From assembly GCA_963762255.1 (NCBI GenBank), contig CAVXKA010000001.1, positions 192,001 to 256,000 of the forward strand: a stretch of 64,000 nucleotides of DNA, in the 5' to 3' direction. The number at the start of each line of letters is the position of its first letter. Positions within the stretch are counted from its first letter, which is position 1. A model generated the notes under the pieces. That model was not told the origin of the DNA, ran no database searches, and saw nothing but the letters and a program-made list of their open reading frames with translations. Origin of the DNA: Candidatus Eiseniibacteriota bacterium (GTDB lineage: Bacteria > Eisenbacteria > RBG-16-71-46 > JABDJR01). Below, one piece after another: positions 1 through 64,000 of this stretch. The translations under genes and the position numbers were made by a program.

Positions 1-544
1 AGAGGCTCGACTCGCCGGCAGGCGTGCGATAGAGCGAGCTGTAGACAAAGGTCGCCGCGCCCGTCGAGGGGTTTACCCAGACGCTGACGCCGGGATCGCC
101 GCGGACCTGATCCCCGCCGCCGACCACCGGCAACTGTCCGCCGTAGGCGAAGGTCGCGCCGCCGTCGTGCGAGTACGCGAAGCCGGAGACGCTGACGCCG
201 CTCGGGTTGGAGAAGCCGTTCGCGTCGTTGAACCCGACGACGATCGTGTCCCCCTTCACGGCGATCGTGGTCTCGCTCTGGAAGCGAGGAGCGCCGGGCG
301 TGAGGTTGAGGTCGCCGCCGAAGATCGCGGGAGCGCCCCAGGGTGCGGGCGCATGGGCCATCGCCGTCGCGCGAAGTGCGGCAAGCCGTTCGGGGTGCGC
401 GTCGAGGTCGCGAAACAACTCTCCCATCGCGGAGAGGCGCGGTCCTTGTTCGGGTCGCTTGGCTGGGTCGCTCGCCATCGCTTGAGTACACGCGAGCAGA
501 CAGGCTGCGAGAGACGCGGCGAGAAGAGCTGGGCGGCGAGTCAT
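1..544 (-). CDS. Secreted BNR/Asp-box (sialidase-like beta-propeller) protein, 5' part; runs off the window edge
   Basis: Not in the ORF track. Manual translation from ATG 544 (upstream GAAGGAG) gives a signal peptide MTRRPALLAASLAACLLACTQAMA, then QSETTIAVKGDTIVVGFND and the Asp-box-like AYSHDGGATF. A -10-like TATACT lies upstream at ~609-614. Confidence 0.7.
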   Translation of the reverse strand, partial: MTRRPALLAASLAACLLACTQAMASDPAKRPEQGPRLSAMGELFRDLDAHPERLAALRATAMAHAPAPWGAPAIFGGDLNLTPGAPRFQSETTIAVKGDTIVVGFNDANGFSNPSGVSVSGFAYSHDGGATFAYGGQLPVVGGGDQVRGDPGVSVWVNPSTGAATFVYSSLYRTPAGESSL

Positions 545-633
545 GAGTCCGGGACTCCTTCGCAGGGGAATGAGGCGCATGGTCGCGGGGCGCGTGTTGT
601 TGGGCGGGAGTATAGCCCCGGGAGGGTCACCGT

Positions 634-749
634 GCGCGCCGCTGCGCGTGCGCCCGTCGCCCTCGCCGAAGGGGCCCCCGCTTCGCGGCCCTTCGGACTG
701 CGGCCGACGGGCGACCCGCTTCGCAGCGCGCAGGGGCACCACGCGGCGC
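634..749. repeat. Module B of the structured intergenic element plus a 17-bp direct repeat
   Basis: 651-720 equals the reverse complement of 45792-45861 at 69/70 (manual alignment). It has a CGCCCGTCG/CGACGGGCG stem and GAA/TTC mini-hairpins. GGGGCACCACGCGGCGC at 733-749 recurs at 3394-3410. Confidence 0.9.
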
Positions 750-768
750 TATGTGCGCCCACCAGGGT

Positions 769-3093
769 TCAGCGCTTGGACCACCTGATCCGATCCCAGG
801 TGGTCGGCGAGGTCCTCGCCGGGCATCCGGGGTCCGGGTAGCAGCCAAAGGTCATCGAGTCGGTCAGCGCGGGCGAGTTGCTCGCGACTTGGTAGTTTTC
901 GTTCGCGGGGTCGCAGAACAGCGGGTCCGCGAACAGCAGCACATCGGCCCATCCACTCGGGCACTGCCCGGACCCAATCCCGAGATCTCCTCCACCATTC
1001 CCCCACAGCAGGTTGGGGCCCATCGTCGCTGTCGTGCCCTCCCACCAGCAGCTGATCCCGCACTCTTCGTTGTATGCGATGAGGTTGCCGTAGACTGCAA
1101 GGTCCACTCCGGTTAGGTAGAGGAGAAGTCCTCCGCCGCCGTCGTGCGTGAGGTGCTGACCATCGTTCCAGACCAAGGTGTTGTACCGGATGACCCCCTT
1201 CATCAAGAGCGCGGCGATGGCACCTCCAGACCCGGTATCGCCAAAGAACCCTGTGCCGACGGTTCGATTCCGCACAAAGAGGTTGCCCTCAATCGAGTAC
1301 TGGCCCGCTCCGGAACCTCCAGCTGAGTAGATCCCCCCTCCGTGGTCCCCGGCTACGTTGTCCCAGAACTCATTACCCTCAAGAGCCGCCTGCCCCTGCA
1401 CCATCCACACCCAGGCACCTCCACCGTCGGCCCAGCACTGATTCCCGCGGAACACGTTGCCCCTAATCTCGTAGTTGCCGTTGAAACAAGCGAGTCCGCC
1501 TCCGTTATGACCAGACTCATTGTTCTCGATGATGTTCCCTTCGATCAGTGCTCCGGAGGGTGGATCGACGTAGCGGGCTCCTGCGCAAATGCCACCGCCA
1601 TCCCCACGGGACCCGCAGCTATTGCCCACGATCTTGTTCCCCCGGATCGTCGGCGAGCTTTCTTCGCAGCAGATGCCTCCCCCGTCCTGAGCCTTTCCCC
1701 AGATGGTGGACCCGCGCCCCCCCGTGATCGTGAATCCCTCCAAGACTGCTGCCCGGGTCTCCCCCCGGCGGATCACCACCACCGAGCTGTCCCGCAGGCT
1801 CCCATCCAGGATCGTCGCCTTCGGTCCTTCGGCGCTGCGCAGGACCAGATCCTTCCCCCGGTAATCCAGGTTTTCGTAGTACCTCCCCGGATGCACCAGC
1901 ACCGTGTCCCCCGTGCGCGAACTGTCAATCCCCGCCTGCACCGTCGGGGCGTCCCCGCTGCCATCTACCCGAATCGTCCATGTCTTCGGTGTCCGGCGCA
2001 CGTACCATTTCGTCGCCTTCGAGACCGCCCCTTGGTTGCCCTTCTCGTCCATCGCCCGCACGCAGAACCACAGCGTCGTGTCCCCTGGCAGATCCGTCAG
2101 GGTCAACTCCTCATGCTGTCCGGCCGCCTTCGGGATCAACGTCACCATCACCGGAGTGGCCGCGCTCCAGGTCGCCTCCGTGATCGCCAGCGTTGCGTAG
2201 CGGACGGCATAGCTCGCCGCCCTTCCTTCGTCTCCGTTGTCCCCCGACGCCGTCCAGGTCAGGGTCAACGTATACGGCTCGGTCCCGCCTGCCACCAAGT
2301 CCCGGATCGCCGACGGGGGGACCGTGTCGGCCGGCAGGGTCGCCACTACGTCATTGGACACCGGACTCTCGTGGCCCCCGTCATCTCGCGCCCGCAGCCC
2401 AAAGTGCAGCGTCGCCTCCCCCGTCAGACCCGCCACCCGTATCGTCTCCATCGTCCCGGCTGGGTGCGGTGTCTGTACGACTGCGAACACGATGGACCCT
2501 TCCCATGTCTCCTCCGTCACCGCGTCCGGTCCATACCGGACCTCGTACGCGGTGGCCGTCCCCTCGTAGCCGTCATCTCCCGGCGCGGTGAACTGCAGGG
2601 TGACCGCCTCCATCTCCACGGATGTGACCCGAAGGTCGGTGACCTGCGCCGGAGGAGTCGGGTCGGCGGTTTGCGCCTGCACCATGTTGGAGAGATCCGA
2701 TTCGTTCGCGGCGTCGTCCAGGGTGCGCAGTGCCAGATTGTAGATGCGGTCGCGGGTGAGACCGCTCACGGTGACGGTCTCGGGGACGCCGGCCTGCCGG
2801 GGGATTGGCAGCTCCTCGACCACCGTCGCGCTGTCCCATCCGGCAGGAAGTGCGCTCAGCGAGTAGCGAAGATCGTAGGAGGCGGCTTGCCCCTTGTCGC
2901 CGTCATCGCCGGGGCCGGTCCATGTGACCGTGGCACTGGTCTCGGTCGTGCGGAGGAGCGCGAGGTCGGTCACCGCAGCAGGGGGGGTCACATCAGGGCC
3001 GGGGGACTTGTCGTCACCGCAGCCAGCGACGAATGTGGCGGCGAGGAACCCCGTCAGCAGAACGACAGACATTGCTTGAACGAACCGTCGCAC
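769..3093 (-). CDS. Lipoprotein with three FN3-like repeats and a right-handed parallel beta-helix domain
   Basis: Lipobox FVAGC. Three repeats of the type D-x-x-PP-x-x-(V/I)-x-DL...(W/F)T(A/G)(P/S)GD(D/N)G...Y-x-(L/V)RY. Beta-helix signatures (TVQAGIDSSRTGDTVLVHPGRYYE, GFTITGG, repeated GGGI/N). Likely start is GTG 3093 (alternative ATG 3072), with an extended -10-like TGCTATGGT at ~3124-3132. Confidence 0.85.
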   Translation of the reverse strand: MRRFVQAMSVVLLTGFLAATFVAGCGDDKSPGPDVTPPAAVTDLALLRTTETSATVTWTGPGDDGDKGQAASYDLRYSLSALPAGWDSATVVEELPIPRQAGVPETVTVSGLTRDRIYNLALRTLDDAANESDLSNMVQAQTADPTPPAQVTDLRVTSVEMEAVTLQFTAPGDDGYEGTATAYEVRYGPDAVTEETWEGSIVFAVVQTPHPAGTMETIRVAGLTGEATLHFGLRARDDGGHESPVSNDVVATLPADTVPPSAIRDLVAGGTEPYTLTLTWTASGDNGDEGRAASYAVRYATLAITEATWSAATPVMVTLIPKAAGQHEELTLTDLPGDTTLWFCVRAMDEKGNQGAVSKATKWYVRRTPKTWTIRVDGSGDAPTVQAGIDSSRTGDTVLVHPGRYYENLDYRGKDLVLRSAEGPKATILDGSLRDSSVVVIRRGETRAAVLEGFTITGGRGSTIWGKAQDGGGICCEESSPTIRGNKIVGNSCGSRGDGGGICAGARYVDPPSGALIEGNIIENNESGHNGGGLACFNGNYEIRGNVFRGNQCWADGGGAWVWMVQGQAALEGNEFWDNVAGDHGGGIYSAGGSGAGQYSIEGNLFVRNRTVGTGFFGDTGSGGAIAALLMKGVIRYNTLVWNDGQHLTHDGGGGLLLYLTGVDLAVYGNLIAYNEECGISCWWEGTTATMGPNLLWGNGGGDLGIGSGQCPSGWADVLLFADPLFCDPANENYQVASNSPALTDSMTFGCYPDPGCPARTSPTTWDRIRWSKR

Positions 3094-3164
3094 AGCGACC
3101 CCCGCGTCACTCAGCCCACGAACACCATAGCACCGAAGATGCATGGACGGGAGCGCACGAAGCA

Positions 3165-3410
3165 GCGAGTCCAGCCGGCTGGACTCGCGCACCGTGCTCA
3201 CCCGGGTGAGCATTGGGCGCGCCGGCAGCGGGTCGCGGGTCGGCAAGCGGCGCGTTCGCCGTGCGCGCGCAGCGGACGGGCGCTCTAGCGGGACCCGTTC
3301 GCGAGCACGCACGGCGACGCGAAGCGAAGCCGCGCCGCGACATGCGAAGCGGCGCGCAGGGAAACCCCGAGGCGAGACGCGAGGCGGCGCGCCGGGGCAC
3401 CACGCGGCGC
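3165..3410. repeat. Palindromes and module A of the structured intergenic element
   Basis: Perfect palindromes at 3165-3188 (GCGAGTCCAGCCGGCTGGACTCGC) and 3195-3212 (TGCTCACCCGGGTGAGCA). 3255-3333 equals the reverse complement of 45582-45660 at 73/79. Direct repeat at 3394-3410. Confidence 0.9.
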
Positions 3411-3449
3411 GAACTGCGCCGCGCCGCCTCGGTGTGGTAGCCTGATCCT

Positions 3450-3851
3450 ATGAGCGACGAACGCAGCCCCGCAGAGATCCTCGATGCCCAGCGCGCCAAG
3501 GCGGGCAAGGTCGGGCTTCCCGTCACCCGCCGCCATATCTTCCTCTGCTGCGACCAGACCAAGCCGCAGTGCAGCGAACGCGAGCGCGCCAACGAAGCGT
3601 GGGACTACCTCAAGCGGCGCCTCCTCGAACTTGGGCTCTCCGAGCACGGCGGCGTGAACCGCACCAAGGCCAACTGCCTGCGCATCTGCCAGGGCGGCCC
3701 AATCGCGGTGGTCTACCCCGAAGGCGCCTGGTACGCGGGCTGCGATCCGCCGGTATTGGAACGCATCATCCAGGAGCACCTGATCGGCGGCCGCATCGTG
3801 CGCGAATACCTCATCCTCGAGCATCCTCTCGTCGTGGAGCCCGCCGAGTGA
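3450..3851 (+). CDS. Thioredoxin-like [2Fe-2S] ferredoxin
   Basis: HIFLCC...C...[25 protein letters not shown]...[10 protein letters not shown] pattern of Trx-like 2Fe-2S ferredoxins. Confidence 0.9.
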
Positions 3852-5875
3852 CCGTCGCCGACGCCGCCCGTCTCAAACCCGGCGTCACCGTCGACGATCT
3901 CCCCGAGCCGGAAGACGCGGCCGTCGGCGCTGCAGCGCTCGTTCGCGGCACCGCTCTCATCTTCTGGGATCCGGAACAGCCGGGCCGCAAGCTCGACGCC
4001 ATCGACACCGACCAGATCACCCCGGCCAAGGACTGCGTCTCGGAGAGCCTCGACGAACTCGACCGGCATTGGAAAGAAGGCGCATTCCGTCATCTCATGC
4101 CCGACTTCCGCGCCCGCGTGCATCGCGGCGAGACGTTTCTCGTGGCCGGCGACCGGTTCGCCATCGGGTCCTCGCGCGAGATGAGCCCGGCGGGATTGAA
4201 GGCCATCGCGGAAGAGGCCGGCCTCGACATGGTCATCGTATGCGGCGGCAACATGGGCGACATCTTCCGGCGCAACGCATTCAACCTGGGCCTTCACGTG
4301 GTGCAGTGTTCGGATGCCGTCGAGGACGCTCGCGATGGCGACCGCATGAGCTTCGACCCCGACACGCGCGCGATCGTCAACGAGACGCAGGGCAAGACCT
4401 ACGCGCCGCTTCCGCTCACGGAGAAGGAAGACGAGATCCGTCGCTCGGGCGGCATCTTCTCGGTGGGTCGCCGCGAGCTTCGCGAGTCCGTGACCCGCGC
4501 GCCCTCGATCGTCTGGCCGGACCCCGCGACCGCGAGCCGCCTCACCACCACCGAGCAGATCGTCTGGGCGCATCGCGTGAACAAGCAGGCGGAGGCGAGG
4601 CCGGGCGCGACTTTGCGCGTCTACGCCGACCTCCTGCCCGCCTCCGACGGGACCGCTCCCTTCGCCATCCACACCTTCAACCGCATCACCGGCGGCAGCG
4701 CGATCTATCCGCGTCAAGCGGCCATCGCCAGCGATCACTTCGTCTTCACCGGCGAGGCGGCCGACGAGAAGCAAACCGAGATCGGTCGCGCGTTCGCCGC
4801 TCGGCACGGCCTTGCCAAGCCGTTCTTCGCGGACCCCGGCGACGGCATCTTCCACTTCTATTTTCCCGAGCAAGGGCTCGTGATCCCGGGCGCGTTCATC
4901 CCCGGCGCGGACTCGCACAGCCGCGCGTACGGCGCGTACGGAGCGATGGGCTTCGGCGTGGGCTCGACCACGCTCGGCTTCGGTTGGTCGACCGGCTACG
5001 TCTACTTCACGCCGGCCAAGGCGCGACGCGTCGTCTTCACCGGGGCCTTGCAGCCGTGGGTGAGCGGCAAGGACATCGTGTTGCGGCTCCTGGCCGGCTG
5101 GGGCGCCGCGCAGGCGCAAGGGATGTCGGTGGAGTTGGTCGACCGCGACCGGCAGCTCCCCATTGCCTTCCGCAACACGATCGCCAACATGATGGCGGAG
5201 GCGGAGGCGCAGAACGGGATCTTCGCTCCCGACGAGATCACGCTTCGCTGGTATCGCGACAAGGGACTCGCCGAGTTGCCCTACCCCGCGATCGCGCCCG
5301 GCGAAGACGCGCACTACGAGATCGACGAGACGCTCGACTTGGCCGACGTCGTCCCCATGATCGCCAAGCCGTTCAGCCCCGCCAACGCGTTCCCGGCGGA
5401 AGAGGTGGCGCGCGAGCGCATCACGTTCGATCGCGCCTATATCGGCTCCTGCACGAACGGGAGCTACGACGATCTGCTCACCGCCGCGCTCGTCATACGC
5501 GCCGCGCGCGAGGCGGGCGCCGGGCGGACCGCGCGCGATCTCCTCATCTTTCCCGGCTCTGGAGGCGTGCGCCGCCGCATCGAGTCCCCCGAACCGCGCC
5601 TGGGCGGCGACCCGATCGCCGATGTCTTGCGCGCCGCGGGAGCGCAAATCCGCGACTCCTGGTGCGGCCCCTGCTTCGGGCAAGGACCGGATGCCCTGGC
5701 CCCCGGACAGCGCGCCATCACGACCTTCAACCGCAACTGGCACAACAGGATGGGCCTTGGAGGCGAGGGCTATCTGGCCAGCCCGGCGGTCGTCGCTGCC
5801 TCGGCGCTCCTGGGGTACATGGCCCCGCCATCGGAGCTGGGCCTGGCCTGGGATCCGGCGCGCTACGAGCCCTGA
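3848..5875 (+). CDS. Aconitase-family dehydratase; fused LeuD-like (N-terminal) and LeuC-like (C-terminal) domains
   Basis: [13 protein letters not shown] and [10 protein letters not shown] (small subunit/swivel); ADSHS, GSCTNG, CGPCFG, NRNW and LASP (large subunit, 4Fe-4S ligands). GTG start overlaps the ferredoxin stop (GTGA). Confidence 0.88.
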
Positions 5876-5994
5876 CGGCCCCACAAGAACCCGCACACTT
5901 CGAAGACAGCGCAACACGCGCTCATGTTGGTCCGTTTATAATCGTGCGCCTCACCCCCCGGTCCTCAAAGTCCACCATCCCACTGAGGACTGAT

Positions 5995-8683
5995 ATGTCC
6001 ATGAGCCACTTCTGCCGCCGATACGCGAGACGAGACGGATCCGGCCCCGCGCCGGTATCGCGACGCATCGCCGGCGTTCTCCCGCTCGCGTTCTTCGCGG
6101 TGACTCTCGCGACGACACGCCCCGCAGCCGCGGCGTTCCACACGTTCGAGCCGACCGGCGACGATGCGCAGTACCCGCCGACCGCGAACGGCCGCCTCAT
6201 CGGCACGCCGACGGTTCGCACCTACTCGCTTTCGCGCGGCGAGAGCATCACGGTCGACGGCAAGCTGGACGACCCTGTCTGGCTCAAGGCGGAAGGGGCG
6301 ACGGGATTCACGGTGTGGGAGCCTGATCGCGGCAAGACGCCCTCCGAGGAGACCGTCTTCAAGGTCGCTCACGACCAGGATGCGATCTACTTCGCGGTCG
6401 CCTGTCCGGAGAAGGACGCGGCGAAGATCAGCAAGAAGCTCTCCCGGCGCGACAAGTTCAGCAACTCGGATCTGGTGAGCGTCTACATCGACCCGTATCA
6501 CGACCGCAGCACCGGCTACAACTTCCGGGTGAACCCGCTGGGCGTGCAGACCGACGCCTATATGTATAACGACGGCGAGCGCGACGACGACTGGGATGCG
6601 GTGTGGGAGGGCGAGGTGACCGAGGACGCGGGCGGCTGGTACGCGGAGATCCGCATCCCGTTCTCGGCCATCCGGTACCGCCCCGGCCTCGATACCTGGG
6701 GGCTGCAGGTCTACCGCTATATGCATGGCCGCGGCGAGGACACGGCGTGGGTGACGTGGAACCGCGAGCAGAGCGGGTTCGTGAGCCGGTTCGGCACCCT
6801 CATGGGCCTGGAGGACGTCCCCCCTCCGCGCCAACTCGAGATCCTCCCCTACGCGGTGGGGCGCGCTTCCGACCCGGTCGCTCCGCGCAGCGAGGACGGC
6901 ATCGACGGACTCGGAAACTTCGGAGCGGACCTCAAGTACGGCGTCACCTCCGACCTCACCCTGAACGGTACCTTGCAGCCCGACTTCGGCCAAGTGGAGG
7001 CCGACCCGGCCGAGCTCAACCTCTCCCCCTTCGAGACCTTCTTCGAGGAGAAGCGCCCGTTCTTTATCGAAGGGAGCCGGTTCTTCCAGCAACCGGTCTT
7101 CACGATGTTCTATTCGCGGCGGATCGGGACCGGCGACGCCAACTCCCGCATCCGTTACGCGACCAAACTCACCGGCAAGACGAAGTCCGACGTTTCGGTG
7201 GCCGCGCTCGCCGCATCCACCGACGTGACCGGAGAGGGCCAGGCCCACAACTTCCTCAAGAGCGGAGATCAGACTGCGCGCTACTTCGTCACGCGCCTCG
7301 GCAAGGAGTTCGCCCAGGGGCGATATCGTTTCAACGTCATGCAAACCGCGGCGCTCAGGAGCGCCGACCGCACGACCTACGGCGACTTCGCCTCGCGCGA
7401 TGCCTATACCACCGGCCTCGATTTCGATCTCAAGTTCAAGGATCGCAAGTACCGCATGGTGGGAAACTTCGCCGGCTCGGTGGTGGATCCCCGGGCTCTC
7501 CCCGACGATCCGCGGAGCGGCTTGTCCAGATACGGCACGGGCGGCCATCTCGAGGCCCAGCGCACGGCAGGAAAGGTGCTCGTATCGGCCTGGGGGCACT
7601 GGGAGACCGACCGGCTCGATCTCAACGATCTCGGGTACCTGCAGGCCCCCGACGAGATCAACCTCGGCGGCTGGATGCAGTACCGGTACAACCCCGAAGG
7701 CAAGAACAAGCATGTCAATCAGGCCCAGCTGACCCTGAACCTGTGGAGGATCATGACTGTACGGTGCCCGCACCGGCTACGACCTCCATACCCGGGAGCC
7801 GATCTGGTCCTACGGGCGGGGGTTCTTCCAGAGTCACGGCGCCACCCTCGAGCCCTGGATCCAATTTCGAGACTACCGGGAGCTATGGGCGGGGCTCGAA
7901 TACGGCTCCGAGAACAATCAGCGTTACGAGACTCGGAGCACGGTGATGCTCCTGCCCGACGCCCACGGAAACGTCGTGGAAGCGCCCATTCCCGGAGGCG
8001 GGCCGCTCATGAAGGATCCCTTCTCGTATGGCGGCTGGGTGGGAGGCAGCAGCGATACCCGCCGGGACTTCGTGGCGCAGGCCACCGGGATCTACTTCGA
8101 GGATACGGCCAAGAACACGGTCAGCGAGCTGGAGACCTCGGTGCGCTGGAACCAGTCGAGCGCGGTGAACCACGAGCTGATCCTCAACTACGAGTACCGG
8201 CGCGACGACACGCAGCACCTGGGGAACTACGAGAACACCAACGGCGGGATCGGGGGCGTGAGCTACGTCTTCGGCGTGTTCCGCCAGCGCACCGTGGATC
8301 TGACCCTGCGCACGAGCCTCCTGTTCGACCGGGATCGGTCGCTCGAGATCTACGCTCAGCCGTTCATCACGGTGGGGAACTACACCCAGGCCAAGGAGCT
8401 GGCCGCGCCGTTCACCTACGACTTCATCCCTTACACCCGCGACGGGTTCAAGGCCTCCGACCACGACTTCAGCTACACGTCGGTCAACGTGAACGCGGTG
8501 TACCGGTGGGAGTACCGGCCGGGGAGCACGTTCTACCTGGTGTGGGCGCACAACCGATCCGACTACTCGGAGCGCGCGGCGGGGCCGCAGCACTTCAACA
8601 ACCGCCTGCGGACGGGGGCGTTCTTCGATACCGAACCGGGAAACACGATCTTGGTCAAGATCAGCTATTGGATTCCGGTCTAG
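5995..8683 (+). CDS. CBM9-like/DUF5916 outer-membrane-type protein with a +1 frameshift near 7750-7757
   Basis: ITVDGKLDDPVW, YNFRVNPLG, PDFGQVEADP and FFEEKRPFFIEG motifs in the 4069 frame from ATG 5995. The C-terminal half (YRWEYRPGSTFYLVW...KISYW) is in the 7943 frame. One extra base joins them. Confidence 0.8.
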
Positions 8684-8803
8684 GCGCGGGCTGCGGGGCG
8701 CCGTGGGCCGTGCAGTCTCGATGACACCGTGTGCTAGACTGCCGCGAGTCCGTTCTCGTGGAACCCCTCGATCCGACACCCTCATCCCGTGAGGAACTCC
8801 ACC

Positions 8804-10000
8804 ATGCCGAAGATCCGCGCGCTTCTCGCCGCCGGCCTTCTCGCGGCCATGGCGGCCTCGGCGGGGCCAGCGGCCGCGCAATCGCTGGCCGCCTACGACC
8901 AGGCCCTCGCCGACGCCAAGGCCCAGAACAAGACCGTCCTCCTCGATTTCTACACCGATTGGTGAAGCTCTTGCAAAGCATTCGCCCGTGCGGCGGACTC
9001 CGATAGCGACCTCCAGCAGAGCCTCGGCAAGTTCGTGTTCCTCACCGTCAACGCCGAGAAGGAAGACGGTCCCGAACTCTCCAAGCGGTTCTCGATCGTC
9101 GGCTACCCCACCTACGTCGTTCTCAACGGCGACGGCGCCACCCTCGACCGATGGATCGGCTACGAAAAGAAGACGTGGCTGGCCTCGGCGCAGGCGGTGC
9201 TGGCCGATCCCGTCACCTTGGACCATCGCAAGCAACGGTTCGCCAAGAGCCCCTCGGCGCCCGATGCCGCCCGCCTCGCCATGGTCTGCGATTCGCGCGG
9301 AGAGTACGGCGAATCGATCGTCCTGTACCGCGAAGCCCAGCGGTTGAACCAGGATCCGGAGAAGGACTACCTCATGAACGTCTTCGTGGCGAGCTTCTAT
9401 GCAGCTCGCAAGAAGAAGGCCGCTCAAGAGGACGTCGCCGCAGCCGCCGATGCGGTCCTCGCCTCGCCCAAGGCGAAGCCGGGGGAACTGGCGGACGTGG
9501 CCTATCTCATGGTCGTGACCGCGCGCGGCATGGAGCAGCCGGAGAAAGCGATCCCCTACCTCAAGGCCGCTGTCGAGCGCACGGAGGGAACGACCGACCC
9601 CGAAGTGCAGCGCTCGCGGGCGGACATCCTCGCCGACTACGCGCTCCTCGTGCTCAAGGACAACGACAAGGCGACCGCGTACAAGAAGGCGACCCTGCCC
9701 GAAGGGTGGATGACCGATCCCGGCAGTTTGAACGGCTACGCGTGGTGGTGCTTCGAGAACGGGATCCATCTCGACGAAGCTCAGGCGCTGGCGGAGAAGG
9801 GAGCCGAGCTGGCCAAGCCGGGGAAGGAACGCGCCATGATCCTCGACACCCTGGCCGAGATCTGCAACGCGCGCGGCAACCCCACCGAGGCGCTGAGCGC
9901 CGCCCAACGCGCGCTCGCCGAAGCCCCGGACGGCAAGCAGTATCAGGAGCAGGTTGAGCGGTTCGGCAAGCTCGCCGGCGAGAAGGGCAAAGGAAAGTAG
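8804..10000 (+). CDS. Secreted thioredoxin-fold plus TPR-like protein; probable selenoprotein (UxxC)
   Basis: ATG 8804 (upstream GAGGA) gives a signal peptide, then KTVLLDFYTDW-TGA(8963-8965)-SSCKAF, in frame with the 9035..10000 ORF (cis-Pro motif IVGYPTYVVL, helical TPR-like C-terminus). Confidence 0.85.
8981..8997 (+). promoter_or_regulatory. Putative bacterial SECIS hairpin
   Basis: TTCGCC-CGTGC-GGCGGA stem-loop whose loop starts 21 nt after the TGA and has GT at loop positions 2-3. Confidence 0.55.
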
Positions 10001-10026
10001 AACCGCCCGAAGCACGATGTCCCGCG

Positions 10027-10057
10027 GAGGCGGCTCTCAGATCCTGGGGGCCGCCTC
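10027..10057. terminator. Hairpin between convergent genes; possible bidirectional terminator
   Basis: GAGGCGGCTCTCAG-ATC-CTGGGGGCCGCCTC followed by TTCATT. Confidence 0.6.
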
Positions 10058-10062
10058 TTCAT

Positions 10063-12249
10063 TCAATCGCTCTCGTTTCGGAAGCGCTGCCGCACTTCGG
10101 GCTCGACGCGTCGCAGCACGATCGGAGCGGCGGTGACCTGCCGCCCCGACTCCAGCACGATCTCGCGGATGGCGGAATCGCCCAACTGCACGCCCTGGGG
10201 CAGGCTCCACTCCGCGATCTCCAACGTGGCCGGGCCCGCGTCGAGGCCGGTCAGCGCGAACTTCCCATCGCCGTCGGTGAACACGTCGTGGTGGCTTCCG
10301 CGCAGGCGGATGAGGATGTCGGGCACGCCGACGAAAGACCCGCTCGCGTCCCTCGCGACGACACGTCCCTCCACCCCGGCCGCGCGACGGATCGCGAAGT
10401 CGGCGACCGCGTCCTCTCCCGGACGCAGACGGAGCGGAATCCGGTCGCGGGCCGGCGCGAGGTACCGAGTGGCCAGGCGCGCCGGATCGAAGAGTACGAA
10501 GTCGAGCCCGGGCTCGGCATGCTCCAGGCGGTATGAACCGTCTCGCGCGGTGATCATCTCCTCGCCGCTCCCAAGCCGAACCGTGAGGCCGGGTATGCCC
10601 GGTTCTCCGGCGTCGCGATTGCCGTTCGCGTTGAGGTCCTCGAAGACCACACCGCGCACCGAGCCGAACTCCGGCAGACCTTCAATCGTTTCCAGGCGAC
10701 CGCCCCCGAACGAGAAGCTGCGGCTCAACCGCAGGTTCACGCGGGCTGCATCGGGGTCGCGCGCGCCCGCGCGGACGTAGGCGAAGCCCTCGATTCCGAC
10801 GGTCAGATCTCCGAAGATGCCCTGCCGCCATCCCCCGCCGATTTGCCATTGATCGCGCGCAAACTCCTCGTCGTCCGCATCCTGCCGCTCGCGGGCGAGA
10901 CTCAACCAGAGACTTCTCTCGTCGCCGGGATCCCACGCGATGCGGGACTCCAGTCGACGCTCGCGACTCGTCCAGCGGCCGTTCGGGAGCCGGCGCTCCA
11001 CGCTCGCGCCCAGGAGTTCCAGGTTCAGCGTCTCACCCAACCGCTCCGACAGGCGGGCGGTCACGCGATCCTCGTGCCAGTCGCCGGCCTCCTGCGCGGG
11101 ATCGCGGAAGAGGCCGCGCGAGTAGCCGAGGCTGCCGCCGTGGACCCGCGTGCGCCATCCGATCTCCCCTCCGCCGTTGAGGACGCCTTGATCGACCAGA
11201 AGGCTGTCCGGATCCACGGTCGAGCGCGCGCGGTACGCGGCGGTGGTTTGAACGTAGAGCGGACGAACGAGGGGCACGGTGGAGAAAGCGCGCAACGACA
11301 CGCGCTCCTCGGGTGGAAGGCCGTCCGCGCGTCGCGTCAGATCGCGCGCCCAGTCGGCCGCCGCACCCAGGTACATGGCTGGCCGCGGACGGAGACCGGT
11401 CTCCAGACGCGCGCCCCACTCGTTCTCGTGCGGGCCGCGCAGGAGTCCGAGATCGCGATACGCAGGGGCGATGCGGCGCGCATGCCCCGAGATCACCGAG
11501 TGCTCGCCGGTGCGAGTGAATCCCGCGACGACGGTCGTGCCGAGGCGCGACGACCCGTCCTCCCTCGACACGCTCAGATCGCCGAGCCACGACCACCCGC
11601 GCGCCGCGTTCGCGGCGACGAGCAGCCGGGAAACCTGAAGGCCGGCGGGGCGCTCAGGCAGTGCTTGCTGGCGGTCCCACGAGAGATCCCAGCGACGGCG
11701 TGACCCCAGACTTCCGCCCAGCCCGAGCCCGAGTACGCCGGAATCGGTGGACGTGCGGCCCAATGCGGCGCCTCCCTGCCTCTCGGTGAGCGCACCTCCC
11801 CGCACTTCGACGCGCAGATCTCCGCGCCTCAATCCCCATCCCGCTCCGCGCAGCCATACCGGGGGGTGGAACTCCGAGGCCAGGTCGCTCCCACGCTCAT
11901 TTCCCACCGCAAAGTCGCCGAGGTGAACCGCCATTCGGCCGACCGTGGTGGGGATGTCCGCGCCGGTCAGGCGGAATTCCCGGCCGCGTTCCGACACGTC
12001 CATCCACAAGGACCACGCTCCGGAGTTGGCCGGAAAGGCGACCCCGTCGAGGTGGTACACCCACTCTTCACGATGCCGTGCAGTACCGTAGGGGCCCCAT
12101 TCCGCGTGCTGCCGCTCGACCCACGCACGAAACTCGCTGCGCGGCCAGGCGGCCGCGCATGCCGAGGGAAGCGCGGCGACGAGCGCAAGTGCGGCGATGA
12201 GGAGGGAGCCCGACGCAAGGATGCGTCCGGTCCGCGGCGCGTCGGACAT
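10063..12249 (-). CDS. Usher-like outer-membrane beta-barrel with C-terminal SdrD B-like/carboxypeptidase-regulatory-like domains
   Basis: Signal peptide from ATG 12249 (overlaps the chaperone stop). Alternating beta-strand pattern, LRGAGWG motif, GSVRGVVFEDLNANGNRDAGEPGIPG (SdrD B-like) and TDGDGKFALTGL. Confidence 0.7.
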   Translation of the reverse strand: MSDAPRTGRILASGSLLIAALALVAALPSACAAAWPRSEFRAWVERQHAEWGPYGTARHREEWVYHLDGVAFPANSGAWSLWMDVSERGREFRLTGADIPTTVGRMAVHLGDFAVGNERGSDLASEFHPPVWLRGAGWGLRRGDLRVEVRGGALTERQGGAALGRTSTDSGVLGLGLGGSLGSRRRWDLSWDRQQALPERPAGLQVSRLLVAANAARGWSWLGDLSVSREDGSSRLGTTVVAGFTRTGEHSVISGHARRIAPAYRDLGLLRGPHENEWGARLETGLRPRPAMYLGAAADWARDLTRRADGLPPEERVSLRAFSTVPLVRPLYVQTTAAYRARSTVDPDSLLVDQGVLNGGGEIGWRTRVHGGSLGYSRGLFRDPAQEAGDWHEDRVTARLSERLGETLNLELLGASVERRLPNGRWTSRERRLESRIAWDPGDERSLWLSLARERQDADDEEFARDQWQIGGGWRQGIFGDLTVGIEGFAYVRAGARDPDAARVNLRLSRSFSFGGGRLETIEGLPEFGSVRGVVFEDLNANGNRDAGEPGIPGLTVRLGSGEEMITARDGSYRLEHAEPGLDFVLFDPARLATRYLAPARDRIPLRLRPGEDAVADFAIRRAAGVEGRVVARDASGSFVGVPDILIRLRGSHHDVFTDGDGKFALTGLDAGPATLEIAEWSLPQGVQLGDSAIREIVLESGRQVTAAPIVLRRVEPEVRQRFRNESD

Positions 12250-13055
12250 CAATCCCCCAAGGAGGCCCGCGTCGGCTCCAGGGTGCACTCGCCGATCAAC
12301 CGGCCGAAGTCGGCGAGATCGACGGTCACGCGCGCCAGAGCTTCCGGCACGAGACCGCCTTCCGGAATTTCGATGTCCACCCACCGCGACGACCCGGGCA
12401 GCACCGGAACATCGGGAAGCTTGCCGGGAGCACAAAGAGCGCATTCGCCGACCAGATACGCCACGTCGCCGGCCAAACGGAAGTGCGCGTCGCCGGTATT
12501 GTGAACTCGCATGCGCAGGCAGGGCCGGTCGCCTTTCGTCACCACGGAGAGCGAGGTGATCTCGGCGGAAAGCGCGGGGCGTCCGACCGTGATGTAGAGC
12601 ATGCAGGCCACGCGACCGCGCACGTGCATGAGACGACCCGTCGACTTCGCGCGGTTCAGCGGCACGGATTCCAGCAGGAGCGCGGCCCGGAAGCCGTGAG
12701 CGACCGCCCGCTCGGGCACCAGGACGGTGAACCGGACGACCTGAGTCTGGCCCGGCTCGACCAGAAAATCGCGCGGCGCGAAAGAAATCCATGGCGCCGC
12801 CGAGGCGAGGGTGGTTCCCGCGGGCTCGAAGAGCGGCGTCCCCTCCTGATCGAGATGCCAGTCCTCGACGTAGGCGCGCAGACGCACCGCCTCCGTCCCG
12901 TTGTTCTGCACCTGGACCGCATTCGTGTACTCGGAGCCCGGCTCCGCCTGCAGCTCGAACCGGACGGGAGACACGTCGATCGAGAGATTGGCCCGAGCCA
13001 TCCCTGCGGGAGCCAGGGCGACGACGGCGAGCACGGCGATGATCTGTCTATGCAT
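12249..13055 (-). CDS. Periplasmic fimbrial chaperone (PapD-like)
   Basis: Signal peptide; VSPVRFEL, VQNNGTEAVRL, FLVEPGQTQVVRFTV, VHNTGDAHFR and VLPGSSR, typical of two-Ig-domain pilus chaperones. Confidence 0.8.
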   Translation of the reverse strand: MHRQIIAVLAVVALAPAGMARANLSIDVSPVRFELQAEPGSEYTNAVQVQNNGTEAVRLRAYVEDWHLDQEGTPLFEPAGTTLASAAPWISFAPRDFLVEPGQTQVVRFTVLVPERAVAHGFRAALLLESVPLNRAKSTGRLMHVRGRVACMLYITVGRPALSAEITSLSVVTKGDRPCLRMRVHNTGDAHFRLAGDVAYLVGECALCAPGKLPDVPVLPGSSRWVDIEIPEGGLVPEALARVTVDLADFGRLIGECTLEPTRASLGD

Positions 13056-13088
13056 GATGACCTCGTGGAGTGGCGCGCACGTTGCCAC

Positions 13089-13529
13089 TCATGGCGATGA
13101 AAGCGTCAGGGTCGCGGTGGCTGTGTAATCTCCCGGCGCAGAGTCCCAGGAGTTCTGGAGGTAGAAGCCGAGAGTCGCGGTCGCCGTGTAGTGACTGACT
13201 CCATTCCCGAGAACCGCCGGCACCACAGTGGACAGCACTCCGCCACGGAAGGGCGGGCTCGGTGACGCGGTCCACGAGACGTTTCCGATCGGGATCACGT
13301 CGGTGCCGGATGTCAGGTCGGAGTTGGCGATCATGGTAAGTATCCAGGGACTGCCGGGGGTCGCCCGAGCATCGACCTTGACACTGAGGTTTCGTGGGCC
13401 GATCACCGGCACGATGTCGGGACTTCGATCCGGGAAGCTCACCGATCCGGTGATCGTGAGCGTGAGCGGGCCGGCGTGAGCGGGTGGTGGCGCGCCGAGA
13501 CAGAGCGACACCACCACGCCGATTAGCAC
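13089..13529 (-). CDS. Minor pilin-like subunit (start uncertain)
   Basis: Visibly paralogous to 13646..14152 (DLTSGTDVIPIGNVSWTAS vs DLVSGTDLIDIDNVTWTAS; LQNSWDSAPGDYT vs LDNSWAYAVGNYT). C-terminal G-x-Y-T alternating strand. Confidence 0.7.
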   Translation of the reverse strand: MLIGVVVSLCLGAPPPAHAGPLTLTITGSVSFPDRSPDIVPVIGPRNLSVKVDARATPGSPWILTMIANSDLTSGTDVIPIGNVSWTASPSPPFRGGVLSTVVPAVLGNGVSHYTATATLGFYLQNSWDSAPGDYTATATLTLSSP

Positions 13530-13645
13530 CGCCGTGGACCGAATGCCGCGGCCGCAGCTCCCCGTGACGGAGAGCTGCGCGGCCGTAGCTCGGCATGTGA
13601 ACCGACCTTCGTATCCCAACAGACGATCCCCCCCGGGCGCTGCTG

Positions 13646-14152
13646 TTAGGGTGCAGTCAGGGTGTAGACCACATCCTGCGTGTAGTTGCCCACCGCGTAG
13701 GCCCAGGAGTTGTCCAGAAAGAAATCGAAGGTGCCGGAACGCGAGCCGGAACCCACCCAGCTTCCCGCGGACTGCGCGACGGCCGCGTGCATGGTGCCCG
13801 GGCCGTACCCGGCACCGCTCGCGGTCCAGGTGACATTGTCGATGTCGATCAAGTCCGTTCCGCTGACCAGGTCCCCGTTGGCGAGACAGGTGAGGGTGGC
13901 CACGCCGGCGCCCGTGGTGCGAATCTTCGCTTCCACGGATACCGAGTTCTCGGTGGCCGGGATGGGATCGACGACGTCGGGATCGGCGTCGGGGAAGTTG
14001 ATGGTGGTCGGGGAGATCGTCAACTTGGCCCGAGCGGACACCGTCGCGTTGATGGTGAGCGTCTTCGAGTCGCTTGCCGCGTCGGCCAACAGAGGGGTCA
14101 GGGCCAGGGCCAGCATTGCCAGCCCCAGCACGAGAGAACGGTTCTTGGTCAT
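13646..14152 (-). CDS. Major pilin-like subunit
   Basis: Strong RBS (AGGAG), signal peptide, N-terminal alternating strand (TLTINATV), Thr/Ala/Gly-rich body and C-terminal GNYTQDVVYTLTAP. Confidence 0.75.
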   Translation of the reverse strand: MTKNRSLVLGLAMLALALTPLLADAASDSKTLTINATVSARAKLTISPTTINFPDADPDVVDPIPATENSVSVEAKIRTTGAGVATLTCLANGDLVSGTDLIDIDNVTWTASGAGYGPGTMHAAVAQSAGSWVGSGSRSGTFDFFLDNSWAYAVGNYTQDVVYTLTAP

Positions 14153-14392
14153 GGTGAGTAACTCCTACGAAATACGAGTCCTTCGCCTTCAGTCGCATTT
14201 CCTTAGCGACCCGAACCCTGTAGTCGGCAGGAGAGGTGGGCTTCTTCAACAGAATCTCTATTCTGCTTGGATATTTCTGGTGAAATTTCACCGTACCGCA
14301 GTCGCCGGACCGGATCCGGGCGAACGGCGCGGAGGCGGGGGCTCGCGGCAACGGATTGTCTTCCAAGGGATTATGGTGGAGAATTGGCAAGC

Positions 14393-17300
14393 GTGAGCGA
14401 GCAGGACACTCGGGATCCGGCGCGGGCGGGAATCCCAGGCGACGATATCGATCGGGTTTCTCACTCGAGGCGGCGTCTCTGGCGACGCGGCATCGCGTTG
14501 CTGCTATTCGTTCTTCTCGCGCTCGGGACGTGGCATGAATCGCGAACGTCGGATATTCAGTCGCGGATCTTCGCCCGTTACGCCTCGCGGCTTTCCTATC
14601 GTTTCGAACCAGGCCCCACCGATTCGGTCGCCTACCCTACGGGCGGTCCATTCGATCTGCGCCGCGGCTACGCATTCATCCCCCAAGTAGCGGAAACCCT
14701 CGCCGCGCGCGACTACGCCGTGACCGGGCAGGCCCGCATGTCTCCCGATCTGCTCAAACTCACCCGCCACGGCATCTACGCGGTGTACCCCACAGACACG
14801 CGGGCCGGCCTCGAGATCCTCGACCGCGACGGGTTGCCCCTCTACACGCTGCGATTTCCCGAGCGCACCTATGCCCGCTTCGATTCCATACCGCCGATTC
14901 TCGTGAAGACGCTCCTCTTCATCGAGAACCGCGAGTTGCTGGACGAGCGCTTCCCGTATCGCAACCCCGCGGTCGAATGGGATCGGCTCGCCAAGGCGGC
15001 GTTCGACCTCGCGCTCAACAGCATCGGCATCGACCGCCCTCAGCCTGGTGGGAGCACGCTGGCCACGCAGATGGAGAAGTACCGCCACGCGAGCGAGGGA
15101 CGGACGTCCTCCCCCGCCGACAAGCTGAAACAGATGGCGGCGGCGAGCCTGCGCGCGTACGCGGGGGGGCGGAACACCATCGAAGCGCGGCGAAACATCG
15201 TCCGCGATTACGTCAACTCGGTCCCACTGGCCGCCTATCCCGGCTACGGCGAGGTGAAGGGGTTGGGGGACGGACTCTGGGTGTGGTTCGATACGGATTT
15301 CGCACAGGCGACTCGGGTGCTGCGCTCCGCGGAGGGCGGCGCCGAGGCCTACAAGAAGGTGCTCGCGCTCTTCGTCGCCCACCGGCGGCCGACGTACTAC
15401 CTCGTCTCCGATCGCGCAGCCTTGCGCGAAGACACCGACCGCTATCTCCGTTTGCTCGGCGAGGCCGGCGTCATCTCGCCGGAGTTCCGCGACGCCGCCC
15501 TGCGCGCGCCCCTGCGATTCCGCGAGGGTCCGCCGGTGCGCACCCGCCCGTCCTACATCGAGCGCAAGGCGACCAATGCGATCCGGGCACGGCTCCTGAG
15601 GCTCATGGACGTCGATCAGCTCTACACGCTCGACCGCTTCGATCTCACCGTGGAGAGCACGCTCGACGGCCCGACGCAGAAACGCGTCACCCAGATCCTG
15701 GGGCGCTTGAAGGAGCCCGCGTTTGCCGACTCGCTAGGGCTGCGCGAGTTCCGACTCCTCTCGAGCGGAGATCCGGGCGGGGTGATCTACAGCTTCACCC
15801 TCTTCGAGAGTACCCCCGACGGTAACCTGCTCCGCGTGCAGGCGGACAACCTCGACCAGCCGCTCGACATCAACGAGGGGGCGAAGCTCGACCTCGGATC
15901 CACCGCCAAACTCCGCACCCTGGTGAACTACCTGGAGGTCGTGGCCGGGCTGCACGCGGCACATGCGGGCCGGCCGGTCGCGGATCTGCGAAAAGCCGCG
16001 AACCAGGCCAAGGATCCCCTGCGCCGCTGGGCCTTCGCCTATCTCGCTTCCGCCGCGGACACCACCCTTCCCGCCGCGCTCGAAGCGGCGATGAACCGTG
16101 CGTACTCGGCCAGCTCGGACGAGAGATTCTTCACCGGCGGCGGGGTGCACACCTTCGTCAACTTCAAGTCCGAGGACGACGACAAGGTGCTGACCGTACG
16201 CGAGGGGCTGCGCAACTCGGTGAACCTGGTCTTCATCCGCCTCATGCGCGACATCGTTCGCTACTACACGGCGGATACACCGGGCTACGGGGACGGATTG
16301 TTGGAGGATGTGAATCACCCGCTGCGCAGGGGGTACCTGGAGCGTTTCGCCGACAAGGAGGGGCAGACGTTCCTCACCGAGTTCTACAAGCGATACCGCC
16401 ACGAGACCCCGGCGGGTCGCATGGAGAAGTTGATCGGCCGGATCCGGCCCACCCCCAAACGGCTGGCCGTCATCTACCGGTCGGTGCGCCCCGAAGCCGG
16501 TCTCGATTCGCTGGCCGCGTTCCTGCGGGCCCACCCCGCGGGGTATGCGATCACCGACCGCCTTGCGCGCGATCTCTACGACACGTATGCCCCCGGTGCG
16601 TTCAGCCTCGCCGATCGCGGCTACCTGGCCGGAGTCCATCCTCTGGAGCTATGGCTGCTGAATTACTTGGAGAGCCATCCCGACGCCACCTGGCACGACA
16701 CCGCGGCGGCGAGCGTGCAGGAGCGACAGGACGCCTACGCCTGGCTGTTCAAGCCGAGCAAGCGCGAGGGACAGGACAAACGGATCCGCGAGATCCTCGA
16801 AGAGGACGCGTTCAAGGAGATTCACGCAGCCTGGAAACGCCTGGGGTATCCCTTCGACAGCCTCGTCCCCTCCTACGCGACGGCCATCGGCAGCTCGGCG
16901 GATCGCCCCGCCGCGCTCGCCGATCTCATGGGGATCCTCGTGAACGACGGCGTGCGGATGCCGGTCGTTCGGATGACGCGGCTCCACTTCGCGCAGGGGA
17001 TGCCCTACGAGGTGGTCTTCGAAGCGCGAAAGCCGGTTCCCGAGCGCGTCCTTCCCGCCGAGGTGGCGCGCGTCGCGCGCGCGGCGGTGATCGACGTCGT
17101 GGAGAACGGCACCGCGCGCCGAGGGTACCAGGCGTTCAAGCGCGCGGACGGGAGCACCATCCCGCTGGGCGGCAAGACCGGGACCGGCGATCACCGTTAC
17201 GAGACCTATGCACCGGGCGGGCGACTCCTGGAGTCGCGCGTGGTGAATCGCACGGCCACCTTCGTGTTCCTGATCGGCGACCGGTTCTTCGGCACAATCT

Positions 17301-17521
17301 CATGCCACGTACCGGGGCCGGAGGCCGCTCGGTATGTGTTCACCAGCTCGCTCCCGGTGCAGCTCGTGAAGTCTCTGGCGCCGGTGCTGATGCCGCTGGT
17401 GGATCGGCCCCCGGCGGCTGACGGAGCATTGCCGCCCGCGTCAGCCGCCTCTTCGACAGGAACCGAAGCGGTCTACCCTCCGGCCGCCGGCGACAGTACT
17501 TCCGCCAACCCGGGAACGTAG
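14393..17521 (+). CDS. Class A penicillin-binding protein (GT51 transglycosylase plus transpeptidase)
   Basis: N-terminal TM helix; LLFIENR and GGSTLATQMEK (GT51); STAK, SVN and GKTGT transpeptidase motifs. Confidence 0.85.
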   Translation: MSEQDTRDPARAGIPGDDIDRVSHSRRRLWRRGIALLLFVLLALGTWHESRTSDIQSRIFARYASRLSYRFEPGPTDSVAYPTGGPFDLRRGYAFIPQVAETLAARDYAVTGQARMSPDLLKLTRHGIYAVYPTDTRAGLEILDRDGLPLYTLRFPERTYARFDSIPPILVKTLLFIENRELLDERFPYRNPAVEWDRLAKAAFDLALNSIGIDRPQPGGSTLATQMEKYRHASEGRTSSPADKLKQMAAASLRAYAGGRNTIEARRNIVRDYVNSVPLAAYPGYGEVKGLGDGLWVWFDTDFAQATRVLRSAEGGAEAYKKVLALFVAHRRPTYYLVSDRAALREDTDRYLRLLGEAGVISPEFRDAALRAPLRFREGPPVRTRPSYIERKATNAIRARLLRLMDVDQLYTLDRFDLTVESTLDGPTQKRVTQILGRLKEPAFADSLGLREFRLLSSGDPGGVIYSFTLFESTPDGNLLRVQADNLDQPLDINEGAKLDLGSTAKLRTLVNYLEVVAGLHAAHAGRPVADLRKAANQAKDPLRRWAFAYLASAADTTLPAALEAAMNRAYSASSDERFFTGGGVHTFVNFKSEDDDKVLTVREGLRNSVNLVFIRLMRDIVRYYTADTPGYGDGLLEDVNHPLRRGYLERFADKEGQTFLTEFYKRYRHETPAGRMEKLIGRIRPTPKRLAVIYRSVRPEAGLDSLAAFLRAHPAGYAITDRLARDLYDTYAPGAFSLADRGYLAGVHPLELWLLNYLESHPDATWHDTAAASVQERQDAYAWLFKPSKREGQDKRIREILEEDAFKEIHAAWKRLGYPFDSLVPSYATAIGSSADRPAALADLMGILVNDGVRMPVVRMTRLHFAQGMPYEVVFEARKPVPERVLPAEVARVARAAVIDVVENGTARRGYQAFKRADGSTIPLGGKTGTGDHRYETYAPGGRLLESRVVNRTATFVFLIGDRFFGTISCHVPGPEAARYVFTSSLPVQLVKSLAPVLMPLVDRPPAADGALPPASAASSTGTEAVYPPAAGDSTSANPGT

Positions 17522-19557
17522 CTGCCTCCCTTGATCACCTGGATGCTCGAGCCCTTGAAGTCGTCGCCGATCGGCTCGACGCGCCCACCCAGCACTTTCC
17601 CCAGGAAGGCCTCGGTCACCGCGTTGAACGACATGTTGTTCTCCGGCCTCGCGAAGCCGTGCCCCTCGTCGGGGTAGAGGACGTAGGTGACGGGGATGTT
17701 CCGGGCTTCCATCGCGGCCACGATCTGGTCGGCTTCGGCCTGCTTGACCCGGGGGTCATTGGCCCCCTGGCCGATGAGGAGCGGCTTCGTGATCTTGTCC
17801 ACGTAGGTGAGCGGGGAGCGCTCGGTGAGCATCGCCCTCCCCGCTTCGGTCCGTGGATCACCGACCCGGGTGGCGAACATCTCGAGGAGCGGTGCCCAGT
17901 AGGGAGGGATCGATTCGAGCAGGGTAATCAAGTTCGAGGGACCCACGATGTCCACCCCGCAGGCGAACTTGTCCGGCGTCAGGGTGAGCCCGGCCAGCGT
18001 GGCGTAGCCGCCATAGCTGCCGCCTCCGACGCAGACCTTGCCGGCGTCGGCGATGCCGCCGGCGACGGCCCAATCCACCGCGTCGAGCAGGTCGTCGTGC
18101 ATGCGCGTGCCCCAGGTCAGGTTGCCCGCGTTGATGAACTCCTTGCCGAAGCCGCTTGAAGCGCGGAAATTGACGGCGAGGATCGCGTATCCGCGGTTGG
18201 CGAACCACTGGTGGTGGGGATCGAGACCCCAGGCATCGCGGGCCCAGGGCCCGCCGTGGACCCAGAGCACCATGGGAAGCGGCGACGCCGGCTTTCCGTC
18301 CCCGTCCGGATCGGACCAGATCGGCAAGGTGTAGTAGCTGACCATGTCGAGGCCGTCCCGCGAGCGGATCACTACCGGGTGCATCTTGGCCAACGGTAGC
18401 CCCTCAAGATCCTTGCGGTTGGTGAACAGGAACTCGGCCTTCTTCGCGTCCCGGTCGTAGCGGTAGTAGCGCACCGGGCCGTCGTCCACCAGATAGACGA
18501 CGATCCAGTGCCTGTCGTCCAGGGTGCGCGAGGTGATCTCGATATCGCCGTCCGCCACCGTCCGCAGGTACGCGAGATCGGGTTCGATGGTCTTGTCGAG
18601 GACCTGCCATTCCTTGCGCAGGTAGTTGAACGCGGCCGCCTCGATGGTCTTCTCGACCGGATGGGACATCACCGCGTCCAGGTCTGCCTTGGGATCCGAA
18701 GCGACCACGCTCTCCTCGCCGGTCTCCAGGTTGACGGCCACCAGAGCCGAGGTGTTTCGGTTTCGGCTGTCGATCATGTAGAGAATCTTGCCGGACTTGT
18801 CGAATCCCGCCGGGCTGGTGGTCATCATGTCCTCGGCGCCGATCTTCATGAACGGGACCCAGTCGCCGTTCGTCTTCCTGAAGATCTCCGAGCCTCCGTC
18901 GGCGGTGAAGCGGGTGGCCAGGCGGACTTCGAAGTCGTCATCGATGACGTACTCGAGCCATCCCTGGTCGTTCTGCTCGTGCAGGGTGCGCTCGCCCGTC
19001 GAGAGATCGACCCGATAGATGTCGTGCAGTTGGGGGTCGCGGTTGTTGAGGCCGACGAGGATCTCGTTCGGATAGAGGTGGCTGCGGGCCTCGATGCGGG
19101 CCTGGACCCCGTCGAAGGGAGTGAGATCCTTGGATTCGCCGGTGCCCAGGTCTACGGCATAGACGCGCCAGTTCTCGTCGCCTCCCTTGTCCTGGAGAAA
19201 GACGATGTGCTTGCTGTCGAAAGCCCAGAAGTAGCGTCGGATGCCGCGGTCGGCATCATGAGTCACCGGTTGGGCTGAGGCGGGGTTCTCGGCAGGTCCC
19301 ACCCACACGTTGAGGACGCCGTCCACCGGGGCAAGAAACGAGATGTTGCTCCCGTCGGGACTGATCTGGGCACCGGCCTTGTCCGGGTTGCCGAATAGCA
19401 CCTCCCGGCCGATGAGCGGCGTGTTGTCCGCGGTCCATACCGGCTGCTGCTGCTTCCCCGCGCAGCCGGTCAGTGCCGCAAGGGCGAGAAGCGCGACGAG
19501 GAGAACGATTCGAGGGTGTCTCACGGTTTCCAGCCTCCTGAGATGAGGTGCGGGCAT
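17473..19557 (-). CDS. S9 family peptidase lipoprotein (dipeptidyl/acylaminoacyl peptidase)
   Basis: Lipobox LTGC; VHGGPW, GGSYGG, GANDPRV and EGHGF catalytic motifs. Confidence 0.93.
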   Translation of the reverse strand: MPAPHLRRLETVRHPRIVLLVALLALAALTGCAGKQQQPVWTADNTPLIGREVLFGNPDKAGAQISPDGSNISFLAPVDGVLNVWVGPAENPASAQPVTHDADRGIRRYFWAFDSKHIVFLQDKGGDENWRVYAVDLGTGESKDLTPFDGVQARIEARSHLYPNEILVGLNNRDPQLHDIYRVDLSTGERTLHEQNDQGWLEYVIDDDFEVRLATRFTADGGSEIFRKTNGDWVPFMKIGAEDMMTTSPAGFDKSGKILYMIDSRNRNTSALVAVNLETGEESVVASDPKADLDAVMSHPVEKTIEAAAFNYLRKEWQVLDKTIEPDLAYLRTVADGDIEITSRTLDDRHWIVVYLVDDGPVRYYRYDRDAKKAEFLFTNRKDLEGLPLAKMHPVVIRSRDGLDMVSYYTLPIWSDPDGDGKPASPLPMVLWVHGGPWARDAWGLDPHHQWFANRGYAILAVNFRASSGFGKEFINAGNLTWGTRMHDDLLDAVDWAVAGGIADAGKVCVGGGSYGGYATLAGLTLTPDKFACGVDIVGPSNLITLLESIPPYWAPLLEMFATRVGDPRTEAGRAMLTERSPLTYVDKITKPLLIGQGANDPRVKQAEADQIVAAMEARNIPVTYVLYPDEGHGFARPENNMSFNAVTEAFLGKVLGGRVEPIGDDFKGSSIQVIKGGSYVPGLAEVLSPAAGG

Positions 19558-19661
19558 TCCGGTCTTGCGAAACCCGGAAGGGAACGGTGGGACGAGGGGA
19601 GGGTTCCGGCAGACTAGACCCGGAGGGGAGATTGCGCAACCGTCGGGGCGCGCCGGCCACG

Positions 19662-19697
19662 GAAGAGGGGGAGATCCCGCGGGATCTCCCCCTCTTC
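19662..19697. terminator. Perfect 36-bp palindrome downstream of 19714..20094; likely terminator hairpin
   Basis: GAAGAGGGGGAGATCCCG|CGGGATCTCCCCCTCTTC; only a weak U-tract. Confidence 0.55.
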
Positions 19698-19713
19698 ACC
19701 GGCGAATACCGCC

Positions 19714-20094
19714 CTACTGAACCACGCGCACGGTGGCCGAGCCCTCGAAGGCCTCGCCATCCACGGTGACTCCCTTGAGGGTGAGAACGGCCGAGGGCGC
19801 GGAGACGATCGCCTTCACCGCGGCCTCGTCAAACTTGGCCACCAGTTCCCCGCGCGAATCCGCCTTGGTCCACGTGACCGGAATGCCGTTCAGGGTCAGC
19901 GAGGCGCAGTCCACCTTGCTGTAGGCGATCGTCGCATGAACGGTGATCTCACCGCCCTGGAGTTCACCGAGCAGGAGCGTCTTCGGAGCCACGACGACGG
20001 CCACTTCGCCGGCAGTCGCAACCGTCGGCACTGCGGAAACCAGAAGAGCCAGCCCGAATCCTAGAAAGCACACGATCCGCATCATCCTCTGCAT
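19714..20094 (-). CDS. Small secreted beta-rich hypothetical protein
   Basis: GGAGGAG RBS, signal peptide, LVAKFD...LTLKG...GEAFEGSATVRV. Confidence 0.75.
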   Translation of the reverse strand: MQRMMRIVCFLGFGLALLVSAVPTVATAGEVAVVVAPKTLLLGELQGGEITVHATIAYSKVDCASLTLNGIPVTWTKADSRGELVAKFDEAAVKAIVSAPSAVLTLKGVTVDGEAFEGSATVRVVQ

Positions 20095-20293
20095 CGATTC
20101 TCCTCCCGATAGTCTTGGGTTCCGTGTCTATTCTTCCCCCCCCACGTAGGGTCCGGAGTGTGAGACGGGATGAATGCGGGCCGGTTACGCGCGGGTGGGC
20201 CGGCGCGATGACGAGGGGTTTCCCACCCACCGGCGGAGGCCGCTTCGAACCCCCTTGGGGGCGCCCCCCGCACCGTGTACAATCTATCGCCCT

Positions 20294-21280
20294 ATGATCA
20301 AAGTCTTCAGCGGAATCCAGCCCACAGGCACCTTGCACCTCGGCAACTACCTCGGAGCCATCCGTAACTGGGTCGCGCTCCAGGAGCGCCCCGACTACGA
20401 GTGCATCTACTGCGTCGTGGACTACCACGCGATCACGGTGGAGTACGAGCCGGAGCGACTCCACGAGCGCACGCTGGCGCTGACCCGCGATCTTCTCGCC
20501 TGCGGTCTCGATCCCGAGCGCAGCGCCATCTTCGCGCAGTCGCAGGTGCCCGAGCACACCGAGCTCGCCTGGATCTTCCAGGCCACCTCGACCTCGTACG
20601 GCGAACTGCAGCGTATGACGCAGTTCAAGTCGAAGTCCGACCAGCAGGCCTTCGTCACCGCGGGACTCTTCACCTACCCGGTGCTGCAAGCCGCGGACAT
20701 TCTTCTCTACGACGCCACGCGCGTGCCGGTCGGCGAGGACCAGGTGCAGCACCTGGAGCTCACGCGCGAAATCGCGCGCCGCTTCAACCTGCGCTTCGGC
20801 GAGACCTTCCCCGAGGTGCTCCCGCTCCTGACCGACGCGCCCAAGATCCTCTCCCTGCGCGACCCCGAGCAGAAGATGTCGAAGAGCGCGGGCGAGGGGC
20901 ATTTCCTGGCAATGGACGCGACCGAATCCGAAGCGCGCGACATGATCAAGCGCGCGGTCACCGACGTGGGCCCGCGGCCCGAGGGCGAGATGAGCCCCGG
21001 CGTGGCCAACCTCTTCGTCATCGTCAAGACGCTCGGCGATCCCGCCGTGTACGCCGGGCTGATGAGGGATTACGAGGGGGGCAAGCTCCGGTATGTAGAG
21101 CTCAAAGGGGCCGCCGCCGACTCGGTGTGGGCCACGATGGCCCGCATTCAGGAGCGCAAGGCGCAGTTCCCGGTCGAGAAGGTTCGGGAGATCCTGCGTG
21201 AGGGGGCGGCGAAGGTGAGGCCGCAGGCCCAGGCCAAGATCGCGGACGTCCGCCGGCGGGTCGGGTTGATTACTATATAG
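20294..21280 (+). CDS. trpS: Tryptophanyl-tRNA synthetase
   Basis: [34 protein letters not shown] and KMSKS. Start at ATG 20294. Confidence 0.97.
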
Positions 21281-21393
21281 TTCAATTTTTCCGATGTGGT
21301 CTTGTTGCCCGGCCTCCTTGTGGCCGGTACACTTTTCGTCTTGCCAGCGGCATCCGGGGTCCCCGGAACCCGGTCGCGGCAACGAGGAGACCG

Positions 21394-21783
21394 ATGCAGA
21401 GAAGAATGTTCCTGGCCAAGATCCACAGGGCGACGGTCACCCACGCCGACCTCGACTACGAGGGGAGCGTATCGATCGACCGTGACCTGATGGACGCCGC
21501 CGGGATCCTCGACCATGAGGAAGTTCACGTCTGGAACGTGACGAGGGGCACGCGCCTCGTCACCTACGCCATCCCCAGCCCGAGCGGGTCCGGGGTCATC
21601 TCCATCAACGGCGCCGCCGCCCATCACAACAAGCCCGGCGACATCGTGATCCTCGCCACCTTCGGGGAACTCACCGACGAGGAAGCGCGCCGTCACACGC
21701 CCAGAGTGATTCGGGTCGATGCCAAGAATCGGATCGTGAGCGCCGAGCCCGAGATCGCAGGTCCGGGGCGTCCTCGCGTCTAG
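21394..21783 (+). CDS. panD: Aspartate 1-decarboxylase
   Basis: [16 protein letters not shown]|S self-cleavage site, TYAI and INGAAAH. Confidence 0.97.
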
Positions 21784-21931
21784 TCCGTTCCTCGTCTGCT
21801 CCGCCCAATTCTCTGCAACTTGAGCCCGCCCGGTTGCGTCTTACCCGATGTCGCGCGCGAACGAACGCCCGGTGGCGTCTTCCCGTCGCCCCCGCTGCGC
21901 GTGCCGCGACGCCCTCACGGGTGGACGGACC

Positions 21932-22210
21932 ATGCGCAAGTCGAACCCCTTTGTCCGCTTGCTGATCGCGATACTGATCGCCACCGCGCTCACCGGGATT
22001 CCGACCCTGGCAGGGGCGCGCACCACTCCACCCGGACCTCCGGTCTTCTGTCCGCCGCCGGTCGACCATAGCCCGGAGGCGAACGCGATCGAGAAGGCGG
22101 GCGCCCGCGGGCCTTCGAAGCCCTCATCGAACGCGCATGCTGCGCGGCCCGCCGCGCCTCCATCCGGTTCTTCACCTCCGGCTGCAACTTCACGCCGGAA
22201 CCAATCGTAG
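21932..22210 (+). CDS. Small secreted Pro/Ala/Ser-rich hypothetical protein
   Basis: ATG 21932 gives a classical signal peptide (MRKSNPFVRLLIAILIATALTGIPTLAGA) followed by a low-complexity tail. Confidence 0.5.
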   Translation: MRKSNPFVRLLIAILIATALTGIPTLAGARTTPPGPPVFCPPPVDHSPEANAIEKAGARGPSKPSSNAHAARPAAPPSGSSPPAATSRRNQS

Positions 22211-22315
22211 TTCGCGACATTGGGGGGCTCCTCAGATGGCCGCCGGCGTGCGATGCGCGCCGGCGGCGCGCTCCCTCCGCCATGCGCCCATCGCTCGAAA
22301 GAAGGATCGCGCGCC

Positions 22316-23527
22316 ATGAGAATCAAGAGCCGTCGATTCGGAATCCTCCTCCTCGTGATCGTCGTGGTACTCGCCGTGTCGGGAACGATCCTCGTCCGGC
22401 AGATCTCGGGGCGCGCGGACACCGCGGTCGCCTCGGCATCCGACTCGACGGATGCCGGTAAGGCATCGGGCAAGAAGAAGAAGGGCGACAAGGACAATGC
22501 GCCCAAGCCGGTTCCGGTCGAGACCGCGCTCGCGGTGGCGCGTGACATCCCCGCGTTCTTCAGCGCCACCGGATCCCTCGACGCGCGGCGTCGCATTCAG
22601 CTCGTCTCCAAGGCGCAAGGCCAGGTCGTAAGGCTCCTCGTCGAAGAGGGCGCCCGCGTTCGCGCGGGGCAGGTTCTGCTGGAGCTGGATCATCGTGAGG
22701 AAGAGCTGCTTCTCAAGGAGGCGACCGCCCGCGCGGAGACTGCCGCTAGCGGGCTCGAGCGCATTCGCGGCCTGCTCGACCGCGGCCTCGGTTCCGATCG
22801 CGATTTCGAGCAGGCCAGAACCGAGGCCGAGGTCTCGGCGGCGCAACGCGACCTGGCGCAGGTGCGTCTCGACGACAAGATCGTGCGCGCCCCGTTCAGC
22901 GGCCTCGTGACCGATCGCCTGGTCGAGCTGGGGCAGACCACCAATCTCGGGCAGCCGCTGGTGGGCCTCGCCGAGGCCCCGCCGATGGAGATCAAGCTCT
23001 TCCTTCCCGAGCAGGTCGTGAAGGATCTGCATGCCGACCAGCCGGTCGAGATCCGCCCCGACGTGGATGCCGGCGTCGCGCTGACCGGCATCGTGGAGCG
23101 CATCGCGCCCACGGTCGATCCCTCCACCTCCACCGTGAAGGTCACGCTGCGCGTGGACGACATCTCCGCCGTCGCGCGGGTGGGGAGCTTCGTGCGGGCG
23201 CGCATCACCACCGACACGCGGCAGGGAGCGGTGGCGGTGCCCAAGCGTGCGCTGGTCCCCGAAGCGGGAGCGACCTACTTGTATCTGGCCGAGGCCGACT
23301 CGGTGCGCAAGATCGCGGTCACCACCGGCTACGCGGACGACGACTTCGTGGAAGTGGTCACGGGCCTCATGCTGGGCTCCCGCATCGTGACGGTGGGACA
23401 GGGCGGACTGCGCAACGGCAGCAAGATTCGCGATCTCACGTTGGAGAACGCGGCCAAGTCCGAGCCGAAATCCGGCGGGACCGAGCCCGCGGCGCCTGAA
23501 GTCGCAGCGGCCGCCGAGAACGACTGA
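22316..23527 (+). CDS. RND efflux membrane fusion protein
   Basis: N-terminal TM; lipoyl-like halves (GQVVRLLVEEGARVRAGQVL / IVRAPFSG), helical hairpin and VPKRAL. Confidence 0.92.
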   Translation: MRIKSRRFGILLLVIVVVLAVSGTILVRQISGRADTAVASASDSTDAGKASGKKKKGDKDNAPKPVPVETALAVARDIPAFFSATGSLDARRRIQLVSKAQGQVVRLLVEEGARVRAGQVLLELDHREEELLLKEATARAETAASGLERIRGLLDRGLGSDRDFEQARTEAEVSAAQRDLAQVRLDDKIVRAPFSGLVTDRLVELGQTTNLGQPLVGLAEAPPMEIKLFLPEQVVKDLHADQPVEIRPDVDAGVALTGIVERIAPTVDPSTSTVKVTLRVDDISAVARVGSFVRARITTDTRQGAVAVPKRALVPEAGATYLYLAEADSVRKIAVTTGYADDDFVEVVTGLMLGSRIVTVGQGGLRNGSKIRDLTLENAAKSEPKSGGTEPAAPEVAAAAEND

Positions 23528-23528
23528 G

Positions 23529-26500
23529 ATGCGCGCCCTCATCCGCTACGCCGTCGAGCACCGCGTGACCATGCTCATGCTCACGGCGGCCGCAGTCGTG
23601 TTCGGCGTGGTCTCGCTGGGGCGGCTGCCGCTGCAGCTTCTGCCCGATCTCAGCTACCCGACGCTCACCCTGCAAACCGAATACGCGGACTCGGCGCCCA
23701 ACGAGGTGGAGAGCCTCATCACGAGACCGTTGGAAGAGGCGGTGGGAGTCGTGCCGGGGCTGCGGCGCCTGAGTTCGACGAGCGAGGCGGGCGTGAGCAC
23801 TATCCGCCTTGAGTTCGGCTGGGACACCGACATGGACTTCGCCGCCCTCGACGTGAGGGAGAAGGTCGATCTGATCACGCTCCCCGACGACGCGAAGGCC
23901 CCCGTGCTTCTTCGCTACGACCCCGCCCAGGATCCGGTCATCCGGCTCGGCGTGTCGGGCGGCGCCAATGCCGTGCAGCTCCGTTACCTCGCCGATCAGG
24001 TGGTCAAGAAGGAGCTCGAGGCGATGCAAGGCATTGCCGCCGCCAAGGTCGTGGGCGGGCTCACGGAAGAAGTGCACGTCGACATCGACGAGCAGCGGCT
24101 GGCCGCCCTCGGGGTTCCCATCACCGGCATCACCCAGGTGGTGGGTGAAGAGAACGTGAACGCGGCGGGCGGGCGCCTGCGCGACCGCGACGCCGAGTAC
24201 CTCGTGCGTACGCTGAACCAGTTCGAGGGTCCGGTCGATGTCGGCGAGACCATCGTCCAGCGGGACGGCGACCGCGTCGTCAAGCTCGCCGACGTCGCTT
24301 CGGTGACGCGCGCGCACAAGGAGCGCGAGATCGTCAGCCGCATCGACGGCGAGCAGGCGGTGGAGGTGGGCGTCTACAAGGAGGGGGACGCCAACATCGT
24401 CGACGTGGCGCGCCGCGTGCGGGCCCGGGTACCGGCCTTGCAGAAGATGCTCCCGGAGGGAGTGAAGCTCCAGGTGCTCTCGGACCAGTCCACGTTCATC
24501 CAGAGCGCCGTCAATCAGGTGCGCTCGAACGCGCTCATGGGCGGGCTCCTGGCCGTGCTCGTTCTCTTCGTATTCCTGCGCGACGTGCGCGCCACCGCGA
24601 TCATCGCGCTCGCCATCCCCGCCTCCATCGTCACCACCTTCGTGCTCATGTTCCGCCAGGGGATCACGCTGAACGTGATGAGCCTCGGCGGGCTCGCGCT
24701 CGGCGTGGGGATGCTGGTCGACAACTCGATCGTTGTCCTCGAGAGCATCGTGCGACACCGTCGGGGTTCCGGCCTCTCGCTGGCCGACGCGGTGGTGAAC
24801 GGCACCGAGGAGGTCGGGACCGCGATCACCGCCTCGACATTGACCACGATCGCGGTGTTTCTTCCCATCCTGTTCGTGGAGGGGGTGGCACGGCAGATCT
24901 TCAGGGACCAGGCGCTCACCGTGACCTACTCGCTCATGGTGAGCCTCGTCGTGGCCCTCACGCTCACGCCGATGCTGGCGGCGCTGGGGTCGCGACAGCG
25001 CAAAGCGGACGTGCCGGCGAGGGATAGCGCGCGCGGCTTCGAGGATGAGGGGCGGATCATGGAGTCGGTGCGCCGCCGCTACGCGCGCTTGCTCTCCGGG
25101 GCGCTCGGCCATCGCGCGTGGGTGATGGGCGCGTTTCTCGCGCTCTTTGTCGGGTCGTTTATCGGCGCCCGGTTCATCGGCACCGATCTCATTCCGTCCT
25201 TCGCCCAGGGGGAGCTGCGCTTCGATCTCGAACTGCCCGAGGGAACGCCGATCGAGCACACCGATCGCGTCATCCACGATCTCGAGCGCGAACTCCTCGA
25301 CCTGCCGGGTGTGAGCGCGGTCTTCAGCAACGTCGGCGTCGCCGCGGAGGGCGGCGGCAATGTGCGCAGCAAGAAGGAGAACCACGCCGAGCTGAACGTG
25401 CGGTTGGCAGCGGGGTCGGGGCGCGCAGAGGAGGCGGAGGTCCTGGAGGGCATCCGCCGAAGCCTCGCCGAGGTCCCGCGCCTGACCGGCACGCTTCAGA
25501 ACCAGCTCGCCTTTACGTTCAAGACGCCGGTCGAGGTGGAGATCTACGGCTACGATCTACGGGAGCTGAGCGACGTTTCCGACCACGTGGTGGAGACCCT
25601 GCGCGGCGTGTCCGGCCTCGAGGACGTCACCGCGAGCCTGGAGCCGGGAAGCCCGGAGGTGGAGATTCGCTTCGACCGCGACAAGCTCAAGCTCGCCGGG
25701 TTGGGACTTCGCGAGGCCAGCGAATCGCTCCGCACCAAGATCCTGGGAAAGGTGGCGACCGACTACAAGGACCGCGACCGGCAGATCGACGTACTGGTGC
25801 GCAGCGCCGACGCGCAGGAACTCTCCTTTGCCGACCTCAACACCATGGTCGTCGGCTATCGGGCGGCGATGCCGATCCAGCTTGCCTCGGTGGCCGACGT
25901 GGCGGTGGCGCGCGGCCCGGCCCGCATCCAGCGCATCGCCCAGTCACGCGCGGCGGTGGTGAGCGCGAATCTCGTGGGCCGCGATCTCGGCAGCGCATCG
26001 CGCGACATCGAGGCCGCCCTCGCCCACGTGTCACTGCCGCCCGATGTAACCCTTCAGATCGCGGGACAGAACGAGGAGATGCGTTCGAGCATGCGGAGCC
26101 TCGTCTTCGCCGCCGTGCTGGCGATCTTCCTGGTCTATCTCGTCATGGCGAGCCAGTTCGAGTCGATCAAGAACCCCTTCCTCATCCTCTTCACCATGCC
26201 GATGGGATTGATCGGCGTGGTGGCCGCGCTCGTCCTGACCCGCACCCCCGTGAGCGTGGTCGTGATGATCGGGGCGATCATGCTGGCCGGGATCGTGGTC
26301 AACAACGGCATCGTGCTCATCGACCTGGTCGGCCGGCTTCGCCGCCAGGGGGCGACGGTGCACGAGTCGATTGTGGAAGCGGCGCAGGTCCGGCTTCGTC
26401 CCATCCTCATGACGACCACGACCACGGTGCTGGGTCTCCTCCCGCTTGCGATGGGTCGCGGCGAGGGCGCGGAGATCATGACCCCGCTCGCGATCACCGT

Positions 26501-26600
26501 CATCGGCGGCCTCACCGTCTCGACGGTGCTGACCCTGATCGTGCTGCCCGTGCTCTACAGCCTCGTCAACCGCGATCCTCGCCCGGCGCGAGCGGTATAG
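23529..26600 (+). CDS. RND transporter permease subunit 1 (AcrB/MdtB-like)
   Basis: 1023 aa; GMLVDNSIVVLE, GIVVNNGIVL and RLRPILMTT. Confidence 0.95.
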   Translation: MRALIRYAVEHRVTMLMLTAAAVVFGVVSLGRLPLQLLPDLSYPTLTLQTEYADSAPNEVESLITRPLEEAVGVVPGLRRLSSTSEAGVSTIRLEFGWDTDMDFAALDVREKVDLITLPDDAKAPVLLRYDPAQDPVIRLGVSGGANAVQLRYLADQVVKKELEAMQGIAAAKVVGGLTEEVHVDIDEQRLAALGVPITGITQVVGEENVNAAGGRLRDRDAEYLVRTLNQFEGPVDVGETIVQRDGDRVVKLADVASVTRAHKEREIVSRIDGEQAVEVGVYKEGDANIVDVARRVRARVPALQKMLPEGVKLQVLSDQSTFIQSAVNQVRSNALMGGLLAVLVLFVFLRDVRATAIIALAIPASIVTTFVLMFRQGITLNVMSLGGLALGVGMLVDNSIVVLESIVRHRRGSGLSLADAVVNGTEEVGTAITASTLTTIAVFLPILFVEGVARQIFRDQALTVTYSLMVSLVVALTLTPMLAALGSRQRKADVPARDSARGFEDEGRIMESVRRRYARLLSGALGHRAWVMGAFLALFVGSFIGARFIGTDLIPSFAQGELRFDLELPEGTPIEHTDRVIHDLERELLDLPGVSAVFSNVGVAAEGGGNVRSKKENHAELNVRLAAGSGRAEEAEVLEGIRRSLAEVPRLTGTLQNQLAFTFKTPVEVEIYGYDLRELSDVSDHVVETLRGVSGLEDVTASLEPGSPEVEIRFDRDKLKLAGLGLREASESLRTKILGKVATDYKDRDRQIDVLVRSADAQELSFADLNTMVVGYRAAMPIQLASVADVAVARGPARIQRIAQSRAAVVSANLVGRDLGSASRDIEAALAHVSLPPDVTLQIAGQNEEMRSSMRSLVFAAVLAIFLVYLVMASQFESIKNPFLILFTMPMGLIGVVAALVLTRTPVSVVVMIGAIMLAGIVVNNGIVLIDLVGRLRRQGATVHESIVEAAQVRLRPILMTTTTTVLGLLPLAMGRGEGAEIMTPLAITVIGGLTVSTVLTLIVLPVLYSLVNRDPRPARAV

Positions 26601-26612
26601 GAACCGGCGGTC

Positions 26613-29600
26613 ATGTGGATCACCCGGCTCGCCGTCCGCCGCCCGGTGTCGGTCATCGTGGTGCTGGTCTCGCTGCTCGTCCTCGGCGCGATCAGCGCAT
26701 TCAAGCTCCCCCTCAACTTCCTTCCCAACGAGGAAATGCCCTTCATCGGGGTGTTCGTCCCCTACCCGAACGGCGTCCCCGGGCAGGTGGAGCGCGAGAT
26801 CGCGCGCCCGATCGAAGAGGTCTTGAGCACGCTCGGCGGGGTCAAGCAGATCTTCAGCCAGAGCGATCCAGCTCAGTGCTTCGTAGGGGTCGAGTTCGAC
26901 TGGGGTCGCGACGTCAACGTGCTGCGGCTGGAGGTGAAGGAGAAGCTCGACCAGATCCGCCCGGAGCTTCCCGCCGACGTTCGCGACATCCTTCTCTTCA
27001 CGTTCAATACCAACGACATTCCGATCGTGGAAGGACGCATCAGCGCCCATGACCGCGATCTCTCCGGGAGCTACGATCTCATCGAGCACCGCGTCATCAA
27101 CCGTCTCCAGCGCGTGCCGGGCGTGGGGCGCGTTCAGGTGGAAGGGGTGGAGCCCGCCAACGTCTCGGTGTACTTGAAGCTCGACAAGATCAAGGAACAT
27201 CGGGTCGACGTGGGGCGCCTTTTCAGCGAGCTCTCCTCCAGCAACTTCAACCTCACCGTAGGCCAGGTCACGCGCGAGGGGCTGCGCTACAACCTGCGCT
27301 CGGTGGGGTCACTGGCGTCCGTGGCGGAGATCGAGAACCTGCCCCTGGACGATCGCGGTCTCCGGCTCAAGGACGTGGCCGACGTCGTGGTCGCGGAGCC
27401 CGAACTCACCTACGGGCGACTCCTCAACCGCGAGCCGGCGGTGGCGTTCTGGGTGCAGAAGGCCAGCGGCGCCAACACCGTCGAGGTCGTGAAATCGATC
27501 AAGACCGAGCTCGCGCGCATCAACAGCGATCCGGCGCTCAAGGGCATCGAAGTCTTGCTGTTCTTCGATCAGGGCGAGCAGATCACCAACAGCCTCAATG
27601 GGCTTCTCTCGTCGGGAGCGATCGGCGCGGGGCTGGCGGTGGCGGTCTTGTACTTCTTCCTCCTGCGCATAGGCACCACCCTCATCGTCTCGCTGGCCAT
27701 CCCGATCTCCATCGTCGGCACCGCCTGCTATCTCTACGTGACCCATCGCAGCCTCAACATCCTCTCCATGATGGGGCTGATGCTCGGGGTCGGGATGCTG
27801 ATCGACAACGCGGTGGTGGTGCTGGAGTCGATCTACCGGCGCTTGGGCTTGGGCGAGGACCCCGAGACGGCAACCCTGAAGGGCACCGAAGAGGTCGGCC
27901 GCGCCGTCGTGTCGGCCACGCTGACTTCCGTGATCGTCTTCGCGCCGATTCTCTTCGGCGGGAAGAGCGAGATCACGACCTGGCTCAAGGAGGTCGGGAT
28001 CACGATCACGGTGACGTTGCTGCTTTCGCTCCTGGTGAGCCTCACCCTGATCCCGCTGCTGACGTTCTCGCATCCTCAAGGGCGGTCGGAGGTCGGTCGC
28101 CCTCAACCCTCTGGTGGAACGCTGGGGGAATTCCTACGAACGGGTACTGCGCTGGACAGCCGTCCGCCACCCATGGATCACCGGCGTACCCATCGCGCTC
28201 GGCGTGGTGCTCCTCACCGTGGGCCTGGCGGCGGTGACCAAGTTCAAGCCGGACATCCTCGGCGACGAAGGGGTTCGCCAGGACTATCTGCAGGTCACCT
28301 ACGACTTCCAGGACAACGTCGACTATCGGCGCGCGCACGAGTACGTGAACGACCTCGAAGCCGCGATCTGGGCGAGGCGCGACTCGCTCGACATCAAGCA
28401 CCTGTATTCCTTCTACCAGGACAACTTCGCGATGACCCGCGTGTTCTACCAGGACGCCGCCTTCAAGGGGAGCGACCTGGCGGAGCTTCGCAAGAAGCTG
28501 CGAGACGGGCTTCCCACCCTGGCCGGTGTGGAGTTGCGCTTCGGCGACGACGAGGGGCAGCAGAGCGGAGCCAAGCAGTTCAGCGTGACCTTGTCGGGGG
28601 AGGATAGCGAGGAGCTGGCGGTGATGTCCGCCGAGGTCAAGCGCCGGCTGGTGCTCCTGCCGAGCGTGGCCGACGTGAGCACCGACCTCGAGCGCGGGGC
28701 CGAGGAAATTCAGGTGCGAGTGGATCCGGAGAAGGCGAGGCGGCTCGGTGTGTCGCCCGGCGAGGTGGCCGACATCATGGCGGTGACCTTCCGAGGCGTG
28801 CAGCTACCGAGAGTCCACGCCGACAACCGCGAGATCGATCTCTGGGTGTCGCTGCGACCGGAGGATCGCCAGACGCTCGAGAGCCTCAAGTCCCTCACCG
28901 TGGGGCTGCACAACGGCCGCGAGATCACGCTCGACCAGGTCGCCGAGACCGTGATGGGGAGGGGCGCCAACCGCATCACCCGCCAGGACCAGAAGACGGC
29001 GGTGACGGTGCGCGGGAGCCTCGAAGGAGAGGACTCCGACCAGGCGCTCAAGGACGTGCGCGGGGTGATGGAGTCCGTGCAATTCCCGCCTGGGTACGGG
29101 TGGAATTTCGGCACGGAGATCCAGCAGGCGCAGGAGCAGCAGACCGAGATGCTGGTGAACGTGCTCCTCGCGCTCTTGTGCGTGTACATGGTGATGGCGA
29201 GCCTCTTCGAGTCGCTCATTCACCCGGCGGTGGTGATGTTCTGCATCCCGTTCGCCGGGCTCGGCGTGATCTGGCTCATGGTCGCCACCGGCGCGCCGTT
29301 CAACCTCATGGCCATGATCGGCATGGTCATCCTGGTCGGGGTGGTGGTGAACAACGGCATTGTGCTGGTCGCGCACATCAACCAGCGCCGCAAGGAAGGG
29401 TTGTCGCTGGACGAGGCGATCGTGGCCGGTGGCCGCGAGCGGTTCCGCCCGATCATGATGACGGCGACCACCACGATCCTGGGACTGATCCCGCTCGCGC
29501 TGGGCAACGGCCACGTGGGCGATCTCAAGCTCTATCCGATGGCGCTGGCGCTGATCGGCGGCATGACGAGCTCGACCGCGCTGACGTTGATCTTGCTGCC

Positions 29601-29766
29601 GGTCTACTACCAACTCACCGAGCGCCTGCGAGTGCGGTGGGCATGGGTCTTCGCGTGGTTGGGACGGTCGCTGCGGCGGTTCGGCCGGTGGATGGCGTCG
29701 CGCCTGCCGTTCGGGCGGCGGCGTAGGAGCTCCACCGGACCGACGGTCGCGGAGCCCGCCGCATGA
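26613..29766 (+). CDS. RND transporter permease subunit 2, with a +1 frameshift at ~28065
   Basis: N-half (GMLIDNAVVVLE) in the 26613 frame and C-half (GVVVNNGIVL, RFRPIMMT) in the 28114 frame. Removing one T in ACGTTCTCGC restores T-S-R-I-L-K. Confidence 0.88.
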
Positions 29767-29769
29767 CCG

Positions 29770-29922
29770 TGACGCGGCGTAGCGTGCCGCCCGGGTGAGC
29801 ACCGAGAATCGATCGCGACGATACATATACGTAGATTAAACAGTGACGATGTCTACAAAAACATTCTGAGATGATCACCCGGGTGATCATCGGGCGCCAG
29901 TCCTGCGATCGCGATCACAGGA
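29770..29922. repeat. Palindrome-rich intergenic region related to the 3195/45718 palindrome
   Basis: Perfect 22-bp GATGATCACCCGGGTGATCATC at 29870-29891, a degenerate copy at 29784-29802, a hairpin at 29901-29922 and an AT-rich core at ~29820-29868. Confidence 0.7.
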
Positions 29923-30079
29923 TCGGCCGAACCTCCAAGGACGCACCGCCCATTCCTGCATGGTTCATCCGCTCCGGAGGTGCTACCCTCCCTCTCGCTG
30001 GGTTCCTCAGACCTTGCTCCACACACGAGACCATCCCTCGCGTCGCTCGAACGACACCCCTCGAAGAGGAGTCTCCCGC

Positions 30080-32551
30080 ATGGCCTTCCGCAGACCGCTC
30101 GCCTGCCTTGCCATCGCTGTCCTCGTAGCGCTCACCACGTCCACAGACCCGGCAGCAGCCGAAGACCTCACCTACCAGCTCCCGCCCCAGGTGCTCGTCG
30201 ATTTCGTGGACGCGCCCCTCACACCGGGAGTGAGCATCTCTCCCACCAAGGAGTGGATGCTGCTCATGGCCCGCCCGAGCCTGCCGCCGATCAGCGAGCT
30301 GGCCGAGCCGGAACTGCGGCTGGCGGGGCTGCGCTTGAAGCCGCGCACCAACGGTCCCAGCCGTGGCGGCTACGTGACCGGGCTCACGCTCAAGCGGGTG
30401 GACGACCTATCGGAGCGCCCCATCACCGGTCTTCCCGCGGATGCCCGCATCAGCGGCGTGCGATGGTCGCCTGACGGCAGCCGCATCGCCTTCGTGCTCA
30501 CCGGCCAAACAGACATCACGCTCTGGACCGCAGCGGTCGCGGATGGCAAGGCGAAGCAGCTCACCAAGCGCCCGCTCAACACCGCGTTCGGGTTCACCTC
30601 GGCGTGGCTCCCCGACAGCCGCACGCTCGTCTGCCTCGCTGTCCCCGTGAACCGCGGCCCCGAGCCCGCCGCCGACCTCACCCCCAAGGGGCCGGTCGTC
30701 GATGAGAACCTCGGCAAGACGGCTCCCGCGCGCACCTATCAGGATCTTCTCAAGGATCCGCGCGACGAGGCGCTCTTCGAGCACTACGTCGCCGCGCAGC
30801 CGTTGCGTGTCACCGTGGACGGCAAGACCCAGGAGATCGGCGCCCCCGCGCTCATCACCGGCATCGAGCCCTCCCCCGACGGTCGCTTCCTTCTCGTGAC
30901 CAGCGTGCACCGGCCGTTCTCGTACCGCGTACCGTTCTATTACTTCCCGGAGCGCAGCGAGGTATGGGATCTCGACGGCAAACTCGTGAAGCTCGTCGCC
31001 GACACCCCGCTTCAGGAAGGCGTGCCGATCACCTACGACAGCGTCCCGATCGGCCCGCGCAGCATGACGTGGCGCGACGACATGCCCGCCACGTTGATCT
31101 GGGCCGAAGCGCAGGACGGCGGCGATGCCGCGGTGGAAGCCGCGGTGCGCGATCACGTGCTGACCCTGGCCGCGCCGTTCCAGGGCGAACCCCAACTCCT
31201 CTTTCCCCTCGGTTACCGCTACGCCGGCGCGGACTGGACCACGGACGGTCGCGCACTGATCAGCGAGCGCTGGTGGAAGACGCGTCGTCTTCGCACATGG
31301 CTCGTCAACGGCAACGCGCCGGAGGATCCCGCACAACTGACGCCGGTCTGGGACCGCTCCTCCGAGGACCGCTACGCCGATCCCGGCGATCCCATGCTCG
31401 CCCCCGACGCGCGCGGCCGCATGCTGATCGTGGCCACGCCCGACGGGCGCTCGGTCTTCCTCTCCGGGCAAGGCGCATCGGAGGAAGGCAATCGCCCGTT
31501 CCTGGACCGCTTCAGCCTCGACACCCGCGAAGCGCAGCGGCTGTGGCGCTCGGAAGCTCCATACTACGAAAGCGTGATCGGCCTCCTGGACGACAGCGGA
31601 CAACGCGTCCTCACCTCGCGCGAGTCGCGCGAAGCGCCCGCCAACTTCTTCATTCGCGATCTCGCCGACGGCTCGCTCAAGCAGCTCACCGCGTTCCCCC
31701 ATCCCACGCCGCAGCTCCTCGGCATGACCAAGGAACTCATCCACTACACGCGCGCCGACGGGGTCAAGCTCACCGCCAACCTCTACCTGCCCCCGGGCTA
31801 CAAGAAAGAGCAGGGGCCGCTGCCGGTGTTGATGTGGGCCTATCCGCAGGAGTTCAAGAGCGCGGATGCGGCGGGACAGGTGACCGATTCGCCGTATCGC
31901 TTCGACCGCGTGAGCGGGATGTCGTCGTTGGTCTGGCTCACCCGCGGCTACGCGGTGCTCGACGATCCCTCGATGCCGATCGTCGGCGAAGGCGACAAGG
32001 AGCCCAACGACACGTACGTGCAACAACTGGTGGCCAGCGCGCAGGCGGCGGCGGACGAGGTGGCGCGCCTCGGCGTGGGCGACCCGAATCGCCTGGCCGT
32101 CGGCGGCCACTCCTATGGCGCCTTCATGACCGCCAACCTGCTCGCCTACTCGGACATCTTCCGCGCCGGCCTTGCTAGAAGCGGCGCCTACAACCGCACC
32201 CTCACCCCGTTCGGCTTCCAGTCCGAGGAACGGACTCTGTGGCAGGCGCCCGAGGTGTACGCGGTGATGTCGCCGTTCAACCATGCGGACACGATCGACG
32301 AGCCGATCCTCCTCAGCCACGGTCAGGCGGACAACAACTCGGGGACCTTCCCCATCCAGAGCGAGCGCCTGTTCGACGCGCTGAAGGGACTCGGGAAGAC
32401 CGCGCGGCTGGTCATGCTCCCCAGCGAGGCCCACGGGTATCGCGCGCGGGAATCGGTGCTCCACATCCTGTGGGAGTCGGACCGCTGGCTGGAGCAGTAC
32501 GTCAAGAACGCGCCGCCTCGCGGTGCGAAGGGTGATACGTCGCCCAAATGA
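30080..32551 (+). CDS. S9 family peptidase (glutamyl endopeptidase-like), secreted
   Basis: Signal peptide; WAYPQEF, GGHSYGAFMTANLL, ARSGAYNRTLTPFGFQ, DNNSGTFPIQSER and EAHGY. Confidence 0.93.
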   Translation: MAFRRPLACLAIAVLVALTTSTDPAAAEDLTYQLPPQVLVDFVDAPLTPGVSISPTKEWMLLMARPSLPPISELAEPELRLAGLRLKPRTNGPSRGGYVTGLTLKRVDDLSERPITGLPADARISGVRWSPDGSRIAFVLTGQTDITLWTAAVADGKAKQLTKRPLNTAFGFTSAWLPDSRTLVCLAVPVNRGPEPAADLTPKGPVVDENLGKTAPARTYQDLLKDPRDEALFEHYVAAQPLRVTVDGKTQEIGAPALITGIEPSPDGRFLLVTSVHRPFSYRVPFYYFPERSEVWDLDGKLVKLVADTPLQEGVPITYDSVPIGPRSMTWRDDMPATLIWAEAQDGGDAAVEAAVRDHVLTLAAPFQGEPQLLFPLGYRYAGADWTTDGRALISERWWKTRRLRTWLVNGNAPEDPAQLTPVWDRSSEDRYADPGDPMLAPDARGRMLIVATPDGRSVFLSGQGASEEGNRPFLDRFSLDTREAQRLWRSEAPYYESVIGLLDDSGQRVLTSRESREAPANFFIRDLADGSLKQLTAFPHPTPQLLGMTKELIHYTRADGVKLTANLYLPPGYKKEQGPLPVLMWAYPQEFKSADAAGQVTDSPYRFDRVSGMSSLVWLTRGYAVLDDPSMPIVGEGDKEPNDTYVQQLVASAQAAADEVARLGVGDPNRLAVGGHSYGAFMTANLLAYSDIFRAGLARSGAYNRTLTPFGFQSEERTLWQAPEVYAVMSPFNHADTIDEPILLSHGQADNNSGTFPIQSERLFDALKGLGKTARLVMLPSEAHGYRARESVLHILWESDRWLEQYVKNAPPRGAKGDTSPK

Positions 32552-32664
32552 CACCCTCGGCCCCCCAACTGCTTCCCCGGTGACTTTTGGGGTTGTCAGG
32601 CTGGACCGGCTTCGCTTAGCGTTGTCGGTCCAGCCCCTGACTCCGAAAAAGTAGAAGAGACCGG

Positions 32665-33516
32665 ATGATCGATCTTCATGCATCGGCACGGCCGAGGTGC
32701 GTCTCGGCCGCGGGGGGCGCGACTGCCCTGCTGCTCCTCCTCCTCGCCATCCTGCCCGCGGCGTCCGCGCACGCTGCCAGCCTTCGCGGGACCAAGTCCG
32801 CCATGAACCGTCAGTACGCGGTGGCGCGGGTCAACGGCGCGTCCTTCGCGCGCACCTCCGCCGATGTCTATCGGTGCGTCGACCTGGGGACCCTGGTGCG
32901 GGTGGCCGGCAACGCAAACTTCGAGCTGGATAAGGTCTCCTACCCCTTCTGCCGGCCGGAAACGAAGGCCTTCATCGAGCACCTGGCGGCCGATTATCGC
33001 GCCGCGACGGGCGAGAAGTTGGTGATCACGAGCCTCACCCGCCCGATCTCCGCGCAGCCGCGTAACGCTTCGGACCTCTCCGTGCATCCGGCGGGGATGG
33101 CTCTCGACATCCGGCGCAGCAACAGCGGCGCCGCACAACGCTGGCTCGAACGGGAGTTGCTCGCTCTGGAGGGACGGAACCTGATCGACGCGACCAAGGA
33201 ACGCCGGCCACCCCACTACCACGTCGCGGTCTTCCCCGGTCCGCAGCCCGAACTGTTGGCGGAGGCCGACGAGGCGCCGGCGAAGGCTCCGGCCGCCGCA
33301 GTCCGACAAGCCTCACCTGCGGTCAAGAAGACCCCCAGCGCGACCCAAAAGGGCGGCAAGACCTCGGTGCGCACCCACAAGGTTCGCCGGGGCGAGTCGC
33401 TCTGGCTCATCGCGCAGCGCTACGACTGCTCGGTGAGGGCCATCAAGAGCGCCAACTCCATCGCATCGAACCGGCTCAAGCCCGGCCAGGTGCTGCGCAT
33501 CCCCGCCCGCCGCTGA
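32665..33516 (+). CDS. DUF5715-like (M15-type) putative peptidoglycan peptidase with C-terminal LysM
   Basis: ITSLTRP, SVHPAGMALDI and HYHVAV metal-binding pattern; LysM HKVRRGESLWLIAQRY...LKPGQVLRIP. Confidence 0.8.
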   Translation: MIDLHASARPRCVSAAGGATALLLLLLAILPAASAHAASLRGTKSAMNRQYAVARVNGASFARTSADVYRCVDLGTLVRVAGNANFELDKVSYPFCRPETKAFIEHLAADYRAATGEKLVITSLTRPISAQPRNASDLSVHPAGMALDIRRSNSGAAQRWLERELLALEGRNLIDATKERRPPHYHVAVFPGPQPELLAEADEAPAKAPAAAVRQASPAVKKTPSATQKGGKTSVRTHKVRRGESLWLIAQRYDCSVRAIKSANSIASNRLKPGQVLRIPARR

Positions 33517-33584
33517 CTCCTGGGGCTATACTCACGGTTCGCCCCGCACAGGCGCGTGGATCCCAACACGCCGGAGGAGCATCC

Positions 33585-33869
33585 GTGGTCAACGCCGTCG
33601 TCCTCTTGAGCCTCGAGCGCGATCGCATCAACACCGTAGCCGAGCAACTGGCTGGCATGGAGGGGATCACCGAGGTCTACTCCGTGGCCGGGCAATTCGA
33701 CCTCGTGGCCATGGCGCGAGCGCGCGACAACGAAGCCCTGGCCGATCTCATCACCGCCCGCCTGCTCAAGGTTCCAGGCATCCTCCGCTCGGAGACCCTG
33801 ATCGCGTTTCGCGTCTACTCCAAGTACGACCTCGAGCACATGTTCTCCATCGGGATGGAGGACGCGTGA
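33585..33869 (+). CDS. Stand-alone Lrp/AsnC ligand-binding (RAM) domain protein
   Basis: EVYSVAGQFDLVA...GILRSETLI; no N-terminal HTH. Confidence 0.85.
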   Translation: MVNAVVLLSLERDRINTVAEQLAGMEGITEVYSVAGQFDLVAMARARDNEALADLITARLLKVPGILRSETLIAFRVYSKYDLEHMFSIGMEDA

Positions 33870-34684
33870 CGCGAGCCGCGATGGCGGTCGCGGCGATGAT
33901 CTGGGTGCTGGTCGGGGGATGCGGCGGCGGCGAGGCGGACCGCGCTGGAGCCGGTCACGCGCGGGCGACGCTTGTCGCGGAGCGCGACGCTTTCACGCCC
34001 GGAGACACGCTGATCCTCGGTGTGTCCTTCACTATCGAGAAGGATTGGCATCTTTACGGCAATACCGCGAACGATACCGGCTTCCCGATCCACGTCACCC
34101 CCAAGTTGCCGCCCGGGTACGTCGCGCTCGATCTTCTCTGGCCCGCACCGAGTCGCCATCTCTCTCCCGGCGACATCCTCGATCACGTCTATGAGGAGCG
34201 CGTCACCCTGCTCCTTCCCGTGGTGGTCCCCGCCGATGCCCGCATCGGCGACCGCGTGGACCTGAAGGCCCACATCGACTGGCTGGTCTGCCGCGATCTG
34301 TGCCTCCCGGAGAGCGCGGACGTGTCCGTGCGCCTGCCCGTGAGGGCGAACGGGGCACCGAACAAGGCCGTGGCTGCCCTATTCGCAGAAACCCGGGCTC
34401 GCCTTCCCGTCCGAGATTCAACGGAAGCCCGCGCCACACGAGAGGGTAAGATCGTCGTCCTCGAGGCTCCGGGCGCACAGGCCCTGGTCTTCTACCCCGG
34501 TCCCGGGTCCGCGCGGTTGGCCAACCCGATTCGCGACGCCGCAGGGACCGGCGCCCGACTCACGCTCACTCTCGCCGAGGCCGACACCGGCGGGGCGCCC
34601 GTCGAGGGCGTGCTCGAAATCACCCGCCCCGGCGGGACATCGTCGTTCATCACGGTTCGTCTCGGGTCCGCCAAGGGTTCCTGA
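33866..34684 (+). CDS. DsbD N-terminal (alpha) domain lipoprotein
   Basis: Lipobox VGGC; IEKDWHLY, WPAP and WLVCRDLCLP. Confidence 0.8.
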   Translation: MTRAAMAVAAMIWVLVGGCGGGEADRAGAGHARATLVAERDAFTPGDTLILGVSFTIEKDWHLYGNTANDTGFPIHVTPKLPPGYVALDLLWPAPSRHLSPGDILDHVYEERVTLLLPVVVPADARIGDRVDLKAHIDWLVCRDLCLPESADVSVRLPVRANGAPNKAVAALFAETRARLPVRDSTEARATREGKIVVLEAPGAQALVFYPGPGSARLANPIRDAAGTGARLTLTLAEADTGGAPVEGVLEITRPGGTSSFITVRLGSAKGS

Positions 34685-34716
34685 GACCTTCATCGACCAT
34701 CATCAAGGAGACCCCC

Positions 34717-35379
34717 ATGCGCACTCGAAACGTTTATGCCCTCGCGCTCGCCGCGTTCGCCGTTCTCTTCGGCGCGCCGCCTCTGACCGCGGCCGCCGCG
34801 GACGCCGCCGGCACACCGGAGAAGCCGGCCGAGATGACGCCGGCCGCCCTCGGCGAGAAGGCCCCTGACTTCACCCTCACCGACACGGACGGAAAGACCC
34901 ACAAGCTCAGCGAGTACACCGCGCAGGGTAAGATCGTCGTATTGGAGTGGTTCAACCCGGAGTGTCCGTTCGTGAAGAAGCACCACCAACTCACGCACTC
35001 CATGAACGATACCTATGCATTTGCCAAGGGAGCCGGAGTGGTGTGGCTCGCCATCAACTCGGGCGCGGCGGGCAAGCAGGGCGCCGGTCTCGAGAGGAAC
35101 GCCGCCGCTCGCAAGGACTACGGCATGGAGTACCCGCTGCTCCTCGACGAGAGCGGCGCCGTCGGGAAGCTCTACGGCGCCAAGACGACGCCCCACATGT
35201 TTGTGATCGATGAGAAGGGTACGCTCATCTACCGGGGCGGAATCGACGACGACGCCAGCCCCAAGACGCTCGGCAAGACCAACTACGTCCGCACGTGCCT
35301 GGAGGCCCACTCGGCGAAGAAACCGGTGACGGCGAACGACACGAAGCCCTACGGGTGCAGCGTCAAATACGCCTCATAG
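34717..35379 (+). CDS. Secreted AhpC/TSA-type redoxin
   Basis: KAPDFTL, EWFNPECPFV, AKTTPHMFVI, YRGGIDD and GCSVKY. Confidence 0.9.
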   Translation: MRTRNVYALALAAFAVLFGAPPLTAAAADAAGTPEKPAEMTPAALGEKAPDFTLTDTDGKTHKLSEYTAQGKIVVLEWFNPECPFVKKHHQLTHSMNDTYAFAKGAGVVWLAINSGAAGKQGAGLERNAAARKDYGMEYPLLLDESGAVGKLYGAKTTPHMFVIDEKGTLIYRGGIDDDASPKTLGKTNYVRTCLEAHSAKKPVTANDTKPYGCSVKYAS

Positions 35380-35503
35380 GACGAATTCCAAGGTGGCCGG
35401 GCCCGGGGGATGTGCTAGCATCCTCTGAAATCATTATCCGGTAATTGTCCCAGGCCGGTCATGGAGATCATTATGCCTCAGGCGGGCCCAGCCACCTTGG
35501 CCA

Positions 35504-38395
35504 TTGCTGCTGCATCGTAGGGTTCACAACCCGTTCCGCGCGATCGCCCCTCTGCGCGGGCTCGTCATCGCGCTCCTCGTCGCTCTCGCCTGCGTCCATC
35601 CGTGCGTGCCCGGCGCCGAGGCCCAGAAGCGCATCTACATCGCCAACGACGACCATACCGACTACTTCTGGACCGGAACCGACGTTCAATACCGGACAGC
35701 ATTTCTGTCCATGCTCGACTACTACATGAACCAGATCGAGGCCACCGCGGGGAACCCCTCGGATTCCCGCGGCCGCTTCAACTGCGACGGCAGCCTCTGG
35801 GTTCGCGTCTACGAGCAGAACCGGTCCGCCCCCGACTTCGCGCGTTTGGTGGGACATCTGCGCGATGACACCATCACCATGCCGCTCAACACCCTTGTCC
35901 TTCTCTACGGCGCCATGCCCACCGAGGCGGTTCTGCGGAACATGTACTACGCGGGCAGACTGGAGCGCCGCGAGAACCTGCGCTTCCCCATCGTGGTGCC
36001 GATGGAGGACCAGACCCTGCCGGGCGGCGTGGCCTCGCTGTGGGCGGGCTCGGGCGCCAAGTACGCATGGAAGGGTGTGTGCGGCTGCGCGAGCAGGACC
36101 GACTGGGGAGACCGCCCTCGCGAGATCTACCACTTCACCGGTCCCGACGGTCAATCCGTCTGCATGAAGTGGAACACCATGCTGAACGGCTACCAGAGCG
36201 TCGGCGGCTACGCCGAGGCCGCCGATCCCTACGGCGTCGTGGATTACCTCGATGGCAACGCGGGTTTCCTCGCCCGCTGGCCCTGGCTCGTGTCCGCCGC
36301 GTTCGGCTACGGATGTGACGCGCTGCAGACCACGACGGGCGACTTCATGACCGCGTCCCAGATCAAGGCCAACGCCGGACGCCGCGTCATCGTCTCCAAC
36401 GAGAAGGACTTCTTCGAGGATTTTCTCTCCCAATACTCGAGTCAGATCCCCACCTTCTCCGGCTCCTTCGGCAACGAATGGGATCTCTACACGGCCTCCA
36501 TGGCCGAAGTCACAGCGAATTTCCGCCGTCAGGTGGAGAAGCTGCGCACCGCGGAAGCCCTGGCCACGGTAGCCTCGCTCCACGACGCGTCGTTCATGGC
36601 GGGGCGGGAGGAAGCCCGCGACCGGGCCTTTGTGGCCTGCGGCCTCTTCTACGAGCACGACTGGACCGGCGACGGCCCGGTGACGCGCAGCGTGCGGGCT
36701 CAGTTCCAGCGTGACCAGCTCGACAGCCTCTCCGCCTACACGAACCCCCTCTACGTCGACGCGCTCGCCGCCGTGGCGTCCCGTGTCTCACAGCCCGGTG
36801 GCTCCGAGCGCCACGTCGTGTTCAACCCGTTATCGTGGTCGCGCACGGACATCGCCGATCTCACCTCGCAGATCGCGCCGCCGCTCCGGGTCGTGGACGT
36901 CGCGCGGGGCACCGAGGTGCGCAGCCAAATCGTGAGCATCGGCGCCACCACGCTGGTGCGCGTGCTGGCGGACAGCGTGCCGTCGGTGGGGTACCGAGTC
37001 TTCGAGGTGCGCTCGGGGGCGGGGCAGAGCTACGGCCCGGCGGCCGCAGTCACGTTGCCGAGCTTCGACAACGGCACCTACGCGGTGACGCTCGGCGCGC
37101 GCGGGAACATCACGAGCCTCGTCGACCACAAGGACGCCAACCGGCAACTGGTGGATGGCAGCGGCAGCATCCACGACCTGGGCAGCGGCGCGGGGACCGC
37201 AGTGGTCGAAGCTTCCGGCCCGGTCTACGCGACGCTCAAGGTCGTGGCCGGGGGCACTCCCGCGCATGAGACCCGGGTCACCCTCTATGCGGGGCTCGAC
37301 CGCGTCGACGTCGAAGGACGGGTAACCCAGAACTTCTCGTCGAATGTCGGCTACACGTCCGCATTCAACCTCCCCGGCAGCGTCATGCGCCACGAGGAGG
37401 TAGGCATGATCGCTCGTGTGGCGCGCGCCGCCGCCGGAGGGGACTACGCGGACGAGAACGCGCGCACCGACTATCTCACCTTCAACCACTTCGTGGACCT
37501 CTCGCAGACCGACCGCGGGGTGACCGTCTCCAACTGGGACAGCCCGTTCTTCCAAGCGGGCGGCAGCACGCCGAGCTTCCTCGATAGCGTCACCCCGTCG
37601 ATCCGGGCCGTGGTCGGGATGCAGGTGGACGGCCTGACGCTTGGCATGCTGAACCAGGGGGGCGATACCAGCTTTCTCAACCGCTTCTCGCTGCGCACCC
37701 ACGGATCTTACGACCAGGCGGCGGCGATGCGGTTCGCTCTCGAGCACCAGAACCCGTTGGTGGCGACTCGCGTCACCGGCAGCGCGGAGTCACCTCTCCC
37801 GGCGACGGTGTGGTCGCTCCTCTCCATCGACTCGCCCGACGTTCTCCTTTGGGCGCTCAAGCCGGCGGAGGAGGGCATTGGCTCGGGGATGATCGCGCGG
37901 GTGTGGAACCTCGCCGAGGCGCCACGCACCCTGAACCTGGCCGTGCCCGGGACGCCGGTGTCCTCCGCCATGCGCACGACCCATATCGAGACCGACATCG
38001 AACCGGCGAGCTTCGTGGCCGGCGTGCTCGCCGACAATCTCGCGCGCCAGGAAATGCGCACGTATCGCCTGCAGGCCTCGGTGACCGCGACGCCGGACGC
38101 CGAACGCCCCCCTGTGCCGCTGAGCCTGCGCATCTACCCCAATCCCGCGCCGTCCGCGGGACATGCCCGCATCGCGTACTCGCTTGCCGCCGCCGGGCAT
38201 GTGCGCGTCGCCGTGCTCGACGCGCAGGGGCGACGGGTGGCGACACTGCGCGACGGCGAGGAGGCCGCGGGGCCGCACGAGCTGACCTGGGACGGCCTGA
38301 GTGCGAGCGGCACGCCGACGGCCCCCGGGATCTACTTCGTGCAGGTGCGCACACCGGCGGGGACGCGCGCGAGCAAGCTGGTGCGGGTCAGATAG
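35504..38395 (+). CDS. GH38 (alpha-mannosidase-like) glycoside hydrolase with C-terminal FlgD-Ig/T9SS-like domain
   Basis: DDHTDYFW metal motif, YEHDW, VVFNPLSWSR, VPSVGYRVF and ALKPAEE...ARVWN; tail IYPNP...WDG...PGIYFVQV. Confidence 0.75.
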   Translation: MLLHRRVHNPFRAIAPLRGLVIALLVALACVHPCVPGAEAQKRIYIANDDHTDYFWTGTDVQYRTAFLSMLDYYMNQIEATAGNPSDSRGRFNCDGSLWVRVYEQNRSAPDFARLVGHLRDDTITMPLNTLVLLYGAMPTEAVLRNMYYAGRLERRENLRFPIVVPMEDQTLPGGVASLWAGSGAKYAWKGVCGCASRTDWGDRPREIYHFTGPDGQSVCMKWNTMLNGYQSVGGYAEAADPYGVVDYLDGNAGFLARWPWLVSAAFGYGCDALQTTTGDFMTASQIKANAGRRVIVSNEKDFFEDFLSQYSSQIPTFSGSFGNEWDLYTASMAEVTANFRRQVEKLRTAEALATVASLHDASFMAGREEARDRAFVACGLFYEHDWTGDGPVTRSVRAQFQRDQLDSLSAYTNPLYVDALAAVASRVSQPGGSERHVVFNPLSWSRTDIADLTSQIAPPLRVVDVARGTEVRSQIVSIGATTLVRVLADSVPSVGYRVFEVRSGAGQSYGPAAAVTLPSFDNGTYAVTLGARGNITSLVDHKDANRQLVDGSGSIHDLGSGAGTAVVEASGPVYATLKVVAGGTPAHETRVTLYAGLDRVDVEGRVTQNFSSNVGYTSAFNLPGSVMRHEEVGMIARVARAAAGGDYADENARTDYLTFNHFVDLSQTDRGVTVSNWDSPFFQAGGSTPSFLDSVTPSIRAVVGMQVDGLTLGMLNQGGDTSFLNRFSLRTHGSYDQAAAMRFALEHQNPLVATRVTGSAESPLPATVWSLLSIDSPDVLLWALKPAEEGIGSGMIARVWNLAEAPRTLNLAVPGTPVSSAMRTTHIETDIEPASFVAGVLADNLARQEMRTYRLQASVTATPDAERPPVPLSLRIYPNPAPSAGHARIAYSLAAAGHVRVAVLDAQGRRVATLRDGEEAAGPHELTWDGLSASGTPTAPGIYFVQVRTPAGTRASKLVRVR

Positions 38396-39818
38396 CTTCT
38401 GCCGTACGCTGCAACAGATCCCACGTCTCGCGCAGGTGCGTCTCGGTGGTTTTCAGATTGCCCACCGCCAGTCGCAACGCAAAGCGGTCGCGCACCACGA
38501 CGTGCGATAGGAACACCCGCCCTGTGGCGTTCACCGCGTCCATGATCCCGCGGTTGTGCGCGTCCAGCGCGGCGGCGTCGAGACCGGCCGGCACATGGCG
38601 GAAGAGCACCGTGCTCATGGGAGCCGGCGCCATCCGCTCCCAGCCGGGCACGTCGTCGATCCAGCCGGCGAGGGTCCGCGCCATCTCCACGTGGGCGCGG
38701 ATCCTCTCGGCCATGCCTTCCGTCCCGAACGAGCGAATCACCATCCAGAGCTTGAGCGCGCGAAAGCGCCGCCCGAGCGACGGCCCGTAGTCCATGAGGT
38801 TGCGAGCCACGCCGTCCTCGGGGGTCATCAAGTAGGGCGCCACCAGGGAGAACGCCCCGCGCACGACCTCCGGCCTGCGCGTGTAGAGCGCGCTGCAATC
38901 GATGGGCACGAAGAGCCACTTGTGCGGGTTCACCACCAGGCTGTCCGCGCGCTCGCATCCCTCCAGCACCCATCGAAACTCGGGAACGACCGCCATCGAT
39001 CCGCCGTAGGCGGCGTCCACGTGGAGCCAGATCCGCTCGCGTTCGCACAACGCCGCGATCTCGGGGACCGGGTCCACGCTGGTAGTCGATGTCGTGCCGA
39101 CGGTGGCGGTGACCGCCATCGGGCTCCATCCCGCGCGGCGGTCCTCCGTGATGGCCGCCGCCAGCTCATCGACGCGCATGCGGAACGCGTCGTCGGTGCC
39201 GATCTTGCGCACTCCCTCCTGGCCCAGGCCCAGGAGCAAGGCCGCCTTCTCGACCGAGCTATGCGCCTCCTCGCTCGTGTAGAGCCGCAGCCGCGGGCCT
39301 CCCGCAAGTCCCTTCTCGCGTACCGCGCCCTCGGTGGCGGCCTGCCGCGCGGCCGCCAGCGCGACCAGGGTCGAGACGCTCGCGGTGTCGTTGATATGGC
39401 CGTCGAATTCCTCGGGAAGGCCCAGCATCTGCCGCAGCCAGGACAGCGCGACCGCTTCGAGTTCGGTCGCGGCGGGAGAGGCGCGCCAGAGCATCGCGTT
39501 CACGTTGAGCGCCGCTGCGAGCGACTCGCCGAGGATCCCCGGCCCGCTCCCGGTGATCGAGAAGTAGCCGTGAAAGCGCGGATGATTCCAATGCGTGATG
39601 CCGGGGAGGATGATCTCGCGGAAGTCGCGAAGCACGTCCTCCATGGGTTCGCCGCACCGAGGCGGCGACGCGGGGAGCTTCTGCACGATATCCCCCGGGC
39701 GCACCTGCGCCAGCACCGGATAGGCGTCGACGCCTTCGAGGTAGTCGGCGATCCAGTCGGCCACGTCGTGAGCGTGCTTGCGGAACTCTTCGGGGGGCAT
39801 GTCGCCGTGAGCGGTCAT
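38388..39818 (-). CDS. Group II PLP-dependent decarboxylase (aromatic-L-amino-acid decarboxylase-like)
   Basis: PGITHWNHPRF, SPAATELE, AHSSVEKA, WLHVDAAYGG, NPHKW (PLP lysine) and RRFRALKLW. Confidence 0.92.
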   Translation of the reverse strand: MTAHGDMPPEEFRKHAHDVADWIADYLEGVDAYPVLAQVRPGDIVQKLPASPPRCGEPMEDVLRDFREIILPGITHWNHPRFHGYFSITGSGPGILGESLAAALNVNAMLWRASPAATELEAVALSWLRQMLGLPEEFDGHINDTASVSTLVALAAARQAATEGAVREKGLAGGPRLRLYTSEEAHSSVEKAALLLGLGQEGVRKIGTDDAFRMRVDELAAAITEDRRAGWSPMAVTATVGTTSTTSVDPVPEIAALCERERIWLHVDAAYGGSMAVVPEFRWVLEGCERADSLVVNPHKWLFVPIDCSALYTRRPEVVRGAFSLVAPYLMTPEDGVARNLMDYGPSLGRRFRALKLWMVIRSFGTEGMAERIRAHVEMARTLAGWIDDVPGWERMAPAPMSTVLFRHVPAGLDAAALDAHNRGIMDAVNATGRVFLSHVVVRDRFALRLAVGNLKTTETHLRETWDLLQRTAEAI

Positions 39819-40001
39819 GGGCGGCTCCGTTTGCTTGGATGGTGCATGCGAGGCCTGGGAGTATAGCGATTCACACCGGCCCGGCGCGGACTTGCCCAAA
39901 CGCCCTACCGCGCTTAGACTTGCCCGGTTGATCCATCCCGGTCGCCCCCATGATACCGGGCGACCTTGCTTCGCAACCAATTGTCCGAAAAGGTCTTATC
40001 C

Positions 40002-42692
40002 ATGGCATTGTCGCACCGTCCCGAGGACGAGCCCTCCGCCGAGCTAGATCGCGTCGAGACCCAGGAGTGGCTCGAGTCCCTCGACTACGTGATTCAGTCC
40101 GGGAGCGAGGAGCGGGTGGTCCGGCTCCTGCGCCGCCTGCAACGCCGCGCGGCGGAGTTCGGCATCGCGCTCCCCTTCACCGCCAACACCCCCTACATCA
40201 ACACGATCCCTCGTCACGAGCAGCCGCGCTTCCCCGGCAACCGCGAGATCGAGCGGCGCATCAAGAGCCTGCTGCGCTGGAACGCGATGGCGATGGTGGT
40301 GCGCGCCAACCGCGAGTCGCCCGGCATCGGCGGGCACATCTCCACCTATGCCTCCGCGGCTACACTCTTCGAGATCGGCTTCAACCACTTCTTCCGCGGC
40401 AAGGATCACGAGTCGGGCGGCGACCAGGTCTACTTTCAGGGTCACGCCTCCCCCGGCATCTACGCGCGTGCGTTCCTGGAGGGGCGCATCACGGAGGGCC
40501 AGCTCGAAAACTTCCGCCGCGAGCTTCGCCCGGAAGGAGGGCTCTCCTCCTATCCGCACCCATGGCTCATGCCGAATTTCTGGGAGTTCCCGACGGTCTC
40601 GATGGGGCTCGCACCCATCACCGCGATCTATCAGGCGCGCTTCAACCGCTATCTCGAGGACCGCGGGCTCATCGAGCGTTCGGGAAAGGTGTGGGCGTTC
40701 CTCGGCGACGGCGAGCTGGACGAGCCGGAAGCGCTGGGCGCGATCACCCTCGCCTCGCGCGAGAGACTCGACAATCTGATCTTCGTGGTGAACTGCAACC
40801 TGCAGCGCCTCGACGGGCCGGTCCGCGGCAACGGCAAGATCATCCAGGAGCTCGAGGCGAACTTCCGCGGCGCGGGCTGGAACGTCATCAAGGTCATCTG
40901 GGGAAGCGACTGGGATCGTCTCCTGGCGCAGGACACCGAGGGCGTGCTGGTGGACCGCATGGAGTCCGCGGTGGACGGGCGACTACCAGAAGTACATCGG
41001 TGGAGGCCGGCGCCTACATCCGCGAGCACTTCTTCGGCACCGACCCGCGGCTCTCCGCGATGGTGGCGGATCTGACCGACGAGGAGATCCGCAAGCTCCG
41101 CCGCGGCGGCCACGATCCGGAGAAGGTCTACGCGGCGTACAAGGCCGCGGTCGAGCACACCGGCTCGCCCACCGTCATCCTGGCCAAGACGATCAAGGGC
41201 TACGGCCTCGGCGAGGCGGGCGAAGGAAAGAACATCACCCACCAGCAGAAGAAGCTCAACGAGGAGGAGCTGCGCGAGTTCCGCTCGCGCTTCGGCATCC
41301 CGATCTCGGACGAGGACGTGGCGCAGGCGCCCTTCTATCGCCCGGCCGAGGACAGCCCGGAGATGCGCTACCTCCACGAGCGGCGCGAAGTCGCTCGGCG
41401 GGTATCTCCCCGAGCGGCGCGAGCGCGCACCCAAGCTGGAGATGCCCCCCGCGGACATCTTCGCGGAGTTCACTGGAGCGGGCGAGGAGACGCGACATGG
41501 CCACCACCATGGCCGTTCGTCCGCATGATCGCCAAGCTCCTGCGCGACAAGAGCGTCGGCAAGCTCATCGTGCCGATCGTCCCCGACGAGGCGCGCACCT
41601 TCGGCATGGAGGCGCTCTTCCGCCAGGTCGGCATCTACTCGCACGTCGGGCAGCAATACGAGCCGGTGGACTCGCGAAACGCTCCTCTATTACAAGGAAG
41701 CCACCGACGGACAGATCCTGGAGGAGGGAATCACCGAGGCGGGCTCGATGTCCTCGTTCATCGCCGCCGGCACCGCCTACGCCACGCACGGCGTGAACAC
41801 GATCCCGTTCTTCCTCTTCTACTCGATGTTCGGCTTCCAGCGGATCGGCGATCTCATCTGGGCCGCGGCCGACATGCGCTGCCGGGGGTTCCTCATCGGC
41901 GCCACCGCCGGCCGCACCACGCTGGCCGGCGAAGGGCTACAGCACCAGGACGGCCACAGCCAGCTCCTGGCCTATCCGAACCCCAACGTGCACGCCTACG
42001 ATCCCGCGTTCGCGTACGAGCTGGCGGTGATCGTGTACGAGGGGATCCGCCGGATGTACGTGGAGCAAGAGCCCCGCTTCTACTATCTCACCGTGGGCAA
42101 CGAGGTCTATCAGCAGCCGCCCATGCCGCCGGGGGTGGAGGAAGGGATCCTACGCGGTCTCTATCGATTCAAGCCCTCGGCCAAGAGGGCCAAGAAGAAG
42201 CGCGTCCACCTTTTCGGCAGCGGCGCGCTGATGCCCGAGGTGCTCAAGGCCCAGGAGATGCTTGAGAAGCAGTACGGAGTGGCCGCCGACGTGTGGAGCG
42301 CGACGAGCTACAAGGAGCTGGTGCACGATGTGCTCGAGGTGGAGCGGTGGAATCGACTCCACCCCGACTCGGAGCCGCGCCGGCCGTATATCCGCGAGGT
42401 GCTGGGTGACGAGGCGGTACCGGTGGTGGCGGTCTCCGACTATGTGCGGCCGCTCCCCTACTCGCTCTCCCGATGGATCCCCGGCGAGTTCACCGCCCTC
42501 GGCACCGAAGGTTTCGGCCGCAGTGAAGCCCGCGCCGACCTGCGCGACTTCTTCGAGGTGGATCACCGCTACACGGTGCTGGCCGCCCTCTCCGCGCTCG
42601 CGCGCAACGGCGACGTGGAGCGCGAGGTGCCGGCCAAGGCGCTCAAAGACCTCGGGATCTCGCCCGACAAGAAGAACCCGTTGAGTTCATAG
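40002..42692 (+). CDS. aceE: Pyruvate dehydrogenase E1 (homodimeric type), with several +1 frameshifts in ~40975-41680
   Basis: [27 protein letters not shown]...[20 protein letters not shown] and GEGLQHQDG, spread over alternating frames. Confidence 0.93.
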
Positions 42693-42709
42693 CAAAGGGA
42701 AATCCCAAG

Positions 42710-44113
42710 ATGTCCAAGGAAATCAAGCTGCCCGAGCTGGGCGAGAACATCGCCGGCGCGCAGGTGCTCTCGGTGCTGGTGTCCCCCGGGGATCGCATCG
42801 AGAAGGACCAAGCGATCATCGAGATCGAGACCGACAAGGCGACCGCCGAGGTGCCGTCGGAGTCGGCGGGGGTCGTGCGCGAGATCAAGGTCAAGGAGGG
42901 CGACCAGATCAAGGTCGGCCAGGCCATCCTCGTGATCGACGAGCAAGGGAACGGAGCGGGGGCGAAGGCCGAGGCCGTATTGCCTCAACCCGCGGCCGCG
43001 CCTCCCCGCGCCCCGGCACCGGCCGTTGTGACTCCGACCGCGGGCCCCCCGCCGCCGCCTCCACAGGCCGCCGCACCTCCTCCGGCTCCCGTAGCTGCCC
43101 AGCGCGCGCCAACCGCCCCGCCCGCGGCAGAGCGTCCGCCGCTGCGGCTCACCCCCACACCCGCCGATGCGCTTCCCGCATCGCCCGCCGCGCCCTCGGT
43201 GCGCCGGCTCGCCCGCGAGTTGGGGATCGACGTGAACGACGTGCCGGGCGTGGGCCCCGACGGTCGCATTTCGCTCGAAGACGTGAAAGCCTATGCGCGC
43301 CAGATCCTCTCGGGCGCAGCCCCCACCCTCGAAGATCGCGGCGCGCCGCGTGTCTCGACCGCGCCGGCCGCGGCGTTCTCGATCCCCGACCTCCCCGACT
43401 TCTCGAGGTTCGGCGAGGTGGAGCGCGTCACCACCAACAAGGTGCGCAAGGTGACCGCCGAGACGATGGCGCTCTCCTGGAACGTCATCCCGCACGTCAC
43501 CCAGTTCGACCGCGCCGACATCACGGATCTGGAACCCTGGCGAGCGCGCTACGCGCCGCGCGTGGAAGCGGCCGGCGGTAAGCTCACCGTCACCGCGATC
43601 ACGGTCAAGGTGGTGGCGTCGGCGCTCAAGGTCTTCCCCAAGTTCAACGCGAGCTACGACCACCGCGAGCAGGAACTGGTGCTCAAGAAGTACGTGAACG
43701 TCGGGGTGGCGGTGGACACGGAGCACGGACTCCTGGTGCCGGTGATCCGCGATGCCGACCGCAAGAACATCACCGCGATCGCGGTGGAGCTGGCGGAACT
43801 CTCCGAGAAGTCCCGCACCCGCAAGATCGCGCTCGACGATCTCCAGGGCGCCAACTTCAACATCTCGAACCTGGGCGGGCTCGGCACGACCTACTTCTCG
43901 CCGATCGTGGCCTGGCCGCAGGTGGCGGTCCTGGGCATGGGCCGGGCGAACGTCGAAGCGGTCTATCGTGACGGCGCGTTCGTGCCGCGCACGATCCTGC
44001 CGCTGGCGGTCTCTTACGATCACCGGGCGGTGGATGGCGCCGACTGCGCGCGTTTTCTGCGCTGGATCGCCGAGGCGATGGAGCAGCCGCTGCTGCTGGC
44101 GCTCGAGGGTTAG
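42710..44113 (+). CDS. aceF: Dihydrolipoamide acetyltransferase E2, single lipoyl domain
   Basis: ETDKA lipoyl motif, Pro/Ala linker, E3-binding PSVRRLARELG and DHRAVDG. Confidence 0.95.
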   Translation: MSKEIKLPELGENIAGAQVLSVLVSPGDRIEKDQAIIEIETDKATAEVPSESAGVVREIKVKEGDQIKVGQAILVIDEQGNGAGAKAEAVLPQPAAAPPRAPAPAVVTPTAGPPPPPPQAAAPPPAPVAAQRAPTAPPAAERPPLRLTPTPADALPASPAAPSVRRLARELGIDVNDVPGVGPDGRISLEDVKAYARQILSGAAPTLEDRGAPRVSTAPAAAFSIPDLPDFSRFGEVERVTTNKVRKVTAETMALSWNVIPHVTQFDRADITDLEPWRARYAPRVEAAGGKLTVTAITVKVVASALKVFPKFNASYDHREQELVLKKYVNVGVAVDTEHGLLVPVIRDADRKNITAIAVELAELSEKSRTRKIALDDLQGANFNISNLGGLGTTYFSPIVAWPQVAVLGMGRANVEAVYRDGAFVPRTILPLAVSYDHRAVDGADCARFLRWIAEAMEQPLLLALEG

Positions 44114-44152
44114 TCACCGGCGCCGCGTAGCGCCGCAGGGAGATCGCTCCGC

Positions 44153-45565
44153 ATGTCCACCACGCAAAGCGCGCAACTCGTTGTGCTCGGCGCCGGCCCC
44201 GGAGGCTACGCCGCCGCATTCCTCGCTGCCGACCTCGGCATGGAGGTCGTGCTGGTCGACCTCGAGCCCAACCCGGGCGGGGTCTGCCTCTATCGCGGCT
44301 GCATCCCCTCGAAGGCGCTCCTCCACGTGGCCAAGCTCATCACCGAGTCGCGCGAGGCCGCGCACTGGGGCGTCCACTTCGAGCCTCCGCGCGTGGACCT
44401 GCCCCGCCTGCGCGCCTGGAAGGACGAGGTCGTCGGCAAGCTGACCGGCGGATTGGGTGAACTCGCCAAGCGCCGGAAGATCCAATACGTGCGGGGGCGC
44501 GGTCATTTCGAAGGGCCGAACATGCTGGCGGTGGGCGGCGCCGACGGCTCTCGCATCGCGTTCCAGCACGCCATCCTGGCCACGGGATCCAGCGCCGCCA
44601 CGCTACCGGGGATCGAAGCCGGCGGGCGCATCATGAACTCGAGCGCGGCGCTCAAGCTCGAAGAGATCCCCGAGACGCTTCTGATCGTGGGCGGTGGGTA
44701 CATCGGGCTCGAACTCGGCTCCGTCTATGCGGCGCTGGGGAGCCGCGTCACGGTGGTCGAACTCACCGGCACTCTGCTTCCCGGCGCGGACGCCGATCTG
44801 GTGCGCCCGCTGGCGCGGCGACTGGAGGGCGCGTTCGCGGCGATCCACCTCAACACCAAGGTGACGTCGATGAAAGAAACCGGAAGCGGCGTGAGGGTGA
44901 CCCTCGACGGCGAAGCGGTGAAGGATCGCGACCAGACCTTCGATCGCGTGCTGGTGTCGGTGGGACGCAAGCCCAACTCCGCCAACCTGGGTCTCGATCG
45001 CACGCGCGTGGAGGTGAGCCCGCAGGGATTCGTGCAGGTGGACCGGCAGCTTCGCACGGCGGAGCCTTCCATCTTCGCCATCGGGGACGTGGTGGGCCAG
45101 CCGATGCTCGCCCACAAGGCCTCGCACGAGGGACGCACTGCCGTGCAGGCCATCGCAGGCCGCAACGTGGAGTTCTCGCCGGCGGCGATTCCAGCCGTGG
45201 TGTTCACCGATCCCGAGATCGCCTGGTGTGGGCTGACGGAAACCGAGGCCAAGGCGTCGGGGCGCAAGGTGGAGATCGCGCGGTTCCCGTGGGCGGCCTC
45301 GGGGCGCGCCACTACGCTCGACCGCTCCGACGGCGTCTCGAAGCTGTTGGTGGATCCCGAGACCGAACGCATCCTCGGCGTGGGTCTCTGCGGCCCGGGC
45401 GCGGGCGAGTTGATCGCCGAGGGCGTGCTCGCGATCGAGATGGGGGCGACGGTCGAGGATCTCGATCTCACGATTCATCCGCATCCGACGCTGTCGGAGA
45501 CCCTGATGGAGGCCGCCGCGTCGTTCTTCGGCACGAGCACGCACGTCTACAAGCCGAAGCGGTAG
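44153..45565 (+). CDS. lpdA: Dihydrolipoamide dehydrogenase E3
   Basis: GAGPGG, GGVCLYRGCIPSK, GGGYIGLE and HPHPTLSE. Confidence 0.97.
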   Translation: MSTTQSAQLVVLGAGPGGYAAAFLAADLGMEVVLVDLEPNPGGVCLYRGCIPSKALLHVAKLITESREAAHWGVHFEPPRVDLPRLRAWKDEVVGKLTGGLGELAKRRKIQYVRGRGHFEGPNMLAVGGADGSRIAFQHAILATGSSAATLPGIEAGGRIMNSSAALKLEEIPETLLIVGGGYIGLELGSVYAALGSRVTVVELTGTLLPGADADLVRPLARRLEGAFAAIHLNTKVTSMKETGSGVRVTLDGEAVKDRDQTFDRVLVSVGRKPNSANLGLDRTRVEVSPQGFVQVDRQLRTAEPSIFAIGDVVGQPMLAHKASHEGRTAVQAIAGRNVEFSPAAIPAVVFTDPEIAWCGLTETEAKASGRKVEIARFPWAASGRATTLDRSDGVSKLLVDPETERILGVGLCGPGAGELIAEGVLAIEMGATVEDLDLTIHPHPTLSETLMEAAASFFGTSTHVYKPKR

Positions 45566-45571
45566 CGGTCG

Positions 45572-45882
45572 GCGTGGTGCTGCGGCTTCACTCGGCGTCG
45601 CCGTGCGTGCTCGCGAACCGGTCCCGCTAAAGCGCCCGTCCGATGCGCGCGCACGGCGAACCCCTCGCTCACCGCAGCGCACACGGCGGCAGCCCATTCG
45701 CGGCGAGCACGGGCAGAATGCTCACCCGGGTGAGCATCTTGCGCGTATGAGTCGGCCGGGCGGACTCGCGGTCCGCGCAGACGCGGCGCGTAGCGGGTCG
45801 CCCGTCGACCGCAGTCCGAAGGGCCGCGAAGCGGGGGCCCCTTCGGCGAGGGCGACGGGCGAGACGCGAAGCGCCGCGCGCC
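45572..45882. repeat. Compact copy of the structured element: module A, palindrome, hairpin, module B
   Basis: A at 45582-45660, ATGCTCACCCGGGTGAGCAT at 45718-45737, degenerate GAGTC..GACTC hairpin at 45749-45767, B at 45792-45861. Same order as the reverse complement of 634-3333. Confidence 0.9.
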
Positions 45883-45883
45883 T

Positions 45884-47170
45884 CTACGTCCTCTTGATCA
45901 CCACCAGCGTCCGGTCGTCCGACCGCGCCCGCGCTCCCGTGTGCGCGTTGACCGCGTCGAGGATGCGCGCCACCATCTCGGCAGCCGGTGCCTCGCGATG
46001 GCCGGCCACCACGGAAACCATGCGGGGCACACCGAACTCGCGGTCGTCGGCGTCGAGCGCCTCGGTGATCCCGTCCGAGTAGAGAAGCAGAACCTCCCCC
46101 GCGCGAATCTCGGCGGAACCCTCCGGAATGGTCACCTTCGGCAGGATCCCGAGCACGAGCCCTCCGATGTCCAGCACGGCATGACTCCCGTTGGCCCCGA
46201 AGAGAACCGGGTGCTCGTGTCCCGCGTTGGCGTAGCAGAGCCGGTGCCGGCCGGTGTCCAGGATGCCGAAGAAGCAGGTCGCGAATTTCTCGCTGTCGGT
46301 GCTGTGGTAGAGGATCGTATTGGAACGATGCAGGCACTCCGAGGGAGACGCGTTCATGAGCGTCTGCCCGCGCACGGTGGCCTGAAGGCTCGCCATGAGG
46401 AGCGCGGCCGGCATCCCCTTGCCGGATACGTCGCCGAGGCACACCGCAAGCCGCCCGTCCTCCATGGGGATGAAATCGAAGTAGTCCCCGCCGACTCCCA
46501 TCGCGGGCAGGCTCGTGCCGGCGATGTCGTACCCCGGGCAATTGGGAGGATGCTTGGGGAGCAGGTTGGCCTGGATGTCCAGCGCCAGCCGCAACTCCTC
46601 CTGCATGCGGATCATGGTCTCCTGCTCTTCGATCCGCTTCTGGTTGAGCGCATAGTTCTCGAGCGAGATGGCGGCCTGCGACGCCAGGGCGTTGGCCAGC
46701 TTCAAATCCCCGGCGGTGAACATGTCGTCGACGTCGCGCCTTCCCGCGCAGAGCACGCCGTAGACCGTGCTCTCGGTCCTCAGCAGCGCGCAGAGAAACG
46801 AATCGGGAAGATCGTCGCGGACCACCCCCAACTCGGCCGCGAGACCGTAGAACATCCGCGATTTCCCGGAAGCGACAAGCTCTCCCACCACCGACTCCTG
46901 CAGGAATCCCACAAGCTCCTCGGGCGCTCCCTCGCGGACCGGCGCGAACTTACCGATCCCCTCACCGGCTGGAATGAGCCAACCCATATCGGCGGCAAAT
47001 ATGTCCATCGCCTCCCGCAGCACCATCTCCATGTTCCGCTGGACATCGAGGGAGGTGGCCAAGCGCCGGGTCAGGCGGTAAATCAGGTCCAGTTCCTCGT
47101 AACATTCGAGGAGATTCCTGGTGAGGCTCTCGATGGTCTTGGCGGTCCCGTCCGCCTTCTCCTTGTCCAT
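45884..47170 (-). CDS. GAF plus PP2C (RsbU/SpoIIE-like) phosphatase
   Basis: VGGDYFD, GDVSGKGMPAAL, ANAGH, YSDGITEA and DDRT; N-terminal GAF ending FTAGDLKL. Confidence 0.93.
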   Translation of the reverse strand: MDKEKADGTAKTIESLTRNLLECYEELDLIYRLTRRLATSLDVQRNMEMVLREAMDIFAADMGWLIPAGEGIGKFAPVREGAPEELVGFLQESVVGELVASGKSRMFYGLAAELGVVRDDLPDSFLCALLRTESTVYGVLCAGRRDVDDMFTAGDLKLANALASQAAISLENYALNQKRIEEQETMIRMQEELRLALDIQANLLPKHPPNCPGYDIAGTSLPAMGVGGDYFDFIPMEDGRLAVCLGDVSGKGMPAALLMASLQATVRGQTLMNASPSECLHRSNTILYHSTDSEKFATCFFGILDTGRHRLCYANAGHEHPVLFGANGSHAVLDIGGLVLGILPKVTIPEGSAEIRAGEVLLLYSDGITEALDADDREFGVPRMVSVVAGHREAPAAEMVARILDAVNAHTGARARSDDRTLVVIKRT

Positions 47171-47175
47171 GCCGA

Positions 47176-47547
47176 TTACGGTTCTCCGAGGACTTCCTGC
47201 AGCTTGGCTCTCATCTTTCGGGGGCTGAACGGTTTGGTCATGAACTCGTCCGCCCCCATTTCCATGGCCCGGCGCTCATCCTCTTCCTGCCCGCGCGCGG
47301 TGAGCATGACGATGTAGGCGCCCTTCGTATCCGGATCCTCTTTGAGCTGACGGCAGACCTCCTGCCCGGAAAGACGCGGCATCATGATGTCGAGAAAGAT
47401 GAGGTCCGGGCGCTCCCGACGCGCCGTGGTCAGCGCCTCCACCCCATCCTCGGCCACCGCCACCTCGTAACCGGCCTTGCGCACCACGTAGGATACCGAT
47501 TCGACGATGTAGGGCTCGTCGTCGCAGACCAACACCTTCTTAGTCAT
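47176..47547 (-). CDS. Single-domain response regulator (receiver only)
   Basis: VLVCDDE, LDIMMP, MLTA and KPF; start at ATG 47547. Confidence 0.93.
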   Translation of the reverse strand: MTKKVLVCDDEPYIVESVSYVVRKAGYEVAVAEDGVEALTTARRERPDLIFLDIMMPRLSGQEVCRQLKEDPDTKGAYIVMLTARGQEEDERRAMEMGADEFMTKPFSPRKMRAKLQEVLGEP

Positions 47548-50020
47548 GCCGTTCCTCCTCCCGAGGGGCGCGCCAACCGGGGGCGAGAGCATGGGTGCTC
47601 TCCACGTCCTCCGGCTCTTCGCGAGCGTCGTCCTCCGCCACCGGCAGGGTGAAATGGAAGGTCGCTCCGTTGCCGGGCACGCTTTCCGCCCAGATCCGTC
47701 CGCCGTGATGATCCACGATTTCCTTGCTGATGGCGAGCCCCAGCCCGGTTCCGCCCCGCGCCCGGGTATCGGAGGCATCTACCTGGGAGAACCGGTCGAA
47801 GATCTTTTCCAGATGGCCAGGGGGAATGCCGCACCCCTCGTCACGGACCGAAACCCGCACGCGAGGCGTGCCGTTGCCCTCGAGCGGCTCCATGGCGCAG
47901 TCGATCCAGATGCGGCCGTCGTGCTCGCTGAACTTCACCGCGTTCTCGAGCAGGTTGGTGACAACCTCCTGGATGCGATCCCGGTCCACGCGCACCCGCG
48001 CGTCGGGGCAATCGTGCCGCCGAATCACGTCCAGGTTCTTCTCCTGGAAGGCCGGAATGAGCGAGTCCACCGCGGCCTCGACCACGTCCTTGAGCGGGAA
48101 CACGGAAATCCGCCAGACCATCCGCCCCGACTCCAGGCGCGACATGTTGAGCAGGTTCTTGATGAGACGTCCCAGCCGGTCGCTCTCGGCGTTGATGATG
48201 CCGAGGAACCGGCGGATCTGGGGGGACTCCTCTTCCGGCTCGACCTCGTCGAGGAGAATCTCCGAGAACGCCTTGATCGAAGTCAGCGGGGTGCGGAACT
48301 CGTGCGAGACGGTGGCAAGGAATTGCGACTTGAGCCGGTCCAGTTCCTTGAGTTCCTGGTTGGCGGTTTCCAGCGCCGCGTTGAGCGAGCGGAGTTCGCG
48401 GGTGCGTTCGTGTACCCGGTCCTCCAGGGTGCGGTTGAGCGCCTCCAGCTCCCGGGCCGCCTTCTCCCGAAGGGCGATGCTCTCGCGCAGGGAGGCGGTC
48501 ATCGCGTTGAAGGCCTCTCCCAGCGTCTGGATCTCATCGTGCGTCTGAACCCGGATCGCGTGGCTGAGGTTGCCCGTCTGGATCTCCCGCGCCCCCACCG
48601 TCAGCTCTTGGATCGAATGCGAGATCCGACCGCTGGAATAGAGAAGGACCGTGAACGCGAAGAGGATGGCGAGCAGGGCCACGGTGAGATTGATCACCCC
48701 CGCCGTTCGCGCCTCGGTTTCGAACTCACGGGGCACCGCGGTCGCGAAGACGACCCAGGGTACCTCACTCACTCTCTCCGCCGACGCCAGTCGCTTCCCG
48801 GAGTCGCCGGGGAGTCTCGTCCAGGGCTCGGGGACGGGATCGTCCTCACCGTGGGCCTCCACCAGATCGGCCAGCCGGGAATCGGCCTGCTGGATGTTCC
48901 GCCCGGAAAGCTCGGGACGCGTATGAAAGAGGATCTCGCCGTCATCGCTCCCGACCACGGCCAGCTCCCCCTTGGATCCGAAACGCTCCGCGGCGAGATC
49001 CTCCGGGAAGAGGTGCTTCAACCGCACGTTGGCCACCAGGGTGCCCAGTCGATCCCCATCCACCTCTGTGGAGTAGATGGGCATCACCAAGCGAAGGGAG
49101 CGAGGGCCTCCGGGAGCCATGCGATCGGTGAAGAGAAGATAGTCGCCGTCCTCGAGATCTTCCCCCTGCCCTACCGCCCGACGATCGGCCTCGGTGAATA
49201 CCGCCTTGTTGGGCAGGGCTCGGACAAGCCCCGGGGGGGAGAACCATGCATCGGATCCGGGCTCTTCCGGCGGGACAGGGTCGGACTCCGCCAAGGCCGG
49301 TAGCGCGCGGAAGACGATGGCCAGTTCCTCGGAAAGCTCATCCGGCTGGATGGTCACTTGGAGTTCCTGGAGGAGGCTATCCTGTGTCGCGTGGAGCCGT
49401 TCGACCTCACTCCGGCTCCACTTGGACCCAAGCTGCTTGCCAAGCTCCTCGATCCGCTTGCTCAGACGCTTGCTGACAACAGCCTGCTGCTTGAGCCGCT
49501 CGTTCAGGCGCTCGGAGTCGGCGATGACGACGGCACGGGGAGCGGCTGGAACAGGCGGCACCGGAGCCACCGCCGCCCATGCCGCCTCAGGGGTAGTGAG
49601 GATCCCCGCCGCGCCCTCGCTACGACTGTAGTGAAAGACCAGGTCCCCTCGAGCGTCGGCCAGGATTACCCCGTCGTAGTAGTTCGCATACTCCTTGAAC
49701 AGGTCCCCCAGGTAGCCCTCGAGGACGGAGTACGCCTTCATCTGACCGGCCGTGTCGCCGGCGTCGACAGCGCCGAGGAAATCCTGCACCGGTCGGTTCA
49801 CGACGAGTATGCGGTCGTTGACCCGTCGCTCCAGCTTGGCGGACAACTGCTCGGCGACTTCTTCGGAGAGCCGCTCGGTGCGGTTCCCCACCATCTCCTC
49901 CACAGCCTTGAGCGAATTGAAGTATGCGAGAAGGCTGACGAGGGCGATCGGGAGCAGGCCGGCTACGGCGAAGAGGGCGAGGAGTTTGGCGCGAATGGAG
50001 GGAAGTCGAAGAATCTGCAT
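47540..50020 (-). CDS. Sensor histidine kinase (Cache-like periplasmic domain, HAMP, HisKA, HATPase)
   Basis: Two TMs, HAMP (DEIQTLGEAFNAM), SHEFRTPL, NLLENAVKF, DEGCGI and GGTGLGL. Confidence 0.94.
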   Translation of the reverse strand: MQILRLPSIRAKLLALFAVAGLLPIALVSLLAYFNSLKAVEEMVGNRTERLSEEVAEQLSAKLERRVNDRILVVNRPVQDFLGAVDAGDTAGQMKAYSVLEGYLGDLFKEYANYYDGVILADARGDLVFHYSRSEGAAGILTTPEAAWAAVAPVPPVPAAPRAVVIADSERLNERLKQQAVVSKRLSKRIEELGKQLGSKWSRSEVERLHATQDSLLQELQVTIQPDELSEELAIVFRALPALAESDPVPPEEPGSDAWFSPPGLVRALPNKAVFTEADRRAVGQGEDLEDGDYLLFTDRMAPGGPRSLRLVMPIYSTEVDGDRLGTLVANVRLKHLFPEDLAAERFGSKGELAVVGSDDGEILFHTRPELSGRNIQQADSRLADLVEAHGEDDPVPEPWTRLPGDSGKRLASAERVSEVPWVVFATAVPREFETEARTAGVINLTVALLAILFAFTVLLYSSGRISHSIQELTVGAREIQTGNLSHAIRVQTHDEIQTLGEAFNAMTASLRESIALREKAARELEALNRTLEDRVHERTRELRSLNAALETANQELKELDRLKSQFLATVSHEFRTPLTSIKAFSEILLDEVEPEEESPQIRRFLGIINAESDRLGRLIKNLLNMSRLESGRMVWRISVFPLKDVVEAAVDSLIPAFQEKNLDVIRRHDCPDARVRVDRDRIQEVVTNLLENAVKFSEHDGRIWIDCAMEPLEGNGTPRVRVSVRDEGCGIPPGHLEKIFDRFSQVDASDTRARGGTGLGLAISKEIVDHHGGRIWAESVPGNGATFHFTLPVAEDDAREEPEDVESTHALAPGWRAPREEERHD

Positions 50021-50044
50021 TGGGGGTCCGATGAAGATGGCCCG

Positions 50045-50314
50045 CTACAAGAATGACACAGCTTCCCCCCGGTTGTCAGTCTCGAAGCTCGCACTCAGGA
50101 GCATCGACTTCCCGGCGCGGATCACGCGGAGGAGAGCCAGGGTGAAGTCCTTGAGCACCTTCACCGGCACCAGGACCACGTCCACCGGGATTTCGATTCC
50201 GGGCACACCCGCCGCGGCACGCCCGCGGATCCCGCCGAATGCGAACGAAACCGACAAGAAGAAGATGACCGTAACGACGAGCACGACCTTGCCGAGTCGC
50301 AGAAAACCGTTCAT
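50045..50314 (-). CDS. Small membrane/secreted hypothetical protein
   Basis: GGAGG RBS, ATG overlapping the upstream stop (ATGA) and a hydrophobic N-terminus. Confidence 0.6.
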   Translation of the reverse strand: MNGFLRLGKVVLVVTVIFFLSVSFAFGGIRGRAAAGVPGIEIPVDVVLVPVKVLKDFTLALLRVIRAGKSMLLSASFETDNRGEAVSFL

Positions 50315-52170
50315 CGGCCGCCTCCAGCTCGGGCTCCGGCCGCGCTCGCCTCGAGGAGGTCCGCCACGCGGACGACCATCACATCGGTGGTGTTGTCGCC
50401 GTACTGGAAGGCATGAATACCACCCGGGTAGATGACGTCGGCGAACGGCCGTCCCCTGTCGGTAAGGTCGATGAAGTACCCCTTGCCGTCCGGTTCATCG
50501 ACCGACTCTCCGATCGTGAATTGCTCCGAACCGTCGGCGGCCAGCGCCGCCACCGTGGACTGCTCGCCCCCCATCTTCCAGGCAACCACGTACTTGCCGT
50601 CCTTGGACCAGCCGAGAGGGTAGGTGCCCTTGTCGGAATGAAAGATCGCATGGCCCGGCTCCTGCCGCCCTACCTTGTTGACCTTTACGTCGTAGGTCCC
50701 GTCGGACCGCACCGTCATGTAGGCGATCCGCCCACCTTCGGGAGAGAAGTACGAAAGCTGGTTCACGCCCTCCTCGAACGAAACCTTTGTCGGGACACCT
50801 CCACCGGACGGAATCGTCCACACCTGGGTCTCCCCCCCCGCCGCACGCGTGTAGCCGATGGTGCGACCGTCCGGAGACCAGAGCGGGATGACATCCGTGC
50901 CGGGGGTGACCGTGACGCGGGTGGGGGCGCCCCCTTCCCTGGGGACGCGATAGATGTCGATGTTCCCGCTTCCATCGTCTGCGGCGAAGGCCAGCTCTTT
51001 GGCGTCCGGGGACCACGACACGCCGCCGGAGGCATTGTAGGCCAGGCCCTTCAGATCGAGTTCGCGGATGTCTCCCCCCTCGGCCGGCGCCCAGGCCAGG
51101 ACGGCAACGCTCCTTGCGGGGCCTGATTTCTCGCGGGTGAAGGCCACCCACTTCCCGTCCTGGGAAACCATGGGCTCGTAGTCGGTGGTCTCCCCGGAGG
51201 TGAGCTGACGTTTCTCGCGGGTCTCGGGGTCGGCCACGAAAATGTGAGAACGCCTCACGCCGCGCAGAAACGCGATCGATCGCCCGTCGGGGGACCAGTC
51301 GGGGCGACTGTCGTCCTCGGGGCCGCTCGTGATCTCCACCGAGCGACCGCCGGTCATGTCGAGCACCCAGAGGTCCATGCTCCCGTTCTGGTCGGTGGCG
51401 TAGGCAAGGTAGCGGCCGTCCCGGGACCAGGCCGGCATGTCGTTCTTCGCCTTGGGCAGCGGGAGCGGCTTGAACCCGCCGCCACCGGGTGACCAGATGA
51501 AGAATTCGTTGGTCGGGGCGCCGAAGACGGTGCGGCTCACCACCGTCACGTCGCCGGGCCCGGGGCCGAAGCAACCGCCGGTCTCCCAGGCTGGAGTTTC
51601 GGCGATGACCTTGGGTTGTCCCTCGGCGCCGGTTGGCAGCAGCGCCAAGTCGTAGTTGTCTCTATTGAAGACCGAGTAGAGCAACTTGCTGCCATCGGGT
51701 GAAACCGACAGGAATCGCGCCGCACGGGGGCGCGGAAAGGACTCGACAGTCTCGCCCTTCAGGTTCATCAGGCTGATGCGGGATTCGGCTTTGTCGGAAA
51801 GCACGTAGAGCCCCTGCCCATCCTGCGCCCAGGACATCGCCACGATGGCAGTCGAATCGGAGCGGATCGCGCGCGGGGCGCCTCCCTCGGTGGGCATCAG
51901 GCGAATGAAGAATCGTGGGGGATCGGCCTGCTCGCGCACGGTGTAGGCGACGGAAGCGCCGTCGGGGGAGAAGATCGGACGAAGGCAAACAGATCCGCCC
52001 TCCGTCAGGCGGGTCTCCCGGCTTTCGGCTTGCACTGCACTTCGCTTAGCGCAGCCGGCCAGGGGGATCAGGAGAACCAGGAGACCCGTCATCGGGAGAG
52101 CGACACTCCGATGGAGGTAGCGCCTCAACGGATTGTGAAGACCTGCGTTTACCGGACCCATGGTGATCAT
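50311..52170 (-). CDS. TolB-like (PD40/WD40) double beta-propeller lipoprotein
   Basis: Lipobox PLAGC and many P-x-(W/F)SPDG repeats; start uncertain. Confidence 0.85.
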   Translation of the reverse strand: MITMGPVNAGLHNPLRRYLHRSVALPMTGLLVLLIPLAGCAKRSAVQAESRETRLTEGGSVCLRPIFSPDGASVAYTVREQADPPRFFIRLMPTEGGAPRAIRSDSTAIVAMSWAQDGQGLYVLSDKAESRISLMNLKGETVESFPRPRAARFLSVSPDGSKLLYSVFNRDNYDLALLPTGAEGQPKVIAETPAWETGGCFGPGPGDVTVVSRTVFGAPTNEFFIWSPGGGGFKPLPLPKAKNDMPAWSRDGRYLAYATDQNGSMDLWVLDMTGGRSVEITSGPEDDSRPDWSPDGRSIAFLRGVRRSHIFVADPETREKRQLTSGETTDYEPMVSQDGKWVAFTREKSGPARSVAVLAWAPAEGGDIRELDLKGLAYNASGGVSWSPDAKELAFAADDGSGNIDIYRVPREGGAPTRVTVTPGTDVIPLWSPDGRTIGYTRAAGGETQVWTIPSGGGVPTKVSFEEGVNQLSYFSPEGGRIAYMTVRSDGTYDVKVNKVGRQEPGHAIFHSDKGTYPLGWSKDGKYVVAWKMGGEQSTVAALAADGSEQFTIGESVDEPDGKGYFIDLTDRGRPFADVIYPGGIHAFQYGDNTTDVMVVRVADLLEASAAGARAGGGR

Positions 52171-52368
52171 GCTCCCTGGGGCACCGGCTGGCGGGGGGAC
52201 CGGTTCCGCTAGCTCGACCTCCCTGGCCTCGGAGGATACCCCTCAGTCCATTTTCCTTTTATCACACCGAGGCCAGGAGAGGTCTATGGGATGCCATTGG
52301 GTGTTCCTCAGATCTGCTCTAGCATCCCGACTGCGGTGCGTTGCCGCCCCGCCGTCGAGCAGTACTAG

Positions 52369-52385
52369 AGCAACCCCTGTGCCGA
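52369..52385 (-). promoter_or_regulatory. Sigma54 (-24/-12) promoter
   Basis: Minus strand TCGGCACAGGGGTTGCT: GG-N10-GC matching TGGCAC-N5-TTGCW, directly downstream of a sigma54 activator gene. Confidence 0.8.
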
Positions 52386-52391
52386 ACCCGG

Positions 52392-52426
52392 AATATACAT
52401 TTAACTGATTGAACATCAATTGTTTA
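52392..52426. promoter_or_regulatory. AT-rich tract with IHF-like site
   Basis: CATCAATTGTTTA (52414-52426) is close to WATCAANNNNTTR and lies just upstream of the -24 element. Confidence 0.55.
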
Positions 52427-52566
52427 GGCCACTCTGCGTCGGGGCGGCTCGGCCTGCAGGACCCCACGGCACGTCACACATGGTGACGCGGTCCGGCATC
52501 AAAGCCCTCAACTTATTGACTGGAAAAGAATTATAACCGCAGGACCCGACCCGCTCTCTGTCATTC

Positions 52567-54195
52567 ATGATGACTGGTGTCATCCCAGCTTTGGGACCGC
52601 TCCAACCCATGCTTGCGCAGCTTGTTGTGGAGGTTTGTCCGGGATATCCCGAGCAGGTCTGCGGCCTTCGCTACAACGCCGCCGCTCCTGCGCAGAGATT
52701 CGAGAATGATGTCGCGCTCGTACTCGACCATCGCCTCGGGAAGCGCCCGATCCGGGAGGGCGATTACGGACGACGATTGAGGCGTCCTCGACGCGGATTC
52801 GACGAGCGGATCCACATCCACCAGATCCCCTTCGCGTCGCATGAGCAGGCTTCGCTCCACCACGTTGCGCAACTCGCGCACGTTTCCCGGCCAGCCGTAG
52901 GCGAGAAGCACCTCTTCGCCGACCGGCGTGAATCCGCGCACTCGCCTGTTGGTTTCGTGCGCGATCTCCTCGAGGAATCGGCGCGCCAGAGGGAGGATGT
53001 CTTCGGGACGATCGCGCAGCGGAGGCACGGTGAGGTTGATCACGTTCAGTCGGTAATACAGGTCCTCGCGAAAGCGCCCCCCGCGCACACCCGCCGAGAG
53101 ATCCGCATTCGTGGCAGCAATCATCCGCACATTGACCGGACGGTCCCGATTCTCCCCGACCCGCCGTACTCTGCGCTGCTCCAAGACTCTTAGCAGTTTC
53201 ACCTGCAGCTCGAGCGGTAACTCGGCGATCTCATCCAGGAAGATCGTTCCGCCGTCCGCTTCTTCGAACAACCCCGCCCGTTCACGTTCGGCGCCGGTGA
53301 AGGCCCCGCGCGCGTGTCCGAAGAGTTCGCTCTCGATGAGCCCCGGCGCCACCGCGCCGCAGTTGATCTCGACGAACGGACCCCGCCCGCGAGCGCTCAG
53401 ACGATGGAGGATGCGCGCCACGAGGCTCTTGCCCGTGCCGCTCTCGCCCAGAAGGAGCACGGTGGCCTCGGTTGGGGCCGCCGCTTCGACCTGCTGCGTC
53501 AATCGCTTCATGGCCGGGCTCGGCATCCGGATCCAGGAGAGATCGGGTTGCGAGCGCGCCGAGGATTCCAGCTCCTGCACCCGACGCCCGAGGTTCTTGG
53601 CCTCGGCCCGGAGCCGCAGCAGGAGATCCGCGTTGCGCATGAAAAGACCGGCATGGATGGCAAGGGTGGAGAGGAGCTTCAAATCCCCCGCCGCGAATCG
53701 CTCCTCCGGCCCGAACTTCCCGAGGCAGATCACCCCGAGAAATTCCTTCCCGCCGCCGAGCGGTGCGGCGATGAAAGCCTGCGGGAACTCGCTGCTTGCC
53801 GAACGCGCGGTGAGCCGCCCCTTGCGGTCGGAGGGCTCGAGCCGGCGCACCAGCGCCTGCGGCAGGTCATCGACCAGGTAGGGAAGCGCGCCCTCCTCCG
53901 CGAGAGCTTCGATGAGCGAGGTGGTGAGGAACTCGGGGACCGCGGGCTTCAAGCCCTCGACCGCGGTCGATTCGAGCCGGCCGGTGGGGCCTCGGCGGGC
54001 CACCCAACCACCCTGCGCCCGAAAGATGGTCAACGTCTCTCGCAGAAGGTAGCCGTCGAGATCGGTAACCGCGTCGGGCTTGGCCAGAACCTCGGCAAGG
54101 CTGTGAACGAAATCGAGCTCCTCGAACGCGCCGAGGAGCTTCTCGGTGACGTTCTGGAGCCGCCGTTCGAGATCGTGAGCTTCGCGGGGACTCAT
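52567..54195 (-). CDS. GAF-domain sigma54 enhancer-binding protein (NifA/FhlA-like architecture)
   Basis: [46 protein letters not shown] and Fis-type HTH; start at ATG 54195. Confidence 0.95.
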
Positions 54196-54251
54196 GTCAT
54201 GGATTATGACATACGAATCATGATCCGTGACGAGGGGCAACCGAGGGCGAC

Positions 54252-54944
54252 TCAGGGGCGCCGAGCGGCTTCTCCGACCCGCCGAAGGGTGCCCACCATG
54301 GCCTCGGGATCCTCCGACCTGAAGATCGCGCTCCCTGCCACCAGGACCTCGCACCCCGCCTCAATCGCGCCCGGCGCAGTCCGGACGTCGATCCCGCCGT
54401 CGATGTGGATGGAGTACCCGTAGCCGCGCGTGCGCTTGAGCTCGGCCGCCCGCGCCGCCTTGGGGAGAACCTCGGGGAGGAACGCCTGCCCGCCGAAGCC
54501 CGGCTTGACGCTCATGATGAGCACGACGTCGGCCTCTTCCAGCACGGGTTCCACGCGCTCGAACGGGGTCGCAGGATCGAGGGTGATGCCGGCGAGAACC
54601 CCGAGCGCGCGGATGCGGCGCAGAACCGCCACCGGGTCCGGACAGACCTCGATGTGCACGATGACCGCGTCGGATCCGGCCTCGACGAATTCGTCGATGC
54701 ACGTCTCCGGGTTCGTGATCATGAGGTGCGTGCTGAGGTGAAGATCGGTCAGCCGGTTGATGGCTCCAACGATCATGGGGCCGAAGGTGAGGTTGGGAAC
54801 GTAGTGGCCGTCCATCACATCGAGATGGAGGAGATCGGCTCCGCCGCGCTCCACCCGGTGCAGTTCCTCGGCCAGGTGCGAGAAGTCGGCGGCAAGCACC
54901 GAGGGTGCGATGCGGATGAGTCGCCGGTCGCTCGACGGGTTCAC
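54252..54944 (-). CDS. rpe: Ribulose-phosphate 3-epimerase
   Basis: [36 protein letters not shown] and IDGG. Confidence 0.96.
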
Positions 54945-54948
54945 GCCG

Positions 54949-55731
54949 CTAGCCTCCCATGAGATGAATGGTGGCGGAACTGCGTACCTGCTCTCCGGGC
55001 TCGGGGGCGGTGGCGACCACACGCCGCGATCGGAAGCTGTACGGATCGTCGTCGTCGATCACGACCTGGAAGCCGGCGTAGCGAAGCTTTTCGGCGGTCA
55101 GCCGCATGTCTTGGCCAAGCAGGTCGGGCATGATCCAGGTGCGCCCCTCGGGTCCGTCGCTCACCAGAAGGTGGATGCGCTGAGCGGGCTCGACCACCGT
55201 TCCGGCGGGCGGGTCGCTCGCGATCACGAAGTCGCGCGTCACGTCGCGGGAGGGCACGCGGACCACGTCCCCGACCTGGTATCCCTCGTCGAGGAGATTC
55301 ATTCGCACGAATCGAAGGCTCTGTCCGGCGAGCCCCGGCACCTTCAACTCCTCGCGGCCGCTGCTCAACACGAGCCTCACCCCGCGCTCGGGTTTGATGC
55401 TCGATCCGGCGGCCGGCTTCTGATCGATCACGACGCCGCGCGGCACATCGAAGGTCACGCGCGTCACCGTATCCCGCACGGCCAGCGCCATGGACTCTAG
55501 GATTCGCTCCGCCTCCGCCCGCGGCTTTCCGCGCACGTCCGGCATCGCGACCTCGGCGTTGTGCCGCACGAACTGCGGCATCACGCTCAAGTTGAACACG
55601 ACGAGGGCGGCCGCCAACCCCAGCGACGCGGGGAGGACCCAGCGAAGCAGAAAGGCGCGGAGTCGGCGTCCCCGGGCTCCGCTGGTGAACGACCGCACGC
55701 GCATCCAGACCGAGGATCGCCCGCTGCTCAC
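54949..55731 (-). CDS. Membrane-anchored protein with three PASTA domains
   Basis: TM followed by MPDVRG, VPGLAG and MPDLLG repeats. Confidence 0.88.
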   Translation of the reverse strand: MSSGRSSVWMRVRSFTSGARGRRLRAFLLRWVLPASLGLAAALVVFNLSVMPQFVRHNAEVAMPDVRGKPRAEAERILESMALAVRDTVTRVTFDVPRGVVIDQKPAAGSSIKPERGVRLVLSSGREELKVPGLAGQSLRFVRMNLLDEGYQVGDVVRVPSRDVTRDFVIASDPPAGTVVEPAQRIHLLVSDGPEGRTWIMPDLLGQDMRLTAEKLRYAGFQVVIDDDDPYSFRSRRVVATAPEPGEQVRSSATIHLMGG

Positions 55732-57113
55732 GACTTCCGCCGGAGTCTCGCGGCGAACGCGCCGTCCGTGTTGTGTCGATGCGGGTAGAGGAGAAGGCAA
55801 CCCTCGGTCACCACCTCGTGCGGAAGGAACGCCTCGGCGTCCTCGAGTTCGAAATACGGGTGCGTGGCGAGGAACCCGTCGATCTGCCGTCGCCCCTCTT
55901 CAGGTTCCGTGCTGCACACGCTGTAGACCAGCACGCCGCCGGGACGCAGACAGCTCGCACCGGCCTCGAGGAGCCCCTGCTGCAGAGGCAGCAACGCGCG
56001 AAGCGAGGCCTCGGTCTTGCGCCAGCGCGCGTCGGAACGCCGCCCGAGAACGCCGAGTCCGCTGCATGGAGCGTCGACAAGCACCCGATCCGCCGGTCGG
56101 GCCAGCGTGAGGGTGCGGCCGTCTGCACACACCGCGGCGACGCCGGTCACGCCCATGCGTGCCACGTTCTCGCGCACGCGGGCCAGCCGGCTCTTCTGGA
56201 CATCGACGGCGATCAGCAATCCTTGCGATCCCCGCCCTTCTTGAATTTGAGTGGCCTTGCCGCCGGGCGCGGCGCAGAGATCGAGCACGGTCTCGCCTGG
56301 TTCGGCGGCCAGAAGCTCGCAGACCAGGGTCTCGCTCTCATCCTGCACGAAGAAGTGGCCCTCATCGAACTCGGGAAGCCCCGGGAGAGCGATGTTGCCG
56401 GTCACTCGCAGGGTCAGGCGACTGTACGGGGCGGCCTCGACCTCGATGCCGCGGGCGCCGAGCGCGCGCCGCAGCGTCTCGCGGTCCGTCTTGAGCGGGT
56501 TCACGCGAAGCCCGACCGTAGCCGAACGATTGTCGGCCAGGAGCAGCGCGCGGGTCTCGTCGTCACCCAGCCGTCGCCGCCAACGGGCAACCAGCCAGGC
56601 CGGGTGCGAGTAGGCCACTGCCATCGCCTCGTCGGGATCGGTGAGGATCTGCTCGGGATCGGGCGCTCCCGCCCCCTCGCGCAGGATCTTGCGGAGCACC
56701 GCGTTCACGAGCCCGGCGGCGCCGGGGTTCGCATACTTCTTCGCCAGCGTCACGCACTCGTCGACGGCGGCGTGAGGAGGAATGCGATCCAGGAAGAGGA
56801 TCTGGTAGAGCCCGAGTCGCAGCAGGTTCAAGATCCACGGCGTCAGCGTGTCGAGGCCGGCACGCACGTAGCGGCCGAGAACCCAGTCGAGACGTCCGCG
56901 CCAGCGGAGCGTGCCGTTCACGAGTTCGGTGGCCAGCGCGGCGTCGCGAGGATCGAGCGACCCGCTGCGCAGATCGCGGCTCAGAAGGAGATCGGCGAAG
57001 GCCTTGCGCGTGTCCACGTGGTAAAGCACGTTGAGGGCGATCTCGCGGGCGGACTTCGGCTGCGGCGGGCGTCCGCGCCGCCCGCGCGCGCCGGGCCGGA
57101 CTTCGAGGTTCAT
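55728..57113 (-). CDS. rsmB: 16S rRNA m5C967 methyltransferase
   Basis: NusB-like N-terminus, DLCAAPGGK, DAPCSG and YSVCS. Confidence 0.95.
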   Translation of the reverse strand: MNLEVRPGARGRRGRPPQPKSAREIALNVLYHVDTRKAFADLLLSRDLRSGSLDPRDAALATELVNGTLRWRGRLDWVLGRYVRAGLDTLTPWILNLLRLGLYQILFLDRIPPHAAVDECVTLAKKYANPGAAGLVNAVLRKILREGAGAPDPEQILTDPDEAMAVAYSHPAWLVARWRRRLGDDETRALLLADNRSATVGLRVNPLKTDRETLRRALGARGIEVEAAPYSRLTLRVTGNIALPGLPEFDEGHFFVQDESETLVCELLAAEPGETVLDLCAAPGGKATQIQEGRGSQGLLIAVDVQKSRLARVRENVARMGVTGVAAVCADGRTLTLARPADRVLVDAPCSGLGVLGRRSDARWRKTEASLRALLPLQQGLLEAGASCLRPGGVLVYSVCSTEPEEGRRQIDGFLATHPYFELEDAEAFLPHEVVTEGCLLLYPHRHNTDGAFAARLRRKS

Positions 57114-58084
57114 CGCGCCACCGCCATGCGAGGACTGAGATCGGGAACGATCGGAGGGGGCGAGAGGCGATCTCCGGCCTTCAGGCCGCGCCCGCGCGCG
57201 AAGGCGGCACCTTCCATGTCGTTCCGTCCCGGGGGACGGACGCTGAGAAGATCCACGGCATCCTCGGCGGCGGCCACGCGCAGATGACGATGCGCCACCT
57301 CGAGGATCGTGTACGGCGTTCCTCTCCCCCCCGCCACCGGCCGCACCGCGCTCACCAGGATCGCATCCCCCCCCAGGAAGACGCGTGCCCCGGGAGAAGG
57401 GGTGGTGCCGCGGAACTGGTCCACGACCTCCTCGGCGGTGCGGGTAAAGTCGAGATATCCATGCTCACGGTCGAGTCGGGGAGCGTAGCTGGCCCCCTCG
57501 TCGGACTGAGGCGTGGGGGCAAGAAGGCCGCTCTCGAGCCCGCGGAGCGTATCGACAAGCAGGCTCCCCCCGGCCTCGGCAAGCCGCGCCAGAAGCTCGC
57601 CGGCGGTCTCCGTCGGCCGCACCTCGAGAACGTGGCGCTCGAGAATGGGCCCGGTGTCGATGCCCGCATCCATCAACATGGTGGTCACACCCGTGGTGCG
57701 CCGCCCATGGATGAGGCTCCACTGCGCGGGCGCCACACCTCGATAGGCGGGCAGAAGCGATGCGTGCACGTTGACCGCCCCCAACGAAGCGAGCTCCAGC
57801 AGAGGCTGCTTGAGGATCGCGCCGAACGCGGCCACCACGAGCACGTGCGGATCGAGCGCCCTCAACTCGGCAACCGTTTCCGCTGCGTTGACCCGCTCCG
57901 GCTGCAGCACGCGCAGACCGAGCCGCTCGGCGGTCACCTTGACCGGCGTAGGGACGATGCGTTGCCCGCGCCCGCTCGGCTTGTCCTGCCTCGTCACCAC
58001 CGCCGACACGCGATGGCCCGCGGCGTGGAGGGCCTCCAGGCTCGAGCAGGCGAACTCGGGCGTGCCCATGAAAATGATGTTCAT
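57110..58084 (-). CDS. fmt: Methionyl-tRNA formyltransferase
   Basis: FMGTPEFA, NVHASLLP and DTGPI. Confidence 0.96.
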   Translation of the reverse strand: MNIIFMGTPEFACSSLEALHAAGHRVSAVVTRQDKPSGRGQRIVPTPVKVTAERLGLRVLQPERVNAAETVAELRALDPHVLVVAAFGAILKQPLLELASLGAVNVHASLLPAYRGVAPAQWSLIHGRRTTGVTTMLMDAGIDTGPILERHVLEVRPTETAGELLARLAEAGGSLLVDTLRGLESGLLAPTPQSDEGASYAPRLDREHGYLDFTRTAEEVVDQFRGTTPSPGARVFLGGDAILVSAVRPVAGGRGTPYTILEVAHRHLRVAAAEDAVDLLSVRPPGRNDMEGAAFARGRGLKAGDRLSPPPIVPDLSPRMAVAR

Positions 58085-58136
58085 CGGTCGGACGCTCCAG
58101 CGCGACGACCCGCGGCCGCCATGGCCGCAGGCGCGC

Positions 58137-58667
58137 TCACTTCTTCTCCGCTTCCTGCTCTTCGGCGATCTTCTTGAGTTTCTTGGCGAGGAGCCGCCGC
58201 CGCACCGTGCTCAGGCGGTCGACGTAGAGCACTCCGTTCAGGTGATCGACCTCGTGCTGCACCGCACGGGCGAGGAAGTCGGTGCATTCGAATTCGAAGG
58301 GACGGCCCTTGAGATCGACCGCGCGCACGCGCAGCCACTGGTGGCGGACGACGTCCTCGCGCAGTCCGGGGATCGAGAGGCAGCCCTCCGGCCCCTTCTG
58401 CTCCCCGCGATACTCGAGGATCTCGGGGTTCACCAGCACGCCCACGTAGCTTCCACCGTCGTCGAAGGGAACGTCCATGACGGTCATGCGCAGGCTGACC
58501 CCCGCTTGCGGCGCGGCAAGCCCCACCCCTTCCTCCTCGTACATGATCTCGAACATGCGCTTGCTCAACGCTTCGAGTTCGGAGTCGAAGGTGGTGACCT
58601 CTTTCGCGCGGCGGCGCAGCACCGGGTTGCCGTAGATGGTGAGCGCAAGCTCCTCGAGGTTCATCAA
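58137..58667 (-). CDS. def: Peptide deformylase
   Basis: GVGLAAPQ, EGCLS and QHEVDHLNG. Confidence 0.97.
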   Translation of the reverse strand: MMNLEELALTIYGNPVLRRRAKEVTTFDSELEALSKRMFEIMYEEEGVGLAAPQAGVSLRMTVMDVPFDDGGSYVGVLVNPEILEYRGEQKGPEGCLSIPGLREDVVRHQWLRVRAVDLKGRPFEFECTDFLARAVQHEVDHLNGVLYVDRLSTVRRRLLAKKLKKIAEEQEAEKK

Positions 58668-58999
58668 GCCTCCCGGCTTTTCTCCACCACCGCGGTGATG
58701 GCGCTCTTGGCCACCTCCACGCGCACCTGGTCCGCGATCTTGAGCACCACGACGTTGTCCTTCGAACTGGCCACGGTGCCGAAGAGCCCGCCGGAGGTGA
58801 CGACGCGGTCCCCCTGCTTGAGGGAGTCGAGCATCTTGACCGTTTCCTTCTGACGCTTGGCCTGGGGTCGGATGACCAGGAAGTAGAAGATCGCGAAGAT
58901 GAGCACGAACGGGAGCAGGGTGAAGAGGAGACTCCCACCGCCGCCGGCGGCGCCGCCGCCCTGTTGGGGCGGCGCACCCATCAATAAGACAGGGTTCAT
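58664..58999 (-). CDS. yajC: Preprotein translocase subunit YajC
   Basis: FYFLVIRPQAKRQK and GDRVVTSGGLFG. Confidence 0.95.
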   Translation of the reverse strand: MNPVLLMGAPPQQGGGAAGGGGSLLFTLLPFVLIFAIFYFLVIRPQAKRQKETVKMLDSLKQGDRVVTSGGLFGTVASSKDNVVVLKIADQVRVEVAKSAITAVVEKSREA

Positions 59000-59033
59000 A
59001 ACCGGATTGCCTTTACCTTTCGTCGAACCGGGT

Positions 59034-61246
<2,213 letters not shown>

Positions 61247-61268
61247 GATCTGGAATCCTGCCCGGCGC

Positions 61269-62306
61269 CTACGAGGGCTCGAACATGTTGCCCTGCTCGG
61301 TTGCCTCTCCGGACCGGGTGATGCCGAGATGCGTGTACGCCCGCGGCGCCGCCGCGCGGCCCCTCGGCGTGCGCTCGATGAATCCCTGCTGCAGGAGGAA
61401 CGGTTCGTAGACGTCCTCGAGCGTCTCCGGCTCCTCCCCCACCGCCATGGCCAGCGTGTTCAAGCCCACCGGACCGCCGCGGTACTTCACGATGAGTGCC
61501 TCGAGATAGCGGCGATCCATGGGATCGAGACCCAGGGTGTCCACTTCCAACAAATCGAGAGCGGCGCGCGCCACCTCACCGGTGATGACGCCGTCGGCCC
61601 GCACCTGCGCGTAGTCGCGAATGCGCCGTAGAAGCCGGTTCGCGATGCGCGGTGTACCACGGGAGCGGCGCGCGATCTCCGTGCGACCCGAGGCGTCGAT
61701 GCGCACGTTGAGGATGCCCGCGGTGCGGGCGACGATCGTCTCCAGCTCTTCCGGCAGGTAGTAATCGAGCCGGTGGATGAGACCGAAGCGCGACCGTAGG
61801 GGCGAGGTGAGGAGTCCCGCCCTCGTGGTTGCGCCGATCAAGGTGAAGGGCTGCAACGCGAGCCGCACCGAGCGCGCCCCGGGCCCACGGTCGATCATGA
61901 TGTCGAGCGAGTAGTCCTCCATCGCCGGGTAGAGGAACTCCTCGATGCTCGGGTGCAGGCGGTGAACCTCGTCGATGAAGAGGATGCCGCGCTCGCCCAG
62001 GTTGGTGAGGAGCCCGGCCAGATCGCCGGGCCGCTCCAGCACCGGACCCGAAGTGAACACGATGGGGACGTCGAGTTCCTGGGCCACGATCGCGGCAAGG
62101 GTGGTCTTGCCGAGGCCGGGCGGGCCGTAGAGCAGGAGATGATCCATGGCCTCGGCGCGCCCCCGCGCGGCTTCCAGCGCAATCCGCAGGTTCTCGCGCA
62201 GCGCGGTCTGGCCGACGAAATCCTCGAGCCTCCGCGGGCGCAGGGACGTATCGAGGGACGACTCCTCTTCGAGGAGAACGGGGTCGGTGATGCCGCGTGG
62301 GGTCAT
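61269..62306 (-). CDS. ruvB: Holliday junction branch migration helicase
   Basis: [27 protein letters not shown] and RTPRGR. Confidence 0.97.
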
Positions 62307-62387
62307 CGATGCCTCAAGGGGGAAACCGGGTGCGCGAACCCGACAACGCTATCACAGGGGGGAATCGGCCTCAACGTGCGGGCACGG

Positions 62388-63035
62388 CTAGAGGGCGAGC
62401 AACGCTCTCAAGTCGTCCACCGTCTCCGCCATCTCCAGCCCCTCGAACGCGTCCAACTCCTCCCGCTGGTGCGTCCCCCACAATACAGCCACCGGCGTCA
62501 CCCCCGCCGAGAGGGCGGCGCGCACGTCGAGCGGGCTGTCCCCGACATAGACCGCGTCCGCGGGCGGAATGGACAGGCGCTCGGCCACGGCGAAAAGACC
62601 GTCCGGAGCGGGTTTCGGGCGCAGTGCCTCCTCACCGGTCACCGTGGCGTCGAAGAGTTCCTCGATCGCGAGCCCGTACAGCATGGCGTCGGTGCTGGGG
62701 CGGCCTCGCCCGGTGAAGAGGCCGGTCTTCCGCCCCGCAGCGCGGAGGTCGCGGATCAGTTCGACGATCCCCGGGAACGGCGTGAGCCCCGCGAACTCCC
62801 GCGCATAGCAGGCGTAGAGGCGCTGCACCGCCTCGTCGGCGTGCTTCTCCCCGACCCACCCCGCGATGATGCGATGGTCCGCCTCGCCCATGCGGGCGAG
62901 CATTTCATTCTTGTCGGGGAAACGGCCGAGGACAGGCGCCACCGCCTCGGCGAAGCACTTGAACGTCGCGGGAAGCGAATCGACCACGGTGCCGTCGAGA
63001 TCGAAGATCACGAGGCGCGGTGAGGGACGGTCCAT
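62388..63035 (-). CDS. HAD-family phosphatase (PpaX/Gph-like)
   Basis: FDLDGT, KPAP and VGDSPLD. Confidence 0.9.
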   Translation of the reverse strand: MDRPSPRLVIFDLDGTVVDSLPATFKCFAEAVAPVLGRFPDKNEMLARMGEADHRIIAGWVGEKHADEAVQRLYACYAREFAGLTPFPGIVELIRDLRAAGRKTGLFTGRGRPSTDAMLYGLAIEELFDATVTGEEALRPKPAPDGLFAVAERLSIPPADAVYVGDSPLDVRAALSAGVTPVAVLWGTHQREELDAFEGLEMAETVDDLRALLAL

Positions 63036-63086
63036 TTCGATTGAGACTCCTCGTCGTCAAGAAACCGCAATGTCCGCGGGCGCGGA

Positions 63087-63117
63087 AACGCCCGGGGTTC
63101 CGACAACCCCGGGCGTT
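63087..63117 (-). terminator. Probable intrinsic terminator of the 63147 gene
   Basis: 13-bp perfect stem AACGCCCGGGGTT-CCGAC-AACCCCGGGCGTT. Confidence 0.6.
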
Positions 63118-63146
63118 CTGGCGATTTCCGCTGCCTCGGTGCCCGT

Positions 63147-64000
63147 CTAGGGCAGGAGCAGCATTCTGCGCGTCGCGGTCTGGCCGCCCACGTTCAGGTT
63201 GTAGAAGTAGATGCCGGGCGTGGCCGGCCGGCCGCCGTCGTCACGTCCGTCCCACTGCACGATCTGAATGCCTTCATCGACGTTACGGTCAAGAAGACCC
63301 CGGACCCGGCGGCCCGTTACGTCGAAGATATCGAGCACCGCGCGTCCGGCGCGCGACGCGCGGAATTCGATCGTGGTGCGCGGGCTGAAGGGATTCGGGT
63401 AGTTCTGAGCGAGATGAATGGTGACCGCGGGCTTCGGCGCGTCCCCCGGCACTCCGGTGGTGATGTCGGTGCAGTAGTTCCAGATCCCCACCGGAGGCAT
63501 CACCGGATTCGCGACGGAGTAGACGAGGTCATCGAGGTAGACGGACCGGTTCGGATCCCCCGTGCACTCGTACGTGTCGTTGATCAGGTACTTGTACCCC
63601 AGGCTCAACCCGGTGGAATCGGGGAAGACGACCGCCACCGTGTAGGTGTGGTCGCTCCCGGTCGCATCCGGCGAGACGCCGTCGTCGAACATGGCGGTGA
63701 GCGAGGGGACGCTGAAGTCGAGCGGCAGCCGGTCGCCGTTCACCCCCACCGACGTGATCGGACCGCCGAACCAGTAGTCGGTGTCCACGCGGAAGATGAC
63801 CTTGATGGCCTTGTCGGTGACCGAGCACCGGTCGATGCCGCGGGCGGGCAGTTCGAGCGGCCCCAGGGCGCCGCCTACCGTGTCGAAGGCTGCGTCGTTG
63901 AGGTAGACGTCGCGGTTCGACTGCCCGAGGCACTCGTACGCGCTGTTGAAGGTGAACTTGTAGTACACGGTCTTGTACGTCCCCACCGGGAAGCGCACCC
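63147..64000 (-). CDS. 3' part of a secreted protein with repeated CBM20/choice-of-anchor-X-like modules and a FlgD-Ig/T9SS-like tail
   Basis: Repeated YKF/YKY...YEC...NR-x-VYL units, MFDDGVSPDATGSDHTYTV, and tail LAQNYPNPF...WDGRDD...GIYFY...RRMLLL. Confidence 0.75.
   Translation of the reverse strand, partial: VRFPVGTYKTVYYKFTFNSAYECLGQSNRDVYLNDAAFDTVGGALGPLELPARGIDRCSVTDKAIKVIFRVDTDYWFGGPITSVGVNGDRLPLDFSVPSLTAMFDDGVSPDATGSDHTYTVAVVFPDSTGLSLGYKYLINDTYECTGDPNRSVYLDDLVYSVANPVMPPVGIWNYCTDITTGVPGDAPKPAVTIHLAQNYPNPFSPRTTIEFRASRAGRAVLDIFDVTGRRVRGLLDRNVDEGIQIVQWDGRDDGGRPATPGIYFYNLNVGGQTATRRMLLLP

Follow-up and report, generated by a model that had tools for sequence, protein, structure and literature searches.

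Two palindrome-rich loci of similar layout in an Eisenbacteria genome are probably independent mosaics of small REP/BIME-like repeat families

Integron attC sites, including those of CALINs, are imperfect palindromes of 60-140 nt located at the 3' ends of genes, with accessory-type cargo and with inverse core and core sites of the form RYYYAAC ... GTTRRRY. Integron cassettes form tandem arrays in one orientation next to an IntI-type tyrosine recombinase with attI. REP and BIME repeats are short GC-rich extragenic palindromes arranged in mosaics of variable order and orientation (PMC3333891, PMC2817692), and the REPs described in PMC2817692 are usually present in 'more than 100' copies per genome, with a GT[AG]G head on the 5' side of their hairpins (Table 1 therein). 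REPINs consist of two inverted REPs and a spacer and are described as non-autonomous and mobile (PMC3337134), REPs are reported to serve as insertion-sequence targets (PMC1525189), and the REP13E12/HNH/DUF222 unit is counted as a repetitive element in PMC10589994.

The window, the whole stretch of 64,000 nucleotides analysed here, contains two loci in which modules designated A, P, H and B occur in the same order, one at 45582-45879 and the other on the minus strand of 634-3410. At 45.6 kb the order is A, P, H, about 10-25 nt and then B; the minus-strand locus reads A, P, H, approximately 2.4 kb containing a lipoprotein gene, and then B. The features are as follows.

634..730, minus strand: B, a long GC-rich hairpin repeat (nhmmer match C1:192639-192725, E 1.1e-18)
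769..3072, minus strand: lipoprotein gene, 767 aa, lipobox ...FVAGC (translation, domain matches)
3166..3187, unstranded: H, a 22-nt perfect palindrome (H-P match C1:195166-195214, E 4.3e-14)
3195..3212, unstranded: P, an 18-bp perfect palindrome, TGCTCACCCGGGTGAGCA (sequence match)
3241..3333, minus strand: A, a hairpin repeat of about 85-93 nt (nhmmer match C1:195247-195330, E 1.5e-20)
45582..45674, plus strand: A, 20 nt past the stop codon of a dihydrolipoyl-dehydrogenase-type gene (44153-45565)
45717..45768, minus strand: H-P composite with P exact at 45719-45736 and H imperfect (C1:237717-237768, E 1.1e-07)
45776..45879, plus strand: B, 10 nt from the stop of a convergent SpoIIE/GAF phosphatase gene (45884-47170, minus strand)

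An earlier note had described these module similarities and the shared order, and both are present by pairwise alignment and BLAST. The two A copies (3241-3333 and 45582-45674) align in inverted orientation over 93 nt with 88% identity, and the two B copies (651-730 and 45782-45861) over 80 nt with 95% identity, also inverted (90/98 and E 1e-37 by BLAST). P is exact at both loci, H is perfect at 3166-3187 and imperfect at approximately 45748-45768, and the A-P-H block as a whole aligns at 142/189 positions with 21 gaps (BLAST E 2e-33), such that A, H-P and B share both relative order and relative orientation. The B copy at 634..730 lies 44 nt 3' of the lipoprotein gene stop codon and the A copy at 3241..3333 lies within the divergent spacer upstream of that gene. 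The window has no Rfam matches at the gathering threshold, and the 45540-45910 segment has none at E values up to 1. The protein of the dihydrolipoyl-dehydrogenase-type gene matches 80 loci, spread over many phyla, at 59-67% identity.

The earlier note took the two loci as the empty and filled states of a single element that captures or delivers genes. We favor a different reading, with a probability of roughly three in four, in which the two loci are independent mosaics of four small GC-rich palindromic repeat families of the REP/BIME/REPIN type. It is built on copy numbers, positions, independence of the modules, conservation of structure and lineage-specific presence; we infer in addition that the repeats have spread as non-autonomous mobile DNA and that they function as hairpins, in RNA or DNA, at the ends of genes.

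Copy numbers differ among the modules. The searched genome (4.14 Mb, completeness 93.6%) contains 7 copies of A and 22 of B (nhmmer), together with 17 H-P composites, 46 copies of P alone and 2 of H alone. P has 66 sites at up to 2 mismatches, 50 of them intergenic, and 56 exact sites in its degenerate form; our own gene calls also place 20/22 copies of B and 6/7 of A between genes. The 22 B copies are spread over three contigs and both strands. The H-P search was seeded with the perfect copy at 3160-3222; the P-H stretch at 45.6 kb used as an nhmmer seed found itself alone.

The modules are mostly found apart from one another, and their arrangement varies where they meet. Maps centered on A reveal five different arrangements among 7 loci, and A abuts B directly just once (1/7 A copies, 1/22 B copies), solely at the 45.6 kb site. 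The five remaining A loci either lack B or have H-P and B in a different order or orientation, B being inverted or upstream of A and H-P inverted or on the opposite side in the other A-B neighborhoods; spacers in the 17 H-P composites range from a few to about 35 nt. Tabulating order and orientation genome-wide, as the earlier note had proposed, thus yields four separate families instead of one recurring structure.

The families are nonetheless not independent in space, since B is found within 3 kb of 4/7 A copies compared to an expectation of 0.18, a value not reached in any of 20,000 permutations; leaving out the two loci described here, the figure is 2/5 A copies. H-P or P lies within 170 nt of 6/7 A copies, and P, H or H-P within 60 nt of at least 7 of the 22 B copies. 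The earlier note had said that scattered copies with no preferred pairing would count against its element, and the families are indeed scattered separately, although A is near B beyond chance. Two of the close A-B intervals contain accessory-type genes, the lipoprotein gene in one and a HigB-like toxin with an HTH antitoxin in the other. In the sister genome G001, the site orthologous to the HigB locus runs up to a contig break.

The two loci are also not each other's closest relatives. The A copy at 634-3410 is most similar to one at C1:1686887 (C1:1686899-1686963, 98.5% over 65 nt) and its B copy to one at C1:1267603 (C1:1267599-1267693, 93.7%), and the B copy at 45.6 kb is nearest to one at C1:583269 (C1:583254-583362, 97.2%); the two loci are lower-ranked relatives of one another (91.8% for B).

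The position of B relative to genes is strongly biased. Sixteen of the 20 intergenic B copies are within 46 nt of the stop codon at a gene's 3' end, a distance that is approximate because the gene calls are home-made (codon-model caller), with some ORFs over-extended across repeats; the lipoprotein gene itself was called out to 3246, and the H-P at 3166-3214 was therefore counted as inside it. B is in convergent spacers in 11/20 cases, where the baseline is 12% (P 5e-6), and never in divergent ones (0/20); P shows a weaker bias, with 11/35 in convergent (P 2e-3) and 2/35 in divergent spacers, and all repeat families together have 4/78 copies in divergent spacers versus 15-23% expected. Across the genome B is found, in either orientation, after the stops of numerous core genes that are unrelated to one another, and the copy beyond the lipoprotein gene has this same post-stop placement.

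B is 88-100 nt long with near-symmetrical arms and folds as one long hairpin (-76 kcal/mol, z -4.8; none of 200 shuffles as good), with compensatory, both-sided changes at 4 of 23 consensus pairs. A, at 85-93 nt, has a consensus hairpin of 28 pairs with both-sided changes at 3. The tetranucleotide GTAG is present on the 5' side of B in 15/22 copies, and is lacking in P and H. B does not look like an intrinsic (Rho-independent) terminator, in which a T-run comes after a GC-rich hairpin: a terminator scan of 400-3700 reports three sites, none of them at B, and no T-run follows B.

In the favored reading the four families accumulate in shared spacers with varying order and orientation, their stems being kept by compensatory changes. 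The placement of B, and less so of P, just past stop codons and mainly between convergent genes fits a putative hairpin at the transcript 3' end whose presence, whichever way it points, would be tolerated or useful. On this view the lipoprotein gene at 634-3410 simply has B as its 3' element, its upstream spacer being filled by A-P-H; at 45.6 kb, A comes after the stop of one gene and B after that of its convergent neighbor, and H-P lies in the middle.

Comparison with relatives gives the 45.6 kb site an evolutionary context. The spacer of 318 nt here corresponds to one of 28 nt in the sister genome, which is devoid of A, H-P and the B core but contains a hairpin matching the outer stem of B; the proposed 'empty' site therefore represents about 290 nt of added repeats rather than an ancestral empty state, and no target-site duplication is seen between the two genomes at this position. 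Among the 41 genomes searched, B has 22 matches in its own genome and 5 in the sister genome (2 of full length), with short core matches alone in 4 others; the A-P-H block matches the sister genome only, among five genomes. Exact sites of P number 56 in this genome and 3 in the sister genome; the other 39 relatives have none, and a reversed-pattern control gave 0. The four families thus appear, on these matches, confined to this genus, the B core matches in the four further genomes being short. One B is at an orthologous site in both genomes, one A in the sister genome is located where its counterpart here has a 4-nt spacer, and A and B are solitary in all three of the sister loci examined. 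The earlier suggestion of a non-autonomous element survives in part: the modules are repeats of a non-autonomous kind and vary in presence between the sister genomes, but they do not make up one single element.

The lipoprotein gene encodes three FN3-like repeats and a right-handed beta-helix (fn3, 62.6 bits; Beta_helix, 38.9 bits), and belongs to a multi-copy family with 15 matches in its own genome and matches in 38/41 genomes. Three full-length paralogs are present here. Each is followed by P, H-P or B and preceded by H-P, 54-93 nt upstream of the start codon, with A there too in two; the H-P at the C1 paralog is inverted relative to those at the C2 and C3 paralogs, and only 2/7 A copies adjoin lipoprotein paralogs. 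The claim that the gene has its own -10 could not be confirmed, since a simple sigma-70 scan of 400-3700 gives zero promoter-like sites. The gene is absent from this locus in the five relatives examined: in the sister genome a 72-nt spacer links a 148-aa gene and the small gene at 3450, and three genomes of another genus have unrelated ORFs after the left gene. The earlier note had named synteny of the gene in relatives lacking the repeats as a second observation that would speak against its element, and no such synteny is found.

The closest resemblance is to the REP/BIME repeats of Enterobacteria, Pseudomonas and Stenotrophomonas, in that P, H, A and B are extragenic and form mosaics of variable orientation, and the GTAG on the 5' side of B (15/22) may recall the GT[AG]G head given for REPs in PMC2817692. 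They differ in copy number, with 7 to about 66 copies falling below the usual REP figure quoted in that paper, in that P is a perfect 18-bp palindrome lacking a GTAG head, in that A and B exceed a REP three- to fourfold in length, and in that no RAYT was found in this genome. B resembles the REPINs of Pseudomonas fluorescens as one long hairpin made from two inverted arms, present in tens of copies and with its stem kept through compensatory changes, although REPINs are defined by a link to a RAYT, of which none was found here, and no family of solo 'half-B' REPs is seen. MITEs have terminal inverted repeats, a target-site duplication and a parent IS with the same ends; here the repeats of at least 400 nt yield no such parent, and the comparison with the sister genome at 45.6 kb reveals no duplication.

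With integron attC sites, a palindrome at the 3' end of genes and surface-protein and toxin-antitoxin cargo are shared, but there is no integrase near A or B, there are no co-oriented cassette arrays, and B is dispersed after core genes in both orientations with half of its copies between convergent genes. The A and B sequences of the window contain no GTT and no AAC and so could not hold attC core sites; the statement in the earlier note that the modules lack attC consensus cores is thus correct.

A search for candidate enzymes in this genome (completeness 93.6%) returned no match to RAYT (the Y1 HUH transposase, PF01797) among three candidates scored, the same family being found in 6 of 14 reference genomes used as a control. 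All 13 matches to tyrosine recombinases (PF00589) are more than 20 kb from every copy of A and B, and none is in the two loci, such that the recombinase the earlier note had suggested looking for beside other copies did not materialize as a RAYT in the genome or a tyrosine recombinase within that distance. Apart from the units of the HNH gene and a single tandem gene duplication, no repeat of at least 400 nt has A, B, H or P at its ends.

The mosaic repeats may also act as recombination sites. A direct repeat of 50 nt at 634-3410 raises the unlikely but not fanciful scenario that they are passive substrates for homologous recombination and that the lipoprotein gene, H-P and A arrived or were rearranged together through B-type arms. 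The two copies, identified by self-comparison, are as follows.

710..759, plus strand: direct repeat copy 1, B arm plus a 17-mer at 733-749
3371..3420, plus strand: direct repeat copy 2, B-arm-like motif plus the 17-mer at 3394-3410

The 17-bp direct repeat reported in the earlier note is exact, has just these two sites in the 4.14-Mb genome, and is nested within the 50-nt repeat, which brackets exactly the gene, H-P and A, and would be what such an event left behind. The variability of the locus among relatives (the sister genome and the three genomes of another genus) agrees with this, as does the location of the closest sister homologue of the lipoprotein (65% identity), which sits instead beside the orthologue of C1:1269162, and REPs as insertion-sequence targets (PMC1525189) are a described precedent. 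However, this would be a single event with no donor site and no reciprocal product, the repeat has just 80% identity overall, all of its mismatches lying outside the 17-mer, and the 65% homologue may not be an orthologue that moved but a paralogue; the sister genome also lacks the left neighbor of the locus, and a deletion there therefore accounts for part of the difference. This scenario is compatible with independent mosaics and adds a step to them.

Other sequence symmetries noted earlier at this locus, an inverted repeat matching at 16/18 positions (703-720 / 3227-3244) and a pair of imperfect inverted ends (634-654 / 3371-3392), are likewise in the sequence, but they are short arm motifs of B. 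They match B arms at 20/22 and 18/21 positions by BLAST, and we describe the 'inverted ends' as short arm motifs because their nhmmer matches to the B profile are weak (E 0.019 and 0.47). Because the left inverted end contains one copy of the direct repeat while the second copy falls outside its right counterpart, this is not the geometry of a target-site duplication.

Contigs assembled from four public runs (85% likeness) were compared with positions 1-6000; among public runs the richest contained 0.23 of the words sampled. The 601-800 bin, containing B, has 5-20 times the depth of its neighbors, as expected because B is a repeat. Several contigs join the B end (616-735) to P/H (3169-3195), with 5-23 other letters between or with short sides of 23-50 letters. 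Similar junctions of B and H-P are present at other loci of the genome itself, for example C1:583163-583357 and C2:884326-884452, and likeness below 95 or short sides make such joints unreliable; they were therefore not counted, and were rejected as excision products or empty sites.

Somewhat less probable than the recombination scenario is that the modules border swappable accessory genes, namely the lipoprotein paralogs and a HigB toxin-antitoxin pair, and that their hairpins are recognized by an enzyme that is neither RAYT nor integrase, with an HNH endonuclease as candidate. Its gene is about 1.5 kb long, is present in 5-6 copies here (one at C3:153290-154588) and in many copies in several related genera, and its product of 432-436 aa matches HNH (PF01844) with scores of 40.7 and 45.5 bits, above the cut-off. 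P lies inside the 5' coding part and the stop codon is within the left arm of B, one A is within the variable linker of 1/5 aligned copies, and P-like copies are found in frame inside the coding regions of both this family and the lipoprotein homologue in the sister genome. Being multi-copy, about 1.5 kb long and HNH-encoding, the gene recalls the mycobacterial REP13E12/DUF222-HNH unit as described in PMC10589994, but the protein has no match to Pfam DUF222 at E 0.01, and P within the 5' coding part and a stop in the B arm are points of difference. No B-like hairpin is apparent by eye downstream of an HNH gene copy in a genome of another genus (G004). If this idea were true, A, cargo and B together with the 50-nt repeat would be the footprints of a hitherto undescribed form of hairpin-guided gene relocation.

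The empty and filled states of a single A-P-H...B element with a slot, mobilized in trans, are very improbable. The identical order and relative orientation at both loci, the proximity of A to B beyond chance, a second A-B interval containing the HigB-type pair, and the missing lipoprotein gene in five relatives all speak for such an element. Weighing against it, copy numbers differ among modules that are mostly apart, the 'empty' composite is unique among 22 B and 7 A copies, B or H-P is inverted or displaced in the other A-B neighborhoods, and the closest relatives of each module lie elsewhere. The sister genome has a 28-nt spacer at the 'empty' site and solitary A and B at 3/3 loci, B follows the stops of many unrelated core genes, no recombinase adjoins any copy, and the direct repeat lacks target-site-duplication geometry. 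The earlier interpretation as a whole is thus partly supported, with its modules upheld and its capture element not.

Least probable of all is host cis-regulation, with P/H as operators of a global dimeric regulator, A-P-H as the region controlling the lipoprotein paralogs and B as a terminator. The perfect palindromes P and H do resemble dimer-binding sites, and H-P is placed 54-93 nt upstream of the three paralogs, but P is enriched in promoterless convergent spacers and rare in divergent ones, its distribution (56 sites here, 3 in the sister genome, 0/39 relatives) looks like a recent burst and not a conserved regulon, P-like copies lie in frame within HNH genes and the sister lipoprotein homologue, the H-P orientation is flipped at the C1 paralog, A is beside lipoprotein paralogs in only 2/7 cases, and B has no T-run and is unlisted by the terminator scan.

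Reading the two loci as independent mosaics places a candidate gene-capture system among the REP/BIME-type mosaic repeats, a known feature of genomes, and allows about 95 repeat copies of the genome to be annotated. Of particular interest are the expansion of P, with 56 exact copies here compared to 3 in the sister genome, the absence of a RAYT match in the genome, and the multi-copy HNH gene that is physically tied to both P and B.

Alignment of the two loci that share hairpin and palindrome repeats in the window shows that the similarities described in the earlier note are real. Four modules are involved: A, a hairpin of 85-93 nt; B, a long hairpin; H, a 22-nt palindrome; and P, an 18-bp palindrome coupled to H in an H-P composite. 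At 634-3410 (minus strand) they surround a lipoprotein gene, and at 45.6 kb they lie together without it; the earlier note read these as the filled and empty states of one non-autonomous element that captures genes. The paired copies are inverted relative to each other, with A (3241-3333 versus 45582-45674) 88% identical over 93 nt and B (651-730 versus 45782-45861) 95% identical over 80 nt; BLAST gives E 2e-33 for the A-P-H block (142/189 positions, 21 gaps) and E 1e-37 for B (90/98). Both loci carry an exact P (TGCTCACCCGGGTGAGCA). The H at 3166-3187 is perfect, that at 45.75 kb is not, and the intervening piece is about 10-25 nt at 45.6 kb versus about 2.4 kb with one gene at 634-3410. That gene is, as claimed, an FN3/beta-helix lipoprotein gene:

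769-3072, minus strand, lipoprotein gene, 767 aa, with fn3 and Beta_helix domains

The reported 17-bp direct repeat was confirmed as well, being exact at 733-749 and 3394-3410 with no further site in the genome (4.14 Mb, 3 contigs, C1-C3, 66-67% G+C), of which the window covers C1:192001-256000. A 50-nt direct repeat (710-759 versus 3371-3420, 80% identity) has this 17-mer as its core and brackets the lipoprotein gene, H-P and A. The window holds one more P-type palindrome (TGATCACCCGGGTGATCA, 29872-29889), which our own gene calls place in a spacer between co-directional genes, 106 nt past the first and 191 nt ahead of the second.

The core of the capture proposal is not supported. The modules are separate families. 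Because they change order and orientation from locus to locus, and core genes are the neighbours of the majority of copies, they do not point to a dedicated capture element. With a probability of about three in four, they are REP/BIME-like palindromic repeats, arranged in mosaics and specific to the genus, in which B is a 3'-end hairpin. Iterated nhmmer searches of the genome give 7 copies of A and 22 of B, one copy being partial, and a search seeded with the perfect H-P of the window, with palindrome double hits merged, gives 17 H-P composites, 46 further P sites and two H alone. P sites with up to two mismatches number 66, of which 50 are intergenic by our gene calls. On maps centred on A, both 634-3410 and 45.6 kb show A followed by an oppositely oriented H-P and then by a B oriented like A; A directly abuts B at 45.6 kb only. 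At C1:703173 the H-P upstream of A shares its orientation, and the B downstream is inverted; at C1:1686887 and C2:800885 H-P is downstream in the same orientation and B is missing; at C2:317335 an inverted B is upstream; and at C3:719853 A is accompanied by P only. The A at the lipoprotein locus matches the C1:1686887 copy with 98.5% identity over 65 nt, the B of that locus is nearest to C1:1267603 (93.7%), and the B at 45.6 kb is nearest to C1:583269 (97.2%). Neither A nor B copies of the two loci are thus mutual closest relatives, a pattern of independently scattered repeats and not of two states of one element. Some P copies also overlap in tandem with a 12-nt offset (C1:779992/780004 and C2:788387/788399). 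Two tandem paralogous genes at C2:1040467-1047323 (about 1119 and 896 aa) both have two P sites at their ends, spaced by 76 nt, and the stop codon is overlapped by the first of the two.

B folds as a single long hairpin (-76 kcal/mol, z -4.8, with 0/200 shuffles as good), the perfect H-P stretch has a z of -3.7, and A is weaker (z -1.2 and -2.2, one per strand). Changes on both sides of a pair occur at 4/23 consensus pairs in the 22-copy B alignment (7, 7, 5 and 1 copies) and at 3/28 pairs in the 7-copy A alignment, counted as sequences rather than events and in some cases marking subfamilies; the outer stem of B alternates between two complementary forms. Rfam searches of the window and of the 45.6 kb site gave no match for the repeats.

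The placement of the repeats relative to genes was judged from gene calls of a self-trained codon model in which starts are approximate and some ORFs over-extended. Sixteen of the 20 intergenic B copies are within 46 nt of a gene's 3' end; 11/20 lie between convergent genes (baseline 12% of spacers, binomial P 5e-6), 0/20 between divergent genes, and B orientation relative to the preceding gene is mixed. P follows the same trend (convergent 11/35, divergent 2/35), and for all families divergent spacers hold 4/78 intergenic copies versus 15-23% expected. At 45.6 kb, A lies 20 nt past the stop codon of a dihydrolipoyl-dehydrogenase-type gene and B lies 10 nt past that of a convergent SpoIIE/GAF gene; B at 634-730, 44 nt past the lipoprotein stop codon, is likewise in the usual kind of place for B, whereas the A-P-H of that locus occupies the upstream divergent spacer, an unusual place for these families. 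Two B copies fall inside long predicted ORFs (C1:106118-106205 and C1:701982-702070) in these crude calls, and the coding region may contain, or have been lengthened by, B; at the latter the sister genome is about 126 nt shorter.

In a DNA search of 41 genomes, B is present here and in G001, a sister genome from the same genus (360 contigs, 75% complete); G001 gives five matches, two of them full length, and four other genomes give short core matches only. The A-P-H block has a match in G001 only, among 5 genomes, and the degenerate P pattern TGMTCACCCGGGTGAKCA has 56 exact sites here, three in G001 and none in 39 other relatives (reversed-pattern control 0); the P expansion is a lineage-specific burst. 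The G001 spacer orthologous to the 45.6 kb site is 28 nt long, with a small hairpin matching the B outer stem and without A, H-P or the B core, so the supposedly empty site consists of about 290 nt of repeats gained here, or lost in G001, and is not the resting state of a cassette element. One B is common to both genomes at an orthologous site, one A of G001, placed after a stop codon, corresponds to a 4-nt spacer in this genome, and A and B each stand alone in 3/3 G001 loci examined.

The repeats are also associated with the gene for an HNH endonuclease of 432-436 aa (PF01844, 41-46 bits), carried by a repeat unit of about 1.5 kb that has 5-6 copies.

HNH units of the L113-L118 set of extracted loci
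C2:935405-936955, HNH unit
C3:948909-950380, HNH unit, broken (255 + 155 aa)
C3:153207-154681, HNH unit
C2:556440-557852, HNH unit, broken (internal stops)
C2:316410-317778, HNH unit
C1:1301610-1302602, HNH unit

An AT-rich, promoter-like stretch opens each unit. P occurs in frame in the 5' part of the coding sequence, with P-like copies beyond it, and the stop codon falls within the left arm of a B that belongs to a subfamily with a C-G variant at one stem pair. In one gene copy the variable linker contains an A (C2:317335-317418) that leaves the reading frame open and that the other four aligned copies lack; in the alignment, this is the most direct sign of A inserting at new places. The HNH family is multi-copy in several related genera (14/41 genomes match), and the single copy inspected in another genus has no B-like hairpin. 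The nearest named thing, on the available portion of PMC10589994, is REP13E12/DUF222-HNH of mycobacteria, from which the unit differs in that no DUF222 match was detected in it.

The lipoprotein locus itself varies among relatives. Here the order is an 839-aa gene, a 148-aa gene, a 979-aa gene (minus strand), B, the lipoprotein gene, H-P, A, a small gene at 3450 and an aconitase-family gene; G001 has a 72-nt spacer between the 148-aa gene and the small gene, both minus-strand genes being missing, and three genomes from another genus have the 979-aa gene followed by 2.3-2.5 kb without a lipoprotein match, with other ORFs in the two inspected. Conserved synteny of the lipoprotein gene, which would count against capture, is therefore not what was found. 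The family matches in 38/41 genomes and 15 times in this one, where three full-length paralogs are each flanked at both ends by repeat-family members. The closest G001 homologue (65% identity) is beside the orthologue of C1:1269162; within the coding region of this homologue lies a P-like palindrome of 16-18 nt (L002:1745-1763, G001:C163, reading ...PAHPGEQ...), where this genome has unrelated codons. The small gene and the aconitase-family gene are adjacent here and in four other genomes, and in another relative, G003 (L031, G003:C14:736000-749000), about 9 kb separate the orthologue of the small gene (3450-3851) from the aconitase-family gene. Of the seven A copies, 4/7 have a B within 3 kb versus 0.18 expected (0/20000 permutations reach that), or 2/5 when the two window loci are left out. 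Together with the unique 17-mer repeat, the non-syntenic gene and the HNH link, this proximity leaves room for a genuine, hairpin-guided relocation of genes, which we consider improbable.

The genome (93.6% complete) has 13 tyrosine-recombinase matches, none within 20 kb of any A or B copy, and no Y1/RAYT transposase was found in it. Integron cassettes do not fit because nearby integrase, arrays and, as the earlier note had it, attC-type core sites are lacking, and MITEs do not because there is no target-site duplication or parent IS, none of the IS-like repeats in the genome carrying A, B, H or P modules at their ends. For the preferred reading as mosaic palindromic repeats, the closest known systems are REP/BIME mosaics and REPINs, as far as the accessible sections of PMC3333891, PMC2817692, PMC3337134 and PMC1525189 describe them: the palindromic units lie outside genes, the modules cluster in mosaics, B is a long hairpin, and 15/22 copies of B have a GTAG that may correspond to the head of REPs (Table 1, PMC2817692). 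They differ from these in that RAYT was not found, copy numbers are lower, A and B are longer, and P is a perfect 18-bp palindrome.

At C1:701982-704051 (L121) two type II toxin-antitoxin pairs lie among the repeats. The order over C1:701982-703361 is B, P, an HTH (HTH_3) antitoxin gene, a HigB-like toxin gene, A and H-P, with this pair on the minus strand between P and A, followed on the plus strand by MazE-type antitoxin and PIN toxin genes; the stretch has no synteny in the other genus. Together with the proximity of A to B, the flanked lipoprotein paralogs and the 50-nt repeat, this arrangement suggests repeats that accumulate in variable spacers and perhaps promote recombination there.

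Follow-up and report, generated by a model that had tools for sequence, protein, structure and literature searches.

A probable extracytoplasmic selenoprotein that joins a thioredoxin-type UxxC domain to a TPR-like arm in Candidatus Eiseniibacteriota

We analysed a 64-kb stretch of DNA from Candidatus Eiseniibacteriota (hereafter, the window) and conclude, with a probability of about 0.85, that positions 8804-10003 of the forward strand are one gene encoding a 398-residue extracytoplasmic selenoprotein, in which the UGA at codon 54 is read as selenocysteine (Sec). Comparison with related sequences shows this UGA to be a sense codon, in the first position of a thioredoxin UxxC motif. The frame that opens at ATG 8804-8806 runs through the TGA (context D-F-Y-T-D-W-TGA-S-S-C) and closes at TAG 10001-10003, precisely as a preliminary description of this DNA had read it. 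The same description had noticed that the listed open reading frame starts at 9035 and misses both the signal peptide and the active site. This is true under translation table 11, which yields on this frame just a 58-residue ORF (GTG 8789..8965) and a 321-residue ORF (GTG 9035 to 10000). The database entry P0001 (321 residues, 100% identical) starts at the latter GTG. A scan of positions 8500-10300 for promoter and terminator consensus sequences returned no sites, including no sigma-70 promoter. The features of the gene are collected in Table 1.

Table 1. Coordinates of the features of the probable selenoprotein gene, as positions in the window.
Feature	Position	Strand	Basis
Whole probable selenoprotein gene	8804..10003	+	398 codons and TAG, with TGA-54 as Sec; translation, Pfam thioredoxin and TPR matches, AlphaFold
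Shine-Dalgarno-like GAGGA	8791..8795	+	8 nt spacing to ATG 8804; direct reading of the sequence
Predicted Sec-type signal peptide, residues 1-25, predicted cleavage in A-A-A-Q-S between A and Q	8804..8878	+	Model disorder, hydropathy
Thioredoxin-fold domain, residues 27-134, DsbD-gamma-like	8882..9205	+	Pfam, Foldseek, phmmer
Probable Sec codon UGA, codon 54	8963..8965	+	Aligns with TGA in 55/79 and TGC/TGT in 18/79 loci
Redox motif U54-S-S-C57	8963..8974	+	C57 present in every aligned form (54 Sec, 18 Cys)
Putative SECIS hairpin, stem 8981-8986/8992-8997, loop 8987-8991 (CGUGC)	8981..8997	+	Encodes F60-A61-R62-A63-A64-D65
Apparent false start GTG, codon 78, inside the thioredoxin domain	9035..9037	+	Table 11 ORF calling; database entry P0001 begins there
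P102, invariant Pro of the G-Y-P-T loop	9107..9109	+	76/76 aligned members
TPR-like all-helical superhelix, residues 139-396	9218..9991	+	DSSP, Foldseek, weak Pfam TPR matches
W314-W315-C316-F-E318 motif, TPR domain	9743..9757	+	Same conservation in Sec, Cys and Ser forms
I-L-D348-T349-L-A-E352-I-C354 motif, TPR domain	9839..9865	+	Family alignment

The table 11 result, the truncated family entries in databases (P0001 and 32 others) and the status of TGA as the most frequent stop codon of the window would all fit a true stop at codon 54, i.e., a gene for a 53-residue leader peptide and, from GTG 9035 on, a distinct gene for a TPR protein of 321 residues. Such an arrangement would split one thioredoxin fold, however: the Pfam matches cover residues 29-127 across the TGA, and the AlphaFold model of the read-through protein (pLDDT 93.2, pTM 0.86) folds the region as one domain, with pLDDT 95-98. 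The sequence upstream of GTG 9035 (gcagagcctcggcaagttc) holds nothing comparable to the GAGGA ribosome-binding site of ATG 8804. The truncated entries begin at scattered points, some directly behind the motif and others up to about 50 residues further on, which is the pattern that arbitrary calling of the first start would produce. Moreover, 18 relatives have Cys at this codon in an uninterrupted frame, and a true stop leaves unexplained the hairpin covariation and the codon bias described below. We consider it very unlikely.

The thioredoxin fold with a UxxC motif that had been proposed for the protein was matched by three Pfam profiles: PF13899 Thioredoxin_7 (1.4e-15, 57.6 bits for a cutoff of 27, residues 29-108), PF00085 Thioredoxin (3.4e-11, 43.5 bits for a cutoff of 23.5) and PF13098 (41.6 bits for a cutoff of 27). 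In the AlphaFold model the position of the Sec codon directly precedes helix 55-66. The domain thus has the marks of the thioredoxin superfamily, i.e., profile scores above cutoff, U54-x-x-C57 before the first active-site helix, and the Pro loop. P102 stands at the position of the thioredoxin cis-Pro and probably adopts the cis conformation. A search of the ESM Atlas with a natural Cys-form relative returned solely clusters automatically named 'thioredoxin family protein'.

The TPR arm, also part of the preliminary description, comprises 14 helices in the DSSP assignment of the model (H139-148 to H378-396). Foldseek matched it to superhelices of 8-repeat CTPR proteins (E 2e-6, TM 0.57-0.60 on the target). 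Both motifs of this domain are highly conserved: among 76 aligned members, W314 and W315 are found in all, C316 and E318 in 73 each, D348 and T349 in 75, E352 in 74, and C354 in 63. Judging by its fold, the domain may bind proteins.

We retrieved 79 related loci from other genomes using the W-W-C-F-E and I-L-D-T-L-A-E-I-C patterns of the TPR domain. They belong to Eiseniibacteriota, Krumholzibacteriota, Zixiibacteriota, Ignavibacteriota, Calditrichota, Fibrobacterota, Gemmatimonadota and Acidobacteriota. An alternation of Cys and TGA among homologues had been proposed as a check on the Sec assignment, and it is what we observed: 55 loci have TGA in the codon-54 column, 18 have a Cys codon, and the remaining six have neither. 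The position alternates only with Cys, plus Ser in a redox-dead subclade. The peptide upstream (...kPlLvDFYTDW or ...LLDFYTDW) and the one downstream (xxCKxF...) are conserved in one frame across the UGA, and CxxC occupies the Sec position in 18 of the 19 full-length database homologues. The tree places the gene of the window in an all-Sec clade of six (SH-aLRT 99), its five nearest relatives all carrying TGA. Another relative, L017, has recently changed from Sec to Cys and retains the hairpin. Gene neighbours were not conserved, the commonest family being present in 9 of 80 loci, and the recurrent neighbour families are unrelated (amidohydrolase, sigma factor, patatin, phosphodiesterase). The neighbourhood therefore gives no pointer to the substrate or the reductant.

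At least three genes of the window (DUF5916, AcrB-family, and PDH E1) are split between frames, which suggests assembly indels or pseudogenes. This lends some credit to the idea that a mistake in sequencing or assembly produced the TGA, or that a Cys-type gene recently became a pseudogene through a nonsense mutation. Yet, the defects in these split genes are frame shifts, not substitutions, and the same TGA recurs in 55 of 79 genomes that were assembled independently and represent at least eight phyla, the five nearest relatives among them. The 344 codons downstream of the TGA also keep a GC3 of 0.87 and all the family invariants. We regard an error or a pseudogene as extremely unlikely.

We screened the whole window for in-frame TGA codons with 50 stop-free codons on each side and a GC3 of at least 0.78. 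Only one of the 11 candidates, 8963-8965, had a plausible protein on both sides. The other ten lay in Ser/Arg/Pro-rich antisense frames and were rejected as selenoprotein genes. An organism-wide reassigned code, which would give TGA a sense meaning in every gene (as tables 4 or 25 do), would account for the open frame itself and for nothing more. TGA terminates 19 of the 37 Pfam-supported ORFs of the window; hence, the code is not reassigned, and we regard this explanation as already refuted by that count. The screen argues against it as well, and the residue aligned in the relatives is Cys, not Trp or Gly.

The preliminary description had pointed to a small hairpin with GT in its loop, at a SECIS-compatible distance from the TGA. 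This hairpin (UUCGCC-CGUGC-GGCGGA) has a 6-bp stem and a 5-nt loop in 17 nt, begins 15 nt past the UGA, and has its apical loop 21 nt past it. Across 54 distinct Sec sequences, 99.7% of 324 cells were paired, and compensatory changes on both sides affected three of the six pairs (20 cells). None of 500 shuffles matched the pairing or covariation observed in the Sec forms, and slid controls reached 35-58%. The same columns were paired in 52.8% of cases in the 18 Cys forms, where 426 of 500 shuffles did as well. RNAalifold independently found the same stem. The loop Arg codon of the Sec forms was CGT in 47 of 55 and CGG in eight, never CGC, whereas the Arg codons in the rest of these genes were CGT at 8%, CGG at 29% and CGC at 44% (nominal Fisher p 1.6e-38, the sequences being related). 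Similarly, A61 was fixed in 51 of 54 Sec forms against 2 of 18 Cys forms, and R62 in 53 of 54 against 4 of 18. The comparison shows a stem-loop that is under RNA-level selection only in the genes bearing the UGA.

The predicted energy of the hairpin was -7.4 kcal/mol alone and -8.8 kcal/mol when folded from the UGA. Single-sequence fold energies did no better than expected by chance (z = +1.0 for 8963-9030, z = +0.72 in another test), and the 23-nt hairpin compared with shuffles gave z = -0.88, with 33 of 200 as good. Single-sequence folding is uninformative in this gene of 67% GC. We used comparative tests instead, and the reality of the hairpin rests on them. The published bSECIS model (PMC13188914, Fig. 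2 legend), whose consensus derives from known selenoprotein genes, has a loop of 3-9 nt, a stem of 4-16 bp, a distance of 16-37 nt from the UGA, a G within the first two nucleotides of the loop with G or U next to it, and a minimum free energy of -7.5 kcal/mol or lower. The loop (5 nt, C-G-U...), stem (6 bp) and spacing (21 nt) observed here lie within these published ranges. The energy is borderline, i.e., just short of the threshold for the hairpin alone and beyond it when folded from the UGA.

We searched for the machinery of Sec incorporation near the gene. There was no selA, selB, selD or tRNA-Sec in the 64-kb window (Pfam on 55 ORFs, Rfam and ARAGORN), where Rfam at gathering thresholds gave no match and ARAGORN no tRNA. 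A tRNA scan that covered 60 of the 79 loci (all but L061-L079) detected no tRNA-Sec, and no sel genes occurred among 12 recurrent flank families scanned with Pfam through representatives. A weak SepSecS match (2.9e-7) in a PLP decarboxylase at 38388-39977 was rejected as a fold-type similarity, the protein scoring 1e-96 with its own family.

This result for the window and the scanned loci speaks for read-through of the UGA without Sec, by which the hairpin would stimulate near-cognate suppression (inserting Cys or Trp) or some other recoding, without SelB or the Sec machinery. The hairpin is also shorter than the classical SECIS of the E. coli fdhF type. However, we know of no SelB-independent programmed UGA read-through element of such a form. 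The UGA replaces the catalytic first Cys of CxxC and shows the restricted alternation described above, which is a signature of Sec. Moreover, both the geometry and the loop, with its G[U/G], agree with the bSECIS consensus (PMC13188914). We consider read-through without Sec unlikely. The evidence supports a real selenoprotein, which joins the known class of thioredoxin-fold UxxC selenoproteins with a TPR arm. Such a family would imply functional Sec machinery in its poorly studied, mostly uncultured phyla; our search of the literature on these phyla found no statement on their use of Sec.

The protein had been described as exported, and a signal peptide is indeed predicted. Residues 1-26 divide into n-, h- and AxA-type regions (MPKIR / ALLAAGLLAAMAA / SAGPAAA-QS, cut before QS), with a maximal 10-residue hydropathy of 2.39, two K/R before this segment and no D/E within it. 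The AlphaFold model leaves residues 1-26 disordered (pLDDT below 50), the first helix starting from 25. The -3/-1 rule, applied without a dedicated predictor, suggests cleavage after about Ala25. All 48 Sec-form relatives that could be assessed have a hydrophobic N-terminal segment, as do all 19 full-length homologues in the database, and some relatives have a lipoprotein box. The count of relatives left out L027 and L058, which are cut by contig ends, and the unscored L007, L010, L012, L032 and L069, whose printed N-termini look alike.

We propose the following mechanism, whose first steps are taken from established bacterial Sec insertion. The hairpin would act as a SECIS bound by SelB-GTP-Sec-tRNA(Sec), and this complex would bring selenocysteine to the ribosome at the UGA, in place of release factor 2. 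The Sec-type signal peptide of the nascent chain would direct export and be cleaved at the predicted site. The mature protein is predicted to have its DsbD-gamma-like thioredoxin domain rigidly packed on the TPR superhelix of about eight repeats (pTM 0.86). Its most likely function, to which we give roughly even odds, would be client-specific thiol-disulfide exchange in the periplasm or cell envelope. The groove of the TPR domain, with its invariant cluster N310/W314/W315/E318/D348/T349/E352, would hold a peptide or protein client. U54 would be the attacking nucleophile, forming a selenenylsulfide resolved by C57, and the oxidised U54-C57 pair would then be re-reduced by an electron supply of the DsbD/CcdA type.

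Standard pipelines had been suspected of mis-annotating this gene, and the databases bear this out for most of the family. N-terminally truncated calls account for 33 of the 52 family matches in the protein database, P0001 included, and for 88 of the best 150 cluster representatives. JGI names the truncated entries 'tetratricopeptide (TPR) repeat protein'. Most members are stored publicly as truncated TPR repeat proteins that lack the signal peptide and the catalytic site. The remedy would be a selenoprotein 'exception' model of the sort that NCBI applies to other families already. This family is without a model in NCBIfam, none of whose selenoprotein models matched at cutoff (best, TsoB, 42 bits vs 805). 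Among the papers listed by our literature searches, none was relevant to a thioredoxin-TPR selenoprotein. A 2026 review that catalogues 119 families and subfamilies of prokaryotic selenoproteins (PMC13188914) has no thioredoxin-TPR family, and the terms PF13899, 'TPR' and 'tetratricopeptide' are absent from its text.

The family would add to selenium biology a mostly-Sec (55 to 18), extracytoplasmic member. The covariation of the hairpin, the negative control of the Cys forms, and L017 together make a compact natural test set for minimal bacterial SECIS recognition. The known principles of Sec decoding are unchanged by any of this. Tentatively, and with the odds somewhat against so broad a reading, the results may be joined as follows. 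The gene might represent an undescribed, predominantly Sec, extracytoplasmic 'seleno-chaperedoxin' family, whose members would combine a UxxC domain of the DsbD-gamma type with a TPR superhelix that binds clients. Its range would extend over candidate phyla related to Fibrobacterota, Chlorobiota and Bacteroidota (Eiseniibacteriota, Krumholzibacteriota, Zixiibacteriota, Ignavibacteriota, Calditrichota, Gemmatimonadota) and over Acidobacteriota, with Sec ancestral and repeated decay from Sec to Cys and from Cys to Ser. If so, few natural bacterial SECIS elements would be as compact as this one of 17 nt, which lies within the codons F-A-R-A-A and would be an unusually clean case of RNA structure dictating protein sequence.

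The protein resembles the thioredoxin-type selenoproteins listed in PMC13188914: Sec replaces the N-terminal Cys of a thioredoxin-fold CxxC, Cys homologues exist, and a bSECIS hairpin lies immediately downstream, within the coding region. It also shares with the PF13098 UxxC family listed there a PF13098 domain with UxxC, PF00085 being above cutoff as well. None of the 119 families and subfamilies on the list has a TPR domain, and we count the excess of Sec over Cys forms (55 to 18) as a further difference from these families. The representative listed there, WP_011366075.1, may nevertheless be a member of the family described here. None of 61 protein-database matches was named for the organism or the family of WP_011366075.1.

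Among known systems, the gamma domain of DsbD, a periplasmic CxxC domain that carries reductant in DsbD, is the best structural match of the thioredoxin domain (1VRS_D, TM 0.71 on the target, rmsd 2.3 A, 31% identity, Foldseek). The DsbD model NF001419 (1.1e-17, profile 459-557) was among the best sequence matches, and phmmer matched DsbD gamma chains of the PDB at 3.5e-11 to 1.2e-9. The protein of the window has the gamma-like part only, and lacks the membrane domain (PF02683) and the N-terminal domain (DsbD_N). It scores 63.9 bits against the NF001419 cutoff of 330, has a TPR domain instead, and has Sec for Cys.

CnoX/YbbN (E. coli 3QOU, Salmonella 3QDN) provides the only solved architecture with an N-terminal thioredoxin domain followed by TPR. 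JGI labels one relative of the window protein a 'thioredoxin-like negative regulator of GroEL'. Foldseek matched the protein to CnoX/YbbN with E-values of 8.8e-6 and 1.0e-5, but the global superposition was poor (TM 0.19-0.30, rmsd 21 A), and YbbN appeared neither among the 60 best of 157 PDB sequences (HMMER) nor in the profile search. The papers listed on CnoX showed no Sec form of it. CnoX is described as cytoplasmic and working with GroEL, whereas the protein of the window has a predicted signal peptide and a TPR domain of about 260 residues. The two families are alike in that both have, besides CxxC, SxxC and redox-dead forms.

Read from ATG 8804, which follows a GAGGA motif (8791-8795) after a spacing of 8 nt, the gene has a TGA as its codon 54 (8963-8965) in the context D-F-Y-T-D-W-(TGA)-S-S-C. 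Once this codon is read through, 398 codons are open up to the TAG at 10001-10003. Translation thus agrees with the preliminary description, which had proposed this start, this TGA and a frame open to 10000. An in-frame GTG five codons upstream (8789-8791) is the first start listed by translation table 11 for the short ORF of this region; we favour ATG 8804 because GAGGA overlaps the interval between the two starts and its spacing is right for the ATG. Under table 11 the region yields no more than two pieces, a 58-aa ORF that stops at the TGA and a 321-aa ORF that opens with GTG 9035, a codon that lies inside the thioredoxin domain and lacks a ribosome-binding site, so that the standard ORF omits the active site, as had been noted. 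Of the window's in-frame TGAs, 11 are flanked on either side by 50 codons free of stops and high in GC3; the one at 8963-8965 alone is bordered by plausible protein sequence both upstream and downstream.

The read-through protein matches the Pfam family Thioredoxin_7 (1.4e-15, 57.6 bits for a cutoff of 27), and the matches of Thioredoxin_7, Thioredoxin and Thioredoxin_2 cover residues 29-127, i.e., they span TGA-54. An alignment of homologues had been set beforehand as the test for alternation of Cys and TGA at this position. Among 79 related loci, taken as DNA from bacterial assemblies with one genome per species, the aligned codon was TGA in 55 (Sec forms) and TGC or TGT in 18 (Cys forms). 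Of the other six, three are redox-dead W-S forms and one is an SxxC form; one gene is broken and another is cut by a contig end. By their labels, the genomes belong to Eiseniibacteriota, Krumholzibacteriota, Zixiibacteriota, Ignavibacteriota, Calditrichota, Fibrobacterota, Gemmatimonadota and Acidobacteriota, and across the loci the peptide that precedes the TGA (...kPlLvDFYTDW) is kept in the same frame. A sequencing error and a pseudogene are ruled out by this conservation and by the presence of the same TGA in 55 of the 79 loci. A reassigned code is ruled out as well, since TGA is the ordinary stop of 19 of the 37 Pfam-supported ORFs of the window (16 end with TAG and two with TAA). The exclusion of these three explanations therefore leaves site-specific recoding at the catalytic Cys position, which is, in terms of sequence, the signature of selenocysteine. 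The comparison shows UGA-54 to be a sense codon at the predicted attacking position of the thioredoxin redox motif.

A small hairpin had been described at a SECIS-compatible distance from the TGA, and we find it at 8981-8997 (UUCGCC-CGUGC-GGCGGA). Single-sequence folding energy tells nothing in a gene so rich in GC (z = +1.0 for 8963-9030 and -0.88 for the hairpin on its own). We therefore judged the hairpin by comparison, aligning without gaps the 60 nt from the TGA onwards of the window gene and of the 55 Sec loci (54 distinct rows). The six stem pairs were formed in 99.7% of the 324 cells. Three of them showed changes on both sides (20 cells), from C-G to U-A at two pairs and from G-C to A-U at the third. 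None of 500 shuffles paired or covaried as well, and 35-58% pairing was left when the 3' arm was shifted by 1-3 columns. RNAalifold, without a supplied structure, returned the same stem and one extra pair absent from the window sequence. The same columns were 52.8% paired in the 18 Cys-form genes, where 426 of 500 shuffles were equal or better. The Arg codon of the loop was CGT in 47 of 55 Sec genes, CGG in eight and CGC in none, versus 8%, 29% and 44% of the Arg codons in the rest of the same genes (nominal p 1.6e-38, with relatedness ignored); this skewed usage shows the constraint to act on the RNA. Among Sec forms Ala61 (51/54) and Arg62 (53/54) are fixed; among Cys forms both are free (2/18 and 4/18). 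The bacterial SECIS model, as summarised in the legend of Fig. 2 of PMC13188914, has a loop of 3-9 nt, a stem of 4-16 bp, a UGA-to-loop spacing of 16-37 nt and an energy of -7.5 kcal/mol or lower. The hairpin fits this geometry with 5 nt, 6 bp and 21 nt, and its loop has G in second place and U or G after it; only its energy is borderline (-7.4 kcal/mol alone, -8.8 folded from the UGA). Spacing, pairing and covariation thus uphold the earlier proposal, and the comparison shows a putative SECIS-type hairpin under selection only where the UGA is present. It would represent a compact, well-controlled natural SECIS.

One Cys-form gene (L017, CGYC) still has the hairpin sequence TTT GCC CGT GAG GCA AA (L017:2717-2776), and its sister (L019:857-916) is a Sec form (USYC). 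On both grounds, it looks like a recent Sec-to-Cys replacement in which the RNA element may not yet be lost.

We found 52 family members among 61 protein database matches. Nineteen have 387-407 aa, 18 of them with CxxC at the aligned site; the remaining 33, including the table-11 ORF of the window itself, have 259-341 aa and all start after the aligned redox site. Of 1.84 billion cluster representatives searched with a profile, 336 matched at E <= 1e-30. Among the best 150 of these, 88 had at most 345 aa and matched from residues 1-8 (N-terminally truncated gene calls), 61 had at least 370 aa and one was of intermediate length. The suspected mis-annotation by standard pipelines is therefore confirmed, and the results support a real selenoprotein gene that is systematically mis-annotated; its annotation is one part of the value of the finding.

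The AlphaFold2 model of the read-through protein, built with the family alignment (pLDDT 93.2, pTM 0.86), consists of three parts (see table). The N-terminus has the tripartite build of a Sec-type signal peptide (MPKIR, ALLAAGLLAAMAA and SAGPAAA/QS). All 19 full-length database homologues have the same hydrophobic segment at the N-terminus, as do 48 of the 48 assessable Sec-form loci (two rows were dropped and five loci unscored), in line with the secretion proposed before. A lipobox-like L-A-G-C or G-A-C-G ends the signal peptide in six loci, mostly of Acidobacteriota (L041, L043, L045, L054, L073, L050), which suggests that these may encode membrane-anchored lipoprotein versions of the same selenoprotein. 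The thioredoxin domain is nearest to DsbD gamma both by sequence and in structure (1VRS_D, TM 0.71, rmsd 2.3 A, 31% identity). It is followed by several weak Pfam TPR matches, and the helical domain can be superposed on TPR superhelices of 8 repeats (TM 0.57-0.60 on target). Profiles, predicted fold and superposition all point to the fusion of a UxxC thioredoxin with a TPR-like domain that had been anticipated. Seven residues of the helical domain (N310, W314, W315, E318, D348, T349 and E352) show little or no variation whether the form is Sec, Cys or redox-dead Ser, and therefore the TPR domain has its own conserved site, independent of the redox centre. C316 (73/76) and C354 (63/76) are also conserved across the three forms.

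In a maximum-likelihood tree of 76 rows (motif columns removed; L027, L030, L052 and L058 left out), the 54 Sec forms turned up in all parts and the 18 Cys forms at scattered places. Ten changes account for the three states (20.1 on average after shuffling), and well-supported branches force at least five changes of the Cys label. One subclade of 11 contains seven Cys and all four Ser forms. The window gene belongs to an all-Sec clade of six with Eiseniibacteriota (SH-aLRT 99). Four assemblies encode a Sec paralogue and a Cys or Ser paralogue (L015/L034, L038/L048, L060/L049, L040/L072), placed on separate contigs or far apart; one organism thus carries both forms, which are not mutual replacements. 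The redox motif is lost (W-S-x-x-S/A) or reduced to SxxC in a subclade with L029, L074, L076, L072 and the database protein P0088, which keep every invariant TPR residue and are, as judged from their motifs, redox-dead paralogues.

By the pathway known from bacteria, SelB loaded with Sec-tRNA(Sec) would bind the hairpin and insert selenocysteine at UGA-54, and the protein would be exported through the Sec translocon and cut near Ala25. The fold suggests that the TPR groove could hold a client whose disulfide or sulfenic acid U54 would attack, that C57 would resolve the selenenylsulfide, and that a DsbD/CcdA-type system would re-reduce the enzyme. We give this scheme, from client binding to re-reduction, about even odds. 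The redox-dead Ser paralogues with an intact TPR site would fit a binding or holdase role of the TPR domain, by analogy with the CnoX family.

We found no conserved neighbour of the family gene: the commonest flanking family is found in 9 of 80 loci, and those that recur are unrelated in function. A different second Trx7 protein, of 469 aa (Thioredoxin_7/Thioredoxin_2; L016:4089-5495, +), adjoins it in four loci. The 64-kb window encodes no selA, selB, selD or tRNA-Sec. A DsbD_N-domain protein and a TlpA-like redoxin form a second extracytoplasmic thiol-redox pair, which could take part in one envelope redox network with the selenoprotein and might supply its electrons; we found no link between this pair and the gene under study. 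The CBM9 and DUF5916 gene directly upstream (6253-8683, +) is split over two frames and is an assembly indel or a pseudogene. One AcrB/RND transporter gene (26613-29766, +) consists of two overlapping ORFs in different frames, and the pyruvate dehydrogenase E1 gene (39966-42692, +) is apparently split. These three split genes suggest indel errors in the assembly. Unlike them, TGA-54 is of substitution type and common to relatives.

Features of the read-through protein (in residues) and of its genomic surroundings (in window positions)
Feature	Position	Strand	Remark
Disordered N-terminus	residues 1-26		AlphaFold2 model
Thioredoxin fold	residues 27-134		AlphaFold2 model
All-helical domain	residues 139-396		AlphaFold2 model
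DUF5916 profile 1-301	frame of ORF 4069..8724	+	Pfam
DUF5916 profile 357-563	ORF 7943..8683	+	Pfam
HlyD-type adaptor	22220-23527		before intact AcrB gene
Intact AcrB gene	23529-26600		directly before split AcrB/RND gene
ACR_tran profile 2-485	26613-28604	+	Pfam
ACR_tran profile 666-1019	28114-29763	+	Pfam
DsbD_N-domain protein	33866-34684	+	~25 kb downstream of gene under study
AhpC/TSA-Redoxin (TlpA-like) protein	34717-35379	+	after DsbD_N-domain protein
Transketolase_N-like part of PDH E1	39966-41072	+	
PDH_E1_M and TK C-terminal part of PDH E1	41748-42689	+	
E2	42710-44113		downstream of split PDH E1
E3	44153-45565		downstream of E2

Table 1 of PMC13188914 lists 119 prokaryotic selenoprotein families or subfamilies, including generic Trx, thiol:disulfide interchange (PF13098), DsbA-like, DsbG-like and Trx7/PDZ (CxxU). 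None of them has a TPR domain, and "TPR", "tetratricopeptide" and PF13899 are absent from the text of the paper. NCBIfam release 20, which contains curated selenoprotein models, has no model for the window protein. The best partial matches are DsbD (63.9 bits for a cutoff of 330), an identity that we reject on this score, and TsoB (42 for a cutoff of 805). Cytoplasmic CnoX/YbbN is the only characterised thioredoxin-TPR architecture and has the same domain order, and its SxxC forms recall the SxxC and redox-dead forms of our family. We reject an orthologue of CnoX, given the lack of HMMER-level similarity and a global TM of only 0.19-0.30. Besides annotation and the SECIS, the value of the finding lies in the use of selenocysteine that it implies in several little-studied phyla. 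The gene works like the known UxxC thioredoxin-fold selenoproteins, a well-known kind. Apart from a possible overlap with the "thiol:disulfide interchange" family of Table 1, it probably represents a new family among them, or a new architecture at the least.
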